The notes beneath the pieces were generated by a model that saw nothing but the letters and a program-made list of their open reading frames with translations, did no database searches and was not told the origin of the DNA. The position numbers were made by a program, and so were the translations under genes. A stretch of DNA of 64,000 bases from a virus (taxonomy: Duplodnaviria > Caudoviricetes): the IMG/VR virus record IMGVR_UViG_2706795094_000001, positions 4,017 to 68,016 of that record; one strand, given 5' to 3'. Every line of letters begins with the position of its first letter. Within the stretch, counting starts at the first letter, position 1. This document shows positions 1 through 64,000 of this stretch, piece by piece.

Positions 1-2
1 TC

Positions 3-395
3 GCCGTCGCTCGCGTTACGCGGCTCGTCAACTCGGACAAGATCTCTGACCCGATCAGGGTGGCCATCGCCAGCCGGGTCCGACACCACACGCTCATTGC
101 CGCCGAGGCCGAGGCACACAACCAGTCGCAGCGGGCCGCCGAGGCGCACAGGCGCGAGGCGCGGTGGGCCGGGGTCTACGAGTTCGTGCAGTGCCCGTGG
201 TGCATCGGTATGTGGGTATCGTTCGGCGGCGCGGCGGTGCTGGTGTGGGTGATCAAATACTCGTGGACGATCGATTGGTGGGCGCTGCTGCCCGTCGCGC
301 TCGCCGTCAGTCACCTCGTTGGTGTGCTGGCCCGTTTCGCCGACACCGAGGAAATCGAGATCGAGGACGCGGCTGAGGACGAGCTTGACGACTGA
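3..395 (+). CDS. Membrane protein, DUF1360-like (5' truncated by window edge)
   Basis: Frame is open from base 3; CPWCxxMW motif followed by two hydrophobic segments; lies just upstream of portal. Confidence 0.7.
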   Translation, partial: AVARVTRLVNSDKISDPIRVAIASRVRHHTLIAAEAEAHNQSQRAAEAHRREARWAGVYEFVQCPWCIGMWVSFGGAAVLVWVIKYSWTIDWWALLPVALAVSHLVGVLARFADTEEIEIEDAAEDELDD

Positions 396-424
396 CCGCA
401 CGCCGTGCGGATAACCTGACCCGT

Positions 425-2344
425 ATGGCTGCTACTTCATTGCGCGTCGTTCGCCGCCCCAAGGGCAGCGCCCCGGCAGCTCGTCGGCGATCCCTCACGG
501 CTGCATCGCAGCTCATCACCGACCCACAAAAGCAGATGAAGACCTCGCTGATGGGCACCGCCCGCAACGAGTGGCAGTCCGAGGCATGGGACTTTTCCGA
601 GAGCATCGGCGAGCTGAGCTACTACGTCTCGTGGCGCGCGAACTCGTGCTCGCGCACCACGTTGATCCCGTCGGCTATCGACCCCGATACCGGGCTGCCG
701 ACCGGCGAGGTCGACATCGAGGAAGATCCCGACGCACAGACAGTCGCCGACTACGTCAAGGGCATCGCCGACGGGCCGCTCGGTCAGGCGGCATTGATCA
801 AGCGCGCGGTCGAGTGCATGACCGTGGTCGGTGAGGTGTGGATCGCCGTGCTGATCCGGCAAGAGAAAGATCCGGTCACCGGCCTCGCCGCGCCTCGGGC
901 GCGGTGGTATGCCGTCACGCGCGAGGAAATCAAATCCAAGGCGGGGGAGACCGCCGAGATCTCGCTGCCGGACGGTAAGACCCACGAGTTCAATCGCGAC
1001 CTCGACTCGCTCGTGCGGATATGGAATCCACGCCCACGCAAGGCCAGCCAGGCCACCTCGCCGGTACGCGCTTGCCTCGAAACGCTGCGCGAGATCGAGC
1101 GGACCACACGCAAGATCAAGAACGCGGCCAAGTCACGCGTGATGAACAACGGTGTGCTGTTCGTGCCCGCCGAGATGTCGCTACCGGCTGCGCAGGCCCC
1201 GATCCCCGCTGGGCAGGCGCAGATCCCCGGCGCGCCGGTGCCCGAGGTGTCCGGCGTCCCGGCCAGCGAGCAGCTCGCCACGATGATCTATCAGGCGTCG
1301 GTGGCCGCCATGGAGGACGAGAACAGCCAGGCGGCGTATATCCCGCTCGTCGCGTCGGTGGCCGCCGAGCACCTCGAAAAGGTCCAGCACATCAAGTTTG
1401 GCAACGAGGTCACCGAGGTCGAGATCAAGACACGTATCGACGCGATCACGCGGTTGGCCATGGGCCTCGATGTCTCGCCCGAGCGGCTGCTCGGCATGAG
1501 CAAGGGCAACCATTGGTCGGCGTGGGCTATCGGCGACGAGGACGTGCAGCTTCACATCAAGCCCGTCATGGACCTGATCTGTCAGGCGATCTACAACGAC
1601 ATCCTGACCCCGCTGCTCGCACGTGAAGGCATCGACCCGACCAAGTACATCCTCTGGTACGACGCGTCGGGTCTGACCAGCGACCCCGATCTGTCTGACG
1701 AGGCGGTCGAGGCGCACGACCGGGGTGCGATCACCTCGGCGGCGCTGCGGCGGCTGCTCAACGTGGGCGAGGACAGCGGCTACGACCTCACCACCCTCGA
1801 CGGCTGCCGTGAGTTCGCAGCCGATGTCGTCACCAAGAACCCTGAGCTCATCGCGATGTACGCACCGCTGCTGTCGAGTCAGCTCGCGGGCATCGAGTTC
1901 CCACAGCCTGCCAATGCCATCGAGTCGACGCGCGAGGACGAGGAAGACGACGAGGACAGCGGTGCCCGGCAGCAGCGCGAGCCGCAAACCGAGGACGAGC
2001 GTAGTACCGAGGAAGCGGCGTCGCTCAATGACCGAGCGGCCTACCTCGTCGCCGAGCGGCTGCTCGTCAACCGCGCGCTCGACCTCGCGGGCAAGCGGCG
2101 CTTCAAAGTGAATGACGCGGCGCTCAAGACCAAGCTGCGCGACGTTCCGGCCCACGAGTACCACCGCGTACTGCCGCCGGTCCGGTCGAGCGAGATCCCC
2201 CGCCTGATCGCCGGATGGGACACCGCACTCGAGGACGAGGTCGTGGCCTCGCTCGGTCTCGACAACGAGAAGCTACGCAATGCGGTGCTGGCCACGGTGC
2301 GGCGTCAGCTCACACAGCCTCTCATCGAGGGCGAGGTCGTCTGA
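425..2344 (+). CDS. Portal protein
   Basis: 639 aa; actinophage portal-like motifs (WIAVL, RIWNPRP, LAMGLDVSPERLLG, NHWSAW); first gene of head block. Confidence 0.88.
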   Translation: MAATSLRVVRRPKGSAPAARRRSLTAASQLITDPQKQMKTSLMGTARNEWQSEAWDFSESIGELSYYVSWRANSCSRTTLIPSAIDPDTGLPTGEVDIEEDPDAQTVADYVKGIADGPLGQAALIKRAVECMTVVGEVWIAVLIRQEKDPVTGLAAPRARWYAVTREEIKSKAGETAEISLPDGKTHEFNRDLDSLVRIWNPRPRKASQATSPVRACLETLREIERTTRKIKNAAKSRVMNNGVLFVPAEMSLPAAQAPIPAGQAQIPGAPVPEVSGVPASEQLATMIYQASVAAMEDENSQAAYIPLVASVAAEHLEKVQHIKFGNEVTEVEIKTRIDAITRLAMGLDVSPERLLGMSKGNHWSAWAIGDEDVQLHIKPVMDLICQAIYNDILTPLLAREGIDPTKYILWYDASGLTSDPDLSDEAVEAHDRGAITSAALRRLLNVGEDSGYDLTTLDGCREFAADVVTKNPELIAMYAPLLSSQLAGIEFPQPANAIESTREDEEDDEDSGARQQREPQTEDERSTEEAASLNDRAAYLVAERLLVNRALDLAGKRRFKVNDAALKTKLRDVPAHEYHRVLPPVRSSEIPRLIAGWDTALEDEVVASLGLDNEKLRNAVLATVRRQLTQPLIEGEVV

Positions 2345-4917
2345 TGTGGCCTCTGCCCGGTGAGGCTATCTCTCGGACCGTCGAGGCCGAGGAAGTGCTG
2401 ACCGCTTTGTATTCAAAAGCGTTGAATGCGTGGGTTTCCGATGTAGTGCCCTTTGTACTGCCCACACTCACTGCTGCGTCCGAACCTCCACCCGATACGG
2501 GTGCCGTGGTCGAGCAGGCGGGCGGTTTGGATCTGCTACTCGATGAGCTGATCCTACCCGGTCTGTCAATACTGTTTGCGCTGTCCCTGATAGAAGCAAT
2601 GACCGGTATTTCTATACCGATACCGGAGTTGCCTGACGTTGATGTCAATATTGGTGGGAGGGGTCGACCTCAGATTGATCGTGAGACCGAGGTCGAGGCA
2701 CCTCGTGTGAGCGGTGACCGTGTGCGTGACGAACGTGTCGAGATCGCGCACCCCGAGGTGCTGCGGCCTGAGGTGGTCGAGACGATCACCTCGGTGACTG
2801 ACTACGAGCGCGACGAGATCGTTGAGGCGGTCGAGCGTGTCTATGCCGACCCATATCTGCGCGAGCGGGCCGAGGACTACGTCGACACACAGCGCGAGCG
2901 GGTACACCGCACGGTGCCCATGGTGCAGAGCAAGGTCGAGGCAGCGGCGCGTGAGGCCGCGGTGGCCCCGGCACCCGCGCGAGAGACCGAGCTGCCGACG
3001 ACGACCGGCGACCTAACCCCTGATATCGAGGTCGTGATCACGCGGCAGCGCGAGGCGGTGGCCGAGGTGCTCACCCCTGGCAGCAACATGCTGCTTGAGA
3101 TCGCACAGCTACAGGGCTATCAGGCCGCCGGTGTGCAGAATGCGGCGGTGATTGCCGCCGCACAGATCTCGCCGGACGCACACCTGCTCGACAAGGTGTG
3201 GATCGCGACCATGGACGGTAAGACCCGCGATTCACATTTTGCCGCCGATGGGCAGCGCGTTGAGCTGACCGGTGAGTTCACCGTCGGCGGTGCCGGTCTG
3301 CTGTTCCCCGCCGACCCCACCGGCCCACCGCATGAGATCCTCAACTGCCGGTGCCGTGTCGGCATTCTCGCCCGAGACGAGGAAATTCCCGACGAGGTCG
3401 ACCGGCACACCGAGCGCCTCAACGGTCGCGACAGCGTGCAGGTCAATCGGCAAGGATCGCAGCAGGATGAGATCGACCGGCGCGCCCGCAAGGGTGTTGT
3501 CCGTGCCCGCGAGGACACCGACGGCATCGGGCGTGTGGCAGCAGGTGGTTGGACCGCCCCGAGCGAACAGGATTACAGCATGGCCAAGACAGAGCTTTTC
3601 CGGACATTCACCGATCAGCCGCTCGCGTTCGTCGGCATCGAGACCAGCGACGGTCGCATGCTCGCACCCGAGATCGAGTTCTCGGTGCGCACACCGCCGC
3701 TTCCTGCGATGTGGTGCAAGCAGACCGGCGAGGGCCATACCGAGGCGTACACCGTCGGTGTCCTTGAGTCGGCACGGATCGAGAACGGCACCGTGCTCGG
3801 CTCGGGCTACTGGCTCAACAAGCCCGAGGCCGACGACGCCTATGCCGATGCCCGGCACAAGGTGAGCCGCCCGTCGGTCGACCTCGCCGCCACCGAGTGG
3901 AAGCTCACCGTCGACGGGCGCGAGCTCACCGAAGAGGAATGGTTCGATCTGCCGCCGGACGCGCATGTGGTGCAGACGATCACCAAGGCCGAGCTCATCG
4001 GTTTCACGATGGTGGCCAAGCCCGCGTTTGGTGACACCGTCATCGAGTTCAACGCGACCCGCGAGTCTCGCGACCTCGCGATGGTGGCCAGCATCGCCGA
4101 CGATTTCCGGCCTCGGGTGTACGCGGCTGATCTGTTCGCGCAGCCCAACCTCGCCGAGCCGACTGCACTGCAAATGGACCCCGCCACGGGCCGGATATTC
4201 GGACACATCGCGTGCTTTGGTGCGTGCCACCGATCGGTGCAGAACGCGTGCGTCATGGCCCCGAAATCGCCGTCGAACTACGCACAGTTCCACACTTCGC
4301 CGCCGGTGCTGCTCGATGACGGCACCCGCCTCGCCGTGGGCCGCCTGACCGTCGGCACCGGGCACGCAGACGAGCGGCTGCGTCCCGGCCCGGCCATGGC
4401 GCACTACGACAACACCGGATCGTGCTGGGCGCTGGTGCGTGCCTACGAGACCAGCGTCGGAATCGAGGTGTCGGGCGTGGCCGCCCCGTGGGCCACCCCC
4501 GAGCAGATCGAGATGGGCCTCGCCTCGCCGCTGTCCGGCGATTGGCGGGATTTCGGGCAGGGCCTCGATCTGATCGCCGCCCTGAGCGTCAACACGCCCG
4601 GTTTCGCCGTCCGTGGCCGCACCGACGACGATGGCCGTCCGGCGGCGCTGGTGGCCAGCCTCGCACCCGCACGCAAGCGCGCCAGCGAGCTCAGCGCAGA
4701 CGAGATCGGCAAGATCGTGGCGCGGTCGGTCGAGCAGGCATTCGCCGCCCGTGAGGCCGCAGAGGCGGCGGCCAAGGCCGCGCAGGACGAGGCCGACAAC
4801 ATCGCGGCGCTGGTCGAGCTCGCCATCGAGAAAGTCGGCGAGCCGCCCGAGCCTGAGCCCGAGAAGACCCCGAACGACATCGTTGCCGAACTCATCGAAA
4901 AGGCGGGACTTGCGTAA
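2344..4917 (+). CDS. MuF-like minor capsid / capsid maturation protease fusion (857 aa)
   Basis: ATG overlaps portal TGA; MuF motif KVWIATMDGKTRDSH...EILNCRC, then a protease-like domain (GIETSDGR, PSVDL, MVAKPAF) and a helical C-terminus. Confidence 0.82.
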   Translation: MWPLPGEAISRTVEAEEVLTALYSKALNAWVSDVVPFVLPTLTAASEPPPDTGAVVEQAGGLDLLLDELILPGLSILFALSLIEAMTGISIPIPELPDVDVNIGGRGRPQIDRETEVEAPRVSGDRVRDERVEIAHPEVLRPEVVETITSVTDYERDEIVEAVERVYADPYLRERAEDYVDTQRERVHRTVPMVQSKVEAAAREAAVAPAPARETELPTTTGDLTPDIEVVITRQREAVAEVLTPGSNMLLEIAQLQGYQAAGVQNAAVIAAAQISPDAHLLDKVWIATMDGKTRDSHFAADGQRVELTGEFTVGGAGLLFPADPTGPPHEILNCRCRVGILARDEEIPDEVDRHTERLNGRDSVQVNRQGSQQDEIDRRARKGVVRAREDTDGIGRVAAGGWTAPSEQDYSMAKTELFRTFTDQPLAFVGIETSDGRMLAPEIEFSVRTPPLPAMWCKQTGEGHTEAYTVGVLESARIENGTVLGSGYWLNKPEADDAYADARHKVSRPSVDLAATEWKLTVDGRELTEEEWFDLPPDAHVVQTITKAELIGFTMVAKPAFGDTVIEFNATRESRDLAMVASIADDFRPRVYAADLFAQPNLAEPTALQMDPATGRIFGHIACFGACHRSVQNACVMAPKSPSNYAQFHTSPPVLLDDGTRLAVGRLTVGTGHADERLRPGPAMAHYDNTGSCWALVRAYETSVGIEVSGVAAPWATPEQIEMGLASPLSGDWRDFGQGLDLIAALSVNTPGFAVRGRTDDDGRPAALVASLAPARKRASELSADEIGKIVARSVEQAFAAREAAEAAAKAAQDEADNIAALVELAIEKVGEPPEPEPEKTPNDIVAELIEKAGLA

Positions 4918-5070
4918 AACACGCCTCGGTGTGTGCAGGTCCGGCAGGCATGATCTGACTGACCCGAGAAATGTCCAACGGGATGAAAAGGGCAGACGCC
5001 GTGGGTGCCTGTCCTGTCGGCGGGACCGTGAGCGGAAACGTCAGCGGCTGCGTAGAGGAGGGCAGTAGTT

Positions 5071-5334
5071 ATTGCATGTGGATGTGGTGGCGGCGCTAAG
5101 GCCAACAGCAATTCGCCGGGCGGTGACACCCTCGGCTATCGGGCCATCCTGCCCAACAAGTCAGTCGTACCGCCCCGCGACGAGCCACCGTTTTTCATGG
5201 CCGCCGACGCCATGCGCGAGGTCACGCTCGCGCGCGGAGGAACGGTGCGGCGTATTCGCAAGAGCGATCCCACCGACGACTATGCGGTAGCGAAACGCGA
5301 GGCTGAGCTCGCCGCTGCCGCCACGACAGCGTAG
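5071..5334 (+). CDS. Small head-associated protein (xACGCGGG..., 87 aa) with probable ATT start; first ATG is at 5197
   Basis: AGGAGG at 5056-5061, 9 nt before ATT; frame open to TAG at 5332; phage-typical codon use. Confidence 0.6.
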   Translation: MACGCGGGAKANSNSPGGDTLGYRAILPNKSVVPPRDEPPFFMAADAMREVTLARGGTVRRIRKSDPTDDYAVAKREAELAAAATTA

Positions 5335-5447
5335 GTCTGCACACCGCTGGTCTACGTTTCCGGTTAGAGCGTTTCCGACTGCGTTGTGTACCGGGGAGCG
5401 ATCACCGAGTTTGACCGCTGTTCGATCAAGACAAGGAGACAAGCGCC

Positions 5448-7193
5448 ATGTATAAGCGCCCTGAGCAGCTCCCCGGCACCGCTGCCGAGCTCGACGCTCT
5501 GCTCGATGCCGCGCGTGCTGACATCAACGTCATCACCGCCCGCCACAAGGCCGGTGAGAGCCTGACCCCCGAGGACGCGCAGCGCCTCAAGGATTTGCTC
5601 TCTGAGGTCGATGAGCTCAACGGTGAAAAGGCCAAGATCGCCGTCACTGACGAGCTGCCCGACCTGCTGGCCAAGGCCGACGCTGCCACCGCGCCCGCCG
5701 ACGACAAGACCGCCGACGAGCCCGAGGGTGATGACGACGGCGATGCCGAGGGCGACGACGACGGCGAGCCCGAGGGTGAGACCGAGGGCGGCGAGGGTGC
5801 CGAGCAGCGCGAGCCCGCCGAGGCAATCACCGCCTCGACCGGCGCACAGCGCCCGCAGCGTCGTTCGCCGAACTTCGCCGGTGCCGGTGCCAACGACACC
5901 CCCGGCGATGGTGACGGCGGCGGCGACGAGCCGACCCCGCGATGGAAGCTGCACCCCGGCGCACCGGGCTACCGCGAGGGCATGGGCACTGTCGGTTTCG
6001 CCGACATCAGCCAGGCGCTCGAAAAGATCCGGCCCGGCAGCCGCGCCGCGATCCGGCCCAACCGCCCGAGCCGTAACCTCGACGGGCAGGAATTTGCCCG
6101 TCAGGTCGTGTCGACCCTAGACCGCGAGGTCGATGTCGTCGGCGACAGCCACGCACTGGTGGCCGCGATCACCAAGGCCACCGATCAGCGCAATCTGCCC
6201 GGCGGATCTCTGATCGCCGCCGGTGGCTGGTGCGCACCGTCGGAGCAGCTCTACGACTTCTGCGACGTGCCCGAGGCCACCGACCTGATCTCGCTGCCCG
6301 AGATCACCATCAACCGTGGCGGTATCCGCTGGCCTCGCGAACCCGATCTGTCGGGCATCTTCGAGGAATTTGAATGGTTCTTCACCGAGCCCGAGCTCGA
6401 GGCCACTGACCCTGACACCGGCAAGCCCACGGCGGTCAAGACGTGCGTCGAGATCCCGTGCGCCGACGAGTTCGATGAGATCCGGCTCAACGCGGTCGGA
6501 TGGTGCGTCGAAGCGGGCATCCTGCAAGAGCAGGGCTGGCCCGAGCTGGTCGAATGGTTCATGCGTTCGCTGACGCAAGAACACTTCCGCGCCCTGTCTC
6601 GCCGGACGATCCTCAACATGGTCGCTGGCTCGACCGGGGTCACGATCCCGGCAACCTCGACCATGGGGGCCATGGCCTCGGTGCTCAACTCGCTGGCACT
6701 GGTCGCGACCAACATCCGTCTCAAGCGGGGTCTGTCGCGCACCGCCACCATCGAGGGTGTCGCACCGTCGTGGTTCCACGAGGTCATCCGTGCCGATCTG
6801 GCCATGCGTGCGGGCGGCGTCGAGGTCTTCAACGTCTCCGACGCGCAGATTCAGCAGGCGCTCGCGGCTCGCAACATCGCGTTGCAGTACGTGGGTGACT
6901 GGCAGACCCGCGAGTCGGGCAAGCCCGGCAACCTGGCCACGGTCGATTGGCCGGACACGGTCGACGTGCTGCTGTACCCGGCGGGCACATGGTTCCGCTC
7001 GATGAGCAACGTCATCGAGCTGGGCGTCATGTACCCCAAGGAACAGTTGCAGTACAACCGCTTTACGCGGATGTTCACCGAGGACGCCATCGCCGTCGGC
7101 AAGCGCTGCGGTGAGTCGGTCAAGGTGACGTTGACGCTCGACGTGTCCGGTGCCACCGGCCTGCCGCAGCGTCGCACCAACCTCGCCGCGTAA
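5448..7193 (+). CDS. Major capsid (hexamer) protein with acidic N-terminal scaffold-like extension
   Basis: 581 aa, AAGGAG RBS, strong codon bias; AAGGWCAPSE motif and RGGI motif of HK97-fold capsids. Confidence 0.85.
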   Translation: MYKRPEQLPGTAAELDALLDAARADINVITARHKAGESLTPEDAQRLKDLLSEVDELNGEKAKIAVTDELPDLLAKADAATAPADDKTADEPEGDDDGDAEGDDDGEPEGETEGGEGAEQREPAEAITASTGAQRPQRRSPNFAGAGANDTPGDGDGGGDEPTPRWKLHPGAPGYREGMGTVGFADISQALEKIRPGSRAAIRPNRPSRNLDGQEFARQVVSTLDREVDVVGDSHALVAAITKATDQRNLPGGSLIAAGGWCAPSEQLYDFCDVPEATDLISLPEITINRGGIRWPREPDLSGIFEEFEWFFTEPELEATDPDTGKPTAVKTCVEIPCADEFDEIRLNAVGWCVEAGILQEQGWPELVEWFMRSLTQEHFRALSRRTILNMVAGSTGVTIPATSTMGAMASVLNSLALVATNIRLKRGLSRTATIEGVAPSWFHEVIRADLAMRAGGVEVFNVSDAQIQQALAARNIALQYVGDWQTRESGKPGNLATVDWPDTVDVLLYPAGTWFRSMSNVIELGVMYPKEQLQYNRFTRMFTEDAIAVGKRCGESVKVTLTLDVSGATGLPQRRTNLAA

Positions 7194-7213
7194 GCGAGCC
7201 GGTAGCAGCAGAC

Positions 7214-7273
7214 TGAGAGCGGGCACCGTGGGCAAGAACCTTCCCGAGACTGCCCACGGTGCCCGTTCTCTCA
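7214..7273 (+). promoter_or_regulatory. Long (~20 bp) stem-loop between the two capsid genes
   Basis: TGAGAGCGGGCACCGTGGGCA (7214-7234) pairs with TGCCCACGGTGCCCGTTCTC (7251-7270): 15 perfect pairs plus G-U. Confidence 0.8.
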
Positions 7274-7292
7274 TCTTGAGAGGACAGCGCAC

Positions 7293-8096
7293 ATGACCAC
7301 ACCGACACCGCCGGTGCTCGATGTCGTGCACTACGAGGTGCCACCGGTCAATCCCTCGCCCAACGGACTGTTCCCGGCAACGACGTGGATCTCCGACCCC
7401 GACAACCGGTTTTTCAACGGCGTCGAGGTTCGCGGGCCGAACTACGGCGGCGAGGACGCGTTCGGCACGTGGGAGGGCCACTACTGCTCGGTCCCGCCGA
7501 TGGGCGAGGACGATCAGCGCAAGGATGGCACTCGACCCGACATCCTCGACGCGTTCGACCCGATCACGGTGTGGGCCTACGACGAGTGCGACCCCACCGC
7601 GCCGAGCCGCGCTGAGGTGCTCGCACGGGCAGCTCAGATCCTCAGGCTTGAGGAACAGGTTGCCATCGAGCGCGAGTTCGCCAACCGCATGCTCACCGAC
7701 GCGGGCACGCCTGCTGCGGCGGCCACGCTGCGATTGGCGGTCGGCTACATCGAGGGTGTGCTCGCACTGACCAACACGCTCGGTTTCATCCACATAGGCG
7801 CGCAATGGGTGGCCACCGACCCCGATCTGTTCATCGGCAACGGCGGTGTCAAGCGGTCCCCGATGGGCCACACGTGGGTCATCGGTGGCGGATACGTCGA
7901 CGCGCTCGGGGACACCATCGTGGCCACCTCGCAGCCGTATGGGTGGCGCAACGAGCCCGTGACGCGCGGTGCCCTCGATGCTTTCGAGAACAACTATGCA
8001 GCAATCGCCGAGCGTACCGTTCTCATTGGATACGAGGCGCTCATCGCAGCCGCGACGATCACCGAACCCGAGACCGACGAGCCCGAGACACCGTAG
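7293..8096 (+). CDS. Second capsid protein (pentamer-type)
   Basis: 267 aa, GAGAGGA RBS, follows major capsid as in cluster B gene order. Confidence 0.7.
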   Translation: MTTPTPPVLDVVHYEVPPVNPSPNGLFPATTWISDPDNRFFNGVEVRGPNYGGEDAFGTWEGHYCSVPPMGEDDQRKDGTRPDILDAFDPITVWAYDECDPTAPSRAEVLARAAQILRLEEQVAIEREFANRMLTDAGTPAAAATLRLAVGYIEGVLALTNTLGFIHIGAQWVATDPDLFIGNGGVKRSPMGHTWVIGGGYVDALGDTIVATSQPYGWRNEPVTRGALDAFENNYAAIAERTVLIGYEALIAAATITEPETDEPETP

Positions 8097-8107
8097 GAGA
8101 CATACCA

Positions 8108-8944
8108 ATGCCTGAGGGAATCATCGCCACCGTCGAGGACGGTTTCGCGACAATCGATTTCGTCAACCCTGAGCTGCGTGGCCCGGCGCTCGCTGCTCTG
8201 CTTGAGCTCGGCGGGCCGGGCACCATCGAGACGATCAGCCGACGCGGCCCGCGACGGCTGTACCGCGTGCCCGAGGGCAACGCAGAGGAAGTCGGATTGC
8301 TCGACGGCGACGAGGGTCCGGCCACGTGGTCTGCTGGTGCCGATACGGGCCGGGCGGCGGCGCTCAAGGCCGCCGATCCCAACGTGGTCGGCGGCGACGA
8401 CTGGCATACACCGATCCTTGAGCACAGCTCGCGCAACGCGTATGTCGGCACCGTGGCCAACGAGGACGTGCTCGACCGGACGCAGGTTTACACCGGCAGC
8501 GCACACAGTTTCGGTGGCCACGCGGTGGCCCCGACGAGCACCGATCTGCTCGACGGTCTCGACGCCATCAAGTACCCGCAGCCGCCCGAGGAAGTCCCGC
8601 CCGGCGAGGGCGAGGGTGATGGTGAGGGTGATGGTGAGGGCAACGAGGGGATGTCCGCACAGCGGGTCAACCTCGGTCTCGCCGAGCAGACCAGCGGTCT
8701 GGCCAGCGACCCCGGCGCGACCCCCGAGGTCGGCGGCGAGGCGCTCGGCGAGTTCACCACGGTTCAGTCCACACGCGTCGAGGACGCGGCGGCCTACCCC
8801 GAGGGTGAGCCGTCGGAGGACTGGAAGCGGGCCGAGCTCGACGCGTACGCGGCTGCGCACGGTCTCGACACCACCAAGCTTGCCAACAAGGGCGAGGTGC
8901 TCGCGGCCATCAACGAGGCTGCCGACGGGGAGGATGATGCGTAA
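8108..8944 (+). CDS. Virion-associated protein with acidic GE/GD repeats and C-terminal HeH/LEM-like domain (278 aa)
   Basis: AGGAG RBS before ATG 8108; C-terminus PSEDWKRAELDAYAAAHGL...KGEVLAAI. Confidence 0.7.
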   Translation: MPEGIIATVEDGFATIDFVNPELRGPALAALLELGGPGTIETISRRGPRRLYRVPEGNAEEVGLLDGDEGPATWSAGADTGRAAALKAADPNVVGGDDWHTPILEHSSRNAYVGTVANEDVLDRTQVYTGSAHSFGGHAVAPTSTDLLDGLDAIKYPQPPEEVPPGEGEGDGEGDGEGNEGMSAQRVNLGLAEQTSGLASDPGATPEVGGEALGEFTTVQSTRVEDAAAYPEGEPSEDWKRAELDAYAAAHGLDTTKLANKGEVLAAINEAADGEDDA

Positions 8945-9333
8945 TGACCGGCAATGACCTGAGCCCACGGGCTCGTCTACAGGCCCTGATCCCGGCCAAG
9001 GCGCGCGAGACGTGGTATCGCGTGGCCAGCGCGGCGGTGATGTTCCTGCTCGCTTTCGGCATCCTCGACGCCAACGAGGCGGCGCTGTGGGCACAGTTCG
9101 CTGTGGGCCTCGTGACGCTGGTGTTCGCGCTCATCTACGCGTACACCCCTGCACGGGTGGCCCTGTACGCGTTCGTCGGCGTCGTCGGCTCGGTGCTGCT
9201 GTATTACGGCATCACCACCGAGGAAACGTGGGCACTGATCACGGCTGCCGTCGCTCAGGCGTTCGGCATCGCCACCGCTGCCGCCAAGACCACCCCTGTG
9301 GTCGTCGCACGCGGCCAAACGTCCCTCAATTGA
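8944..9333 (+). CDS. Holin-like protein (about 4 TM)
   Basis: 129 aa; two repeats of RxxxY-hydrophobic-G(I)xx, an actinophage holin pattern; TAATG overlap. Confidence 0.7.
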   Translation: MTGNDLSPRARLQALIPAKARETWYRVASAAVMFLLAFGILDANEAALWAQFAVGLVTLVFALIYAYTPARVALYAFVGVVGSVLLYYGITTEETWALITAAVAQAFGIATAAAKTTPVVVARGQTSLN

Positions 9334-9340
9334 GGGACAG

Positions 9341-9691
9341 GTGACTAGCCCGTGGGGTGGACCCCGACATAGGTCGTGGGCATCGAACACGATGCTCACG
9401 TTCTTGTTGCTGGTCGTGTGCATCATCGCAACGGTCGTGACCGACTATTTCGGTGAGCCACCCAACTACCTTGTCGGCCTGCTCGGCACGGCAGCCGGTG
9501 CATTTTTCGCCGCCATCGGCAGCGATCAGCAGAAGAAAGCCGCTGATCTCGCGCAGACTGCCACCGAGGCAAGCACCTCGGCAGCCCGTGCCGAGACGAC
9601 CGCCAAGCGAGCCGAGCACAAGATCGATGAGGTGCTGCACGAGCGCCTTGACGACGATGACGCGTCGACCAAAGACGGGGCGGGTACATGA
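9341..9691 (+). CDS. Two-TM membrane protein with coiled-coil tail
   Basis: 116 aa, two hydrophobic helices, GAGG RBS. Confidence 0.7.
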   Translation: MTSPWGGPRHRSWASNTMLTFLLLVVCIIATVVTDYFGEPPNYLVGLLGTAAGAFFAAIGSDQQKKAADLAQTATEASTSAARAETTAKRAEHKIDEVLHERLDDDDASTKDGAGT

Positions 9692-10302
9692 GCTCTGTGC
9701 TTGAGGTCGTCTATTCGCTACCGTTCGCGGTGGGCCTGCTGTGCGGAATCCTCGGGCAGCGGGCCTACTGCTACGGTCGGGCTTGGTACAAAGACAGGAA
9801 CGATCCCCTACCGAACGGTCGGCACCGCACTGTGGCAGGCATAAGCAAGGTTTGGGTCGGCGGCCTGATCGCTGTCGGCAGCCTCGGCTATGTCCTGTAC
9901 CAGGCTGAGGCCACCCGCCTCGACACGGTCTCGCTCGCCGAGCACACGCAGGAATGCACGAGCGACCTGATTGCCTCGGTGTCGCGTGGACGGCAGATCA
10001 GCACCGAGAATGACCGGCTCAGCATTGCCCACCGCGACAAGCTCACCGAGCTCGCGCAAGTGCAATCTGTGTGGCTGGGCCGGATAATCGACCCGCCACC
10101 CCACATCGCCGCCATGCCCGCCGATGACCCTCGGCGGGATGGCTATTTCAAGACCATTACGCAGTTCTACAAGGTACGGACCGACGAGCTGCGCGCGGAT
10201 ATCGACAAAATCCGCGAGGAACAGGCCAAGCTCATCGGTGATCGCGAGCGCAATCCGCTGCCCGACCCTCGATGCTGGCCCGATGGCCCCGAGGTGAAAT
10301 AG
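9688..10302 (+). CDS. Membrane protein (2 TM plus helical domain)
   Basis: 204 aa, ATGA overlap with the previous gene. Confidence 0.7.
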   Translation: MSSVLEVVYSLPFAVGLLCGILGQRAYCYGRAWYKDRNDPLPNGRHRTVAGISKVWVGGLIAVGSLGYVLYQAEATRLDTVSLAEHTQECTSDLIASVSRGRQISTENDRLSIAHRDKLTELAQVQSVWLGRIIDPPPHIAAMPADDPRRDGYFKTITQFYKVRTDELRADIDKIREEQAKLIGDRERNPLPDPRCWPDGPEVK

Positions 10303-10389
10303 CCGTGCACGGTGCTGGCCTAGTGTCATTTTCAGTCTCGGGAAACGGACTAGGCGCGTTCACGCGCCCGACTTAGGAGGACCGACCCT

Positions 10390-11190
10390 ATGCCCGGTAT
10401 CCAGCCCGTCAAGGGCCGCCGCCTGAGGGCCACCAAGATCAACAGTTGCGGTATGCCCATCGCCGGGCCTCGAAACCGTCTGGTCACGAGCGGCTATGTC
10501 AGCCTCACGTTGACCCCGGTGATGCGCGACGCCACCGACCTCACGCAGGACAACGCTGAGGGCAAGGAATGCTTCGCAGACCGCACCGCCCCCGAGCGTC
10601 GCTGGTGGACCCCGGCGTTGGAGCTGTGCAACGTCAATACCGGCCTGCTGACCATGTTCACCGGGTGGGAAACGCTGGTCGACGCCAACGATCTGCCCGT
10701 CGGTTTCCGCGACCAAAAGGAAATCGAGTCCGATTTCGGCGTAGCGCTTGAGCTGTGGTCGGCGGGCAAGATGGAAGAGGATTGCGACGAGATCCCGACT
10801 TCCGACGATGTCCTCACCGACACGAGCTCGGGCCGGTCGTACGGCTATTTCCTGTTCGGCGGCACCGAGTGGACACCCGGCGACATCACCATCAGCGGCG
10901 CGGTGACCACGTTCACGTTGACCGGTCGCACCATCGCGATGCCCGCGTGGGGCCTCGGCCCGTACAACGTGCAGGAAGCGGCCAACGGCACCGCTCGACG
11001 CCTGCTGACCCCGACGAGCAAAAAGGAACACCTCACGGTGTTCCGTACTCGGATCGCACCGCCCGAGCCGACACCGGGCACCGAGCCCGTGCCGCTGGCT
11101 ACGAGCACGTTGTTCACCGATCCGAATTTCTACTACGGCGGGCCGGACGACGAGCCAGCCGCCGTGGTGGCACCTGCTCAGTCTGCGTAA
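10390..11190 (+). CDS. Major tail protein
   Basis: 266 aa, AGGAGG RBS; VKGRRLRATKINSCG and NAEGKEC motifs of actinophage tail tubes; followed by terminator. Confidence 0.85.
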   Translation: MPGIQPVKGRRLRATKINSCGMPIAGPRNRLVTSGYVSLTLTPVMRDATDLTQDNAEGKECFADRTAPERRWWTPALELCNVNTGLLTMFTGWETLVDANDLPVGFRDQKEIESDFGVALELWSAGKMEEDCDEIPTSDDVLTDTSSGRSYGYFLFGGTEWTPGDITISGAVTTFTLTGRTIAMPAWGLGPYNVQEAANGTARRLLTPTSKKEHLTVFRTRIAPPEPTPGTEPVPLATSTLFTDPNFYYGGPDDEPAAVVAPAQSA

Positions 11191-11203
11191 GTCGCGCTAC
11201 GCA

Positions 11204-11240
11204 GAACCGCCCCGGTCCTTTTGGGCCGGGGCGGTTTTCT
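11204..11240. terminator. Bidirectional intrinsic terminator
   Basis: AACCGCCCCGG / CCGGGGCGGTT stem with T-run, between convergent genes. Confidence 0.85.
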
Positions 11241-11248
11241 GTCTCGGT

Positions 11249-11479
11249 TTAGCCGTCGAGGCGGGCGCGAACGTAATCGTAGGTGAGGCCACCGGCAGGG
11301 TAGAGGGAACGAATCTGGTAGGGGCTGAGATCGATCTTGGCGGCACCGGCGACAGCGGCGGCGACGGTGTCGGCGGCGCGAACCTCAAGCAGGGCGCGGG
11401 CGACGCGAATCTGATCGCCGGGGACACCGCGACGGGCGGCGGCGGCGAGATCGGCCTCGGCGTAGCGGCTGATGGTCAT
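11249..11479 (-). CDS. Hypothetical protein (76 aa)
   Basis: Own promoter-hairpin-RBS cassette upstream. Confidence 0.8.
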   Translation of the reverse strand: MTISRYAEADLAAAARRGVPGDQIRVARALLEVRAADTVAAAVAGAAKIDLSPYQIRSLYPAGGLTYDYVRARLDG

Positions 11480-11550
11480 TTCTTCCTCTCTGTGAGCGGG
11501 TCCGTCCCGCTGACAAGAACTAAGTTACCCGCCTAAGTCGGTCTTGTCAA
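11480..11550 (-). promoter_or_regulatory. Promoter-hairpin-RBS cassette 1
   Basis: TTGACA-17-TAACTT, GCGGG/CCCGC hairpin, GAGGAAG RBS. Confidence 0.85.
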
Positions 11551-11556
11551 CCCCCG

Positions 11557-12333
11557 TCACGCAGCAATTTCCCGCGAGGTCACGATGCCTCGACGCCACC
11601 GCAGCGCCCAGTCGAGGCAATTGCCGCAATGCACATGCTTGCCGATGCAGCCGGGCAGCGGCGGGTGCTTACGGGCGTTGAGCGACCAGGCCATCGAGTC
11701 GGCGGTCGTGAGCAGGTGCCCGTACTCGCGCAGCCCGAGGGACTTGACCCCGAAACCGTGTACGGGCAGCTCGGGGTCCGTGTCGAGGATGCCCTCGAAA
11801 ACTCGCCGGATCTCGTCGGTGTGCTGTCGACGGCACACGCTGCCGACACCGACGAGCTCGATGTTGTGCAGATCGATCCCGGCGTCGGCATACATCGACA
11901 TGCATTTCGCGTAGTCAGCGACCTCGTAGCCTTGCAGGACCGGCATGAACGGGCAATGCTCGTCGCTCACCTCGCCCCACAGCCGACGCAGCTCGACGTA
12001 GTTGGCCACCGTACGGCGCTGGTGCTCGGCGACGCTCAGGCCGGTCCGGTCGATCATGTCGGGCTCGCACATCCAATCTTGGGGCGCGGCCCATTCAAGC
12101 TTGCCGATCTGTTGGTCGTATCGGTTGACCGCCTCGACGTATTCGCGGGCGGTGGTCTGCCATCCGCCGAACATCGAGAGCTCGGAGAAACCGCCCGAGT
12201 CGAGCGCCCACACCTCGATGGCCCGAGGCAGGCTGCGCAGCCGCTTGAGGCGGCGATGGGAGACGAACAGCGGCACACCGGCGTGTCCGAGCCACGAGGT
12301 GATGTGGGTACCGAGGTAGAGATAGGCGCGCAT
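11557..12333 (-). CDS. dpdA: DpdA-like (tRNA-guanine transglycosylase family) protein
   Basis: 258 aa; ALDSGGFSEL (TGT DSGGF motif), PVLQG, VHGFG, ADSMAWS, C-terminal CxxxHxHCxNC. Confidence 0.75.
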   Translation of the reverse strand: MRAYLYLGTHITSWLGHAGVPLFVSHRRLKRLRSLPRAIEVWALDSGGFSELSMFGGWQTTAREYVEAVNRYDQQIGKLEWAAPQDWMCEPDMIDRTGLSVAEHQRRTVANYVELRRLWGEVSDEHCPFMPVLQGYEVADYAKCMSMYADAGIDLHNIELVGVGSVCRRQHTDEIRRVFEGILDTDPELPVHGFGVKSLGLREYGHLLTTADSMAWSLNARKHPPLPGCIGKHVHCGNCLDWALRWRRGIVTSREIAA

Positions 12334-12387
12334 CGGGCCGGTCCTGTCTGCCCGGCCCCTCTCAGGGGGCCGGGCGGTAGTGGGTGA

Positions 12388-12651
12388 TCAGCGGGCGCGG
12401 AACGCGGTGCCCATGAGCCGTGCGTTGTCGGCGCGGTCCTGCTGCATGAGCGCTTCGGCGCTGCCTGCCTCGGCGAGGTGCCGGACGGCGGTGCGGAGAT
12501 TGCCGCTCAGGTTGCCGCCTGAGACGTTCATGAGGAAGTACGCATGTCGGAGGACGGCGTCGCGATCCTCGACGGCGACAGCGCGCAGTGCGGCGGCCTG
12601 ACGCTCGTGCATCCGGTCGAGATCGGCGTCGGTGATGATTCTGGCGGTCAT
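12388..12651 (-). CDS. Hypothetical protein (87 aa)
   Basis: ATG 12651 follows the cassette RBS GAGGAAG. Confidence 0.8.
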   Translation of the reverse strand: MTARIITDADLDRMHERQAAALRAVAVEDRDAVLRHAYFLMNVSGGNLSGNLRTAVRHLAEAGSAEALMQQDRADNARLMGTAFRAR

Positions 12652-12721
12652 GGCTTCCTCTCTCGGCGGGACTGTCCCGCCTGACAAGAGACAAGTTACC
12701 CACCTAAGTCGGTGTTGTCAA
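12652..12721 (-). promoter_or_regulatory. Promoter-hairpin-RBS cassette 2
   Basis: TTGACA-17-TAACTT; GGCGGGA/TCCCGCC stem. Confidence 0.85.
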
Positions 12722-12760
12722 CTCCCTCGGTTCATCACCACCTCGCGGTAGCCTGAGCTC

Positions 12761-13498
12761 GTGACTTTCGAGTGGCCGATCAACCGGGCGGGTCTGCCCG
12801 CCTTGCCTGAGCTGACCGACCCGCCGAGCGCCGAATACCTCAAGGCGCTCGCCGAGCGCAACGCTGCCGAGAGCGTGGCGGTGGCCATCATGTGGGCCTT
12901 GTCCGGTCGACAGTTCGGCACCTATGAGACCATCGCGCGCCCGTGCCCGACGCGCCCGCGCGGCAACCCGTTCGCCTACCGCTCCGACGACCTCGTGTGG
13001 ACCGGCGAGGGGTGGCTCACGTGCGGCTGTGTCGGCACCGGCTGCCGGATCGTTGGCCCCAACGTCGTGCACTTGCCCGGCCCCGTGCACGAGGTCACGC
13101 GCGTCGAGATCGGCGGCGTCGACCTATCCCCGGCGGTGTGGGTCGCCGAGGGCAACAAGCTCTATCGGCGCGAGGCCCCGTGGCCCGCCCAAGACCTCAA
13201 CCGGCCCCTCGGCGATGTGAACACGTGGGGCGTCCACTACACGCGCGGTGTGCCGGTGCCACCGGGCATATCCGAGCTCACCGGCATCCTCGTCAAAGAG
13301 ATTCTCGGCGCACTGGAAGATGTCGGGCGCTGCCGCTTGCCGCGCACCGTGACCACCGCGAGCCGCAACGGCGTGACGTACCGGGCCTACGATCCGGCGG
13401 TGATCTACCGCAACGGTAAGACCGGACTGCCTGAGATCGATCTGTGGCTCGCCACGGTCAACCCGAACGCGCTCATGGCCGCCCCGACGGTGATCTGA
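12761..13498 (+). CDS. Head-to-tail adaptor
   Basis: 245 aa; LWALSGRQFG-type motif, RLPRTVTTASRNGVTY, TGLPEIDLWL. Confidence 0.8.
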   Translation: MTFEWPINRAGLPALPELTDPPSAEYLKALAERNAAESVAVAIMWALSGRQFGTYETIARPCPTRPRGNPFAYRSDDLVWTGEGWLTCGCVGTGCRIVGPNVVHLPGPVHEVTRVEIGGVDLSPAVWVAEGNKLYRREAPWPAQDLNRPLGDVNTWGVHYTRGVPVPPGISELTGILVKEILGALEDVGRCRLPRTVTTASRNGVTYRAYDPAVIYRNGKTGLPEIDLWLATVNPNALMAAPTVI

Positions 13499-14016
13499 TG
13501 GCCTGCCGGACAGATCCCGCCCTCGTTATCGTGGGCCATGCCACCGAGGCGCTGCTCGATTGGTTCAAGGATGGCGCGTGCCCGCCGCTCGTCGGTAGCA
13601 CGACCAACGTCCGGTTTTTCGCCGGTGACTCGACACCGCTCGCCGCGTGGGACAGCCACGCGAGCCAAGGCTGCAACGAGCCGTTCGTGTGGGTGCGGCT
13701 CATGCGGCGCTATCGCACGCAGCGGTTCCCTGATCCGACCATCGGCACCGACTGCACTCTGCCGCGCGTGGCCCCTGTCGAGATCGGCGTCGGGTGGTGC
13801 GCACTGACCGAACAAGAACCTCGATGGTCCGACTACCAGCGCGAGGCCGAGGTGTCGTCCGACACCGCGTGGCGGCTTGAGGAAGCGCTGTGTCAAGCCA
13901 GCACCCGGCTCAAGCGCGACGACGAGCAGCGCCTCGTCGGCACCGACGCGCTGGTGCCCTATGGCCCCGAGGGCGGCGTAATCGCATGGACCGCTGTGCT
14001 GTATTCGACCTACTGA
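13498..14016 (+). CDS. Head-tail connector / tail terminator-like protein (172 aa)
   Basis: TGATG overlap; PYGPEGG motif; position in the neck block. Confidence 0.6.
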   Translation: MACRTDPALVIVGHATEALLDWFKDGACPPLVGSTTNVRFFAGDSTPLAAWDSHASQGCNEPFVWVRLMRRYRTQRFPDPTIGTDCTLPRVAPVEIGVGWCALTEQEPRWSDYQREAEVSSDTAWRLEEALCQASTRLKRDDEQRLVGTDALVPYGPEGGVIAWTAVLYSTY

Positions 14017-14025
14017 GATAGGAGC

Positions 14026-14361
14026 ATGACAATGTCGACCGTGGTGATTGAGGGCAGCATTCTGCCGTGCGGTTTCCTCGCCCGAGGCGAGCGCGTCGAG
14101 GTGCAGCGCACCGCCCACATCGACCGGCTCATCGAGCAGGGTTTCGTCAACGTGATCAGCGAGACCGGCGACCCCGAGCCCGCACCGCTGCCCGAGCCGG
14201 TCAAGGCACCGGCGCGCTCGGCGAGCCGCGACACGTGGGCCGAGTTTCTCGCCGAGCACACCGACATCGTGACCGAGGACAAGGGCCGCGACGAGCTCGT
14301 TGCCGAGTACGACGAGTGGCAGAGCGTGCACGACGTTCCCGCCACCGACGACAGCGAGTAG
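14026..14361 (+). CDS. Hypothetical virion protein (111 aa)
   Basis: AGGAG RBS, typical codon use. Confidence 0.7.
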   Translation: MTMSTVVIEGSILPCGFLARGERVEVQRTAHIDRLIEQGFVNVISETGDPEPAPLPEPVKAPARSASRDTWAEFLAEHTDIVTEDKGRDELVAEYDEWQSVHDVPATDDSE

Positions 14362-14365
14362 CCCG

Positions 14366-14788
14366 TTGGCCACGATCCGCGCCCGCGCTCGGATCGAGAT
14401 TGACGAGGCGGCGCTTGAGCGGGAGTCGGGCGAGCATCTGCGGGCATTCCACCGCTCGCTCACGCGCCGGATCGCCAACCAATCGCGTGTGGCGGTGCCC
14501 GTGCGTACGGGCAACCTCGGGCGCACCATCGGCGAGCTGCCGCAGGTCTACACCCCGTTTCGCGTGCGGGGCGGTGTCGAGGCCACAGCGGATTACGCAG
14601 CGCCCGTGCACGAGGGCAGCCGTCCGCACGCGATCCGTGCGCGCAATGCGCAGTATCTGCACTTCTGGTGGCATGGCCGCGAGATGTTCCGCAAATCGGT
14701 CTGGCACCCCGGTACGCGGGCACGACCGTTCATGCGCAACTCGGCGCAACGCGTCGTGACCAACGATCCTCGGGTGCGGATGACTTAG
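14366..14788 (+). CDS. HK97 gp10-like tail-completion protein (TTG start, 140 aa)
   Basis: PVRTGNL...YAAPVHEG...HPGTRARPFM motifs. Confidence 0.7.
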   Translation: MATIRARARIEIDEAALERESGEHLRAFHRSLTRRIANQSRVAVPVRTGNLGRTIGELPQVYTPFRVRGGVEATADYAAPVHEGSRPHAIRARNAQYLHFWWHGREMFRKSVWHPGTRARPFMRNSAQRVVTNDPRVRMT

Positions 14789-14838
14789 CCGACCTCGCTG
14801 GTAAAGTCGGGCTCACCTATCTCGGGAGGAAACCAACC

Positions 14839-15402
14839 ATGGCCACATTCAACGCAGACGGCAAGACCGTCACTGACGAGCAGCTCTCGCCGCCCGCCGA
14901 ATATCTGCCGGATCTCACCGACAGCGAGCGCGAGGCCGACTACCAGGCCGAGCAGGCGCGTATCGAGGCCGCCATCGCCGACGCGGCTGCCGCCGATGAC
15001 GATGATGAGCTGCCCGAGGTCGAGGTGCTGACCCCGCCCGCCGGTCTGGCCACGACCGACGAACAGCCCGGCACCGAGGTGGCCACGTTCGAGCGGTTCA
15101 ACGTCGAGGAAGTCGAGAGCTGGGCCTACGACAAACTTGAGTTCAAGGGCGACCTGCTGGGCATCCGGCTGCCGACCAAGGCGGCGCTCGCCGGTTTCTC
15201 GCTGGCATCGAGCAAGTACGTCTCGCTCGGCGTCAAGAACGATCTCACCGGCCTCTTCATCGCGCGGCACCTCTCGCCTGAGTCGTACGGACGCGTATTC
15301 TCGCGCCTGATGGACCCCGACGATGTCGACTACGACGTAGACGCAGTTGGAGAGCTGTTTAACGCAATCGTGACGGCAGCGGTCGAGTCCGACGACGAGT
15401 AA
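14839..15402 (+). CDS. Tail assembly chaperone (187 aa)
   Basis: GGGAGGA RBS; lies between neck genes and tape measure. Confidence 0.7.
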   Translation: MATFNADGKTVTDEQLSPPAEYLPDLTDSEREADYQAEQARIEAAIADAAAADDDDELPEVEVLTPPAGLATTDEQPGTEVATFERFNVEEVESWAYDKLEFKGDLLGIRLPTKAALAGFSLASSKYVSLGVKNDLTGLFIARHLSPESYGRVFSRLMDPDDVDYDVDAVGELFNAIVTAAVESDDE

Positions 15403-15415
15403 ACCCCGCACAACG

Positions 15416-15451
15416 GAAACCGCCCCGGTCCTTTCGGATCGGGGCGGTTTC
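15416..15451. terminator. Bidirectional terminator, near-copy of 11204-11240
   Basis: GAAACCGCCCCG / CGGGGCGGTTTC stem. Confidence 0.85.
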
Positions 15452-15463
15452 TGTGTGGGTAGG

Positions 15464-15805
15464 TTAGCCGATCTGCTTGGCCAGCTTGACCCCGGTGATC
15501 AGCGTCTTGAGATCCCGGCGGGCGGCCATGACACCCTCGAGCGATCCCTTGCGCCAACCGCCGATCACGTCATCGTCCGTGCCGACTCGACCGGGGTGGG
15601 GGAGGAAGACGTACCAGCGGCAATCGCTGTAATCCCAGCCGTCACGACCCATGCGGGCGTTGCCGATGTAACCGACGGTGGCCTTGTGCGTGGCGTCGGT
15701 CAGGCCCAGCAGCTCGTTGAGCTCTTCGACGCGGTCCTTGAGGAACCCCATGTGCATTTCGTAGTTGCGGGCGATCTCTTCCGGGGTGCGGGTGATGGTG
15801 GTCAT
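15464..15805 (-). CDS. Hypothetical protein (113 aa)
   Basis: ATG after cassette RBS GAGGAAGG. Confidence 0.8.
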   Translation of the reverse strand: MTTITRTPEEIARNYEMHMGFLKDRVEELNELLGLTDATHKATVGYIGNARMGRDGWDYSDCRWYVFLPHPGRVGTDDDVIGGWRKGSLEGVMAARRDLKTLITGVKLAKQIG

Positions 15806-15875
15806 TTCTACCTTCCTCGGCGGGACGTTCCCGCCTGACATGAACTAAGTTACCCGCCTAAGTCGGTGTTGTCAA
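15806..15875 (-). promoter_or_regulatory. Promoter-hairpin-RBS cassette 3
   Basis: TTGACA-17-TAACTT; GGCGGGA/TCCCGCC stem. Confidence 0.85.
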
Positions 15876-15924
15876 GCCCATTGCGTAAACGAGTTTCCGC
15901 GCGCCCGTGCGATAGCCTGACCAG

Positions 15925-18900
15925 GTGACAGATGTCGGCAAAATCAGCCTCGGGGTTGAGATCAATGGCGACGATCTGGCAGCCCGTCTCGGCGAGGCAG
16001 TGCGCACGGCGGTAGCGCCCGCGCTCGACAAGCTCAATCGTAAGCTGCAAGAGACGCAGCGCGCGTACAACAAGACCGGCGACAGCGCCGAGAAGTCGGC
16101 AGTGCGGCAAGTCGCGGCCCTCAAGCGCGTCGAGGAACAGGCCGACGCGACCCGGCGCGCGGTGGAACGCGCTGCCGCTGCCTCGCGCCTCGGTGGTGGC
16201 GGTCGCGGTGACTCGACGGCGGGCGTCGGCGGCAACGACAACAGACGCGTCGACAACCGACGTATCGACAATCGCCGGTACGACTATCGCACGTACAACG
16301 ACAACCGCAAGATCGATCAACGACGGTACGACAACCGCAAGGTCGACAACCGTAAGTACGACTACAGCACCAAGAACGACCAGAGCATCACCTATGACTA
16401 TCGGTCGTACCACTACGACGGCATGCCCGGTCCGACACCCGGCGGCGGCGGGGGCGGTTTCGGGCGAGGTGGTGGCCGGGGCGGCGGTGGTCGAGGCGGT
16501 GTGCTCGGTTTCCTGACCGGACCCGTCGGGCTCAACACCATCGCTCAGGGCGCGGCGGCGCTACCCGCCGTGGCCACCGGGGTGGTCAACATCGTGGGCG
16601 CGGTGCAGCAGCTCACACAAGCCGGTCTTGCGCTGCCCGGCATATTCGCGGGCGGCGCGGCGGCCATCGGCACCGCCGTCATCGGCTTCCAGGGCCTCGG
16701 CGACGCCATCAAGGCGCTCAACGAGGCCGACGCTGACCCGGCCAAGCTGGAAGAGGCCAACAAGGCGCTCGAAAAGCTCGCACCGTCAGCGGCAGCGGTG
16801 GCCCGCGAGGTCTCGCGACTCACCGTCGGACCGCTGCGCGATTTCCAAAAGGCCATCGCGCAGCCGCTATTCGAGGGCCTCGACAAGGACATCGGGACGT
16901 TCGCCGACAAGGCACTGCCGCGCATCCAACCGGGCATGCAAAAGGTGGCCAAGGCCATCAACAGCACGTTCAAAGAGGGCCTCGCTGCCCTCGGCGACGA
17001 CAAGAACCTCAGCCTCGCCGACCAGATATTCGGCAACACCGCCGAGGGACAGCAGCGCGCGAACAACGCAATTCGACCGCTGATCTCCGCATTCGGCACG
17101 TTGGCCAAAGAGGGCAGCGTGTTCCTGCCGCGCCTCGGTGACGCGATCACCTCGGTGGCTGACCGGTTCAATCGGTTCATTCAGACCAACACCAATAACG
17201 GCAACATCTTCCGATGGATTGACGAGGGTCTCAACGGCGCGCGTGCGTTCGGCAACACGATCCTCAACATCCTCAAAACGATCACGGGGCTGACCAAGGC
17301 CGCCGGTCAGGCCAAGGGGTCGCTGTCCGGCGACGGCGGTCTGCTCGGTGCGCTGGAACGCGTCACCGAGCGCTGGTCGACGTTCACCAACAGCGTCGAG
17401 GGACAGCAGAAGCTCGGCAAGTTCTTCGCCGACGGCACCGCCGACCTTCACCGCTACGGTGATCTGCTGCGCACGTTGTGGCCCACGATCAAGGAAATCA
17501 TCGCCGGTTTCCAGACGTGGGGCGAGATCGTGCTGCCCATCGTCTCGGCGCTCGCCTCGCTCACCAACACGCTCGCGCAGATCCCCGGCCTGCTGGAGGC
17601 GGTCGTGGTCGGCTTCCTCGCGTGGCGCACCCTCGGCCCGATCATCGGCGGCGTGGCCAACAAGCTCAACGCGGTCGGCGGCGCGGCGGGCAAGCTCGGC
17701 GGCGCACGCGGACTGCTCGGCGGGTCGCTCATCGCGGGCGGCGGCGCGATTCAAGCCTCGACCGACAGCGGACTCGGGCAGCTCGCCGGGGCGCTCACTC
17801 AGGTGGCCGGTGGTGCGCTCGCAGGCTCGGTGTTCGGCCCGGCGGGCGCGGCTGTCGGCGCAGGTGTCGGCGCAGCCATCGCGGGCATCACCTACGTGCT
17901 CAACGAGAATGCACGCGCGTCGAGGGACGCGGCGGCGGCTCAGGCCGAGCTCGCCGAGAACCTCAACCGCAGCCGTGTGGCCATGGAGCTGACCAGTCAG
18001 GCCACCAAGACCGCCAACGACGCGCTGCTCGCCTCGGGCGGCGCGGTCGACGCCGCGACCATAGGCGCGGTCGGCGACCAGATCTCGGCGATCCCCGACC
18101 GGCTCGCGGGATCGTACGACGAGGACACGATCAAGGGCGTGGCCACAGCGCTCAAGGATCTGAGCCTCACCGAGCAGCAGCTTGCCACCATCGTCACGGG
18201 TGCACAGCCCGGTTTCGATGCCCTCACCGCGCGGCTACGTGAGATGGGGCCGGGCGGTGCCATCGCGGCCCAGAACCTGCAAGCAGTGCGCGACGCGACC
18301 CTCGGGGCCGCGAACAACGCAGCCACGGCGGCTCCGCTGTTGCAGAACCTCGCGCAGACCCTCGGGGTCGACGTGCCTCAGGCGGCAGCCGAGCTAACCA
18401 ATGCGTTCAGTGCGGTTCCCAAAGAGGTGCCCATCAACATCGACGCGCCCGGCGGGCAAGCGGTATTCGACATGCTCGTCGCTATCGGTGAAAAAGTCAG
18501 TGTCGACAACAACAAGAACATCGTGGTTGAGGCACCGCTCGCCCCGGCAGTGCTTGAGCAGCTCAAGGCCATCGGCTACGAGGTCACGCAGAACAACGAC
18601 AAGACCATCACCGTTCGCGTCGACCCGCAGATGTACGCGGACACACTCGCCAAGCTCGGCAACGTCGGCAACGTGCTGAGGGATCTGCACGGGCAGAGCC
18701 TCGGTCTACCAGCGGTGCCCGCCGGACCGAACAACACAGCGGGCGGCCTGTTCCCCGGCATGCCCGGTCCCACCGGCCCCGGTGGTGCGGACGGCATGGT
18801 CATCCCCGGCTACGCACCCAAGCAGGACACCGTCAACGCGGTGCTGGCACCCGGCGAGGGCGTGCTCATCCCCGAGGCGGTGCGCGGCCTCGGTGGTGCG

Positions 18901-21900
18901 CAGGCGATCTACGCGATCAACTCGCGGTTCCGTAAGGGCCTGAGCAAGCGGTACTACGCTGACGGCGGTGTCCACGGCGGCACCGGCGCGCTGCCCGGCC
19001 CGGCGGGCATCGAGACCGAACTGTCGGTGCTGGTGCAGATTCGTGACATTCTCGCGGGCAAGGGTGGCCCGGCGAGCAACCCGCTCGCAGCCACGGCGGC
19101 CAACACCGGCGCGGTGGCCACAGCGACCAAGGCCACCAGCGGCCAGAAGCTCGGACCGTTCGGCACCCCGATCAAGGACCGAGATCCGGCCTACGAGGCA
19201 GCGGCGGCGGCCATCAGCGCGCTCGGCGGCGACCCCGAGAAATTCCTCGGGCAAAACCCCGTCGACTACGCGGCGGCCCAGGCGGCGCAGGCCACGCAGT
19301 TCGGCGGCGGCCTCGGCGTCACTGGCGCGGTGAACATGTCGGCCTACATCGAGGCGTTGACGGCGTTCGCGATGACCGGCGACCTGAGCAAGGTGCAGGG
19401 CATCGGGCTCAACGCGAACTCGCCCGTCATCACCGCGCTGACCTCGGCGCGCAACAAGGCCAAGGGCGGCCTGAGCGATCAGCAGATTGCCGACCTCGTC
19501 GGCACCACTCTCGGCCCGACCGGCTACACGGGCACGCTCGACAGCACCAACAGTTCACTGGTCAAGTCGTTGACCCGGTACCGCGAGCAGCTCATGAAGC
19601 AGGGCGGCGCGGCCCCGGCGGTCGGCGGTGCCTCGGCAGTCTCACCGGCCCTCGGCATCCCGATGACCGCACTGCCCGCTGGTGCCATGGACCCGATCAG
19701 CGCGTATGCGGCGGCTCACAGCGGCGGAAAATACTCGTGGGGCGCGTCGGATCTCGCCGCCGGTCTGAGCGACTGCTCGGGCGCGGTGTCGGATCTCGTG
19801 GAGCTGCTGACCAAGGGCCAGGCCACCGGCGAGCGTCTGTTCTCGACCGCCGATGCGGGATCGGTGCTCAAGAGCCTCGGCGCGGTCGAGGGCGCGCTGC
19901 CGGGTGCGTTGCAGATCGGGTGGGACGCGGGCCATATGCGGGCCACGCTGCCCAACGGTGTGGCGTTCGAGTCGGGCGGCGGCACCGGTCAAGGCGCAAC
20001 CTACGGCGGCAACGCTAAGGGCGCTGCGGGCATGCCGAACATCATGAGCCTGCCGGTCGGCGCGCTGCCTGCCGGTCTCGGCATGAGTGGACTGCCGGGC
20101 GGCGGCGTGGGTGGCCAGGGCACCCCGGTCTACGTCACCAACTGGCCCGGCCAGGGCGGCGGCATCCCCGGTCTCAAGAACATCTTCGGGGCCGGTATCG
20201 GCGCTGCCGGTCAGGCGGGCACCGACGTGCTCGGCGACATCATGGGCGGTGTGGCGAGCCTCGGCAACGAGCCGTGGAACAAGCCCGGCAGCTACGCGGC
20301 GCTCAACACGCTCGTCAAAGAGGGCAACCCGCTCGCGCTGGCCAAGGCGTTCGGCCTCGATGTCGCCGACTTCTCGCGCGCGGGCGGCGCGGCGGGCGAG
20401 CTCGAAAAGAACGAGGGTCGCGGATACGACGCGAGCGGTCGACTTTTCTCCGACACCGGCGCGCTGCTCGACCGCACGTTCACCTCGCTCAACGCACAGC
20501 TACAGGCGATGCGCGAGCAGATGGTCGACGTGATCGAGCAGGTCAGCCAGAAGCTCAACGACAGCGCACTCGAGCCGGTCGTCAAGGCCGGTGTTCAGTC
20601 CGCGCTCGAAACGCTCAAGGACAGTGTTTCAGCGTCCATCGGCACCGCCCTCGGTCAGGCGGCGGCCCCGCCCATCGCCGACGCTGTCAGTAGCGCGGTG
20701 TCGTCGCTGCCCATCGATCAGTCCGGCGCGGGCAATGTCGGCGGCAACGCTGCTGGTGTCGTCACGGGTGCGCTCGGCATGGCGAGCGGCGGCCCTGTGT
20801 CCGGCGGTACGCCCGGCAAGGACTCGGTGCCCGCGCTGCTCATGCCCGGCGAGTACGTGCTCAACACTTCCGATGTTGCCCGGCTCGGCGGCATGGCCGC
20901 CATCGACTCGATGCGGTCGCGCGGTTTCAAGAGGTTCGCCACCGGCGGCGGTGTGATCGGCAACGACACCGTCGGCGCAGATTTCTTTGGTGTGTCTCAG
21001 GTGCCGATCATCGGGGCCATCGTCAACTTGCTCGTCCGAGTGCTGCTCAAGGTCATCGGTGTCGACATCGAGGTGCGTGACACCTTGATGGAAATGACCG
21101 ACGATTTCCGGCAGTTCCGAGGGGACGCGTTCAAGGCGTTCGACGCTCAGGGCCGGTTGCTCAACGACACCTCGGGTCTCATCGAGCGCAGCCAGTCGAG
21201 CGAGGAAACCGCCGCCGAGGAACGTATTCGCATCCTCAAGATCGTGATTCAGGCGCTCATCAAGTACATCATCGAAAAGGTGATCGTGCCCATCGCCAAG
21301 GCGGTGGCCAACGCAGCCATTCAGGCGGGCGCGTCGGCGGCGGGCGCTGCGGTCAACTCTCAGGCACCCGGCGCGGGCGGCATCGTCAGCTCGCTCATCA
21401 GCTCGGCGGGTCAGGCGGGCGTCGACATCGCCGCCGAGGTCGGTACCGACTTCGCGCTTGCGATCAGCGAGACACTCATCGATGTCGTCGGCGAGGGGCT
21501 CAAGTCGCTGCTGCCAGACCTGACCACGGGACTGTTCGGCGGCAACGGGCTCGCGTTCCTCACCGACCCCGTCGGTTCGCTGCTCGGCGGCCTGCTCGGC
21601 GGCATCGCCGGTTTGTTCTCGTCCCTGTTCGGCGGGGCGGCAACGATGATCCCCGGCATCCCGTTCGACAACGGCGGCCTCGCCCACGGCGAGGGCCTCA
21701 TGCTCAAGGCCACCAACGATCCTGAGCTCGTGCTCAACCCCACCGAGACCGACCTGTTCACGAGGTTCGTCAAGGCACTCGAGAATGGCGGTTTCGGCGG
21801 CGGCAGCAATACCACAGTGCACGCGCCGATTACAGTGATCGGTGGCGGCCCCGAGACCGCCGAGCAGATCGAGAACCGCCTGCTCAAGCACATGCCTTAG
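15925..21900 (+). CDS. Tape measure protein (1991 aa)
   Basis: Longest ORF; Ala/Gly-rich helical sequence; xADGG and xASGG motifs; internal DCSG...H peptidase-like segment. Confidence 0.95.
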   Translation: MTDVGKISLGVEINGDDLAARLGEAVRTAVAPALDKLNRKLQETQRAYNKTGDSAEKSAVRQVAALKRVEEQADATRRAVERAAAASRLGGGGRGDSTAGVGGNDNRRVDNRRIDNRRYDYRTYNDNRKIDQRRYDNRKVDNRKYDYSTKNDQSITYDYRSYHYDGMPGPTPGGGGGGFGRGGGRGGGGRGGVLGFLTGPVGLNTIAQGAAALPAVATGVVNIVGAVQQLTQAGLALPGIFAGGAAAIGTAVIGFQGLGDAIKALNEADADPAKLEEANKALEKLAPSAAAVAREVSRLTVGPLRDFQKAIAQPLFEGLDKDIGTFADKALPRIQPGMQKVAKAINSTFKEGLAALGDDKNLSLADQIFGNTAEGQQRANNAIRPLISAFGTLAKEGSVFLPRLGDAITSVADRFNRFIQTNTNNGNIFRWIDEGLNGARAFGNTILNILKTITGLTKAAGQAKGSLSGDGGLLGALERVTERWSTFTNSVEGQQKLGKFFADGTADLHRYGDLLRTLWPTIKEIIAGFQTWGEIVLPIVSALASLTNTLAQIPGLLEAVVVGFLAWRTLGPIIGGVANKLNAVGGAAGKLGGARGLLGGSLIAGGGAIQASTDSGLGQLAGALTQVAGGALAGSVFGPAGAAVGAGVGAAIAGITYVLNENARASRDAAAAQAELAENLNRSRVAMELTSQATKTANDALLASGGAVDAATIGAVGDQISAIPDRLAGSYDEDTIKGVATALKDLSLTEQQLATIVTGAQPGFDALTARLREMGPGGAIAAQNLQAVRDATLGAANNAATAAPLLQNLAQTLGVDVPQAAAELTNAFSAVPKEVPINIDAPGGQAVFDMLVAIGEKVSVDNNKNIVVEAPLAPAVLEQLKAIGYEVTQNNDKTITVRVDPQMYADTLAKLGNVGNVLRDLHGQSLGLPAVPAGPNNTAGGLFPGMPGPTGPGGADGMVIPGYAPKQDTVNAVLAPGEGVLIPEAVRGLGGAQAIYAINSRFRKGLSKRYYADGGVHGGTGALPGPAGIETELSVLVQIRDILAGKGGPASNPLAATAANTGAVATATKATSGQKLGPFGTPIKDRDPAYEAAAAAISALGGDPEKFLGQNPVDYAAAQAAQATQFGGGLGVTGAVNMSAYIEALTAFAMTGDLSKVQGIGLNANSPVITALTSARNKAKGGLSDQQIADLVGTTLGPTGYTGTLDSTNSSLVKSLTRYREQLMKQGGAAPAVGGASAVSPALGIPMTALPAGAMDPISAYAAAHSGGKYSWGASDLAAGLSDCSGAVSDLVELLTKGQATGERLFSTADAGSVLKSLGAVEGALPGALQIGWDAGHMRATLPNGVAFESGGGTGQGATYGGNAKGAAGMPNIMSLPVGALPAGLGMSGLPGGGVGGQGTPVYVTNWPGQGGGIPGLKNIFGAGIGAAGQAGTDVLGDIMGGVASLGNEPWNKPGSYAALNTLVKEGNPLALAKAFGLDVADFSRAGGAAGELEKNEGRGYDASGRLFSDTGALLDRTFTSLNAQLQAMREQMVDVIEQVSQKLNDSALEPVVKAGVQSALETLKDSVSASIGTALGQAAAPPIADAVSSAVSSLPIDQSGAGNVGGNAAGVVTGALGMASGGPVSGGTPGKDSVPALLMPGEYVLNTSDVARLGGMAAIDSMRSRGFKRFATGGGVIGNDTVGADFFGVSQVPIIGAIVNLLVRVLLKVIGVDIEVRDTLMEMTDDFRQFRGDAFKAFDAQGRLLNDTSGLIERSQSSEETAAEERIRILKIVIQALIKYIIEKVIVPIAKAVANAAIQAGASAAGAAVNSQAPGAGGIVSSLISSAGQAGVDIAAEVGTDFALAISETLIDVVGEGLKSLLPDLTTGLFGGNGLAFLTDPVGSLLGGLLGGIAGLFSSLFGGAATMIPGIPFDNGGLAHGEGLMLKATNDPELVLNPTETDLFTRFVKALENGGFGGGSNTTVHAPITVIGGGPETAEQIENRLLKHMP

Positions 21901-21909
21901 GAGACGGTC

Positions 21910-23343
21910 GTGGCATTTCGTGGCTACTTCGCCCTCAACGGGGTCGAGATCGCCAACAGCAGCCGCGTGGCCGCCCACATCGGGGCCGAGGTGCCTACGC
22001 GCGACATCGGGCTCATGACCGCCGATGTCGACTGCTCGCTCACGCCTATCGATGACGACCGGCTGCTCGCCGAGCTGCCCGCCACCTCGGTGCCCATCGG
22101 GGCCGGACGGCTGCTGGCCACACCGCCGGACGGGTCACGGCTCTACGGGCCGGGCCTCGCCGTAGTCGGCGACTGTTGGACGCCGAACACGCTGTGTTTC
22201 GGCTGCCGCACCGCCATCGAGTACGACGACTCATGGACCGGCCTGCCCGCCTTCCTCAACGATCATGTCTACCGGCCCGAGCTCGCCCCGTGGTTTACGA
22301 CGAGGGTGCCCGAGTCGGCAGAGTTCGCGGGCGTGTGGGTCATGGATGTCAAGGGCCTCGACGTGACCACCTCACAGCGCGAGGTGGTCGAGATGGCCGG
22401 GGACGGCGGCGCGGCGGGCATCCATCGCGACGGCGCGCAGCGGATACAGTTCGACGTGCTGCTCGTCGCGTGCACCAACGCGGGCGCGACGTACGGTCTC
22501 GACTGGCTGACCACACAGCTTCGCAGGACCAATGACCGGACCGACTCGGTGCTGCGATACCTAGCCGCCCACCCCGAGGACAGCGCAGTCGACCCGACAA
22601 CCCTCGTGCGTGATCGCCACGGTGTGGTCCTCACCGCCGGTCCTGAGATCACCGGACAAGTCAACGCGAGCGGACGGCAGCACAACCAAGCGACGTTCTA
22701 CCGGGTCACCTTCGAGCTCACCGCGCTCATCCCGCATGCGTATCGGCCCGCCACGGTGCTGCCCGTCGAGTGGGACACCGTCGAGGTCGAGCCGATCCAA
22801 TGGGTGCACTCGTCGGAGTGCAAACCGCCTGCCGACTGCTCGCCGATGCCGGTGTTGTTCGCGCAAGGCTGCGAGGTCGAGCGTGTCGAGGCGGTGTCCT
22901 CCCCGCCGCCGGTATGCGGCGGCTGCATGCCTGTGTGCGCGGTGGCCACACACGCGGTGCAGATCCCGCTCACCGAGCGCCCGCAGACCGGCACCGCCAC
23001 CATGGTCAGCCTCGCGATCCGAAACACCGACGCGCGACCGCTCACGCTCAACGGATACTTCCGGCGGTGTAACGCTCGCGACGACTGCGACGACGAGCTT
23101 TTCCCCGTGCAGATCCACGGTCTGCCCGCCACCGCCGAGGTCGTGCTCGACGGCGTCACGGGCCGCTTCTGGGTCTACTACGCGGGGCGCAAATGGCGGC
23201 CCGTGCACATCGTGGGCACCCCGAGCGGCGCGCCATGGGTACCGGCCAAGCTCGACCGCACGCTGTGCTGGGAGTTCGTCGTGGTATCCGACGGCACCGC
23301 CCTTTTCGAGGTCGACCTCGCGCTCACGGATCGTGACGAATGA
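21910..23343 (+). CDS. Minor tail protein (distal-tail-like)
   Basis: 477 aa immediately after TMP; TAGGAG RBS. Confidence 0.8.
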   Translation: MAFRGYFALNGVEIANSSRVAAHIGAEVPTRDIGLMTADVDCSLTPIDDDRLLAELPATSVPIGAGRLLATPPDGSRLYGPGLAVVGDCWTPNTLCFGCRTAIEYDDSWTGLPAFLNDHVYRPELAPWFTTRVPESAEFAGVWVMDVKGLDVTTSQREVVEMAGDGGAAGIHRDGAQRIQFDVLLVACTNAGATYGLDWLTTQLRRTNDRTDSVLRYLAAHPEDSAVDPTTLVRDRHGVVLTAGPEITGQVNASGRQHNQATFYRVTFELTALIPHAYRPATVLPVEWDTVEVEPIQWVHSSECKPPADCSPMPVLFAQGCEVERVEAVSSPPPVCGGCMPVCAVATHAVQIPLTERPQTGTATMVSLAIRNTDARPLTLNGYFRRCNARDDCDDELFPVQIHGLPATAEVVLDGVTGRFWVYYAGRKWRPVHIVGTPSGAPWVPAKLDRTLCWEFVVVSDGTALFEVDLALTDRDE

Positions 23344-24452
23344 GTGCGCCGACGCGGGTGCTCGACCGGGGCGGTGAGGCGCACCGGATCGTCACCGCCG
23401 AGCAGGGCGTGACGATCCACACCGACAACGGCATCACCATCGATCAATTCACACCTCGCCAGTACACCTCGTGCACATGGGGCCTGAGGCTGCGCGACGC
23501 GGGCACCGCCGACATCGTCATACCGCCGACTGCCGACTACGACCGGCTGCGTGACATCGAGCCGTGGGCGCACTCGGTGACGATCTGGGACGTTGACAGC
23601 GGCACCACACTGTGGACCGGCCCGATCCATAAAGCCCGAGCCTCACGCAAGGGCATGACGATCAGCGCCAAGGATCACTCTGCATACCTCAGCCGCACCC
23701 GCAATCCGATCACCAAGCGGTGGGACGCTGCCGACCCCGCCACGGTGGCCGGTGAGCTGTGGGCGGCCATGGTCGAGGCGCAGGGCATCAACACGCGGCC
23801 CATCGTGCGCGTCGACCCCGAGGGTGACCGCTACGACTTTCAGGTCATCGCCGACGAGCAGATGCTCGACCAGACGTTGAGCGACATGAATAGCCAGGGG
23901 CTGCGGTGGACCGTGGTGGCGGGCACCCCGATCATCGGGCCGGTGAGCACCAAGGCGCTCGCGCTGCTCGGCGAGCATGACTTTCTCGGCGACGGCATCG
24001 AGTTCGTGCGCGACGGCAGCCAGACCTACAACGATGTGCTGGTGCGAGCCGCCGACAGCAACACCGCGCGGGCGCGCGTCGACTACCACGGCAAGAACCT
24101 ACAGACCATCGTCAACCTCGACTCGATGTTCGGGGTGTCCAACGTCAACCGCGCGGCCCGGCAGTACGTCAACCACACCGGCAGGCCACACACCAGACTC
24201 GAGTTGACCGGAGGCACCGAGCTACATCCGAACGCGCCCGTGTCGATGGAAGACCTCATGCCCTCGGCGCGGTTCATCATCGAGGCGCGAGGTGTCCGGC
24301 AGCTTTTCGAGCTCACGAGTGTCGACGTTGAGCGTCGGCAGGGCGCGGTGAGTGTTCGTGTCACTATGGGCACTGTGGAGGACGACATCGAGTTGCTCGA
24401 CGCGACCAACGGCAAGCAGCAGAACATGACTCTCGGAGGTCAACGGCTGTGA
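23340..24452 (+). CDS. Minor tail protein (baseplate hub-like)
   Basis: 370 aa, ATGA overlap, second gene after TMP. Confidence 0.78.
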   Translation: MSAPTRVLDRGGEAHRIVTAEQGVTIHTDNGITIDQFTPRQYTSCTWGLRLRDAGTADIVIPPTADYDRLRDIEPWAHSVTIWDVDSGTTLWTGPIHKARASRKGMTISAKDHSAYLSRTRNPITKRWDAADPATVAGELWAAMVEAQGINTRPIVRVDPEGDRYDFQVIADEQMLDQTLSDMNSQGLRWTVVAGTPIIGPVSTKALALLGEHDFLGDGIEFVRDGSQTYNDVLVRAADSNTARARVDYHGKNLQTIVNLDSMFGVSNVNRAARQYVNHTGRPHTRLELTGGTELHPNAPVSMEDLMPSARFIIEARGVRQLFELTSVDVERRQGAVSVRVTMGTVEDDIELLDATNGKQQNMTLGGQRL

Positions 24453-26704
24453 CGGTCGAGCTGCCGGGGCGGGCACCGACAACCGACGGCGAGCTCGCCC
24501 GCCAATTCCACGAGCGCATTCGCCGACTCGAGAATCCGCGCTCGGTGCGCGTCGGCCCATGGGTCATCGCGACCGACCCGATCACCGGCGACCTCAAAGC
24601 ATCACGTCCCGGTCAGACCCTCATGCTCGGCGGCGATCAGCCCGTCGAGGTGGTCGAGCAGTCGCTCAGCCTGACCAAGTTCGTCACCAAGGACGACCTC
24701 GACGCGGCCCTCGACGGGATCGAGGCGGGCGGCGGCGACAACGATTCGGTGTGGGCGCAGCTCTATGAGAAGCTCACCGGCATCCTGTCGCCGACCAACG
24801 CGCTCAATGCGCTGGCCAATTTCTTTCGGCTTGAGCTCGGCGCACCGATCACCAGCAGCAGGCTGCCGCTGCTGCCGCTGTCGCACATCCGGCCCATATC
24901 TCCGAACTTGCTCACCGACGGATCGTTCGACTACGAGGAAACGCTCTCCGGTTTCCCCGATTGGGACTGGGACGACACCGTAGGACGGAACAAACCGGGC
25001 AGCGCGTACACCGTCGCTGATGGCACCACCCACACGATCCACAGCAACAGCATCGAGGTCGGGCCGGACGACCGGCTCAACGTCGAGGTGTACGCACGTT
25101 GGGCCGGACTGGTGGCCAGCGGCGCGGCCATCAAGCTCGATATCTCGTGCTACCGCGACGACGGCTCGCCAGTTTTCTCCGGTCCGATCACGCTCGACTC
25201 ATTGACGGTGTCCGGCACCGCCTCGGGGTGGACCAAGCTCAGCGTGACGAACTGGGACGTTCCCGACGAGGCCCGGCACGTCGTGGTCGAGTTGACGGTC
25301 ACCAGCGGCGCGACAGCGGGCGTCGTGCACTTCGATGACGCGGGGTGCTTCAAGATCGGCACGATGCCGCAAAGCTATATCTCGGGCCTTGTCGAGGGCC
25401 TCAATGCGTTGTGGCAGGGCATCCAAGCACGGATCGATGACTTTCTCGACCTGCTCGACGTGTTCGGCGGTTTCAACGTCGGCGATCACATCGGGCAGCT
25501 CACCGATGTCGTGACGCGATTGCAGCACCTCAACCCGCTCAACGGACTGTTCGACGCCAGCAAGCTCGGCAACATCGCCAACATCCCGATGATCGCGCAG
25601 GAACGGATCTCGGGTCTGGTCACCGCGCTCAACGAGGCTGGGCAGGGTATCCGCGATGCCATCGTGCAGGCTCTCGGCGGCAGCGGCACCGGGCACAGCA
25701 ACACCGACGTGCTCAACGCGCTGATGAACATTCCGGCCAGCGTCGTCAACACCGCCATTGCGGGCGCGTCGAACATCGAGAACGCGCTACAGCAGGCCAT
25801 CGACTCGGTCATCGCGGGCGCGGGCGATCTCATAGGCAGCGGTTTCGGTTTCGCCGACATGATCGCGCAGCTCACCGGCCTGCGGCGGGCCACCGCCGGT
25901 ACGGCGGCAGCGGTGGTCAACCTACAGTCTCAGGTGGCCAATCTCGACCCGGCAGCCAACAGCGAGGTGGTCGATTTCGGAGAGTTCGCCAACTCGGCGT
26001 CACCGCCCTCGATGTTCACCAAGGTCAGTGACACCGGCGCGGGCAGCATCATCCTGACCAACGGTGTGCTGGCGTGGAACTCGGCTGATGCGGTGGGGCG
26101 CGAGTTCTATCTCTACAACGGCGGCCCGCTACAGACCGATCTTTTCGAGGTGCAAGTTGTTCTGCCCTCGGTGCCCTCACACGGCATTTTCGGTCTCGAC
26201 TCGACCAACTACGTGTATCTCATCGGACGCTCGGATGCCACCGGCAACAACATGGTCGTCGCACGACTCGGGTGGGACGAAGTACGTGTCTACTCGCGCA
26301 ACTCGGGCACCATGACGCAGATCGGTCCGACGATCAGCGCCGATGACATTCTCACCTCGGGGTCGTCGGTATCGTTCAAAGGCGGCACCATCGCCGATCC
26401 ACGCTACTTCACCGTCTCGATCAACGGCGACAAGGTCTACGAGTACAGCGACGAAGCACCAATCACCGTCATCGGCGCGAGCAACCGTTTCTGCGGTCTC
26501 GGACTGGAAAAGGGCAACAACTACGCGACGGGCCGGATCTCGACGTGGGCCATGCTCGATGGCGGATCGTCGGCAGGATCGGGTGTCGTGGCCGGATACA
26601 CCAACGCGGGCCTGACAAACTTGATCCTGTGGAAGGGTACGCAGGCTCAGTACGACGCACTGCCGACCAAGAGCCCGAACGGGATCTACGTGGTCGAGGG
26701 GTGA
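24449..26704 (+). CDS. Minor tail protein with carbohydrate-binding-like domains
   Basis: 751 aa; NLLTDGSF CBM-like start, LamG-like segment, C-terminal QYDALPTKSPNGIY. Confidence 0.8.
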   Translation: MTVELPGRAPTTDGELARQFHERIRRLENPRSVRVGPWVIATDPITGDLKASRPGQTLMLGGDQPVEVVEQSLSLTKFVTKDDLDAALDGIEAGGGDNDSVWAQLYEKLTGILSPTNALNALANFFRLELGAPITSSRLPLLPLSHIRPISPNLLTDGSFDYEETLSGFPDWDWDDTVGRNKPGSAYTVADGTTHTIHSNSIEVGPDDRLNVEVYARWAGLVASGAAIKLDISCYRDDGSPVFSGPITLDSLTVSGTASGWTKLSVTNWDVPDEARHVVVELTVTSGATAGVVHFDDAGCFKIGTMPQSYISGLVEGLNALWQGIQARIDDFLDLLDVFGGFNVGDHIGQLTDVVTRLQHLNPLNGLFDASKLGNIANIPMIAQERISGLVTALNEAGQGIRDAIVQALGGSGTGHSNTDVLNALMNIPASVVNTAIAGASNIENALQQAIDSVIAGAGDLIGSGFGFADMIAQLTGLRRATAGTAAAVVNLQSQVANLDPAANSEVVDFGEFANSASPPSMFTKVSDTGAGSIILTNGVLAWNSADAVGREFYLYNGGPLQTDLFEVQVVLPSVPSHGIFGLDSTNYVYLIGRSDATGNNMVVARLGWDEVRVYSRNSGTMTQIGPTISADDILTSGSSVSFKGGTIADPRYFTVSINGDKVYEYSDEAPITVIGASNRFCGLGLEKGNNYATGRISTWAMLDGGSSAGSGVVAGYTNAGLTNLILWKGTQAQYDALPTKSPNGIYVVEG

Positions 26705-26707
26705 GCG

Positions 26708-28054
26708 GTGGGCGTCTACATCGGTGACACCCCGATCAGCAAGATCATGGCGGGAACCTCGCCCTTCGCTGGCAAGGTCTACATCGGCTCGACGCAGGTC
26801 TGGCCCGAGGTCGAGTTCCCGCTCGTCTACGAGGATGTCAACCTCACTGATGCGCTCGTGCCCGCAGGGGCCACCGCGCTGGTCATAGAGCAGCTCGTGG
26901 GCGGCGGTGCCTCGGGGCTGGCAGGGCAAAATCAGTCCGGCGCGGGCACATACACCAACCGTGGCGGCACCGGCGGCGGCGGCGGTGCGGTCATCGGGCA
27001 GCACATCATCCCCATCAGCGAGCTTGGCCCGACGTTCAGCTTGCAGATCGGCGCGGGCGGCGAGCAGTCGACATCGGACACCACACGCAACAACGGCGGC
27101 CCGACGATCTTCTCGTCGGGCAGCATCGTGCTCACCGCCGGGGGTGGGTCAGCCAACGGCGGCGTGGCCAGCCAATCGGGCCAATGGTATGTCCCGATGG
27201 CCAATGGCACGGCGGGCGGCGTCAACAACACCATGGGCGGCGCGGCGGGCGGTGCCGAGGGCGTGAGCTACTCGCACAGCGGCAACCCACAGAACGACAA
27301 CGAGAAATGGGACGCGCTGTCTGCTGACCCGGCGGGCACCGCCATGCAAGTCCTGCCGGGCGGCCTCAAGCCTGGCAACGGCGGCAGCCAATCCGGCACG
27401 GGCCAGCGCCCCGGCGGCGGCGGCGGTGGCGGCAAGGGCCGCAGCTCGTCCTCGCGCGGCGTCGGCGGGCGCGGCGGTGACGGCTATGCGCGCATCTACT
27501 TCATCAACACCTCCTACAAGCGCGATATCACACGCGTCTACACCACCGCCGGTGCGTGGACGTGGACACCGCCGCCGTGGGCGGTGGCGGGCACCAAGAT
27601 CGACATTGTCATGTTCCCCGGCGGGCGCGCGGGCAAGAACGGTGCGACGTTCGGCGGTGCGGGCCGAGGCGGTCTCGCGGGCACCCCGGTGACAGCAACA
27701 CTCACCGTCGGCACCGATATCCCCGTCAGTGGGGCGCTCACCGGCGTCGTCGGCGCGGGCGGTGCCAGCAACGGCGCAGCGGGCGGCGTCAGCACGTGCA
27801 CAACCGTGGGTCTCACCGCGCCGGTCAACAATGCCGACGCGAGCGGTCAGGACGGCGGCAACGCGCCTAACGTCACGCTCAACGGGATCACGTATCCCGG
27901 CGGGCGCGGCGGGTCGAGCGGCACGAGCTCATCGGCGGGCGAGGACGGTCAAGACCCCGGCGGCGGCGGCGAGGGCGGCGGCTCGCTGATCGCGGGCCTT
28001 GCGGGCGGCGCGGGCGGCAAGGGTCGCGTTTACGTACGCGTCTACGAGGTGTAG
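26708..28054 (+). CDS. Glycine-rich minor tail / fibre protein
   Basis: 448 aa; N-terminal VYIG...KVYIGSTQVW; two Gly-rich domains. Confidence 0.8.
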   Translation: MGVYIGDTPISKIMAGTSPFAGKVYIGSTQVWPEVEFPLVYEDVNLTDALVPAGATALVIEQLVGGGASGLAGQNQSGAGTYTNRGGTGGGGGAVIGQHIIPISELGPTFSLQIGAGGEQSTSDTTRNNGGPTIFSSGSIVLTAGGGSANGGVASQSGQWYVPMANGTAGGVNNTMGGAAGGAEGVSYSHSGNPQNDNEKWDALSADPAGTAMQVLPGGLKPGNGGSQSGTGQRPGGGGGGGKGRSSSSRGVGGRGGDGYARIYFINTSYKRDITRVYTTAGAWTWTPPPWAVAGTKIDIVMFPGGRAGKNGATFGGAGRGGLAGTPVTATLTVGTDIPVSGALTGVVGAGGASNGAAGGVSTCTTVGLTAPVNNADASGQDGGNAPNVTLNGITYPGGRGGSSGTSSSAGEDGQDPGGGGEGGGSLIAGLAGGAGGKGRVYVRVYEV

Positions 28055-28056
28055 CC

Positions 28057-29217
28057 GTGCCGTTTGGCTGGAATCCCACACCGCAGATCACCCCGCGTGT
28101 CACACCGCGCGGGTGGTTCAAGGACACGCCAGAGCTGCCCGTCGACCGCGAGATCGGGTGGTGGGCGGTGCTCACCCTCGACGCGGTCGACCTCGGCGAC
28201 GCTGCGCAGACCATGACCCTTGAGGCGCTCAAGTCGCTCGCGCTGGCCAACCTCGCCGCCTCGACGCAATCCCTTGAGCTGCAACAGATCGCGGGCATTT
28301 CGTTCGCCAACATGATCCCGCCCGCCCAAGCGCTCGCGCTCAAGAAAATCGCGCTGCTCAATCTGTCCGGCGTGGCGCTGCCGACGCAGGCGCTCGCGCT
28401 GGCCAAGGTGCTCGGCATCGCGCTGTCGAGCATGGGCATCAGTACGCAGGCTCTCGACCTCGGCAAGGTCGTCACCGTGGCCATGGCGACGGACAGCCCG
28501 GCGGCCCAACTGCTTACGCTCACCAAAAAGGGCGTGCTGTCGCTCAACAGCACCGCGACGAGCACACAGCAGGTGGTGCTCGCGCGGGTGGCTTCGCTGA
28601 TCATGTCGACCTCGCTGGCCACCTCGGTGCAGTCTGGCCTCGCCGTCGGTTTCCCGCCGTTGACAGCGACCACGGTCACGTTCACCAACACCACCAACAT
28701 CCAATCGTGGACGTTCCCGCGCAACGCAGAATGGCTCGCCGTGGTCTGCCTCGGCGGCGGCTGCGGTGGACGCGGCGGCGGCCCTGTGCTCGCGGGCGGT
28801 GGCGGCTATGCGGGGTCGTACGGCACCGTCCTGTTGAGGCGCGGCGTCGACATCCCGTGGTCGACCACGATGTTCTACATGAACGTGGGGCCGGGAAGCG
28901 CCGGGTCGTCGGGCGGATACCTCGTCAGCGACCCCTCGCCGGGCACGGCGTCGCTGTGCACCACCACCGCGCTGGCCACCCTCGCCAGCGGCAGCGGCGG
29001 CGGCCCGAACTACTCGACGCAGCGTGGCCAGGACGCACCCGACCTCAGCTACAACGGGATCTCGGCGGTCGGCGGCAAGGCATCGAGCGGATCGGCGACG
29101 CCGGGCGGTGTGCCCGGCGGCGGCGGCAACGGGGCCAACCCCGGATCGCTCGGCCTACCGGGCGGTGCTGGCGGTGCCGGTGGGCGCGGACAGATATGGG
29201 CGCGAGCATTCCAGTGA
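28057..29217 (+). CDS. Minor tail protein with 20-aa repeats and Gly-rich C-terminus
   Basis: 386 aa; periodic (A/T)QxLxL. Confidence 0.78.
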   Translation: MPFGWNPTPQITPRVTPRGWFKDTPELPVDREIGWWAVLTLDAVDLGDAAQTMTLEALKSLALANLAASTQSLELQQIAGISFANMIPPAQALALKKIALLNLSGVALPTQALALAKVLGIALSSMGISTQALDLGKVVTVAMATDSPAAQLLTLTKKGVLSLNSTATSTQQVVLARVASLIMSTSLATSVQSGLAVGFPPLTATTVTFTNTTNIQSWTFPRNAEWLAVVCLGGGCGGRGGGPVLAGGGGYAGSYGTVLLRRGVDIPWSTTMFYMNVGPGSAGSSGGYLVSDPSPGTASLCTTTALATLASGSGGGPNYSTQRGQDAPDLSYNGISAVGGKASSGSATPGGVPGGGGNGANPGSLGLPGGAGGAGGRGQIWARAFQ

Positions 29218-29247
29218 CCGCCATCCTCGACAGATAGTATCGACCCC

Positions 29248-29637
29248 ATGGCCGTCGGACCTACCGCCTACTTGGTGAACAAGCTGCTCGATCACGCGCT
29301 ACGCGGGGTCGCGTACACACCGCCCTCGGTCATCTACTTCAAGGCGCACACCGGCGACCCCGGCGCGGCGGGCGCGAACAACGCGAGTGCGCAGACTGCA
29401 CGCGTGGCGGTCACGTTCCTCGCCGCCTCGGGCGGCACGGTGCTGCTCACCGGTACGCCAGAGATCACGCTCAACGCAACCGAGACGATCACTCACGGAT
29501 CACTGTGGGACGCCGCCGGGCCAACGGGCGGCAACTGCCTGTGGACTGCGCAGGCCACCGTCAGCAAGGGCGGCGTGTCCGGCGACATCATCCGGCTATC
29601 GGGCTTCCAAGTCGGCTTCACCGGCCTCGCAGCGTAA
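29248..29637 (+). CDS. Small tail fibre-associated protein (129 aa)
   Basis: LHTGDP-like motif (AHTGDPG) and TITHGSLWDA, common in actinophage tail genes. Confidence 0.7.
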   Translation: MAVGPTAYLVNKLLDHALRGVAYTPPSVIYFKAHTGDPGAAGANNASAQTARVAVTFLAASGGTVLLTGTPEITLNATETITHGSLWDAAGPTGGNCLWTAQATVSKGGVSGDIIRLSGFQVGFTGLAA

Positions 29638-29645
29638 GGGAGAAC

Positions 29646-30032
29646 ATGACCGCACCGACACCGACCCCTGACTCACAATGGGCTGTGCAATGGGAGGCGT
29701 TCGCGCCCGAGGACAGCAGTGTGATGCCCGAGCGGCCCATCCTGCCCGAGGCACCCAGGTCCGGCACCGACGAGGACACGCCTGAAAACTGGGCGGCCTA
29801 TCAGGAAGCGTATGGGATCTACGTCGAGGCCATGGCTTCCTACGAGAGTCTGCTTGCAGTGCTGCTCGCCGACGATGCCAACTGGCGCACGATCACCAAC
29901 GGTTTCCCCGACGAGGCGCTCGCGCGGCAGATGGTCGGCGTCATCCGCAGCGCCAATGCGGGCAACCCTCAGACGCGTGATTTCCGTCTCGTGTGGTCCG
30001 CGCCCATCGTCTGGCACATCGCGGACGAGTGA
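29646..30032 (+). CDS. Hypothetical protein (128 aa)
   Basis: AAGGGAG RBS before ATG 29646. Confidence 0.7.
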   Translation: MTAPTPTPDSQWAVQWEAFAPEDSSVMPERPILPEAPRSGTDEDTPENWAAYQEAYGIYVEAMASYESLLAVLLADDANWRTITNGFPDEALARQMVGVIRSANAGNPQTRDFRLVWSAPIVWHIADE

Positions 30033-30679
30033 TGTCGACACCGCGCGTCTGCCTGTCCGAGAACCTCGCCGTCAGCCCCGACGGCAAGCTGAGGCTGCCT
30101 CGGTGGTCGGTCGTGCGCAATGTCGGCGACATCGTCATCGCGTCGGCGGGGGACACCGCCAAGCTGCTCATCAGCGACACGCTGCCCGGTCGGAAGCTCA
30201 TCGAGGGGCGGCTCGCGTGGACCAACGACAGCCCGGTCGAGCAGCAATTGCGCGTCGAGGTTACGCGCCGATACCGGCGGTGGGTCACGTCTAACCCCAA
30301 TGCCATCGAGTTCCGTGACCGTTGGTCGTGGGTCGTGATCCCCGAGGGCGATCCACTCATCGATCCGGCTGAGCCCGATGTGTCGGACACGTTCAACGGC
30401 AAGACCGGAAGCGCCGGGGACATTCAGACCAACACCGTTGCCGAGCCGCTGCCCGGTGTGTTCCGGCACTGGTGGGGCACCACGACCTCGGAAGAGTGGA
30501 TACCGGACGTGCTCGCGCCCGGCGACACGTTCTCGATGTGGTACAGGGCCTACGTGTGGACACCGCCGCCGTGGTCGGACAATGCCAACAAGAACGCGCC
30601 GACGCACGCCGCCGAGGCCGGATACAGCCGGTTGCAGCTCACCGCATACCCGGCTCAGGGCAAGGTGGTCGTGGGATGA
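30032..30679 (+). CDS. Virion protein, paralogue 1 (215 aa)
   Basis: TGATG overlap; WTNDSP motif. Confidence 0.72.
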   Translation: MSTPRVCLSENLAVSPDGKLRLPRWSVVRNVGDIVIASAGDTAKLLISDTLPGRKLIEGRLAWTNDSPVEQQLRVEVTRRYRRWVTSNPNAIEFRDRWSWVVIPEGDPLIDPAEPDVSDTFNGKTGSAGDIQTNTVAEPLPGVFRHWWGTTTSEEWIPDVLAPGDTFSMWYRAYVWTPPPWSDNANKNAPTHAAEAGYSRLQLTAYPAQGKVVVG

Positions 30680-31275
30680 GCCTCAAGCTGTGTACTGGCG
30701 AATACATGCTCAGCACCGTGGCCGGTCTCGGCCCGTCGCGCGGGTGGTTCCCGCGTGTGCTCACCGAGCAGATGCTTGAGTCGACCAAGGACGGCGAGAT
30801 AAAGCTCTCGCCGGACCCCGTCACGATGATCGATGGCGACCTCACGTGGTTCAACAACAGTGATGACCGCGTGCGGGTGTTCGTGCTCGTGCACACCGCT
30901 CCACGCGACATCATCGCGCAGAATCCGTCCACCGTGGTGATCCATGACGCTTGGTCGCACAGGGTGGGCCGGGCACCCTCGGCTGATTTCCCGAGCGCGA
31001 TTCGCAACAGTTTCGGTGGCCGGTTGCAGCTCGACCGCGCCTCGGTGGCCCGCGACGCGGTCAAGTTCGGTCGGTTCTTCCTGACCGGCGACGATCAGCA
31101 GGCGTGGGTCGACCTCGGTATCGTGCGTCCACAGCAGTCTTTTCACTTCCGCTACCGTGCGGCAGTCCAGACACCCGGCACGTGGGTCACACCGAGCGAG
31201 CTTGAGCCGCGCTGGGAGGCGTACGCGCGGTGGACACGGCTCGTCGCGCTCGGCGGACCGGTAGGAGAGTCATGA
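30676..31275 (+). CDS. Virion protein, paralogue 2 (199 aa)
   Basis: ATGA overlap; WFNNSD motif. Confidence 0.72.
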   Translation: MSLKLCTGEYMLSTVAGLGPSRGWFPRVLTEQMLESTKDGEIKLSPDPVTMIDGDLTWFNNSDDRVRVFVLVHTAPRDIIAQNPSTVVIHDAWSHRVGRAPSADFPSAIRNSFGGRLQLDRASVARDAVKFGRFFLTGDDQQAWVDLGIVRPQQSFHFRYRAAVQTPGTWVTPSELEPRWEAYARWTRLVALGGPVGES

Positions 31276-31895
31276 CCTCGCCCGATTGCATCGACCCCGA
31301 TCACTTCCGCGTGACCGCCGACGGCGGGATCGAGCCGCAGCCGTGGATGCAGTGGAGGCACGTGCGCAGCATCGGCGCTGCGGGCAGATCTGGCACGTAC
31401 GCGGTGACCGGCGGCGGCAACAAGAACGTGCTGATTCATGGTCTGCAAGTCAGCTACACCAATGACACCCCTGTGCCTCAGGCGGTCTACGGCAAGATCA
31501 CGCGCGGCGGCTGCCGCGTGGCCCTACAGGCACGCTCGCGGGCCTACCTACAGGTGGCCAGCGGATACCAGAAGCACGCGAGCGACCCCGGCAAGCTTGA
31601 GGTGTCGAGCCGGATGGGCTGTGGTGCCGACATCGGTCGTGGCGGCACCCTCGGCATCGGCACCCAATTCTGCGTCATCGAGCAGCGACAGGGGATGGTG
31701 ACGATACCGCTCGCGCCCGAGCGGGCCGGGTGGCTCACCCTCGGCCCCGGTGAATCGATCACCGCGCGCGTCGAGGTCAAGTTCGTCTCAGAGTTCTGGG
31801 AGAACACCAATATCGACGGCGGTGCGTCGGGATCGACCTCGGGCTACGACTCGGGTGCCACGCAACTCGATCTGTTCGCGGTCCCGGTACTGTAG
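31272..31895 (+). CDS. Virion protein, paralogue 3 (207 aa)
   Basis: ATGA overlap; YTNDTP motif. Confidence 0.72.
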   Translation: MTSPDCIDPDHFRVTADGGIEPQPWMQWRHVRSIGAAGRSGTYAVTGGGNKNVLIHGLQVSYTNDTPVPQAVYGKITRGGCRVALQARSRAYLQVASGYQKHASDPGKLEVSSRMGCGADIGRGGTLGIGTQFCVIEQRQGMVTIPLAPERAGWLTLGPGESITARVEVKFVSEFWENTNIDGGASGSTSGYDSGATQLDLFAVPVL

Positions 31896-31922
31896 GGGTA
31901 ATTCCCCACCTCACTCGGGAGA

Positions 31923-32297
31923 GTGCCAGTGTACGAACCACCGCCCGGCTACGACGATTGCGAGTCGGATGCCGACGATTTCCCCACCCCGGCCAATGCG
32001 GCGTACCGAGAGCTCGATGTCGAGGGTGTCGGCGTCCTGCACGCGCGTAAACCGCTGCCCAACGCTATCCCCGCGCTCGCCGGGGCGGCCAACAGCAAGG
32101 TCAAGCCTGCCGCCCGCCTCGACTACCTCACGGTGTTCATACAGAACCACCTCGCGCCCGGCGAGTACGAAACTCTGCTGGCCAAGATGATGGACCCTGA
32201 GACCGAGCTGCCCGAGGACACGGTGCTACGTGTGAGCCGAGCTATCGCGACGGCGGGCAGTGCCCGCCCTACACGGCGGTCATCAACCTCGCGTTGA
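31923..32297 (+). CDS. Second tail-assembly-chaperone-like protein (124 aa)
   Basis: Aligns by eye to 14839-15402 (FIxxHLxPxxY...MDP...AIxTA). Confidence 0.65.
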   Translation: MPVYEPPPGYDDCESDADDFPTPANAAYRELDVEGVGVLHARKPLPNAIPALAGAANSKVKPAARLDYLTVFIQNHLAPGEYETLLAKMMDPETELPEDTVLRVSRAIATAGSARPTRRSSTSR

Positions 32298-32608
32298 TGG
32301 CCGCGCACAATTGGCGGGCACTGCGGCTCAAGGCTCTGGGCCAAGGCATCACCAACATCATGGCGTGCCCATCGATGCACGTCGTGTTGGATCTCATCGA
32401 GCAGCTCGGTGCCGAGGCGTCGGTGTCTGAGGCCAAGTCGCAGACCGAGGCGCGCAGCGAGCTCACGCGCTACTACGACAAGCTCTATAAGCCCGACATC
32501 ACCGCCAAGGTGATCAACGGTGAGAGCTATTTCCCGCCACCGCCCGGTTTCTCGGACGAGGAAGTCGAGGCATCGTTCGACGCGTTCCTCAGCAACCCGA
32601 TGCGATGA
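32294..32608 (+). CDS. T-like ORF, probably the -1 frameshift extension of 31923-32297
   Basis: Frame is open from 32201; no clear RBS; reads PYTAVINLALM... upstream of the TTG. Confidence 0.6.
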   Translation: MMAAHNWRALRLKALGQGITNIMACPSMHVVLDLIEQLGAEASVSEAKSQTEARSELTRYYDKLYKPDITAKVINGESYFPPPPGFSDEEVEASFDAFLSNPMR

Positions 32609-32647
32609 GCCGGGGAACTTGCCTCCCGTCGCGATACCCTGTGTGCT

Positions 32648-33055
32648 ATGGCCGTCACCGCTGTCCTGTTTGAAACCTCAGGCACCCGAGGTAACCGCCT
32701 CGACCCCGATGTGCGTGACGAGATTGAGGCGCTCGCGCCGGGCCTTGAGACCGGCGAGGTCACGACCGACAAGATCGCCAATGACGCGGTCACGCGCGAG
32801 AAGATCGACGCGGGCGCGGTGGGGTCGGTCGAGCTCGATGACGACGCGGTCAAGGCGCAGCACATCGATGACGGGGCGGTGGGGACACCAGCGCTCGCGG
32901 CAGGCGCGGTCACCTCAGAGAAGACCGGCATCGGTGTGGTCACCGCCGAGGATGCCTCGGGCAACCCCGTCGAGGTCAAGCAGGTCTACATGACCGTGGC
33001 GCAGTACAACGCGCTGGCGACAAAAGACCCGAACACGGATTACTACCTGAGCTGA
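32648..33055 (+). CDS. Short fibre protein with AVTxxKI decapeptide repeats
   Basis: 135 aa; C-terminal QYNALATKDPNTDYY. Confidence 0.75.
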   Translation: MAVTAVLFETSGTRGNRLDPDVRDEIEALAPGLETGEVTTDKIANDAVTREKIDAGAVGSVELDDDAVKAQHIDDGAVGTPALAAGAVTSEKTGIGVVTAEDASGNPVEVKQVYMTVAQYNALATKDPNTDYYLS

Positions 33056-34176
33056 TGGCGACGATCAGGCGCGGTGCAGCGGCACCCTACAAGGCGATCT
33101 ATCACGGCACCACCCCGATCAAGCAAGTCCGGCGCGGTGAGACCCTGCTGTGGTCGCAGGGCAAGATCCGAGACGATTTCACCGACATTCTGGACCGGTG
33201 GCTCAACGAGTTGCTCAGCGGCGACCTCGGGGCGCTGTGCTCCGATGTCACCGGGGTGCTACGGGACGGTCTCGGTAACATCGTCGGTCACACCGTGGCT
33301 TTCGTTGAGGACAACATCAACGGTCTCGGCAAGCTCGTTGCACAGACCGGGCAAGATCTCGCCACCGCCTACTGCGGCGTGTGGGGCGGCACCGCCGCGC
33401 CCAATGGTCTCATCGGACTGATCAACGGCATCCCGATCTTCGGCGGCATCCTCGCCGACTGGCTCAAGGGCGAGCTCGATATCGTCTCGATCATCGGCAG
33501 CATCCCGATCATCGGCGACATCGGGCGACTCATCGGACTGATCCCCGACGCGCTCGGGAACCTCGCCGACCCGATCAACTATGTGGTCGACGCGTTCGGC
33601 GAGGTGATCGGCACGATCACGTGTGGACAGTTCCGGCCCCACGGCGGGGACAACGAGGGAATCTGCTACACCATCGGTGTGCTCGGCGACATCGCCAAGA
33701 TGCTCATTCCCGATGGCCTGCTCACGCTCAACCGGCACACCTCGCGTCTGCGTCATGAGACCTTGCTCGACGGCGATGACGGCTACCTTGAGGTGCAGGT
33801 TGCCGACCTCGGCGCGCCGGACTACCCGACTCAGGTGTTCCGGCGGTACGCGAACAACGGCAGCGGTGCCACCGGCGTCGGCATGCAGTTCATGAACTCT
33901 CAGGTATCGCTCGTGCGGCGCGTCGGCGGCAACAACACGCTCGTGCTGCCTCAGGTGGCCAGCTACTCGCCGGGCGATGTGCTGCGGCTGGAACAGTTCG
34001 GCGACATTCACTCGATCACCAGAAACGGCGAGACCGTGGGCGTGTGGGAGGACAACAGCGCTACTGCGGCCAAGGGCGTCAACAACCGCTCGGTGGCCAT
34101 GATCATGCAGGGCGCTAAAGAGCTCAACACATCGCGCAAGGTCTCGCCGGGTCTGGCCTACCTCGAGGCTGCTTGA
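33055..34176 (+). CDS. Minor tail / receptor-binding protein
   Basis: 373 aa; N-terminal IYHG...QVRRGETLLW; hydrophobic IPIxG repeats; lectin-like C-terminus. Confidence 0.72.
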   Translation: MATIRRGAAAPYKAIYHGTTPIKQVRRGETLLWSQGKIRDDFTDILDRWLNELLSGDLGALCSDVTGVLRDGLGNIVGHTVAFVEDNINGLGKLVAQTGQDLATAYCGVWGGTAAPNGLIGLINGIPIFGGILADWLKGELDIVSIIGSIPIIGDIGRLIGLIPDALGNLADPINYVVDAFGEVIGTITCGQFRPHGGDNEGICYTIGVLGDIAKMLIPDGLLTLNRHTSRLRHETLLDGDDGYLEVQVADLGAPDYPTQVFRRYANNGSGATGVGMQFMNSQVSLVRRVGGNNTLVLPQVASYSPGDVLRLEQFGDIHSITRNGETVGVWEDNSATAAKGVNNRSVAMIMQGAKELNTSRKVSPGLAYLEAA

Positions 34177-34376
34177 TCGAGCACGTAGCTGAACAGCCAC
34201 GGCTCATCGCGCTGCCTCACGTACTTGTGCGGCTGGCTACGGTAGAGGCCCGGTTTCTCGCCGGGCAGCGGGCAGATCGGCGTCCACACGGTGAGCTCGT
34301 GCTGCGTGTCAGGTACGACGCGGCGCTCGCCGTCTAATGGGCCACCGTAGAGCTCGACGCTGCTGGCCCGGTGCAT
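34158..34376 (-). CDS. Hypothetical protein (72 aa)
   Basis: LYGGPLDG motif common in small actinophage proteins. Confidence 0.65.
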   Translation of the reverse strand: MHRASSVELYGGPLDGERRVVPDTQHELTVWTPICPLPGEKPGLYRSQPHKYVRQRDEPWLFSYVLDQAASR

Positions 34377-34377
34377 G

Positions 34378-34671
34378 TCAGTCGAACCAGATCCGCTCAC
34401 GGGTGCGGCGCTCGTGGGTGATTCTCTCGCGGCGGGCACCGACGGGGTAGTGCTGTGCGGGCGGCTGTGGCGGCCTGTAGGCGGTCCGGTCGAGCTGCCC
34501 GAGGTATCGCAGCCGGACGGCAATGCCGATGCACACAGCGCCGACGAGGGCGGTCGACATCGGGTGTGGGTTGTCCGGCAGATAGCTGATGAACAACATG
34601 AACAGTCCCACCGCCCCGGCGGTGGTCACCTTGTCGTGGTGACCACCGTGCGGGGTCCGTTGGACGGTCAC
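34378..34671 (-). CDS. Small 2-TM membrane protein (97 aa)
   Basis: GTGA overlap with upstream HTH gene. Confidence 0.65.
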   Translation of the reverse strand: MTVQRTPHGGHHDKVTTAGAVGLFMLFISYLPDNPHPMSTALVGAVCIGIAVRLRYLGQLDRTAYRPPQPPAQHYPVGARRERITHERRTRERIWFD

Positions 34672-34883
34672 CGCCCGCCCCACCAACCGCGACCGGGCCG
34701 CGTGGCGTGCCACGCGTCGATGGTCTCGGGCAGCCACCCCTTGTGCTTGCCGACCTCGACATCGGGCGGCGGCAACTCGATGCCCGACAGCGATCGAACG
34801 GATTTCATGCCGAGGCGCTTGGCGACCTCGTCTCGACTGAGGTACCGAGGCACCGGGGGTGCCTCGTGGGTCTGATCAGTCAT
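34668..34883 (-). CDS. Helix-turn-helix (AlpA/excisionase-like) DNA-binding protein (71 aa)
   Basis: YLSRDEVAKRLG...PPPD...GWLPETIDAW. Confidence 0.8.
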   Translation of the reverse strand: MTDQTHEAPPVPRYLSRDEVAKRLGMKSVRSLSGIELPPPDVEVGKHKGWLPETIDAWHATRPGRGWWGGR

Positions 34884-35305
34884 CGTGCAAACCTCCCCGT
34901 TGTCTGTTTCCCGACAATGGTAAGCGTGATCGGTGCCTCGGCATCGGTCTCGATTGCGGCGCGTCCGGCAACGAGGCGGTCCCATTCGTCTTGAGGTTCG
35001 CCAGAGTTGCTGACAGCGATGGTAATGCCACCGGATGCAATTGCCTCGGCAATGACCTTATCGACCTGCTCAGCGAACTCATCGCTAAGCGCGTCAAGTT
35101 TGCTGATGAGACCGGGAGGGCATTTATCACGTCCTGTCTCGATGTGCTGATAGTCACGGCGGTCCATGCCGAGCCGGGCGGCAAGGTCACGCTGGCTGAG
35201 GCCGAGGTACATCCTGTGTGCGCGCACGAGCTCGCCGAGGCCCTCGGTGTAGGTCGGCGGGTAGACCTCGACGGGTGCCTCGACGGCGGTCTCGGTGGTG
35301 GTCAT
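34880..35305 (-). CDS. XRE-family HTH protein (141 aa)
   Basis: RMYLGLSQRDLAARLGMDRRDYQHIETG. Confidence 0.82.
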   Translation of the reverse strand: MTTTETAVEAPVEVYPPTYTEGLGELVRAHRMYLGLSQRDLAARLGMDRRDYQHIETGRDKCPPGLISKLDALSDEFAEQVDKVIAEAIASGGITIAVSNSGEPQDEWDRLVAGRAAIETDAEAPITLTIVGKQTTGRFAR

Positions 35306-35407
35306 GTGATGTGTCTCCCTGTGGTTGTTGTGGTGGTGGTGAAACAGTGCGGCGAGCCGATACCGGTGGTGCCGGTACCGGCCCGCCTGAGCGGGCCGGT
35401 CGATCAA

Positions 35408-35968
35408 TTACCAGCCCATCTTCTCTGCGCAGATCGGGCCGATACCGCGCTCGCGGCTCTCGTCGTTGGTCAGGGTCCGACCGCAGACACCGCACTCGCC
35501 GATCTCGTGACCGTAGCGTGCGCTCGCGGCCTCGGCACCGGCCTCGGCGATGCGGCGCAGGATCGTGCCGCCCTGCTTCTGGCTGAGGCGGCGTTCCTCG
35601 TCGCCGACGATCTGCTTGACGAACACGTACCCGGCCCAACGTCCCTCGGTGGGGCGGTCGACCTTGTAGAACGCGGTGCCGTTGATCGCGTGGATCGTGG
35701 TGTCGATGGCGTAGCGACCGGCGGGCACCTCGTCGGCACCGGCGACGATCTCACGCTCGGGCGCGTAACCCTCGGCCTTGAGCCGGTCGATGTTCTCGCT
35801 GACGGTTGCAGCGTCGTTGTGGCGGTCGATCCACTGCGCGATCTTGACGGCGGCCTCGGCGGTGTCGGCACCGGTGGCCTTGGCCTTGGCCATCATCAAT
35901 TTCGTCAGCAGCGCGATAGCGGCGTCAGAGGCGGTGGCGGGGGCGATGGTGTCGAACGGGGTGACCAT
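35408..35968 (-). CDS. DUF6011-like Zn-finger protein (186 aa)
   Basis: C-terminal CGVCGRTLTNDESRERGIGPIC. Confidence 0.75.
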   Translation of the reverse strand: MVTPFDTIAPATASDAAIALLTKLMMAKAKATGADTAEAAVKIAQWIDRHNDAATVSENIDRLKAEGYAPEREIVAGADEVPAGRYAIDTTIHAINGTAFYKVDRPTEGRWAGYVFVKQIVGDEERRLSQKQGGTILRRIAEAGAEAASARYGHEIGECGVCGRTLTNDESRERGIGPICAEKMGW

Positions 35969-36043
35969 GATCTTGAATCCTTCCTCGGCGGGTCGATCCC
36001 GCCTGACAAGAAATAACTTACCCGCCCTTGTCGGATTTGTCAA
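35969..36043 (-). promoter_or_regulatory. Promoter-hairpin-RBS cassette 4
   Basis: TTGACA-17-TAAGTT; GGCGGG/CCCGCC stem; GAGGAAGG. Confidence 0.85.
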
Positions 36044-36075
36044 CACGTTCATCGGGCACGTCTACCGTGGCACGT

Positions 36076-37383
36076 ATGCCGAGGTACATGCCCCTGCGCG
36101 CGGGCACCTACACGCTGTCATCCGGTTTCGGCCCGAGGTGGGGCAGCCAGCATCGTGGCCTCGATTTCGCCGCCAAGGACGGCACACCGATCTACGCGGC
36201 CCAGGGCGGCACCGTGGCCTACATCGGCAGAGCCGACGGTTTCGGGCAATGGATCGTGATCGACCACCCCGCCGCCGACGGTGGCGGCACGACCGTCTAC
36301 GGACACATGTGGGACGCGTTCGCCACCGGACTACGTCAAGGGCAGCGCGTCGAGGCCGGGCAGCTCATCGCCTACGTCGGCACGAACGGTCAATCGACCG
36401 GCCCACATCTGCACTTCGAGGTGCACCCCACCGTGTGGCGGCAGGGGTCGCAGATCGATCCCAAGCCGTGGCTGGCCAACGCGCGCAACCCCGGCGACCC
36501 CGCCCCGGCACCCGCACCACCCAAGGGAGGAACATTGGCCACGCTGACAGATCCGTTCACCGGCGAGCTGTGGTCGCCGAACCGCTACCACCCGCGCGGT
36601 CTCGGCGACCCCAGGTGGATCGTGGTGCACACCCAAGAGGGCGGTCGTACGGCGCGCGACCTCGCGGCCTACCTCGCGCAGAAGTCGAGCCAGGTCTCGT
36701 ATCACGTCGTGGTCGATGACCGCGAGGTGCTCAAGGTCGTCGCCGAGGGCGATGCACCGTGGGCAGCAGCGGGCGCGAACAAGTACGCGTTCCACATCTG
36801 CATGGCTGGTAGCTACGCGTCGTGGTCGCGCAACAAATGGCTCGATGTCGACACGTCCGACGGCAAGAACGAGGACTTGCAGCTCACCAAGACCGCGCAC
36901 GTCATCGCATGGTGGTGCGACAAGTACGGCATCCCGCCGGTATGGATCGGTGGCCGCAACATCCCGCCGTGGGGCCTCGACGGCGTGTGCGGACACGTCG
37001 ACCTCGGCGCGTGGGGCGGTGGCCACACCGACCCCGGCCCCAATTTCCCGCGCGACGAGCTCATGCGACGCGTGAGCCAATTCCTCGCGGGCACCGAGCT
37101 GCCGCCGCTGCCGACACCGCCGCCGGTCACCGTGCCGGGCACCAAGCCCGATCAGTACGGCGATTGGATGCTCTACCGAGGCAACCCGCGCAACGATGCT
37201 GACCGTGTCCGGCGCGTGCAGCGGCGGCTCAAGGCGGCGTATCGGTCCTACGCGGGTCACCTCGAAATCGATGGCGATTTCGGCCCGCTCACCGAGCTCG
37301 CGGTGCGGGAGTTCCAGCGTCGCAGCCTGCTCATCGCCGACGGCATCGTTGGCCCCAACACCGCAGCCGCCCTCAAACCGTAG
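36076..37383 (+). CDS. lysA: Lysin A (M23 peptidase + amidase_2 + PG-binding)
   Basis: HRGLDF and HLHFEV (M23); VVHTQEG, SYHVVVD, GHVD, HTDPG (amidase); DGDFGPLT (PGBD). Confidence 0.92.
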   Translation: MPRYMPLRAGTYTLSSGFGPRWGSQHRGLDFAAKDGTPIYAAQGGTVAYIGRADGFGQWIVIDHPAADGGGTTVYGHMWDAFATGLRQGQRVEAGQLIAYVGTNGQSTGPHLHFEVHPTVWRQGSQIDPKPWLANARNPGDPAPAPAPPKGGTLATLTDPFTGELWSPNRYHPRGLGDPRWIVVHTQEGGRTARDLAAYLAQKSSQVSYHVVVDDREVLKVVAEGDAPWAAAGANKYAFHICMAGSYASWSRNKWLDVDTSDGKNEDLQLTKTAHVIAWWCDKYGIPPVWIGGRNIPPWGLDGVCGHVDLGAWGGGHTDPGPNFPRDELMRRVSQFLAGTELPPLPTPPPVTVPGTKPDQYGDWMLYRGNPRNDADRVRRVQRRLKAAYRSYAGHLEIDGDFGPLTELAVREFQRRSLLIADGIVGPNTAAALKP

Positions 37384-37392
37384 GAGATCCGC

Positions 37393-38748
37393 ATGACACA
37401 GCCCACCGCATGGCAGCCGCCGCAGAATGTCGGCGATGTCGCCGTGACCGTCGCTCAGGCCAAGGCCAAGCTCAAGGTGTTCAGCTACGGCGCGGCGTTC
37501 AAGACCGAAACGTCGAACGTCTACACCGCCGAGTTCGGCACGGCGCTGCGCACGTTCCAGCAGCGGCGTAATGCCGAGATCCACGAGGGCAAGAAACCCG
37601 GCCCCGTGATGAACACCGATGGTGTGCTCGACTGGGCCACCAAGAAACAGCTCGGCATCCTGCCCGAGCAGACCGCCCCGGCACCACCGCCGGTACCGGC
37701 CAACCGGGCGGCGGCGCTGGTGTTCCGAGGCACCGGCGGCATCATCGGTCAGGATTACGTGAGCCAGGTCTGCCAGCAGGTCGGCCCGATGGTCGAGGAA
37801 ATCAACCCCGAGTTCCCCGCCTCGATGGGCGGGCTGCCGCCGGGTGCGCCGAACCTGCCGAGCGCACGCCAGGCCATCGATATCGGCTACCGGTCCGGCG
37901 CGGCGTGGATCAAGGCAAACCCCTCGCGCAAGTTCGTGCTCGGCGGCTACAGCCTCGGTGAGATCGTGGTGGCCAAGCTGCTCACCGCGCTCTTCTCGCC
38001 GGGCGGCGAGCTCGCGGCGTTCCGCGACAACTACGTGTGCTCGTTCCACATCGGCCCACCGGCCCGCCCGCTCGGCGGTGCGTTCTACGGCGGCACCGCC
38101 GCGCCCGGCGTCGGAATCGCGAGCAACAGGCTCGCCACCGACATCTACGCGCAGCTCGGCCCGAGGGCGTGCTATCTGTGCGACCCCGAGGATATGTATG
38201 GGTCGATCCCCGTACCCGTCGAGGGCGGCACCGGCGACATCATGGAGACCGTCTACGACATGGTCACGACGCTGGCCCTCAACGACTTCCTGAACACGGC
38301 GGCGGCCATGCTGCCGCACATTCTGGAGATCGCACAGGACGCGGGCATTTTCGGGCTGCTCGGCCTCGGCGGCGTCGGACCGGCGACCGGCGGCGGCGGT
38401 CTGCTCGGGGGTCTTCTCGGCGGCGGCCTCGGGGGACTGCTCGGCGGCGGCATGGCCAACCCGGCGGCGCTGCTGGCCAACCCGCTTGCGGCCATCCCGC
38501 TGCTACTTCCGTTGTTCACCTCGGCGCTGCCCGGTCTCATCGCAGGCGTCGGCGGGCCGGGCACCGGCGGTGCGCTCACTGGACCAGCGGCAGCGGCTCA
38601 GGCGGCCATCCTCGGAATGAAATTCCTGTTCGCTGGCACACGCCCGCACATCGAGTACCACATCCGCGAGGTATGGCCCGGTCAGACCTATATCGGTCTC
38701 GCCGTGCAGCACGTCCGAGATTGGGTAGGGCGAGAGCTGCCCGCATAG
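37393..38748 (+). CDS. lysB: Lysin B (PG-binding + cutinase-like esterase)
   Basis: GYSLG nucleophile motif; N-terminal PGBD; follows lysin A. Confidence 0.88.
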   Translation: MTQPTAWQPPQNVGDVAVTVAQAKAKLKVFSYGAAFKTETSNVYTAEFGTALRTFQQRRNAEIHEGKKPGPVMNTDGVLDWATKKQLGILPEQTAPAPPPVPANRAAALVFRGTGGIIGQDYVSQVCQQVGPMVEEINPEFPASMGGLPPGAPNLPSARQAIDIGYRSGAAWIKANPSRKFVLGGYSLGEIVVAKLLTALFSPGGELAAFRDNYVCSFHIGPPARPLGGAFYGGTAAPGVGIASNRLATDIYAQLGPRACYLCDPEDMYGSIPVPVEGGTGDIMETVYDMVTTLALNDFLNTAAAMLPHILEIAQDAGIFGLLGLGGVGPATGGGGLLGGLLGGGLGGLLGGGMANPAALLANPLAAIPLLLPLFTSALPGLIAGVGGPGTGGALTGPAAAAQAAILGMKFLFAGTRPHIEYHIREVWPGQTYIGLAVQHVRDWVGRELPA

Positions 38749-38763
38749 CGGTATAGTGTGCGC

Positions 38764-38833
38764 GGCGGTCCCTTCGTGGTTGTTGGTACCCAACAGCGAG
38801 GCCGGTGTCCTTTGGGGTGGGACACCGGCCTCG
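38764..38833 (+). ncRNA. Candidate small RNA or structured lysB 3' UTR containing an anti-leader/anti-SD sequence
   Basis: TATAGT at 38752-38757; CCCTTCGTGGTTGTTGGT at 38770-38787; two hairpins. Confidence 0.4.
38798..38832. terminator. 13-bp stem between convergent lysin and replication operons
   Basis: GAGGCCGGTGTCC / GGACACCGGCCTC; no U-tract. Confidence 0.75.
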
Positions 38834-38849
38834 ACTGCGTTACAGGGCG

Positions 38850-39470
38850 TTACGCCTTGGCGAGCGACTGCCGCCACTGCTGGTAGAGCGCCTTGTCATC
38901 CTCGCTGCCCGCAACGAGGATGAACGGTGCCGACTGATTCGGCTTCTTGACACCCTTGACGATCCGTCCCAGCACCCACGCGATGCCACGGTCGAGGGCC
39001 TTTTTGCCCTCACGCGCGAGCGCCTTGTTGAACACCATGATGTCGTCAAGACGCTCGCCGACCTCATACGGCTCGCATTCCTCGACCTCGCCGTCCCGGT
39101 TGAGGAAACCGAAGTTGCCGTTGTCCAGCCGAACAGCGGTCTGTGCGTTCGGCGTTCCCGGCTCGGGCACAGTGAGCGGGATGATGTCGAACCGCACGAA
39201 CTCGGATTCTTTGCCGTCCTTGTCGTGCACGGTGGCCATCGTGCCGTACTCGGTGGGGTGCATGAGCACCAACTGCCCGAGGAAAAACGCGGGCTTGTAA
39301 CCGCTGACCCCGGTGGGATCGGCGGCGGCGTACGGGTCGGACCCAACGGGCTTGTCCTCACCGACGTTGGTCACGTCGGGGAGGTCGGCGGGGTCGACCT
39401 TGCCCTTGCTCGGGGCGGGCGCAGCGGCGGTGGCAGCGCCACCCTTGCCTGAAAACGGGCTACCGGCCAT
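38850..39470 (-). CDS. Putative single-stranded DNA-binding protein (206 aa)
   Basis: AAAGGAG RBS; beta-rich sequence ending KPNQSAPFIL; next to exonuclease and helicase. Confidence 0.5.
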   Translation of the reverse strand: MAGSPFSGKGGAATAAAPAPSKGKVDPADLPDVTNVGEDKPVGSDPYAAADPTGVSGYKPAFFLGQLVLMHPTEYGTMATVHDKDGKESEFVRFDIIPLTVPEPGTPNAQTAVRLDNGNFGFLNRDGEVEECEPYEVGERLDDIMVFNKALAREGKKALDRGIAWVLGRIVKGVKKPNQSAPFILVAGSEDDKALYQQWRQSLAKA

Positions 39471-39527
39471 GGTGGTGATCTCCTTTGTGTTTGTGGTGAT
39501 GGTGGTGTTGTGGACTGCTCTGAGGTC

Positions 39528-40931
39528 TCAGAGCAGCTTTGCAACCGTGGTCGCAAAGTCAGTGAGGGTGTCGTCCCAGACATCCTGATATTCGGTGTAG
39601 ACCCGCTCGCCGTCCTCGGCTGACTCGATAGCGGTCAGAGCGAGGCGTGCCTCGGCGTAGCGCACGGACTGCTTGGTCGGTGCGGGCACGGCGTGCCGGG
39701 GCACCTCGGTCTTGGCCCGGCTGCGCATACGGCGGGTGGTCGAGGATTCGATGAGCGCCTCGGCACCCCACACCGCATCAATCGTGATCGCCGAGGCTTT
39801 CTCGGGGTGATCACTCGGCACGTGCACGAGGATGGCGAACGGGTCGCGCTCGTCGTCAGTCTCGTCGTCGGGGTGCGGGATGCCGATGAGCTTGGGCATA
39901 CGTTCCCAACCGTCACCGGTAGCGTTGAGCACGTGCGGTGCCCACGAGTACACCCCGCCGATCTGGACTGCGAACGCGAGCCACGAATACTGCATGCTGT
40001 CGACCTTGGTGGTCTTGACATCGCCGAGGACGAGCTCTCCGGTCGAGACGATCTGGAAAATTCGGTCGATCTTGCCCGCTGTCGCTTCCTCGCCGAGGTC
40101 ATTGAGCACGGTGCGTTCGACGTACTCCGGTAGCGCCACCAGACCTCGGTGTGCGAGCACCCGGCGGTAGGCCAGCGCGTGAGGCCGGACCATGTCGGGT
40201 AGATCGCGCAGCAGCACCATCCCGAGGTCGAGCGCTTCCAGCCACGCGTGCACGCACTCGCCGAACTCGCGTGCCTCGGCCCCGCCGGTCACGTTGTCGA
40301 TGGTCTCGATGACCCGGTCGATCTCGCCCACCTTGGTGTGGTTGGCGTAGACATCGCGCAACTCGGCGAGCAGGGCGGCGGCGGTGTAGTCCCCGCCCGG
40401 TCCCATCGGTTCGTTGGCCCTGCCGGTGATCTCGCGGTGCACGAGATTGAGCACCGCGCCGACGACGTTGCGGCGGTTCCATTTCGCCAGCCCCGTGGTG
40501 TCCTCGAGTGTCTTGGCCACCGTGGTGGCGCGCGGGTACGAGGTCAATCGGCCCGTCTCGGGGTGCGGCAACATGTACTGGTGCCGACCGTTGTATTTCG
40601 ACGGCGGGCGCGGCGGCTCGGGCGGCAGCGGATAGCGCATCCACTCGGTGTGCCGGGGGTAGAAATCGCCATTCTCATCGATTGCCGTCATGGTGGCTGT
40701 CTCCTGTCGTGGTTGTTGGGTTTCGTGCGTCTGCGGGGCTGTGGGGCCGGTCTGCGGGGCGTCGGGGTCGCCGTCCCACGTGAGCACCGAACCGTCCGGC
40801 GCGATCACGACGCGGTAGTCTGCGTGCGCCTGCTCGGGGTCGGCGGTCCAGCCGTCGCCGTCGGCGGGCCGAAACCACACCGAGCCGTCTGGCTGCCGCC
40901 ACGCGGGGAACTGCCGTGCCACGCTCACCAC
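39528..40931 (-). CDS. PD-(D/E)XK (Cas4/RecB-like) exonuclease; alternative internal start at 40691
   Basis: AGKIDRIF...LGDVKT...Q motifs; GTG 40931 abuts helicase stop; strong RBS before ATG 40691. Confidence 0.8.
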   Translation of the reverse strand: MVSVARQFPAWRQPDGSVWFRPADGDGWTADPEQAHADYRVVIAPDGSVLTWDGDPDAPQTGPTAPQTHETQQPRQETATMTAIDENGDFYPRHTEWMRYPLPPEPPRPPSKYNGRHQYMLPHPETGRLTSYPRATTVAKTLEDTTGLAKWNRRNVVGAVLNLVHREITGRANEPMGPGGDYTAAALLAELRDVYANHTKVGEIDRVIETIDNVTGGAEAREFGECVHAWLEALDLGMVLLRDLPDMVRPHALAYRRVLAHRGLVALPEYVERTVLNDLGEEATAGKIDRIFQIVSTGELVLGDVKTTKVDSMQYSWLAFAVQIGGVYSWAPHVLNATGDGWERMPKLIGIPHPDDETDDERDPFAILVHVPSDHPEKASAITIDAVWGAEALIESSTTRRMRSRAKTEVPRHAVPAPTKQSVRYAEARLALTAIESAEDGERVYTEYQDVWDDTLTDFATTVAKLL

Positions 40932-40933
40932 GG

Positions 40934-42637
40934 TTACGCCTCGATCCTTGTGATGTTGCGGTCGAGGCGGCGGCTGATTTTCACCGTCGAGATCTCGTCG
41001 CTGAGCTCGGCCTTGGTCATGGCGTCGGCACCGACAATGCCGAGGCCCCGCGCGAAAGCAATCTGCTTGGCGGTGGCGGGCTGCTTGCGCCGCCATGAGT
41101 CTTTCTTGCTCGGCAGCCGTTTACCGCTGTTGACGATCCATGCCTCGGCGGCCTCGCAGGCAGCCTCGAGCCCGATGTAATCCGGCTCGGCGACACCGAC
41201 CGCGCCGGACCCCGATACCCAACCACCGCGCCCGGTCTTGGTGCTCATGGTGGCCACCGCCCACGAGGTGGCATTGGCGTCGAGCGGACGGTACCCGTCC
41301 TTGGGCCACACGAACACGATCTCGTCATCCATGAGCGGGATGAACGGGACACCGAGGGTGGTCTCGCACCACGTCACATCGCTGCCGGACAGCAGATCAA
41401 TCACGACCATCTCGACCGGTCCCTGCCGAACGAGCTTGGGTGTCGGGTCGCTTCCCTCGCCGGGCAGCTCGTCGTCGGGTTCGATCTCGATGACCGAGCC
41501 GTCCTCGGTGACCTCGGCGGCGTCGACACCGGGCACGAGTTGCGTGAGGTTGACGAGTTTCATCGAGCGCGATGACCCGGCGAGGTCGAGCACGAGGGCA
41601 TCCTGCTTGCCGTCGTACAGACGCAGCGCGCGACCGATCATCTGCGAGTACAGGTTGCGGCTGCGGGTGGGCCGGGCCAGCACGACGCAGTCACACATCG
41701 GGAAATCGGCACCCTCGGTGAGCACCTGCACAGTGACCAGCGCCTTGGCGGTGCCGTTGCGGTACGCCTCGTATACGGGCTGGCGCTCGGCGTAGCTCAT
41801 CGAGCCGGTGACGGCGACGGCGGGGAAATCGGCGGCGGTCAGTGCGTCGGCGATGTGGTGGGCGGCGTCGACCGACGCAGCGAAGATGATGGGGCGGCGG
41901 TCGGCGGCGTGCAGCTTGATCGCGTCGACCACGTACTCGGTGGCCGCTTCCATGACCTCGGCGAGGTCGGACTGCTGAAAGTCACCGGCGACGGTGCGTA
42001 CGTCATCGAGGGCGTTGAGGTTCTTGATGCGGACGGTCAGACCGCGCGGGCGCACGAGGTAGCCAGAGTCGATGGCCCAGAGAATGTCTTTCTCGTAGAC
42101 GACTTTCTCGATCACGTCGCCGAGGCCGACCGGGCTTTTGCCCTTGTCGTCGCGACGCATCGTGGCGGTGAATCCTGCGAACAGTGCGTCGGTGTATCCG
42201 CCGAGCTCTGTGAACGTCGTGTGGAAACCCTCGGCCCCGGCGTGATGCACCTCGTCCCAGAGGATGCGGCGACGGAAACCGACAGCCTCGCGGCGGTGCG
42301 CGGTGGCCAACGTCTGCAAGGTCGCGACCACGATGGGCGCGCTGTGGTCATCCATTTCGGCGCGCACGATGCCGACGTGGCTGCGCGGGATCGAGGGGTC
42401 GACCTCGAAAATGGTGCCCGCCATCTGGTCGATGAGCTCACCACGGTGAGCGACCATGAGGACGGGCTCGCGGTTCTGGTATCCGTTGACGGCAGTGCGA
42501 CCGATGACCGTCGACTTGCCGGTGCCGGTGGGGAGAACGACACCCACGCGGGTCACGCCTTGCGACCAGTGAGACTCGATGGCCTCGACTGCCTCGCGCT
42601 GGTACGGGCGCAATTCCCGAGGCGCTGGTGATGTCAT
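40934..42637 (-). CDS. SF2 DNA helicase (567 aa)
   Basis: LPTGTGKS, DEVH, GFTAT, LTEGAD, QMIGRALR. Confidence 0.92.
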   Translation of the reverse strand: MTSPAPRELRPYQREAVEAIESHWSQGVTRVGVVLPTGTGKSTVIGRTAVNGYQNREPVLMVAHRGELIDQMAGTIFEVDPSIPRSHVGIVRAEMDDHSAPIVVATLQTLATAHRREAVGFRRRILWDEVHHAGAEGFHTTFTELGGYTDALFAGFTATMRRDDKGKSPVGLGDVIEKVVYEKDILWAIDSGYLVRPRGLTVRIKNLNALDDVRTVAGDFQQSDLAEVMEAATEYVVDAIKLHAADRRPIIFAASVDAAHHIADALTAADFPAVAVTGSMSYAERQPVYEAYRNGTAKALVTVQVLTEGADFPMCDCVVLARPTRSRNLYSQMIGRALRLYDGKQDALVLDLAGSSRSMKLVNLTQLVPGVDAAEVTEDGSVIEIEPDDELPGEGSDPTPKLVRQGPVEMVVIDLLSGSDVTWCETTLGVPFIPLMDDEIVFVWPKDGYRPLDANATSWAVATMSTKTGRGGWVSGSGAVGVAEPDYIGLEAACEAAEAWIVNSGKRLPSKKDSWRRKQPATAKQIAFARGLGIVGADAMTKAELSDEISTVKISRRLDRNITRIEA

Positions 42638-42650
42638 GTGAGGTGCTTTC

Positions 42651-42710
42651 GTGTGGTGTTGGTGTGTTGCTGGTGTGGTGTTGGTGTGTTGCTGGTGTGG
42701 TGTTGGTGTG
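42651..42710. repeat. 22-bp tandem repeat, about 2.7 copies
   Basis: Unit GTGTGGTGTTGGTGTGTTGCTG at 42651 and 42673, partial copy at 42695. Confidence 0.9.
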
Positions 42711-42714
42711 GTGT

Positions 42715-42794
42715 CCGGCTGACCTGAGCGGGCTTGGGTTTCACTCAGGTCAGCCGGTCCATCAGAACTTACCCGAACTGTTCGGGGTTGTCTA
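42715..42794 (-). promoter_or_regulatory. Variant promoter with 14-bp 5' hairpin upstream of helicase
   Basis: TAGACA-17-TAAGTT at 42794-42766; CCGGCTGACCTGAG / CTCAGGTCAGCCGG. Confidence 0.7.
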
Positions 42795-43007
42795 CCCGTC
42801 GTCGGTGAGTTCGGTGTTCTCGATCCTCGTGCGGTCGTATGTCTGGCGCTCGGCGGTGTCGGCCTGTTCCTCGGGACGGGTGCCGTGTGCGAGCCAGAAC
42901 TCGCGAGCTGCCCGTGCGTAATTCGCGCGCATGAGCTCGGCACCCTGCAACTTGGTGCTCGCGCCGACAACGCGCGACCCGTCGATGACCACGTAAATGT
43001 CGGTCAC
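42792..43007 (-). CDS. Hypothetical protein (71 aa)
   Basis: GTGA overlap. Confidence 0.65.
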   Translation of the reverse strand: MTDIYVVIDGSRVVGASTKLQGAELMRANYARAAREFWLAHGTRPEEQADTAERQTYDRTRIENTELTDDG

Positions 43008-43681
43008 GACGCACCCGCCTTGATCCGCTCGGCTTTCTCTTCCATGAGCTTGGCCAGCGTCGACAGCGGCATACGTGTCCACACGGTGGCGGCGACTTTG
43101 AACTCTCGCCGGTCATCGGTCAACTGCCGGTCAGGGTCGCCGCCCGAGTAGGCCCACACGCAGTTGTCACCCCGGCGATACCGCGTGTAGTAGACCGTGC
43201 CACCCCACCCCCGATCATCGAGGAACAGCTCGGGCGACAGACCGAACATGTAGCTGCCGAGGTTGGGCACCTGCTTGATCGCGTCGAACACCTTGTTGGC
43301 GTCGGACTCGCGGTCAGCCTTGGTGCGCCGCGACGGGACGAGCAGGTGGCTCTTGCTGTCGACGCGCCACCCGGTGGGCGGGGGACGGTGGTCGGGATGG
43401 CCGGACCAATACGTCATTTCGCGCGGCGGGGTGAAACCGCTGATCACCGAGCGCGTGCCGTGCGACCACATCATGGCGTCCTCGGCCCCGGTGCCGCCGA
43501 ACGTGTCGCGAACGAACGCATCGACACGGTCGCGGTGCGCCTCATAGTCCGACTCCCACCGGTCGTATGCCTCGATGATCTCGGGGTCGGTGCTGATCCA
43601 CCACGCTGCGGGCAGCGCACCCGTGCTCGGGACACCGTCGCCGATGAGCTGCCGGGCGGTGTCGAGGTCGACGGCGGTCAT
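43004..43681 (-). CDS. Hypothetical protein (225 aa)
   Basis: ATGA overlap, typical codon use. Confidence 0.75.
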   Translation of the reverse strand: MTAVDLDTARQLIGDGVPSTGALPAAWWISTDPEIIEAYDRWESDYEAHRDRVDAFVRDTFGGTGAEDAMMWSHGTRSVISGFTPPREMTYWSGHPDHRPPPTGWRVDSKSHLLVPSRRTKADRESDANKVFDAIKQVPNLGSYMFGLSPELFLDDRGWGGTVYYTRYRRGDNCVWAYSGGDPDRQLTDDRREFKVAATVWTRMPLSTLAKLMEEKAERIKAGAS

Positions 43682-44046
43682 CCGAGCCACCCCGGCTCGT
43701 CGTGGAGCACTGTGGCGTCGGTGACCGGGTAGACCTCGATGCCCTTGCTACGTCGAGGCACCACGTATCCACCGTCGCACGAGGTGGACGCGTAGTACCG
43801 CCCGCCATAGGTCGTGCACGTGAACGGTTTGTAGTAGCTCGGCGACCAGAACTCGCGGTAGCGCGTCCACGATCCATCGGCCCGGCGCGGCGTGTCGCAC
43901 AGGGTGCGGGTGTTCGATCCCCACAAGATCCACAGATCAGTCTTGCAACCGGCGATCTCGTCAGCCGAGGCGGCGGGCGCGGTGGCCAGGGCACCGGCTG
44001 CCGTCATCGCGACGGCAGCCAGTGCGGCCTTGAGACGGCGGCTCAC
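43678..44046 (-). CDS. Predicted secreted protein, CDGP-like (122 aa)
   Basis: Signal peptide ending ASA-DE; CDTPRRADGSWTRYR. Confidence 0.7.
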   Translation of the reverse strand: MSRRLKAALAAVAMTAAGALATAPAASADEIAGCKTDLWILWGSNTRTLCDTPRRADGSWTRYREFWSPSYYKPFTCTTYGGRYYASTSCDGGYVVPRRSKGIEVYPVTDATVLHDEPGWLG

Positions 44047-44333
44047 CACGGGTCGGTGGTTTCGACGTGGTGACGACCGCCACCGCAGCGGACATCGCAG
44101 CGCTTGACGGTCTTGAGCCCGTCCTCGGTCATGACTTTCTTGGGGGTGCCGTCCTCGTTGTAGACGGGCACCCACACCGCCGAGCCGCCGTTGCCGGACG
44201 CACACGCGTGCTTGTAGATCTGGCCCTTGCCGAAACCGTGGTTGTCGCACATCTTGGGCGCGGCGTCGGCGATCCCGGCGGGCGCGAGCGCCACACCGAG
44301 CGCGGCAGCAGCCGCGATGATCAGGGTCTTCAT
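44043..44333 (-). CDS. Predicted secreted Cys-containing protein (96 aa)
   Basis: MKTLIIAAAAALGVALAPAGIADA signal peptide; AAAGGAG RBS. Confidence 0.75.
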   Translation of the reverse strand: MKTLIIAAAAALGVALAPAGIADAAPKMCDNHGFGKGQIYKHACASGNGGSAVWVPVYNEDGTPKKVMTEDGLKTVKRCDVRCGGGRHHVETTDPW

Positions 44334-44379
44334 GGTTGGTCTCCTTTGTGGTTGTTGGTGGTTGGTGCTGCTGGTGATG

Positions 44380-44408
44380 AACTTACCCGCATGTGTCGGG
44401 TAAGTCAA
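44380..44408 (-). promoter_or_regulatory. Promoter with perfect dyad operator
   Basis: TTGACT-17-TAAGTT; ACTTACCCG-N7-CGGGTAAGT. Confidence 0.8.
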
Positions 44409-47156
44409 CTAGTCCCCGTCGATCACCTCGGCGGCAGCCAACGTGCGAGCCTGTTCGATCCCGACCTGACCGGGGATGTAGCGGCTGCCCGAGGCGGTGC
44501 CGGTGAGCGTCTCAATGAGGTTGAACCGCAGACCCATATCCACCGCACGCTGAATGTGCAGCTTCCAGTATGCGGCGCTGTCCCGACGGCTGCGGGCATA
44601 CGCGTCGGCCTGCACGGCGGTGAGGATCTCCGCGCGCGTGGCACCCTGTGTCGGCAGATCGTTGACGAACTGCCGGATGCGCACGGCGGTCTCGATGACA
44701 GCCTCGGGGCGGGGTCGAGCGAGCACAATTTCTCCCTGCATCGGGTCGACGCTGCCGTTGGGGCCGGTGATCAGCGGGGCCTTGATCCCGGCGTCCTCGT
44801 CCTCGTAGCTGACCATCATCAGTGCGATGGCTTCCTCGAGTGCCTCGGCGTTCTTCTGCTTGGTGGTCATGACTTCCATCGGGCGGCCCGGCAGGCGTCC
44901 ATCGATCATCGCCGACTCGGTGTCCCACGTCGCCGCCCGCACCACGAGCTCGCTGTCGAGGGCACCGTTGAGCGCCGACGATCCTCGACCCTGATCGGTG
45001 TGCGCCTTACTCGTGTGGTGCACTACGCACACACCAGCGCCGGTGAGCTCACGTAGCTTGTCGTAGCGCCGGACCGCGACACCGACATCGGTGGCGCTGT
45101 TCTCTTCAAGACCCGACGACTGACGCGCGAACGTATCGAAGACTACGAGGCCGATCTCGTGCCGGGCGATGTACGCGGCCAGGTCACCCCATGCCTCGTT
45201 GCTGGCCTTGATCAGGATGATCGAGTCGCCGAGCATCAGATCGTTGCCAAGGTCGACATCGTGATTGGCTTCCCACGCGCGCAACCGTTGCACAGCACCG
45301 GCGAGACCCTCACCGGGCAGATACAGCACCTTGGTCTTGAGGGTGCGGCGGCCCTGCCACCGCTTGCCCACCGCGATGTGGCAGGCCATGTCGAGCACCA
45401 CCGACGACTTACCGATGCCGGGCGGCCCGATGATCGAGGTCAGACCACCGTGCTCAAGCAGACCCTCGATGACGTACTCGGGCGGCGGCATATCGCGCCA
45501 ATGCGAGAACGGGGCGATGCGCGGCACACCGCTGTGCGGACTGTCGTAGACATCGGGGTCGGTCTGCTCGGGGTCGGCGGCGGCGTACGGCGATGGTTCG
45601 TCGGCGGGCTCGGCCTTGCCGAAATCGGCAGGCAGATCGCTGAGGTCGTCGGCGTAGCTCGTCGGCGTCGGGCACGGCTCAGGACCGGCGGTGTGCGCGG
45701 TGTTGCACGAGGCGTCGTGCGCGTAGGTGGCGGGCGCGGGCTCGGCGAGGTGCTCGTCTCCCTCGCTGCCGCCCTCGGGCATGTGCCACATGTCGCCGTC
45801 GGCGTCGACCACGAACGCACCTGCCTCGGTGTCGCACACCGGGCAGAACGGTGTCTCGTCGGGCGTCGAGGTCGTCTCAGGTTCAGGCGCGGCGGGCAGC
45901 TCGAAATCTCCGTCTCCGGTCATCGCGTGATCGGGGTCGACCTGCTTGGGTGCGATGTCGGGGTCGACCTCGACTGCCAGATCCGGCGTCAGCCCGATCT
46001 CGTCCATGGCCTTGCCGATGTTGCCCTCGTAGTCGATGAGCGCGACGGCTTGCAACTTGCTGAGGGTCTTGGTGCCCTTGTCGGAGATCCACGCCTCAAA
46101 CGGCTCGCCGGGGTTGTCAGTCCAGATGTGCAGCGGTGCGTTGACCTCGGTGTAGCGGCCCAATGCGCAGCCCGTGTCGTGTGCGGTGGCGCTCTTGGGT
46201 GAGGCGTGGACACCGGGCGCGGTCCAGACCGGGCATCCACACGCATCGGCGCGCGGTGCGGGGGTCCAACCGAGCGGCTCAAGGATCGCTGACCACGGGG
46301 TGGCCTCGGCCCACCCGTCGATGGCCTCGCTGAGCTCACCGTCCTCGCTATCGCGGTGCGCACGCTCGGTGCGCTCGGCCCGGCGCGCGGCGGCCTCACG
46401 GATCGCGTCGAGCAGCCACGGTGCGTCGGTGATCGGGTAGTCGCGACCGACGACCTCGTAAGCACCCTCGGGGCGGGTCGACGGCGGGATGAGCACATAG
46501 CGCTTGTCCCACAGGACTGCGAAACCGTCCTCGCCGCCCCACGTCATCGCGCCGAGGTTGCGCGGCAGCGTCGGAATGATCTCGTCGGGCACGGTGAAGT
46601 AGAAATGCCCGCCGTCGCTGTGTGCCCACGAGCTCGGATCGGCAAGGTCGCCGTCCTTGCCCGCGTGGCCGGGCGTCACCACGGTGGGCGGTGGCACGTC
46701 GTCAATGCCGATGTCCTCGGGCAGTGCGGCCTCGTAGAACCTCTGTAGCTGGGCGGCAGTGTCGCAGTCGACCACGACCAGCGCCGAGCCGCCGACCTCG
46801 ACGGCGACGTTGACCGGCACACCCTCGGGGTACCGCTCGGCGTACAGGGTCAGGTACCGCTTCAAATAGCGGTCGAGCACTGTCTTGTCTGAGGTGGCCA
46901 GCGTGAGACCGGCTGGCGATTTGACTCGCGCCCAGTCCCGTCTACCCGCCTCACGCGCGGCTTCCTGCGCCGCCTTGTCGTCAGCTTTCTTCTTCTGCGG
47001 GGTGCGCAGGTCGACGGGTGCCTTGGAATCGGGCGCGATGAACATGATCGACAGCCCAATATCGGCGGCCTGACGCACAAATGCGCGCACCGCCTCGGGG
47101 TCGCGGTTGTCGATGCCAGCGCCGAGGATGGCGGTGATGGGGGTTGATCCGAGCAC
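44409..47156 (-). CDS. Primase-polymerase / AAA helicase fusion (915 aa)
   Basis: Prim-Pol motifs LVVVDCD, HFYF, YVLIPPS; GPPGIGKS, VFDTFAR, VHHTSK (RepA/AAA_25-like); start GTG 47156 after leader and RBS. Confidence 0.88.
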   Translation of the reverse strand: MLGSTPITAILGAGIDNRDPEAVRAFVRQAADIGLSIMFIAPDSKAPVDLRTPQKKKADDKAAQEAAREAGRRDWARVKSPAGLTLATSDKTVLDRYLKRYLTLYAERYPEGVPVNVAVEVGGSALVVVDCDTAAQLQRFYEAALPEDIGIDDVPPPTVVTPGHAGKDGDLADPSSWAHSDGGHFYFTVPDEIIPTLPRNLGAMTWGGEDGFAVLWDKRYVLIPPSTRPEGAYEVVGRDYPITDAPWLLDAIREAAARRAERTERAHRDSEDGELSEAIDGWAEATPWSAILEPLGWTPAPRADACGCPVWTAPGVHASPKSATAHDTGCALGRYTEVNAPLHIWTDNPGEPFEAWISDKGTKTLSKLQAVALIDYEGNIGKAMDEIGLTPDLAVEVDPDIAPKQVDPDHAMTGDGDFELPAAPEPETTSTPDETPFCPVCDTEAGAFVVDADGDMWHMPEGGSEGDEHLAEPAPATYAHDASCNTAHTAGPEPCPTPTSYADDLSDLPADFGKAEPADEPSPYAAADPEQTDPDVYDSPHSGVPRIAPFSHWRDMPPPEYVIEGLLEHGGLTSIIGPPGIGKSSVVLDMACHIAVGKRWQGRRTLKTKVLYLPGEGLAGAVQRLRAWEANHDVDLGNDLMLGDSIILIKASNEAWGDLAAYIARHEIGLVVFDTFARQSSGLEENSATDVGVAVRRYDKLRELTGAGVCVVHHTSKAHTDQGRGSSALNGALDSELVVRAATWDTESAMIDGRLPGRPMEVMTTKQKNAEALEEAIALMMVSYEDEDAGIKAPLITGPNGSVDPMQGEIVLARPRPEAVIETAVRIRQFVNDLPTQGATRAEILTAVQADAYARSRRDSAAYWKLHIQRAVDMGLRFNLIETLTGTASGSRYIPGQVGIEQARTLAAAEVIDGD

Positions 47157-47294
47157 GTTTGGTTCCTGTTCGTTTCGTGGTTGTTGGTGTGCGGAATGGC
47201 GAGCGTAGCGGGTCATTTCGAGCCCGTCGAGGCACCGCTATGGGTGGGGTGCGACGACTCGATCGGGCCCTACATCTAGGGGATCTCGCCGGTA

Positions 47295-47864
47295 TCAGTC
47301 ATGGCCACCCGCCTTGTGCCGGATCATGACCCCGGCCCCGAGCGCGATGTACGCGACCGCGTCGACCCACGAGTCGTGATGGTCCGGTGTCTCGCGCAGC
47401 CGTGCGATCTTGAGCGTGGCGAGGCAGAGCGCGACCTGCTCGGCGGTCACCTCGGTGCCCAGGATCGCCGACCACATCGAGGCGGTCACCCCGAAATTGT
47501 CGGCGGCGTCGCCGTAGGAGGCCTGCCTCGGCCCGTTGAACAGTCCGATGGCCTCGCGGGCGATGTCCTCGGCAAGCTGCCCGGTGGGCGGGATCTCGGG
47601 TCGCTCGGGCGCACCCTTGAGCGACGCTCGCAGCGCCTCGCTCTCGGCCATGCGCTCGGGTGCGCCCTTGACGGCGATCTGCGGCGGGGTACCGATGCCG
47701 ACGGTGCCCGGTTTGGGCCGCTCGACGGGCACCTCGGTGGGCTGCGTCCCCCGTATGGTGTGGAGCTCGTCGGCGCAGCGGCACGCACGATCTCCGGTCT
47801 TGTGCGGGCATCCGTGCATCGGGCAGTATCCGCCCACATCACACGTGCACGGTTTGATGGTCAT
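47295..47864 (-). CDS. Cys-rich N-terminus plus DUF6378-like domain (189 aa)
   Basis: RQASYGD...NF...MWSA...LKIAR...HHDSWVDAVAY. Confidence 0.7.
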   Translation of the reverse strand: MTIKPCTCDVGGYCPMHGCPHKTGDRACRCADELHTIRGTQPTEVPVERPKPGTVGIGTPPQIAVKGAPERMAESEALRASLKGAPERPEIPPTGQLAEDIAREAIGLFNGPRQASYGDAADNFGVTASMWSAILGTEVTAEQVALCLATLKIARLRETPDHHDSWVDAVAYIALGAGVMIRHKAGGHD

Positions 47865-49720
47865 ACCTTCAGCCATTGCGATCCCATATCTGCTCGGTCG
47901 GTGCGCAGCACCGGGGTGCGTTCGGCCCACCTGATCAGGAACTCAGGCGGGGTGGACATGATCTCTTGGACCTCGGCGGCCACGGGAGTGGACACCACAA
48001 CCTCGTCGTGCATGGCGAGGTAGAGCTCATCAGTCATTCCGCGCCGGTACATCTCCACGATGGTGTTCGCGAGCACGTCATAGGCGCTGCCCTGAACCGT
48101 GTAGTTGACCGCCTTGAAAATCCCACCCTCGTCAACCGGCAGGATGCGGCCACCGGCGGTGATCACTCGACCGAACTGGGCGGCGACTTCCTCGACCTTG
48201 ACCATCCATTTCGCCGAGCGTTTCATCGCAGCGAACATCTGCCGTTTGATCTGCGCAGTCGACTCTTCGGTGTGCCCGATGAGAGCGGCGAGCTTGGCGA
48301 TGCCCGAGCCGTACATCGAGCTCAGAAGCACCACCTTGGATGTCGGGCGGTCGATCCCGGCGGCCAGCATGATCGGTCCATAGAGATCCTCCCCGGCCTC
48401 GTAGGCGGCGAGGAAATCGATGTCGCGCGCCATGTTGGCCATCGTGACCGGCTCGATCTGAGACCAGTCAATCGAGGTGAGACCGTCGCCGTCGTCGCAC
48501 AGGATCGGACGGGCGTCCTTGGGGAACTGCTGCAACTCGGGGCTGCCGTAGCTCATGCGGCCCGTCGCGCTGGCCCCGAGGGTGGCCACCTGAGGGTGGC
48601 ACCGACCGGTGACGGCGGCCTGAGTGCTGACCTTGCTGAGGTAGCCGAGGGTCTTCTCAATGTTGGCCAGCGAGAGTTGCGCTTTGGCCAGCGGATTGAC
48701 CGTGGCGAGCGCCTCGAGATCGGCCTTGGTGGCGCGCAGCGCACCCTTGGGAGTGCGCGGCCACGGCTGCGGCAGCTCACCCCGCTCGGCGAGATACTGG
48801 ACCAGCTTGGCACCCTTGCCGGTCCCACCGTCGAGACCGTGAGCGGCGAGGTCGGCGGTGTAGATCGCCTGCTCGTCGGCGACCTGATTGAGGTAGCGGT
48901 CCAGATATTCGCGGTCGACGTTGATGCCGAGCGCCGAGCGCCACAACATCATGCGGTGCACGATTTCCTGCGTGTCGAGGATGGCCTCGGCCTCGGCCAC
49001 CGAGGTGGCCCCGTACACCTCAAACGGATGGTCCAAGGTCCACTCGATGGCCCTGCGGCGCATGACCGGCTCAAGGGCCAGGGTGGCCACGGTATCGGCC
49101 ATGGCACCCTGCCGGTAGATCGGACTGTCGATGTCCATGCCCTCGTACCCGGCCTGCTGTGTCTTGTACCCGGCGGCCTTGAATGCGCGCTCCATGCCGC
49201 CCTTGAACTCCGACAGCCCGAGATAGCGGATGGCCAGTGCGGTGAGGGTCTTGGCTTGACCATACGGCGGCGGCTCGGGCAGCGCGAACCTCGCGAGCAC
49301 GACCGTGTCCACGATGCGTTTCTTGATCACCTCACCGGTCATCAGCCCGGCGTGGAACAGCGGAGGGATGTCGAACGGCGCGTTGTGCAGGATCACCGGC
49401 CCGGCCAGCGCGTACATCTCGGCGACGAGCGCGGCGTGCTGTTCGTCGCGGCGGGGGTCGAGCAGAATCGAGTGCACGCGGCCCGAGTCGGGCTGAGCCC
49501 ACGCCATCGTCACGCAATTGATCGTGAACGAGTTGTCGAGACCGGGGGTCTCGATGTCGGTGGCCAGCGCGATGGTGTTCGCCGGTCCCCGCTCGGCCTG
49601 CCGGACGAACTCGGCACCGAAACGCACCGCGTGCTCGCCGGTGTGCATGCGGGCACCGAGCAGCGGATCGGACCACGAGCGTGAAGGCACCCGCACAGGG
49701 GCGTCGATGATGTCGGTCAT
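47861..49720 (-). CDS. polA: DNA polymerase, family A, with 3'-5' exonuclease (619 aa)
   Basis: DIET exo I, HNAPFD, IDWSQIEP, KxxxxxxxYG, VQGSAYD, HDE. Confidence 0.93.
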   Translation of the reverse strand: MTDIIDAPVRVPSRSWSDPLLGARMHTGEHAVRFGAEFVRQAERGPANTIALATDIETPGLDNSFTINCVTMAWAQPDSGRVHSILLDPRRDEQHAALVAEMYALAGPVILHNAPFDIPPLFHAGLMTGEVIKKRIVDTVVLARFALPEPPPYGQAKTLTALAIRYLGLSEFKGGMERAFKAAGYKTQQAGYEGMDIDSPIYRQGAMADTVATLALEPVMRRRAIEWTLDHPFEVYGATSVAEAEAILDTQEIVHRMMLWRSALGINVDREYLDRYLNQVADEQAIYTADLAAHGLDGGTGKGAKLVQYLAERGELPQPWPRTPKGALRATKADLEALATVNPLAKAQLSLANIEKTLGYLSKVSTQAAVTGRCHPQVATLGASATGRMSYGSPELQQFPKDARPILCDDGDGLTSIDWSQIEPVTMANMARDIDFLAAYEAGEDLYGPIMLAAGIDRPTSKVVLLSSMYGSGIAKLAALIGHTEESTAQIKRQMFAAMKRSAKWMVKVEEVAAQFGRVITAGGRILPVDEGGIFKAVNYTVQGSAYDVLANTIVEMYRRGMTDELYLAMHDEVVVSTPVAAEVQEIMSTPPEFLIRWAERTPVLRTDRADMGSQWLKV

Positions 49721-50175
49721 GCTGTGGCACCGCCCTGTAGCCATGTGACGAACGTGTCGGCGAGCTCGGTGACGAGATCAGCGGAGACACGTGAGTTGAT
49801 GGCGTCGGCGGCCCGCACGCGGGCGGCGGCGTCGAGGGCGGCCATACGCACCGACACCGGCGGTTGGGCAGGCGGTGTCGACGGGGTGACGACACGGTCG
49901 TCGTTGCCCGGCCCGATGCGCACGACGCGCGCCGGGTAGTTGATCCCGGCCTGCTCGGGGGTGAGCGGTTGCCACCCGCCCGGCGAGATCCACACGACGC
50001 GCTCGCACAGGCACTCGTTGAACTTGCACGCGATGGCATGCGTTTCCGCACCCTCGACCTCGCTGCGCACGTAGGCCACCGCCGTGCTGGTCTCGTCGCC
50101 GACGATGCGCTGCCACTCGATGATCGTGCCGTCGGGCAGCGACTCAAGGTGGTCTTTGTCCCAGATCTCAAGCAT
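49717..50175 (-). CDS. Hypothetical protein (152 aa)
   Basis: ATGA overlap with polA. Confidence 0.7.
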   Translation of the reverse strand: MLEIWDKDHLESLPDGTIIEWQRIVGDETSTAVAYVRSEVEGAETHAIACKFNECLCERVVWISPGGWQPLTPEQAGINYPARVVRIGPGNDDRVVTPSTPPAQPPVSVRMAALDAAARVRAADAINSRVSADLVTELADTFVTWLQGGATA

Positions 50176-50267
50176 CGCGGGCCTCGGTGATGCCGGGATG
50201 GTCCGGCGTCGATTTGGCGGTCATGGTTCGGTTCCTTTCTGTGGTTGTTGGTTGTCGGGGTCTCGGG

Positions 50268-50420
50268 TCACCACGTGATCCCGCATTCACACTCGTGCGT
50301 TCGCCGGGCAATGTGCCCGTCGGTCATCACGCACACGTGGTGCTCGCCGGTGATGTCGCACCACTGCTCGTCGCCGTCGAACACGTCGTCGGCGAGGTCT
50401 TGGCATATCTCGCGGGCCAT
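50268..50420 (-). CDS. Small Cys/His-rich protein (50 aa)
   Basis: Overlaps stop of upstream gene. Confidence 0.6.
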   Translation of the reverse strand: MAREICQDLADDVFDGDEQWCDITGEHHVCVMTDGHIARRTHECECGITW

Positions 50421-50776
50421 CACGGCACCTCGATTGTCGGTGTCGAGGCGGGGTCGACCGGCCACGGGTCCACGAGCACACCGTCGATGTAGAGACCGGG
50501 CGCGTAGCCGTCGACGTTGAGCGGCCCGCAGATGTGGTTGCCGTGGTAGCGGCAATCGAACGTGGGGTCGTCCTCGGGTGTCGGGGCGGGGTCGGCGGGC
50601 CACATCGCGAACTGCTTGGTGGCCGCAGTCTCGGTGACCGACAGACCGGGGCGAGGGACCGAGACATCGTCGGGCAGCGCGGTGAGCACCAGCGCCGCGC
50701 CGACGGTCACGCCTAGCGCGGCCCCGGCGGCGACCCCGGCCAGGAAGGCCGAGCGAATGCGTGGGTCGGTGAACAT
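50420..50776 (-). CDS. Single-TM membrane protein (118 aa)
   Basis: AAGGGAG RBS; hydrophobic residues 10-33; FDCRYHGNHICG. Confidence 0.7.
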   Translation of the reverse strand: MFTDPRIRSAFLAGVAAGAALGVTVGAALVLTALPDDVSVPRPGLSVTETAATKQFAMWPADPAPTPEDDPTFDCRYHGNHICGPLNVDGYAPGLYIDGVLVDPWPVDPASTPTIEVP

Positions 50777-50888
50777 GGGGTGGATCTCCCTTGTGATCGG
50801 TGCGGCGGGGCGGTCCCGCCGTGGGTTACCAAGATATACCCCGCCGCACTGGCTCACGTCAATACTTGCCCGACATATGGAGGTGTTC

Positions 50889-51248
50889 TCATCTACCGCC
50901 GGGTGCTCGGCCCTCACGGTGGCCGGTCGAGGCCCACCGCTGGCCCCGCTGCGCTTGGTAGAGCATGGCGAGCTGCCGGGCGGTCTCGGGCGGGATGGTG
51001 GCCATGATCGAGCCGAACACCGTGCGCTGGTCGTAGTCGCCGAGCGGGCCGGGGTCGGTGGCACCGGATGGCCGGGTCATGAGTTCCTCGACCATCGCGC
51101 AGAACGGGCCGAACGTGTTGGCGTGCTGGGGCCGGGCGGCGGCGTAGCCGAGTGCGAACGCGAGCACCGAGGTGGGCGCTTGCGACAACGGGGTCGAGGC
51201 GGCGTTGCGCAGCCGGGGTCCGGTGGGGGCGGGGAGGTTGTTGGTCAT
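50889..51248 (-). CDS. Hypothetical protein (119 aa), probably leaderless
   Basis: TCGACT-18-TACCGT ends 6 nt before ATG. Confidence 0.65.
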   Translation of the reverse strand: MTNNLPAPTGPRLRNAASTPLSQAPTSVLAFALGYAAARPQHANTFGPFCAMVEELMTRPSGATDPGPLGDYDQRTVFGSIMATIPPETARQLAMLYQAQRGQRWASTGHREGRAPGGR

Positions 51249-51700
51249 GATCCGACGGTAGGTGACCGATGTCGGGTAAGTCGAGCGGGAACGAACATAT
51301 GCATGTATGCGCATGTCATATCCCCACCCTCACGCGCGCGTGCGCGCGACAGCGTACCGGCTGAACACCCGTTTTGTCAAGGGTCAATTTCAAGATCAAT
51401 TACCACTACATGGTCCCTCGACCATGGGCTTGACAAGGTGGGTAGGATCAAAGCCAGCAAGCTTGGCGTTTTCCTAAACCCCCCGTGTCCCCGCCCTCGA
51501 TGGCCTCGGTGACCACGTGATGGATGAGTGGGTGAAAACGCGTAATCGACTCAATGCAATGTCAACCGCATTGACATGCCGCACTCGCAAAAGCGCCTCT
51601 GGGCGCTACTTTGCTCGCGGTACGTCGGCGCGCCCGACCGAGCTGCCGTCAGATACGCAGTGTGTTGCAAGATATACTTTTATTGGGTACGGTCCGACTC
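51249..51700. promoter_or_regulatory. Divergent non-coding control region
   Basis: About 450 bp without credible ORF; leftward TTGACA-18-TACGCT (51380-51351); rightward TTGCAA-17-TACGGT (51665-51693); ATGTCAA/TTGACAT dyad at 51559-51577. Confidence 0.65.
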
Positions 51701-52465
51701 ATGGGAACGAAAACGTCACCGGTGAGACTCGATATGGACCTCGATGAGTTCACCGGACATGTGAATGATCTGCTCGGGTACGACACGCAGCTTGGCGAGA
51801 ACATCCGCATATGGCGGCGTAGTCGCAATGTCATCAACACGCTCGGCAGCGGCAGCGCGTTCGCCAAGGAACTCAACGCCGCTATGGATGCGGCGGTGGG
51901 CAGCGTCGGGGTCGCCGAGGGTCTGTGCCATGGAACGAACAAACGGGTGTACCGCAGACACATGGCGGCGCACACCAAGACCGTGGTGCGCAGCGAGGCG
52001 GTGAAGAAGCGGTGCCCCGAGCTGTGGCTCGCCGCACGCAAACCCAGCTTTCGCATGGGGTGCGACACCAAGACCGCACCGGTGGCGGTGCCTAAGATCC
52101 GGCCCGGCTATGTCGGCAAGCTCATCGAGGCCAAGACCGAGGCGGCGCAGCGGCTCAAGTACGCGCGCGAGCACGAGCTGCGCGTCAAGGACCACCTCTA
52201 CACCACGACGTTCGGTATCGAGGCTGAGGATGGGTGGACCGGAAACCCTCCGTATGCGCTCAGCGACGGGTGGGTGATCGGGTGGACCAAGACGCAGCGT
52301 TACAGCGAGGCGCTCGCGAAAGAAAAGGCACCCGAGTTCGGTGTCGACCTCACCGAGATCACTGAGTATGTGACCGTCCCGCCTCGGGTGTTCTACGTGG
52401 TCGGCGACCTCACCGGCACCGAGGGCAGCCTTGAGGATTACGAGGGAGATGGCTACGCAGACTGA
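51701..52465 (+). CDS. Hypothetical protein (254 aa), leaderless
   Basis: -10 ends 7 nt before ATG; typical codon use. Confidence 0.75.
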   Translation: MGTKTSPVRLDMDLDEFTGHVNDLLGYDTQLGENIRIWRRSRNVINTLGSGSAFAKELNAAMDAAVGSVGVAEGLCHGTNKRVYRRHMAAHTKTVVRSEAVKKRCPELWLAARKPSFRMGCDTKTAPVAVPKIRPGYVGKLIEAKTEAAQRLKYAREHELRVKDHLYTTTFGIEAEDGWTGNPPYALSDGWVIGWTKTQRYSEALAKEKAPEFGVDLTEITEYVTVPPRVFYVVGDLTGTEGSLEDYEGDGYAD

Positions 52466-52530
52466 GCAGTGAGGCGGTGGCTCGGTGCCCTTGTGGCCCG
52501 CCTGAGCAATTCTGGTATATCTTCCTAACC

Positions 52531-52779
52531 ATGAGCGCACCGAGCCGACACACACGCAGACAGCCCGCCCGTGGACGCCCGGCGGGAGAGGTTCCCAACG
52601 TGCTGTGGCCCATCCGAGGGCCGATCACCATCCGGCAGCGCATGAAGATCGCATGTGCCGAGGAAGGGCTCACCTACGCGGGGCTGATCGAGAAGTTTCT
52701 AGACGAGCGCGACGAGAAGATCCGGCGGCAGCTTGCCGCACAAAAATCCCCACTACATCGTCCGAAACGAGAGATATGA
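52531..52779 (+). CDS. Ribbon-helix-helix-like DNA-binding protein (82 aa)
   Basis: Beta-strand VLWPIRG, then RQRMKIACAEEGLTYAGLIEKFLD. Confidence 0.65.
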   Translation: MSAPSRHTRRQPARGRPAGEVPNVLWPIRGPITIRQRMKIACAEEGLTYAGLIEKFLDERDEKIRRQLAAQKSPLHRPKREI

Positions 52780-52958
52780 CCATGACCGAGCTCAACGGCA
52801 TGACCGACGACGAGCTACGTGCCCGTCTCGGCCTTACGCCAGTCGACCGCCCTCAGACCATGGAAGAGCGCATAGAGGCCCACGTGGTGCGCGCGATGCC
52901 CGAGCCCGAGGACTGCGGCGTGTGCGACGGCAAAGGGTGCGGTGACTGCTATGCATGA
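52776..52958 (+). CDS. Small CxxC protein (60 aa)
   Basis: ATGA overlap; CGVCDGKGCGDC. Confidence 0.65.
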   Translation: MTMTELNGMTDDELRARLGLTPVDRPQTMEERIEAHVVRAMPEPEDCGVCDGKGCGDCYA

Positions 52959-52988
52959 GGCGCTGCCGTTGCGAGGACAATCGAGCAC

Positions 52989-53696
52989 ATGACCGACACC
53001 CCTCAGACCGACACCGACGAGGTCGACACCGAGTTCGCCGAGCTCGTCGCAGCCAGCATCGAGGAACGACGGGGCCGGGTGCTGCTCATGCGTTTGGCCG
53101 GATCGACGTTCAAGACCATTGCTCAGGCGGTGGGCGTGTCCATCGGCACCGTGCGCAAGGACTACGACATCGCGCTCGCGGCCCACCTCGATGACCCGCC
53201 CGACATGATGATCGCCCGGCAGCGCGCGGTGATCACCGACATCATGCGTGCCAACTACCCGTCCATGCTCAACGGCGACAAAGAGGCTGCGCAGACCATC
53301 CTCAAGGCGCTCGACCGCGAGGCCAAACTGTTCGGCCTCGACGCACCCACACGTGTGCTCGCTCAGGTCAACAACGACGATTTCGCCGTCGAGGCGGCGC
53401 GATTGATCGAGCACATCCAAAAGATCGACCCCAACGAACTCAAGGAGCTGGCCCGTGCCGGACAACCCCAACAACCACGACCCCAAGATCGTCCCGCTGC
53501 GCAGGACACCGCCGACGAGCCACTCGATGTCGAGCTCGCCGAGGACGGTGCTCAAGGGCCTGAGCGAGATCCTGCGGGATCTGTCGACACGGATACTTCC
53601 GAGCCCGATGTCGAGCCCGCTGCCGCCGAGCCCGCCGCCGAGCCCGATGACGACTACGACGATTGGTCCAACCTCGATGACGACGACATTGCCTGA
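52989..53696 (+). CDS. HTH protein resembling terminase small subunit (235 aa)
   Basis: HTH TFKTIAQAVGVSIGTV; A...L...DREAKLFGLDAP; acidic tail. Confidence 0.6.
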   Translation: MTDTPQTDTDEVDTEFAELVAASIEERRGRVLLMRLAGSTFKTIAQAVGVSIGTVRKDYDIALAAHLDDPPDMMIARQRAVITDIMRANYPSMLNGDKEAAQTILKALDREAKLFGLDAPTRVLAQVNNDDFAVEAARLIEHIQKIDPNELKELARAGQPQQPRPQDRPAAQDTADEPLDVELAEDGAQGPERDPAGSVDTDTSEPDVEPAAAEPAAEPDDDYDDWSNLDDDDIA

Positions 53697-54270
53697 GACC
53701 GGCCCGCTCATCAAGCACACCGCCGTGCTCAGCGAGCGCCACCTCGTGGTGGTCGAGCTGCCCGGTCGTCGGCACGATGTGCTGCCCTCAGAGTTCCCCG
53801 AGATCGTCAGTGCGTGCGAACGGCGGGCGCACGCGTGGGCCGAGGCGCACGGGCTTGAGCTCGGCGGCCTCGGGGTCTACTCGTCGGCGTCCTGCGAGGG
53901 CAAACCGGCGTGTGTCGGGGTCTCATTCGAGGTCGTGGTCGGCAAAGGCGAGATCGACGCGGACCAGTCCCCGGCAGGACACCTCGACCGGTGGCGGTGG
54001 TCGGGCGGTCGTCTCGACTGGTGGCGCAACGTGTTCAACCGCAATGACCAGCGCGAGGGCCGAAAGCTCGTCGCGCGCGAGGAAGGCGACAACATCGTCG
54101 CGTTCCCGAGGCTGGCCAATGTCGATTGGGTCCGCGCCGCGCCCGGCGGTGCGGGCGGTAGTGGCGCGAGCGGGCACACCGGGCAGAAGTCGAGCCAGGT
54201 CTCGTATCACGCTGTGGTGGATGACCGGAACATCGGCGAGCTCGACCGGCCCGAGGACGGTGCCCAGTGA
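53677..54270 (+). CDS. Hypothetical protein (about 197 aa; start uncertain)
   Basis: Coding-like from ATG 53677 or TTG 53689. Confidence 0.6.
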   Translation: MTTTLPETGPLIKHTAVLSERHLVVVELPGRRHDVLPSEFPEIVSACERRAHAWAEAHGLELGGLGVYSSASCEGKPACVGVSFEVVVGKGEIDADQSPAGHLDRWRWSGGRLDWWRNVFNRNDQREGRKLVAREEGDNIVAFPRLANVDWVRAAPGGAGGSGASGHTGQKSSQVSYHAVVDDRNIGELDRPEDGAQ

Positions 54271-54689
54271 GCGGCGACCTCGACCGGCAGCGCATGTGGA
54301 ACAACGGGCATACCGACGACGAGGTGATCGAGGGCACCGGCGCGGTGTTCGATGCCACGGTGCTCTACGGCCAGACCGACGACGTTGACGAGCACCTCGC
54401 CGACGCGGTCGAGGCCGGGCAGCTCTCCGGTGACCCGGCGGCGGTCGACGCGCGCGACGAGCGCACGTTCCTCGCCTCGATGCGCGACAACACTGACGTG
54501 ACCGTGCGGACCCTCGGTGTGCTCGGCGTGTGGCTGCTCGACAACGGTGTGGCGCACCCGTACCGGGGCGCGCGTGCGTTGCTCGCCGAGCTCGCCGAGT
54601 ACGACCTACAGACGGTCATCGGTGCCGACCTCGACACGTTCATCGGTGAGATCCATCGGCTACGGGACGAGCGTGGCGGCACCGCATAA
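54267..54689 (+). CDS. Hypothetical protein (140 aa)
   Basis: GTGA overlap. Confidence 0.7.
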   Translation: MSGDLDRQRMWNNGHTDDEVIEGTGAVFDATVLYGQTDDVDEHLADAVEAGQLSGDPAAVDARDERTFLASMRDNTDVTVRTLGVLGVWLLDNGVAHPYRGARALLAELAEYDLQTVIGADLDTFIGEIHRLRDERGGTA

Positions 54690-54858
54690 CTCGCCGTTTC
54701 GGGACCGGTTCGGGCGCTACTGCGGCCCCTTGAAGATCAAGACCGCAGCGGTGCTCGATCCGGCCCCGTACGACGACCTCGACCATTGCATCGGCTGCCA
54801 CCGGCATGCCGTCGACGGGCACGAGCACGGCTGCCCGTACCGGGGCGCGTGGGATTGA
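54673..54858 (+). CDS. Small Cys/His protein (61 aa)
   Basis: CIGCHRH...HGCPY. Confidence 0.55.
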   Translation: MAAPHNSPFRDRFGRYCGPLKIKTAAVLDPAPYDDLDHCIGCHRHAVDGHEHGCPYRGAWD

Positions 54859-54898
54859 GTTCCCCGCCCTCGGCGGGCAACGGGCCTATGCTGTGGCC

Positions 54899-55237
54899 AT
54901 GACCACCGAGCCGGTTACCGCCCCGCACATGATCGAGCACCGCGTACGTCTGACCCGTGACGAGGCGGCAGCGGTCGCCGCTGGCACCTACGTGCCCGGC
55001 ACGGTGCCCGTCCACGGTGCGCCCACCGTCATCGACAAGCGCGCGCAGAACGCAGCCCGCAAGCAGGCCGAGCGTGACGCTCAGGCGGCGTGGGTGCGGC
55101 AGGCGGCGGGCACGATGTGGTGGTCGGCGCAACGCGTCAACTCACCGGCCCGGCGCGAGAAGATCCTCGCCAAGCGGGCCGAGCTCATCACCGCCGCACT
55201 GGCCAAGGGCCTCGACCTCGGCGGGCTGACTGTCTGA
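54899..55237 (+). CDS. Hypothetical protein (112 aa), leaderless
   Basis: TATGCT ends 6 nt before ATG. Confidence 0.7.
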   Translation: MTTEPVTAPHMIEHRVRLTRDEAAAVAAGTYVPGTVPVHGAPTVIDKRAQNAARKQAERDAQAAWVRQAAGTMWWSAQRVNSPARREKILAKRAELITAALAKGLDLGGLTV

Positions 55238-55238
55238 C

Positions 55239-55844
55239 ATGACCGACACGCTAGACCGCGACGACCTCGACAGCGACATCGAGGCGGCCCCGTTGCCCGC
55301 GTGGCAGCCCGACCACAGCCTCGTGCCCGCCATCCTCGCCGGATCTCCGGTGACCATGAAGCAACTCAGGCCGCCGGATCGTGCGTGGGCGGTGGCGGTG
55401 CTGCGGCGCATGGGCTACACCGCCGAGCTCATCGCCGATTGGCTGTCATGCTCGCTGCGACTGGTGCACACCATCAGTGCCGACAGCGCGGTGCTCGTGC
55501 AGCTCTACCTCGACCACACCGAGACCACCGGCAACGAACATCGCATGCTCGCCAGCGAGGTGGCCCGGCTCGCCGAGGCTCTCGCCGATGCCGAGGCCGC
55601 CGCCGAGCGATACCGGCAGCAGCGTGACCGGCTGATCGCCGTCGGCAGCTCCGACAAATCGACGTTCCCGTGCGGATGCCCGCGCACCCGGTACAACACC
55701 TACGTTGCGCCCAAGACCGGTAAGGCAGGGTGTCGGCACCACCGCACGCTTGCTGTTGCCCGACATCGGGCGCGTAAACGGCAGGCCACGGGGGTAGCCT
55801 CAGGCCATGGCCAGGACAGCATCGAGGGCGCGGGGCACCCGTAG
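55239..55844 (+). CDS. HTH DNA-binding protein with coiled coil and C-terminal Zn motif (201 aa)
   Basis: GYTAELIADWLSCSLRLV; CGCPRTRYNTY...CRHH. Confidence 0.7.
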   Translation: MTDTLDRDDLDSDIEAAPLPAWQPDHSLVPAILAGSPVTMKQLRPPDRAWAVAVLRRMGYTAELIADWLSCSLRLVHTISADSAVLVQLYLDHTETTGNEHRMLASEVARLAEALADAEAAAERYRQQRDRLIAVGSSDKSTFPCGCPRTRYNTYVAPKTGKAGCRHHRTLAVARHRARKRQATGVASGHGQDSIEGAGHP

Positions 55845-55902
55845 CCGACTAGGCCGAGGGTCTGCCAGGATCGCACGGTCACGCCAGCGCGGCACGATCT
55901 CG

Positions 55903-56139
55903 ATGTCGGCGGCGACCGGCGGCGTCGGACAGTTCGCGAAACGGGGTGGCCGCCGGGGCGGCGGCTACCGGGGGTTCAAGAGCAAGAAACAATGGCGGTG
56001 GGCGTGGGCCACCAAGCAGCCGTGGGCGCGCAAGAAGGCCCACGAGACCAAGGGCGGCAAGGTGGTGCGCTATCGGCGGCTGCCCGAGTCCAAGCACTCG
56101 GGCCACCGGGGTCGGCGCGGTCCGTCCCGTAAGGGTTGA
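55903..56139 (+). CDS. Highly basic protein (78 aa)
   Basis: FKSKKQWRWAWA motif; Arg/Lys-rich. Confidence 0.65.
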   Translation: MSAATGGVGQFAKRGGRRGGGYRGFKSKKQWRWAWATKQPWARKKAHETKGGKVVRYRRLPESKHSGHRGRRGPSRKG

Positions 56140-56173
56140 CCGCCATCTGGTCATTACCGGTCATTACAAACGA

Positions 56174-56207
56174 GAAAACCCCGCCGGGGCGCTCGGCGGG
56201 GTTTCTC
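56174..56207. terminator. Bidirectional terminator
   Basis: AAACCCCGCCG / CGGCGGGGTTT. Confidence 0.88.
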
Positions 56208-56213
56208 TGTGTC

Positions 56214-56423
56214 TCAGACGGTGACCACGTCCTCGAGGCGGGTGAGGTATCCCTCGGCCCAGACGATGGTGGTGCAGATGTACGGGCCGCCCCACGAGGC
56301 GGGGCGCTCACGACGACGGCGGTCGAACTCGGCGACGGTGTAGGTCCGGCCCTCGTGGGTGAGGGTGTCACCGACCTTGAGGTCGGCGGCGGCGGCGCGA
56401 ACGGTGGCGTCAAAGCTCATCAT
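56214..56423 (-). CDS. Hypothetical protein (69 aa)
   Basis: Cassette-driven; ADLKVGD SH3-like start. Confidence 0.75.
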   Translation of the reverse strand: MMSFDATVRAAAADLKVGDTLTHEGRTYTVAEFDRRRRERPASWGGPYICTTIVWAEGYLTRLEDVVTV

Positions 56424-56507
56424 GATCGTTCTTCTCTCTGTAGTTGTGTGGTGGCGGGTCTCCCGCCCGACAAGAACTAACTTACCCGCCTATGTCGGGA
56501 TTGTCAA
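56424..56507 (-). promoter_or_regulatory. Promoter-hairpin-RBS cassette 5
   Basis: TTGACA-17-TAAGTT; GGCGGG/CCCGCC. Confidence 0.85.
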
Positions 56508-56858
56508 GTCAAGCCATCCTCGGCGCTGCCATGCGGCGCGGGCACCGCCGACGGCGACGAGGATGCCGTTGCGGGTCTCGCGGGTCTGTCCCGAGGTGTT
56601 GTGCTGCCACAGCACGAACGTCTGTCCGGCCTCGACGTACTCGGCGACGGCGGTGAACTCGGGCACCCAATTGTAGTGCTTGGGGGCGGGGCGGTAGCCG
56701 AGCAGTTTCTTGGCGCACTCGACACCGGCGCGGCTGCCGTCGTTCATCACGCAGATCCACCGCAGCCCGGTGCGACCGCAGGCCGGGCATTCGCCGGTGC
56801 CCTCGTGGTCCTCGACCTTGACGAGTTCGAGCTTGGCGGCGGCGGTGTTCGCGTTCAT
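56490..56858 (-). CDS. Zn-binding hypothetical protein (122 aa), leaderless
   Basis: CPACG...C...C; TTGACA-16-TATTGT ends 7 nt before ATG. Confidence 0.75.
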   Translation of the reverse strand: MNANTAAAKLELVKVEDHEGTGECPACGRTGLRWICVMNDGSRAGVECAKKLLGYRPAPKHYNWVPEFTAVAEYVEAGQTFVLWQHNTSGQTRETRNGILVAVGGARAAWQRRGWLDLTIPT

Positions 56859-56865
56859 GTGGACA

Positions 56866-56893
56866 ACAATACCGTAAAAGTCGGTATTGTCAA
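56866..56893 (-). promoter_or_regulatory. Variant promoter with dyad AATACCG-N7-CGGTATT
   Basis: TTGACA at 56893-56888, TATTGT at 56871-56866. Confidence 0.75.
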
Positions 56894-56922
56894 GCCCGCC
56901 CGTCGACAGGATCTCGCGCAAC

Positions 56923-56956
56923 GAAAAACCCCGCCGGGGCGCTCGGCGGGGTTTTC
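56923..56956. terminator. Terminator with core identical to 56174-56207
   Basis: AAAACCCCGCCGGGGCGCTCGGCGGGGTTT. Confidence 0.88.
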
Positions 56957-56959
56957 GGT

Positions 56960-57103
56960 TTAGGCGAAGTAGGCGTCAATCTCGGCGTTGAGGTCATCGA
57001 GGGTGTGGATGCCGTCGGCGGCGAGCTCGGCCTCAAGGCGGCGGCGGTTCTCGATGGCGGCGGCGCGGGCGTTGCGGGCGACGAAATCGTTGAGGTGGGC
57101 CAT
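56960..57103 (-). CDS. Small protein (47 aa, MAHLNDFVARNARAAAIENRRRLEAEL...), not in ORF track
   Basis: Translated by hand; sits between cassette RBS and terminator. Confidence 0.8.
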   Translation of the reverse strand: MAHLNDFVARNARAAAIENRRRLEAELAADGIHTLDDLNAEIDAYFA

Positions 57104-57183
57104 TTCGATCTTCTCTCTGTAGTTGTTTGGCGGGTCTCCCGCCTGACAAGAACTAACTTACCCGCCTATGTCGGTATTGTCAA
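57104..57183 (-). promoter_or_regulatory. Promoter-hairpin-RBS cassette 6
   Basis: Near-identical to 56424-56507. Confidence 0.85.
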
Positions 57184-57421
57184 GTCCTGGCAACTCAACA
57201 TCGACAATCGTGACGTGACCAGCGGAAACGCACTGCTTGCGGATGAGTGCCTGCTGCCGGTTGATCGTGTCGCGCCACTCTTGGAAGCGGGCAGCTCGCG
57301 CGTCACGGACACCCTCGACCGTGTCGTCACGGGCGGCCCCGCTGGCAATCTTGATCGACGGGGTGATCCGGTAGTCGAGCCATTTATCTGAGGCGGCCTG
57401 ACACGCCGCGCACAGCTTCAC
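57158..57421 (-). CDS. Hypothetical protein (87 aa)
   Basis: GTGA overlap; CAAC motif. Confidence 0.6.
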   Translation of the reverse strand: MKLCAACQAASDKWLDYRITPSIKIASGAARDDTVEGVRDARAARFQEWRDTINRQQALIRKQCVSAGHVTIVDVELPGLDNTDIGG

Positions 57422-57579
57422 CGCTCGCCCCTGAGATCCGCCTCGTCCTCGGGGTGGCGGTTGTCGCGCGCACGGCGTCGGTCGATGTGGGCCAGCAGCA
57501 CCCGCGTGAGCGGGTACAGGGCACCGGCGACGCTGCCGACGAGTGCCACGGTGCCGACATCGGCGAGGTCGGGCCACAT
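57418..57579 (-). CDS. Small 1-TM protein (53 aa)
   Basis: TAATG overlap. Confidence 0.6.
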   Translation of the reverse strand: MWPDLADVGTVALVGSVAGALYPLTRVLLAHIDRRRARDNRHPEDEADLRGER

Positions 57580-57809
57580 TAGGGCACCGCCTCGAAAATG
57601 ACGTTGACCTTCGCGCCCGGCGACAACGTGCGCACGTACGGCACCCCGTCGTGGGTGTGCCCGGCAAGGTAGGTCATGCCGTCGACATCGGTACCGCACC
57701 ACTCGACCACGAGGTAGGCGCGGTGGCGGTGCGGGATATCGACCCACTCGCCCACGGTCACGGTGTCGGCGCGGCGGCTCACCCCGCTCACGCTGCTCAG
57801 ATCACCCAT
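57579..57809 (-). CDS. Hypothetical protein (76 aa)
   Basis: GAGG RBS, overlapping operon. Confidence 0.65.
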   Translation of the reverse strand: MGDLSSVSGVSRRADTVTVGEWVDIPHRHRAYLVVEWCGTDVDGMTYLAGHTHDGVPYVRTLSPGAKVNVIFEAVP

Positions 57810-58188
57810 TGGTCACCTCGACCGTTCGGCGCTTCCTGAGTTCTTCTACGCGTTGCAGTGCCCGCGTAGCGGCGGCCTCGGCCTCGGCGATCTCGGCGTT
57901 GAGGGCGTCCTGTTCGGCGGCGATCACCGCGCACACGAGCTCGTCGGTGTCGCTGAACATCCGCTCATCGAGCTCGATCTCGACGCGGATGAGCGTTCTC
58001 GGCTGCCCGCTGTAGTTGGTGGTCGGCCCGCAGAAGTCCCGCTCGTAGCGTTCTCCCTTACGGTCGACGGTGCGCAGCACCTCGACCTCGACGTGGTCGA
58101 CGGCATGATCGTTGATGTGCTCGTGGAGCACCGAGGCGACGAGCATGCGCACGTTCTGGTCTCGGGCGGTGTGGTTGTTGAATTTCAT
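57802..58188 (-). CDS. Hypothetical protein with C-terminal coiled coil (128 aa)
   Basis: GAGG RBS before ATG 58188. Confidence 0.7.
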   Translation of the reverse strand: MKFNNHTARDQNVRMLVASVLHEHINDHAVDHVEVEVLRTVDRKGERYERDFCGPTTNYSGQPRTLIRVEIELDERMFSDTDELVCAVIAAEQDALNAEIAEAEAAATRALQRVEELRKRRTVEVTNG

Positions 58189-58231
58189 GGTCGCTAAATT
58201 ACCCTCACTTGTCGGGGAACACAACGGTGTT

Positions 58232-58534
58232 TCAGGCAGCTCGCCGCTTGGCCGCGAGAATGGCCGCCGTCCGGCGCTGGCCTTGGCGGCACGAGCACAG
58301 CAGGCAGTGCGGGGCGATGTTGTCGCGCGTGTAGCGCCCGCCGTCCTCGCCGGGCACGATCCGGTCGGCTATGAGGTCTTCAAACTCACACAGCACTCCG
58401 CATTCCCAGCACGGCACGGTCTCGCCGTCACCACCCCACGCGGCCTCGGGCGAGAGCAGCCACAGCTTGCGGGCGCGGCGCGCGTAGCTCGATCCTCGCT
58501 CGGCGCTATTGCACCGGCCATTGGTGCTGCTCAT
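58232..58534 (-). CDS. HNH-like protein with degenerate motif (100 aa)
   Basis: CWECG...DRIVPGEDGGRYTRDNIAPHCLLC. Confidence 0.7.
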   Translation of the reverse strand: MSSTNGRCNSAERGSSYARRARKLWLLSPEAAWGGDGETVPCWECGVLCEFEDLIADRIVPGEDGGRYTRDNIAPHCLLCSCRQGQRRTAAILAAKRRAA

Positions 58535-58641
58535 GCGATCTGTCGGCGGCAGCGGGCGCAGACCTCGACGTGGCGGCCAGCGCGGGTGATGACGACGGTG
58601 GTGATGTGTGGGCACTTGCCCGGCGCGATAGGTCGGCTCAT
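58531..58641 (-). CDS. Small Cys protein (36 aa)
   Basis: ATGA overlaps at both ends. Confidence 0.55.
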   Translation of the reverse strand: MSRPIAPGKCPHITTVVITRAGRHVEVCARCRRQIA

Positions 58642-58817
58642 GCGAATCTCACCACCACAACGGCATCGGTGTTGTCGATGTCGAGTGAGGCCACCGGTGA
58701 CTCGATGTCAACGACGGGACACTGACCGTAGTCCCCGCCGAGCCACACATCGATCTCAGCGTCGGGGTATTGCTCGGCGAGCGCGGTGAGCTTGGCGGCG
58801 GCGTCGGAGAGTTTCAT
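58638..58817 (-). CDS. Hypothetical protein (59 aa, MKLSDAAAKL...)
   Basis: GAGGGGA RBS; translated by hand. Confidence 0.65.
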   Translation of the reverse strand: MKLSDAAAKLTALAEQYPDAEIDVWLGGDYGQCPVVDIESPVASLDIDNTDAVVVVRFA

Positions 58818-58829
58818 TGGTCGGTCCCC

Positions 58830-59090
58830 TCAGTCGATGTGGTCGAGCTCGTGTGGATAGAAGACCCATTGCGGGTCAACGCGGTCTACGCAGATCGCCG
58901 GTGACACCGGCCCGTCGACCCGGCCCACGATCTCGACCGTGATCAACGTGGCGCTGTCGTGTGGGGCCGGATCGATCTCGACCACCTTGCCGTAGTGCCC
59001 GGCCATCGGGCCGAACTCGGCGGATACCGGATCGTCGTAGCCGTTTTCGGGCCGGACGATCACGCGGTGCCCTACGGCAAAGCAGCTCAT
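58830..59090 (-). CDS. SH3/KOW-like protein (86 aa)
   Basis: FAVGHRVIV...GKVVEI...FYPHEL. Confidence 0.65.
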   Translation of the reverse strand: MSCFAVGHRVIVRPENGYDDPVSAEFGPMAGHYGKVVEIDPAPHDSATLITVEIVGRVDGPVSPAICVDRVDPQWVFYPHELDHID

Positions 59091-59284
59091 CCGATCACCC
59101 TCGGTGAGTTGTCGCGGCACCCGATACAGATTGGGACACCGCCCTTGGTGATTCTCATGTCGGTCTGTCGGCGCAAGGTCTGGCAGCTCGGGCAGTACCG
59201 AGCTTCCCCGTTGCGGATCTGCTTGAGCCCGGCCCGAGGGACCGGCCTGAGCCGGTCCTTGCGGGCTTTCTCGGGCGCGGTCAT
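59087..59284 (-). CDS. Zn-finger small protein (65 aa)
   Basis: CPSC...CIGC. Confidence 0.65.
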   Translation of the reverse strand: MTAPEKARKDRLRPVPRAGLKQIRNGEARYCPSCQTLRRQTDMRITKGGVPICIGCRDNSPRVIG

Positions 59285-59532
59285 CGCACCACGGGGCCAA
59301 GCTGGCGGCCCGAGCCAGTGCAGACACCGTGCCCGTAGGCGCGGTGCGCGGGCACGATCCAGAACTCACGCCACCGGCCCGTCAGCGTGCCTACGGCGGT
59401 GTTGTCGGGGAACGTGCCGACGATCGGCGTGACCTCGTGCCCGCACTGGGCACAATCGACCGGGGTGCCGCGCAGCGCCACTCCCGGCGCGGTGGCGATC
59501 ACCATGGTCCACCGCCGATGGCCTTGGCCCAT
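59281..59532 (-). CDS. Hypothetical protein (up to 83 aa)
   Basis: CAQCGH...H...C. Confidence 0.6.
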   Translation of the reverse strand: MGQGHRRWTMVIATAPGVALRGTPVDCAQCGHEVTPIVGTFPDNTAVGTLTGRWREFWIVPAHRAYGHGVCTGSGRQLGPVVR

Positions 59533-59684
59533 ACGCTGCCCACTCGCACGGGCGGCTCGACCTCGGGCGCGCGGTGGCGGCCCTCGTAGTTCGGTGTCGG
59601 TTGCTTGGCGATGAGCAGGGCACGGGCGTGCCGTCCGGCGCTCATCACCGCGACGAGGTCCGGCACGAGGTTGGTCGCGCTCAT
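59499..59684 (-). CDS. Hypothetical protein (61 aa)
   Basis: ATGA overlap; YEGRHRA motif. Confidence 0.6.
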   Translation of the reverse strand: MSATNLVPDLVAVMSAGRHARALLIAKQPTPNYEGRHRAPEVEPPVRVGSVWAKAIGGGPW

Positions 59685-59902
59685 CGCAGGGCCGCCGGTC
59701 CGTGCTCGTGGCAGCGCAGCCGCCCGTTGTCCTCGCAGTCGAGGCACGTGGGCGGGGCCTGCTTGGCCTGCTCGATCTCGATGAGCGTGTCGAGCTTGCG
59801 GTTGGTCTCGCGTAGCAGCGAGACCATCGTGACCATCGCGTCCTTGAACTCGCCGACGGTCTTGGCCACGTCGAGGCCGCCGAGGTTTGGCATCAGTCCC
59901 AT
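59681..59902 (-). CDS. Hypothetical protein (73 aa)
   Basis: AGGAAG RBS; coiled coil plus CLDC. Confidence 0.65.
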   Translation of the reverse strand: MGLMPNLGGLDVAKTVGEFKDAMVTMVSLLRETNRKLDTLIEIEQAKQAPPTCLDCEDNGRLRCHEHGPAALR

Positions 59903-60021
59903 GGTGTGCTTCCTATCAGGGTGGGGTGAAATGTGTTGGGGTGGCGGGGATTCAGTGAACCTTGACCGGCTGTCTGCTCAACCGGGGACGCGGCCCGCCA
60001 TCGCGTTGCTCGCGGGACCGC

Positions 60022-60324
60022 TCAGGTCCAGAATCGCCCGTCCCAGTAGGTGACCGACACGGTCTCGCCGGGGTTCAGGTACGGCAGCATGGCGACGATG
60101 TCGCGCTGCGGGGTGGGCTCGAGGCGCTCGACCGGCGTCGACGGTGCGAGGGACATCGTTGTGGTCCCGTGGGTGGTCACCTTGGTGGCGGCAATCTCGA
60201 TGTAGTGGTCTTGGTAGTGCACCTTGCGGGCGCTGTCGACCTGATAGGTCGTGCGACCGGTGAGGGTGCGGATACGGAAGAGGTCGCCGGTCTCAAGCTG
60301 GGAGGCGGTGACGATCTCGCTCAT
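60022..60324 (-). CDS. Hypothetical protein (100 aa)
   Basis: CA-rich leader and RBS; SQLETGD SH3-like start. Confidence 0.75.
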   Translation of the reverse strand: MSEIVTASQLETGDLFRIRTLTGRTTYQVDSARKVHYQDHYIEIAATKVTTHGTTTMSLAPSTPVERLEPTPQRDIVAMLPYLNPGETVSVTYWDGRFWT

Positions 60325-60353
60325 GGTTGTCCTGCTTTCGTGGTTGTTGGTGG

Positions 60354-60551
60354 TCAGGTCAGTGAGCCGCTGCGGTAGGCCCGCAGGATGGACAGTGCGG
60401 TGTCGATGTCCTTGTAGGCGGCGAGCTCGGCAAGCTCGCGGATCTGGCTGTGGTCGGTGTCATGCCCGTTGAACGCGGCGGCGCACATGGACGCGTGAGG
60501 CAGGGTGTGGTCCTCGGAGGTGAGGCAGTCGCACGCGGGGGAGATAGGCAT
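60354..60551 (-). CDS. Hypothetical protein (65 aa)
   Basis: Cassette-driven. Confidence 0.75.
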   Translation of the reverse strand: MPISPACDCLTSEDHTLPHASMCAAAFNGHDTDHSQIRELAELAAYKDIDTALSILRAYRSGSLT

Positions 60552-60622
60552 TTCGATCCTTTCTCGGCGGGTCGATCCCGCCTGACAAGAGATAACTTAC
60601 CCGACTAGTGCGGGTAAGTCAA
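60552..60622 (-). promoter_or_regulatory. Promoter-hairpin-RBS cassette 7
   Basis: TTGACT-17-TAAGTT; perfect ACTTACCCG-N7-CGGGTAAGT. Confidence 0.85.
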
Positions 60623-60894
60623 CACCTTAACGTCGAGTCGTGCCGAGCACGCAGAGCTGCCCGGCGCTCACGTCGACGCAGCGCTCGCCGAGGGACCGGC
60701 GAGGCGGCGACGGGAAACCACCCGAGCAGGATGCCGACCTCGTCATGACGTTCCTCGTAGCGCAGCACAAAGTGCTTGAGGCCCCACATCGTGGTGCGCG
60801 CACCGACGACCTTGACATCGCCGGGCATCACCGTGTAGGCCCACGGGCGGTGCCGTCCGCTGCCCACGGTGCCGCGCAATGGCCGCCCGCTCAT
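60619..60894 (-). CDS. Hypothetical protein (91 aa)
   Basis: ATGA overlap. Confidence 0.55.
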   Translation of the reverse strand: MSGRPLRGTVGSGRHRPWAYTVMPGDVKVVGARTTMWGLKHFVLRYEERHDEVGILLGWFPVAASPVPRRALRRRERRAALRARHDSTLRC

Positions 60895-61136
60895 CGCTGC
60901 GCGGCTCTCTTGTCGGCCTCGGCCCGTCGACGGTAGTAGTCGGCGATCTGCCGGGTGAGGTCATGGAGCGCTGGGGTGATGGCGTCGGCGGCGCGCATGT
61001 TGCCGGACGCGTAGAGGATTTCGCGCGCGGTGGCCAGGGTCTCGCGCGCCTTGGACGCTTTCGCTACTCCGGTCGGGCTCGTGATGGTCTGATTGACGTT
61101 GATGACTCGGCTCTGAACTACTGCCTTGGTGCCCAC
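60891..61136 (-). CDS. Hypothetical protein (81 aa)
   Basis: CA-rich leader and RBS before GTG. Confidence 0.7.
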   Translation of the reverse strand: MGTKAVVQSRVINVNQTITSPTGVAKASKARETLATAREILYASGNMRAADAITPALHDLTRQIADYYRRRAEADKRAAQR

Positions 61137-61174
61137 GGTTGTTCCTGCTTTCGTGGTTGTTGGTGGCGGGGTGA

Positions 61175-61531
61175 CTAGGAGATCCGGTTGACGTGCGACC
61201 AGTCGAGGTGCGTCGGCTCGGGGAGGTGGTCGTACTGCACGACGGCGACCTCGGCATCGGTGGTGTTGAGCAGATCGGCGGTGAAACCGTCCTTGTCCTC
61301 GATGCGGACCGGCGAGTTGTCAATGATCTTGAACGTGCCAGCGACACCGCCCTTGTTCGGCGAGGTGCGGTAGTACCAGACACCGGAGATCGTGTCCTCG
61401 TCGCGACGTTCCTGCGTGGCAGTGAGGTTGTTGACCGCCGCGATCTGTCCGATGCGCGCGGTGGCGTCGGCTTGGGTCTCGTGCTGAGTGACGACGGTGC
61501 GGCCATTGAGGCGAGCGACGAACTTGAACAT
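61175..61531 (-). CDS. Hypothetical protein (118 aa)
   Basis: Cassette-driven; AAAGGA RBS. Confidence 0.78.
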   Translation of the reverse strand: MFKFVARLNGRTVVTQHETQADATARIGQIAAVNNLTATQERRDEDTISGVWYYRTSPNKGGVAGTFKIIDNSPVRIEDKDGFTADLLNTTDAEVAVVQYDHLPEPTHLDWSHVNRIS

Positions 61532-61607
61532 GTCGGTTGTTCCTTTCTCGGCGGGACCGTCCCGCCCTGACAAGAGAAAACTTACCCACCTATGTCGGGT
61601 ATGTCAA
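61532..61607 (-). promoter_or_regulatory. Promoter-hairpin-RBS cassette 8
   Basis: TTGACA-17-TAAGTT; GGCGGGA/TCCCGCC. Confidence 0.85.
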
Positions 61608-61622
61608 CCCTGCCTGTGATAC

Positions 61623-61655
61623 AGAAAACCCCGCCCGGTGAGGGGCGGGGTTTCT
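61623..61655. terminator. Intrinsic terminator
   Basis: AAACCCCGCCC / GGGCGGGGTTT. Confidence 0.85.
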
Positions 61656-61693
61656 GCGCGGTTACCAGTCGCTGTACCAGAATGCCGACTGTA

Positions 61694-62425
61694 TCAGAAA
61701 CCGGGATAGCCGGGCGCGGTGATGTCGAACTCGTCGCCGTACCGGCTGTCGCCGACAAATGGCGAGGCCGGGCGCTCGGTGCGCAGCACCTTGCCGTAGC
61801 GGCCCATGACCTCGGCAACCGGCGGCTCGACGCCGCTGGCCAGCACCGTGCGTGTCTGCGTGACCTCGGCGAGCGTGTGCCAATTGGCCTCGCCGATGAA
61901 ATCGAGCAGGCCCGCCCAATTGAACCGCCGTGTCTCGGTGCCGGTGACCGCCCACCGCACTGAGGTGCCGGTGCGCCACCCGATGGCCGCGTAGTTGTAC
62001 TCGCGACCGCTCGTGTAGCGCCGGAACGTCACGACAACGCTCACGCCGGTGTGGACCGTCGGCATTTTGGGGCGGCGCGCTTCCTCGGCAGCTCGCGCGA
62101 TCTCGGCGGCCTGCTTACGGAACGCGGCGGCGGCTTTCTCGGCCTCGGCGGCAGCGGCGAGCAGGTCGGCGGGATTGCTCGCGTCGGCCATGACAGCCTT
62201 GGGGGCCTCGTCGGACCCGTTCGGATCTTCCATGGCGGTGCTCTCTTTCTCTCGTTGGTTGTTGCGTTCCACCTCGGCGAGGCGGCGCTTGAGTTCGCGC
62301 TTGCGGGCGCGCAGATCGGACCTGACCGTGCTGATATCGGTCCACCCGTAGTAGGGCACGGCCAGTAGCGACGAGACGAGGGCCAATTGTGCCCTGACCT
62401 CGACCTCGGTGTGGGGCGCGCTCAC
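61694..62425 (-). CDS. Hypothetical protein (243 aa; internal start at 62233 gives 179 aa)
   Basis: GTGA overlap at 62425; purine-rich RBS before ATG 62233. Confidence 0.7.
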   Translation of the reverse strand: MSAPHTEVEVRAQLALVSSLLAVPYYGWTDISTVRSDLRARKRELKRRLAEVERNNQREKESTAMEDPNGSDEAPKAVMADASNPADLLAAAAEAEKAAAAFRKQAAEIARAAEEARRPKMPTVHTGVSVVVTFRRYTSGREYNYAAIGWRTGTSVRWAVTGTETRRFNWAGLLDFIGEANWHTLAEVTQTRTVLASGVEPPVAEVMGRYGKVLRTERPASPFVGDSRYGDEFDITAPGYPGF

Positions 62426-62601
62426 AGCGTCACCGCCCCGAACGCGGCCCCGATGATGCCGGTTATCGTCAGTGACAGCGTGAGCGTGGCGAACACTGCC
62501 TCACGCAATGATCCTCTCGGGGAGAAGTGCAGTGCGAAGCACGCGAGCAGTGCCAGCCCGAGCACGACGTATGCCGTGCTCGGGTCGTATGAGAGGCTCA
62601 T
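62422..62601 (-). CDS. Two-TM membrane protein (59 aa)
   Basis: ATGA overlap; translated by hand (MSLSYDPSTAYVVLGLALL...). Confidence 0.65.
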   Translation of the reverse strand: MSLSYDPSTAYVVLGLALLACFALHFSPRGSLREAVFATLTLSLTITGIIGAAFGAVTL

Positions 62602-62834
62602 GCGCGGGCCTCGCGGGCGGCGCGGCGAGCGGCCCAGTAGGCACCGTTGCGCTCGATCTCGAAATCGACCATGGCGCTCACGACCGCGTAGAGCTCGACC
62701 TCGGGGTCGTGCAGGACGTTCTCGTGATCCGAGGTGATGCCGAGGCCGGTCTTGCAGCCGTCCTCGTGATCGGTGATGTAGCCGTTGCAGTCGTAGCAGG
62801 TGAGCGGCTCAACGATGTCGGCGGGATCGAACAT
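62598..62834 (-). CDS. Hypothetical protein (78 aa)
   Basis: Cassette-driven; CYDC...H..C. Confidence 0.75.
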   Translation of the reverse strand: MFDPADIVEPLTCYDCNGYITDHEDGCKTGLGITSDHENVLHDPEVELYAVVSAMVDFEIERNGAYWAARRAAREARA

Positions 62835-62912
62835 GGTGGTGGTCCTTCCTGTTGGGGCGGGTCTGTCCCGCCTGACACCGATTAAGTTACCCGACAAGGG
62901 TGGGCTTGTCAA
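62835..62912 (-). promoter_or_regulatory. Promoter-hairpin-RBS cassette 9
   Basis: TTGACA-17-TAACTT; GGCGGG/CCCGCC; AGGAAGG. Confidence 0.85.
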
Positions 62913-63288
62913 CACCGTCGTACGGATCGATGAGCGTGAACTCGGACCGTACCCGGCACAGTGTTTTGCCGTAGGGCATACGTATCGCGTACACCACACG
63001 GTCTGCCGGTGTCTCGTCGCCGTTGAGCCGTTGCGCGAGCTGCCCGACTTTTCCGCTGTCGCGCAGCAGCAGGTGATCGCCGGGCACCACCTCGGTGTTG
63101 GGATCATCGATCCTTGCGTTGAGCGCACGCTCGCACTCGGCCTGCGCAGCGACCTTGGTCTCGTGGTGCGAGGTCTCGACACCCGGCCCCTTGGCCACCC
63201 AACCGAGGGCAGCCGCCTCGGCGCGGTGGACGCGGTAGGCACCGGCGGCGTAGGCACCGCCGGTGTGATTCTCGCGATGCCACCGCAT
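62887..63288 (-). CDS. Hypothetical protein (133 aa)
   Basis: GAGGGGG RBS before ATG 63288. Confidence 0.7.
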   Translation of the reverse strand: MRWHRENHTGGAYAAGAYRVHRAEAAALGWVAKGPGVETSHHETKVAAQAECERALNARIDDPNTEVVPGDHLLLRDSGKVGQLAQRLNGDETPADRVVYAIRMPYGKTLCRVRSEFTLIDPYDGVDKPTLVG

Positions 63289-63290
63289 GT

Positions 63291-63629
63291 TCAGACCCCC
63301 TCGGCCTTGACGCTGCTGAGCCACAGCATGCCCTCGAGCACGTCCTCGGCGGTGGCGTTGTCACGGTCGATCACCAGCACACGGTTGTGGGTGCCGTGGG
63401 TGTTGTCGTAGCTCGACCCCCACGCCGTGGTGCGGGTCAGCTTGGTCCACGAGATCTGCCCGTAGTCCGACTGCGCATCGAACATGCCGTCGAGCAGCGT
63501 GGCGTCGGTGGACTTGACATCGCGTTGCCAGGTCTGGCCTGCCACCGTGACGTAGATCGGTGCGTCATCCTCGACGGGCACGCGCTGCTGGTATTCGCCC
63601 GTCTTGAAGATCATGGTGATGGTGCTCAT
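63291..63629 (-). CDS. Hypothetical protein (112 aa)
   Basis: CA-rich leader and AGGA RBS. Confidence 0.72.
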   Translation of the reverse strand: MSTITMIFKTGEYQQRVPVEDDAPIYVTVAGQTWQRDVKSTDATLLDGMFDAQSDYGQISWTKLTRTTAWGSSYDNTHGTHNRVLVIDRDNATAEDVLEGMLWLSSVKAEGV

Positions 63630-63693
63630 CGTTTCCTGCTTTCGGTCGTGGTTGTCGGAGGTGTGCGTTGGCCGGACGCACCCCCGGTCGAGA

Positions 63694-63891
63694 TCAGCGC
63701 GAGGCCGCGTAGGCGGCGTACACCGCCCTAGCCGTTTTGCCGTGGCTGCGCGGAGTCGCTGCGTAGCACTGTCCGAACTGCTTGCCGTCGCGCCACGCGC
63801 CATAGATGACCGAGTCGGTGGTGCCGGACCCCGCCGGGCGAGCCCAGTAGGTCTTGCCGTTGGCCTCGATGATGGTGAGCTGATCGGTCAT
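63694..63891 (-). CDS. Hypothetical protein (65 aa)
   Basis: Cassette-driven. Confidence 0.75.
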   Translation of the reverse strand: MTDQLTIIEANGKTYWARPAGSGTTDSVIYGAWRDGKQFGQCYAATPRSHGKTARAVYAAYAASR

Positions 63892-63964
63892 GTCTGACCC
63901 CTTCCTCGGCGGGACGGTCCCGCCTGACATGAACTAAGTTACCCGAGTTGGGCGGGTATGTCAA
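63892..63964 (-). promoter_or_regulatory. Promoter-hairpin-RBS cassette 10
   Basis: TTGACA-17-TAACTT; GGCGGGA/TCCCGCC; GAGGAAGG. Confidence 0.85.
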
Positions 63965-64000
63965 CACCAATCTTCAAGTTCTCCATATCTGTCGGGTAAC

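Follow-up and report, generated by a model that had tools for sequence, protein, structure and literature searches.

Mycobacteriophages of subcluster B1 carry a short repeat ahead of many leftward genes, and one further copy lies between the rightward lysin B gene and the leftward gene that converges on it, where no start codon is near. This orphan copy raises the question of whether the spacer encodes an RNA that pairs with the leaders it mirrors. A first-pass annotation of the 64,000-nucleotide stretch of DNA analysed here (the window) had proposed such an RNA, namely a small RNA (sRNA) or a processed lysB 3' UTR that silences a dispersed early regulon. Below, the anatomy of the locus, its conservation, its complementarity to the leaders and the co-variation of seed and leaders are read directly from the genomes.

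Anatomy of the lysB-gp50 intergenic region

The window is 99.8% identical to the subcluster B1 mycobacteriophages (Pegunavirus: Colbert, Megatron, Orion and about 190 others) and spans bases 4017-68016 of a 68,016-bp virus record. The locus consists of the following features:

37393-38748, plus strand: lysB (lysin B), from the ORF list, with 99.8% identity to the annotated lysin B of B1 phages
38752-38757, plus strand: TATAGT, a -10-like TANNNT hexamer, from the sequence, 19 nt 5' of the TGGTTGT core
38770-38787, plus strand: seed or anti-leader CCCTTCGTGGTTGTTGGT, mirror of the leader tag ACCAACAACCACGAAGGG, from the sequence
38776-38785, reading leftward: orphan tag copy (the ninth leftward-reading copy), between the lysB stop and the 13-bp hairpin
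38779-38797, plus strand: B1-specific 8-bp hairpin, GTTGTTGG tac CCAACAGC, with a 3-nt loop, from minimum-free-energy folds
38798-38810 and 38820-38832: GC-rich hairpin, GAGGCCGGTGTCC / GGACACCGGCCTC, 13 bp with a 9-nt loop, from sequence and fold
38850-39470, minus strand: gp50-like gene, from the ORF list, the final gene of the long leftward non-structural block

The first-pass annotation had reported the hexamer TATAGT at 38752-38757, the seed CCCTTCGTGGTTGTTGGT at 38770-38787 and a 13-bp hairpin after the lysB stop, and all three are found at these positions. It had also described a weak fold of the pairing region upon itself (38779-38797, 3-nt loop); this 8-bp hairpin indeed belongs to the minimum-free-energy fold, where it hides the 3' half of the seed and, as predicted, leaves CCCUUCGUG free as a toehold. 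The GC-rich hairpin at 38798-38832 is the terminator common to the converging lysB and gp50-like genes. Because it is the only hairpin downstream, lysA-lysB transcripts must cross the seed to reach it, and any transcription of lysB is thus almost certain to place the mirror sequence in RNA. The placement of the seed, after the lysB stop (38748) and before the hairpin, is the same in all lineages described below and fits the position of a 3' UTR-derived sRNA.

A C/A-rich tag in the leaders of leftward genes

The motif GTGGTTGTTG has 10 exact copies in the 64-kb window against 0.05 expected, a count matched by none of 100 shuffles; raw 9-mer counting did not reveal it, because GC-rich coding repeats dominate such counts. 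Nine of the 10 copies read CAACAACCAC on the leftward strand, and for eight of these nine a leftward start codon follows at 14-20 nt; seven of the eight directly adjoin an obvious purine Shine-Dalgarno (SD) tract. Two one-mismatch copies likewise precede leftward starts and widen the range of distances to 14-21 nt. One sense-oriented copy of the GTGGTTGTTG motif lies inside a rightward gene (53469-53478). The orphan is the sole mirror-oriented copy within a rightward-transcribed stretch and, as had been claimed, has no leftward start close by: its leftward GAAGGG is followed by no ATG, GTG or TTG before the ATG at 38746, 23 nt away. The tagged leaders in the window, all on the minus strand, include:

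47174-47188, minus strand: tag, 15 nt, before the primase-polymerase gene 44409-47156 (Prim-Pol and AAA_25), which has a GTG start and the N-terminus MLGS as in B2, B4 and B5
60337-60351, minus strand: tag, 15 nt, before ORF 60022-60324
61150-61164, minus strand: tag, 15 nt, before ORF 60891-61136
40707-40719, minus strand: tag, 13 nt, with SD, before ATG 40691 internal to the annotated exonuclease gene (39528-40691 from that start)
44348-44359, minus strand: tag, 12 nt, before ORF 44043-44333, the gene right after the primase
50241-50252, minus strand: tag, 12 nt, before the 18-codon ORF 50168-50224
35321-35330, minus strand: tag, 10 nt, before the HTH gene 34880-35305
58171-58180, minus strand: tag, 10 nt, before ORF 57802-58152, 15 nt 3' of a TAATTT -10-like hexamer, with no clear SD
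63648-63657, minus strand: one-mismatch tag CGACAACCAC, before the DUF7280 gene 63291-63629; the A-to-G change keeps G.U pairing possible

The exact runs common to the seed and these leaders measure 15, 15, 15, 13, 12, 12, 10 and 10 nt, so that the match lengths given by the first-pass annotation (15 nt three times, 13, 12 twice and 10) hold and one further 10-nt copy, at 58171-58180, joins them. Altogether, the seed is perfectly complementary over 10-15 nt to nine leader sites near ribosome-binding sites. The leaders at 60349 and 61162 are identical in 26 of their first 27 aligned nt, from CCAACAACCAC through GAAAGCAGGA.

Two of the tagged positions can be followed between subclusters. The internal start of the exonuclease has the same tag, SD and TAID N-terminus in B5 and LilMcDreamy; in the B4 phage Cooper, the matching internal position is also marked by a tag and an SD, but the N-terminus differs. 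In B1, B3, B4 and B5, the leader of the gene after the primase has either the tag or a variant proper to the lineage, and in B2 it has a related form, CCACCACCAC; here the position of the tagged leader is constant, yet the downstream proteins are not all homologous. The tag also aids annotation, since it indicates start codons for the exonuclease, HTH and primase-polymerase genes other than those in some deposited B1 records.

Distribution and orientation of the tag in cluster B phages

The 8-mer ACAACCAC or CACAACCA occurs in 6-11 copies on the leftward strand versus 0-3 on the opposite strand, with 0-3 for reversed-pattern controls, in B2, B4, B5, Quesadilla, Thonko, LilMcDreamy and metagenomic relatives, and in these relatives, too, it stands before an SD and a start codon. 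Most tagged genes in cluster B follow an intergenic gap. Where a tagged gene is rightward (Colbert gp67; lysA of the B5 phage Phelemich), the tag is flipped along with the gene. Because the spacing to the start is tight (14-21 nt) and the strand flips with the gene, the cluster B tag is best described, on positional grounds, as an RNA-level leader element. The first-pass annotation had envisaged a dispersed early regulon; a restriction to early genes is too narrow, because the tag also precedes rightward genes, namely lysA in B5 and one gene in Colbert. In the literature that we searched, neither the cluster B tag nor any anti-tag RNA is described.

An alternative reading, which we consider unlikely, places the function of the repeat in DNA: CAACAACCAC would be the asymmetric site of a phage DNA-binding protein that blocks or modulates leftward transcription in the manner of a stoperator, and the orphan, situated past the leftward terminator, would prevent leftward transcripts from continuing antisense into the lysis genes. 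The uniform DNA orientation of all copies including the orphan would be expected from such a site, HTH proteins are encoded nearby, and several copies lie just 3' of -10-like hexamers (TAAGTT 22 nt before 44357; TAATTT 15 nt before 58180). Cluster A stoperators, which are bound by the repressors of temperate phages, are also short and asymmetric; they occur between genes in many copies and keep one orientation relative to transcription (PMC3029335). However, the cluster B tag is unlike the L5 and Bxb1 consensus, its position follows that of the start codon, and the orphan has flanks like those of an RNA gene. The tight start spacing and the strand flip seen at Colbert gp67 and Phelemich lysA indicate an RNA-level role; moreover, B1 phages are described as lytic, and no repressor is annotated in the regions of B1 records that were examined. 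A DNA-binding site also leaves unexplained the conserved TANNNT hexamer, the T-tail on the plus side and the G.U-dependent stem around the orphan, which are described in the next section.

Conservation of the orphan as a plus-strand unit

Using gp50 homologues as anchors, we collected the lysB-gp50 spacers from 24 IMG/VR loci and from GenBank records, which represent 17 distinct cluster B (Bclasvirinae) lineages. Conservation across cluster B had been proposed as a check on the candidate RNA, and the unit is kept in all of them: the TANNNT hexamer, the seed and the hairpin follow one another in fixed order on the plus strand in 17/17 lineages, and the seed has an anchored pairwise identity of 0.82 versus 0.28-0.39 in the flanking blocks. 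The position and orientation of the orphan are preserved in B1, B2, B4, B5, Quesadilla, Thonko, LilMcDreamy and five metagenomic relatives, and the seed takes the form CTTC[G/A/T]TGGTTGTGG in 23 of the 24 gp50-linked loci. Over the same range of phages, lysB DNA is unalignable between subclusters and gp50 descends to 26-50% amino-acid identity.

The hexamer lies 8-26 nt 5' of the core in each of the 17 lineages, as TAACCT, TAATCT, TATTCT, TATCCT, TACCCT, TAGCCT or TAAACT and, in B1, as TATAGT. Its chance occurrence in that span is low (about 0.01-0.02) because the hexamer is rare here, with 76 TANNNT on the plus strand of the 64-kb window. Several lineages have it overlapping the TAA stop of lysB, and at least eight have it separate. 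TANNNT is the preferred SigA -10 element in M. smegmatis, where it is found 6-13 nt 5' of transcription starts and is not accompanied by a conserved -35 (PMC6448022); a scan of the locus for consensus sigma-70 promoters gave no match and no -35. The conservation of this -10-like hexamer suggests that the unit may also be transcribed on its own, as an RNA of about 60-75 nt.

The GC-rich hairpin begins 5-15 nt 3' of the seed across the lineages. Compensatory changes are found in 13 of its 15 aligned pairs (17 lineages), the observed covariation is reached by none of 500 shuffles, and the alignment is 87% paired versus 39-47% when slid by 1-3 columns. Runs of TTT(T) follow the stem on the plus side in many lineages. 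The spacer has the intrinsic terminator expected of an sRNA gene, a 13-bp GC hairpin with compensatory changes and T-rich tails on the plus side. Three B1 genomes (98-100% identity) differ at 3 of 161 positions, two of which form a compensatory terminator pair, and are otherwise uninformative; in the B1 phage Crownjwl, the outer terminator pair shows a double change from G-C to A-T. A smaller stem that encloses the seed is 84% paired, a value equalled by none of 500 shuffles, with 29-53% for slid versions; on the minus strand it would be about 60% paired (a manual count from the pair table), because it relies on G.U pairs. We regard this stem as no more than suggestive of a plus-strand structure, because its inner pairs consist of invariant seed bases.

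The first-pass annotation had itself raised the case that a small leftward gene uses the motif as its own leader. No leftward start codon or ORF after the orphan is conserved among at least 24 loci, and no gene uses the orphan there; the nearest B1 start, at 23 nt, lies beyond the 5-12 nt expected after an SD, and we reject such a gene. B2 and B5 have no leftward start in the 34 nt examined, which already extend past the lysB stop, and the frame of a leftward ATG in B4 runs antisense through the non-homologous end of lysB. Small rightward ORFs that start from [G/A/T]TG at the variable seed position were rejected as well: they run through non-homologous terminator stems, have nothing in common beyond MVVG, and have no SD or well-placed -10.

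These observations bear on a second alternative, to which we assign a rather small probability: the orphan would be a leader module without a gene, in which a leftward hairpin, the C/A tag and SD-like purines form the terminal linker of the operon and are kept, with no RNA pairing, either because the modules recombine or convert one another or because the site is a cassette junction. Modules made of a hairpin, a C/A tag and an SD do precede real genes (e.g. Cooper L006 38092), and the 26/27 nt identity of the 60349 and 61162 leaders suggests duplication or conversion. Against this, no gene uses the orphan and no start codon is conserved in the loci mentioned above, the upstream TANNNT hexamer is left unexplained, and a neutral remnant would not hold 82% identity while its flanks stand at about 30% and gp50 at 26-50% of amino acids. 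The comparison supports the view that the orphan is not a relic and is under selection as a plus-strand unit.

Seed and leader variants change together

Lineage-specific variants of the seed (B1, B2, B3, the Quesadilla group and LilMcDreamy) recur in the leaders of the same lineage. B1 has CAACAACCAC in the orphan and in the leaders, and matches of at least 12 nt to the B1 orphan occur at seven sites of its own genome versus 0-1 for the orphans of other lineages. The B2 genome matches just its own CCACCACAACC form (five sites) and the Quesadilla form (twice). In Quesadilla itself, ACAACCATGAAGG is found both in the orphan and in two leaders of the same genome; the same orphan form in a relative of Quesadilla (G001) is complementary to SD-ACAACC-ATG start regions, where pairing would cover the start codon. 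LilMcDreamy shares the 15-nt CCCACCACAACCACG between its orphan and two leaders. The most divergent orphan, CTCCCAACCGA, belongs to B3, and its 11-mer is also present in the leader of the gene after the primase.

This co-variation could also have arisen by gene conversion between repeated leader modules, or through a single protein able to recognise every copy, and sites that track the specificity of a DNA-binding protein would likewise yield lineage-specific variants. Taken with the conservation described above, the comparative case for a putative plus-strand RNA unit, conserved and tied to the leaders, is a strong one. The earlier reading of the locus as an sRNA or a lysB 3' UTR is borne out to the extent that the plus-strand unit is conserved and co-varies with the leaders, that its tail on the plus side is mostly T-rich, and that it contains no conserved leftward ORF.

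Predicted pairing and a proposed mechanism

The leaders are the top predicted duplex partners of the seed in the window, with energies of -25 to -27 kcal/mol versus a background of -12.4 (sd 3.1), and a few unrelated matches near -25 kcal/mol also arise from the GC-rich genome. The first-pass annotation had the end of the seed pointing into the SD sequences; the perfect pairing in B1 does span the C/A tag and runs 3 nt into the purine tract, but it stops at the 5' edge of the SD and covers neither the SD itself nor the AUG. Because only these 3 nt are taken in, the predicted duplexes would agree better with a model in which a C/A-rich (ACA) enhancer or standby site is masked than with occlusion of the SD or AUG. 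The unpaired probability of the 3' half of the B1 seed is near 0, owing to the 8-bp hairpin. Predicted accessibility of the seed in other lineages is moderate (0.3-0.57), values that are unreliable because the automatically computed, imprecise 3' ends overran the terminators.

We propose, with a probability that we put at about one half, that the lysB-gp50 spacer encodes a G/U-rich regulatory RNA of about 60-75 nt, self-transcribed or derived from the lysB 3' UTR, which would pair with C/A tags beside SD sequences. The putative RNA gene would consist of the SigA-type -10 TATAGT, a start about 7 nt 3' of it, the seed CCCUUCGUGGUUGUUGGU at or near the 5' end, and the intrinsic terminator; the same sequence would double as the 3' UTR of each lysA-lysB transcript. 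The seed mirrors the C/A tag (CCAACAACCAC and the first bases of the purine tract) 14-21 nt 5' of start codons, and the predicted target set comprises about ten independently initiated non-structural genes, among them the primase-polymerase, the exonuclease, the HTH protein, the DUF7280 protein and small ORFs. Pairing over 12-15 perfect bp (about -25 to -27 kcal/mol) would occupy an enhancer or standby region rich in ACA, together with the 5' edge of the SD, and would alter the translation, and possibly the stability, of the whole gene set jointly. Down-regulation is the most likely outcome, presumably once transcripts of the lysis genes accumulate. We infer the production of this RNA, its ends, its timing, the sign of its effect and any RNase cleavage from the features described above. 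Our literature search found no cluster B transcriptome or RNA-seq. To our knowledge, mycobacteria lack Hfq, a point that counts against an RNA of this kind.

The constant position of the seed, 5-15 nt directly 5' of the terminator, would also be expected if it were an element of the 3' end of the lysis mRNA that affects stability or termination efficiency and is unrelated to the leaders, or if control ran in the reverse direction, with abundant early leaders pairing with the lysA-lysB 3' UTR and restraining the lysis genes until early transcription fades. We consider either of these improbable. Since the tag is present in the lysA leader of B5, pairing could there occur between the two ends of a single mRNA. 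However, a pure stability role requires neither 12-15 nt of identity to dispersed leaders nor co-variation with them, and the reverse direction of control would still be RNA pairing and predicts the same anatomy. We class the candidate RNA itself as a putative multi-target antisense sRNA, an assignment that we hold to have an even chance of being right.

Comparison with known repeats and antisense RNAs

The start-associated sequences (SAS) of cluster K mycobacteriophages and cluster EF Microbacterium phages are short asymmetric repeats found near the start codon of non-structural genes only (Pope et al. 2011, PMC3203893; PMC7302621), and their role was still called unknown in 2024 (PMC11373665). 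The cluster B tag is similarly gene-oriented, near starts and mostly after intergenic gaps, and it occurs across subclusters on unrelated genes. The two differ in that the 13-bp SAS GGGATAGGAGCCC contains the SD and stands 3-9 nt from the start, whereas the cluster B tag CCAACAACCAC is 5' of the SD and stands at 14-21 nt; no ESAS-like inverted repeat was seen with the cluster B tag. By these features, the cluster B tag appears to act like an SAS, yet it is not a member of that family. Each K1 phage also has one reverse-oriented SAS that is not tied to a gene start (PMC3203893). The reverse SAS of the cluster K phage Adephagia (JF704105, 58,682-58,694) lies within the 430-bp non-coding gap between gp92 and gp93. 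It makes up the 10-nt apical loop, CCUCCUAUCC, of a long hairpin (about 19-20 bp), and the fold of the region has a z-score of -7.1. This hairpin is an independent parallel and raises the prior for anti-tag RNAs in actinobacteriophages.

Among bacterial RNAs, GcvB uses a G/U-rich seed to silence ACA translation-enhancer motifs located just 5' of the SD (Yang, Figueroa-Bossi and Bossi 2014, PMC3879156). The candidate resembles it in that one G/U-rich seed would address C/A-rich sequences by the SD of many mRNAs and mask an enhancer instead of the SD or AUG. GcvB is host-encoded, Hfq-dependent and enterobacterial, whereas the putative targets here are genes of the phage itself and the complementarity extends much further (12-15 nt perfect); the candidate has no homology to GcvB in sequence or structure. 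A comparison of positions 38500-39000 with Rfam gave best matches of at most 21 bits versus gathering scores of 38-93 (E at least 0.2), all to unrelated families.

Phages are known to encode antisense immunity RNAs that match repeated sites in their own transcripts, namely c4 of P1 and P7 (Rfam C4 RF01695) and the CI RNA of P4. The former controls its targets by pairing at or near ribosome-binding sites, and the latter by causing termination; each acts on two targets within a single operon, arises by processing of the transcript that it controls, and serves lysogenic immunity. The candidate differs from them in having about ten dispersed targets, in lying on the opposite strand and in belonging to a lytic phage, and it has no match in Rfam. 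CpxQ, SroC and DapZ are enterobacterial, Hfq-dependent host RNAs that derive from 3' UTRs through an internal promoter or processing; they share with the candidate a seed placed after the stop codon and just 5' of the intrinsic terminator of the mRNA itself.

Implications for the biology of cluster B phages

A broader form of the proposal, which we put forward tentatively and with slightly less than even confidence, is that a master anti-tag RNA (about 60-75 nt), equipped with a -10 and a terminator of its own, operates throughout the Bclasvirinae by pairing with the tags of about ten genes, and that the lone reverse SAS of K1 phages is the same device. The locus supplies a concrete candidate mechanism with exact coordinates that can be tested in M. 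smegmatis mc2 155, and cluster B phages are already present in hundreds of laboratories. If the proposal is correct, the RNA would, as far as our searches show, be the first regulatory RNA acting in trans to be described from a mycobacteriophage, as well as an Hfq-independent multi-target sRNA acting in mycobacteria, and the tag and anti-tag would constitute a portable pair for the co-ordinated control of translation. The actinobacteriophage start-associated repeats, to which no function has been assigned since their description in 2011, would then be address labels that are read by phage antisense RNA.

Start codons indicated by the leader tag

The C/A-rich tag that precedes the SD sequence of early and replication genes bears on the choice of start codon in several of them. 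Colbert (B1) has the exonuclease gene annotated from further upstream, so that a tag, an SD sequence and an ATG at 40691 fall within it (window 40691-40928). The same internal tag, SD sequence and TAID N-terminus as in the window are found in the exonucleases of B5 and LilMcDreamy, while that of Cooper (B4) matches in the position of a tag and SD sequence and differs in its N-terminus. From this arrangement, ATG 40691 would be either the true start or the start of a second isoform. The HTH gene of the window has a tag, an SD sequence and an ATG at 35305 (window 35305-35400), whereas its Colbert homologue is annotated from a TTG further upstream that lacks an SD sequence; the start of this gene is probably mis-annotated in the deposited B1 records. 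The primase-polymerase starts at GTG 47156 in the window, as opposed to the TTG annotated in Colbert, and the resulting N-terminus, MLGS, is kept in B2, B4, and B5. One further tag precedes a very short ORF:

Window 50241-50252: tag heading the 18-codon ORF MTAKSTPDHPGITEARDA (ORF at 50168-50224; ORF and tag together span window 50168-50252)

This ORF overlaps, in another frame, the start codon region annotated for the gene that follows, and may represent an upstream ORF or else a problem with the start site or frame.

A second repeated leader class occurs on the leftward strand of the window, in which a GC hairpin, GTCAGGCGGGAC(N2-4)CCCGCC, is directly followed by an SD sequence and start codon. 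Such hairpin leaders stand ahead of many leftward genes in all subclusters, sometimes together with the C/A tag. Examples include:

Colbert (L001) 26129-26326, 28373-28609, and 29469-29666: GTCAGGCGGGAC-type leaders, also present in Cooper, Hosp, and Phelemich

Sense and reverse copies outside the leftward leaders

Sense-oriented tags were also identified on the rightward strand:

Window 53469-53478, + strand: exact copy, CAACAACCAC(GA), within a rightward coding region
Phelemich (B5; L008) 11105-11152: leader of the rightward gene lysA
Colbert (L001) 18640-18682: leader of the rightward gene gp67

Neither an SD sequence nor a start codon follows the copy at 53469-53478; its 12-nt agreement with the leader consensus is unlikely to have arisen by chance. 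Because the B5 lysA leader carries the sense tag, the 5' leader and 3' UTR of a single lysA-lysB mRNA are complementary to each other over ~9 nt.

Downstream of the reverse-oriented orphan copy behind lysB, the outermost terminator pair, G-C in the window (38798/38832), is replaced by A-T in Crownjwl, a double substitution within B1 that supports the full 13-bp predicted stem. The start-associated sequence (SAS) of cluster K phages likewise has a reverse copy in Adephagia:

Adephagia (K1; JF704105) 58,682-58,694: single reverse-oriented SAS, GGCCTCCTATCCC, in the 430-bp non-coding gap between gp92 and gp93

In the predicted fold (JF704105 ~58,640-58,725; L044:1040-1125), a long hairpin (~19-20 bp) has this copy as its 10-nt apical loop, and the fold z-score of the region is -7.1. 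The copy looks like an anti-SAS recognition loop.

Conservation of the tag by position

The gene directly after primase (window 44043-44333 and its equivalents) is preceded by the tag or a lineage variant in all five subclusters examined. In B1 and B3 this gene encodes a small protein whose N-terminus resembles a signal peptide, and in B2, B4, and B5 an unrelated protein of ~160 aa. The tag therefore marks a position and not a particular gene family.
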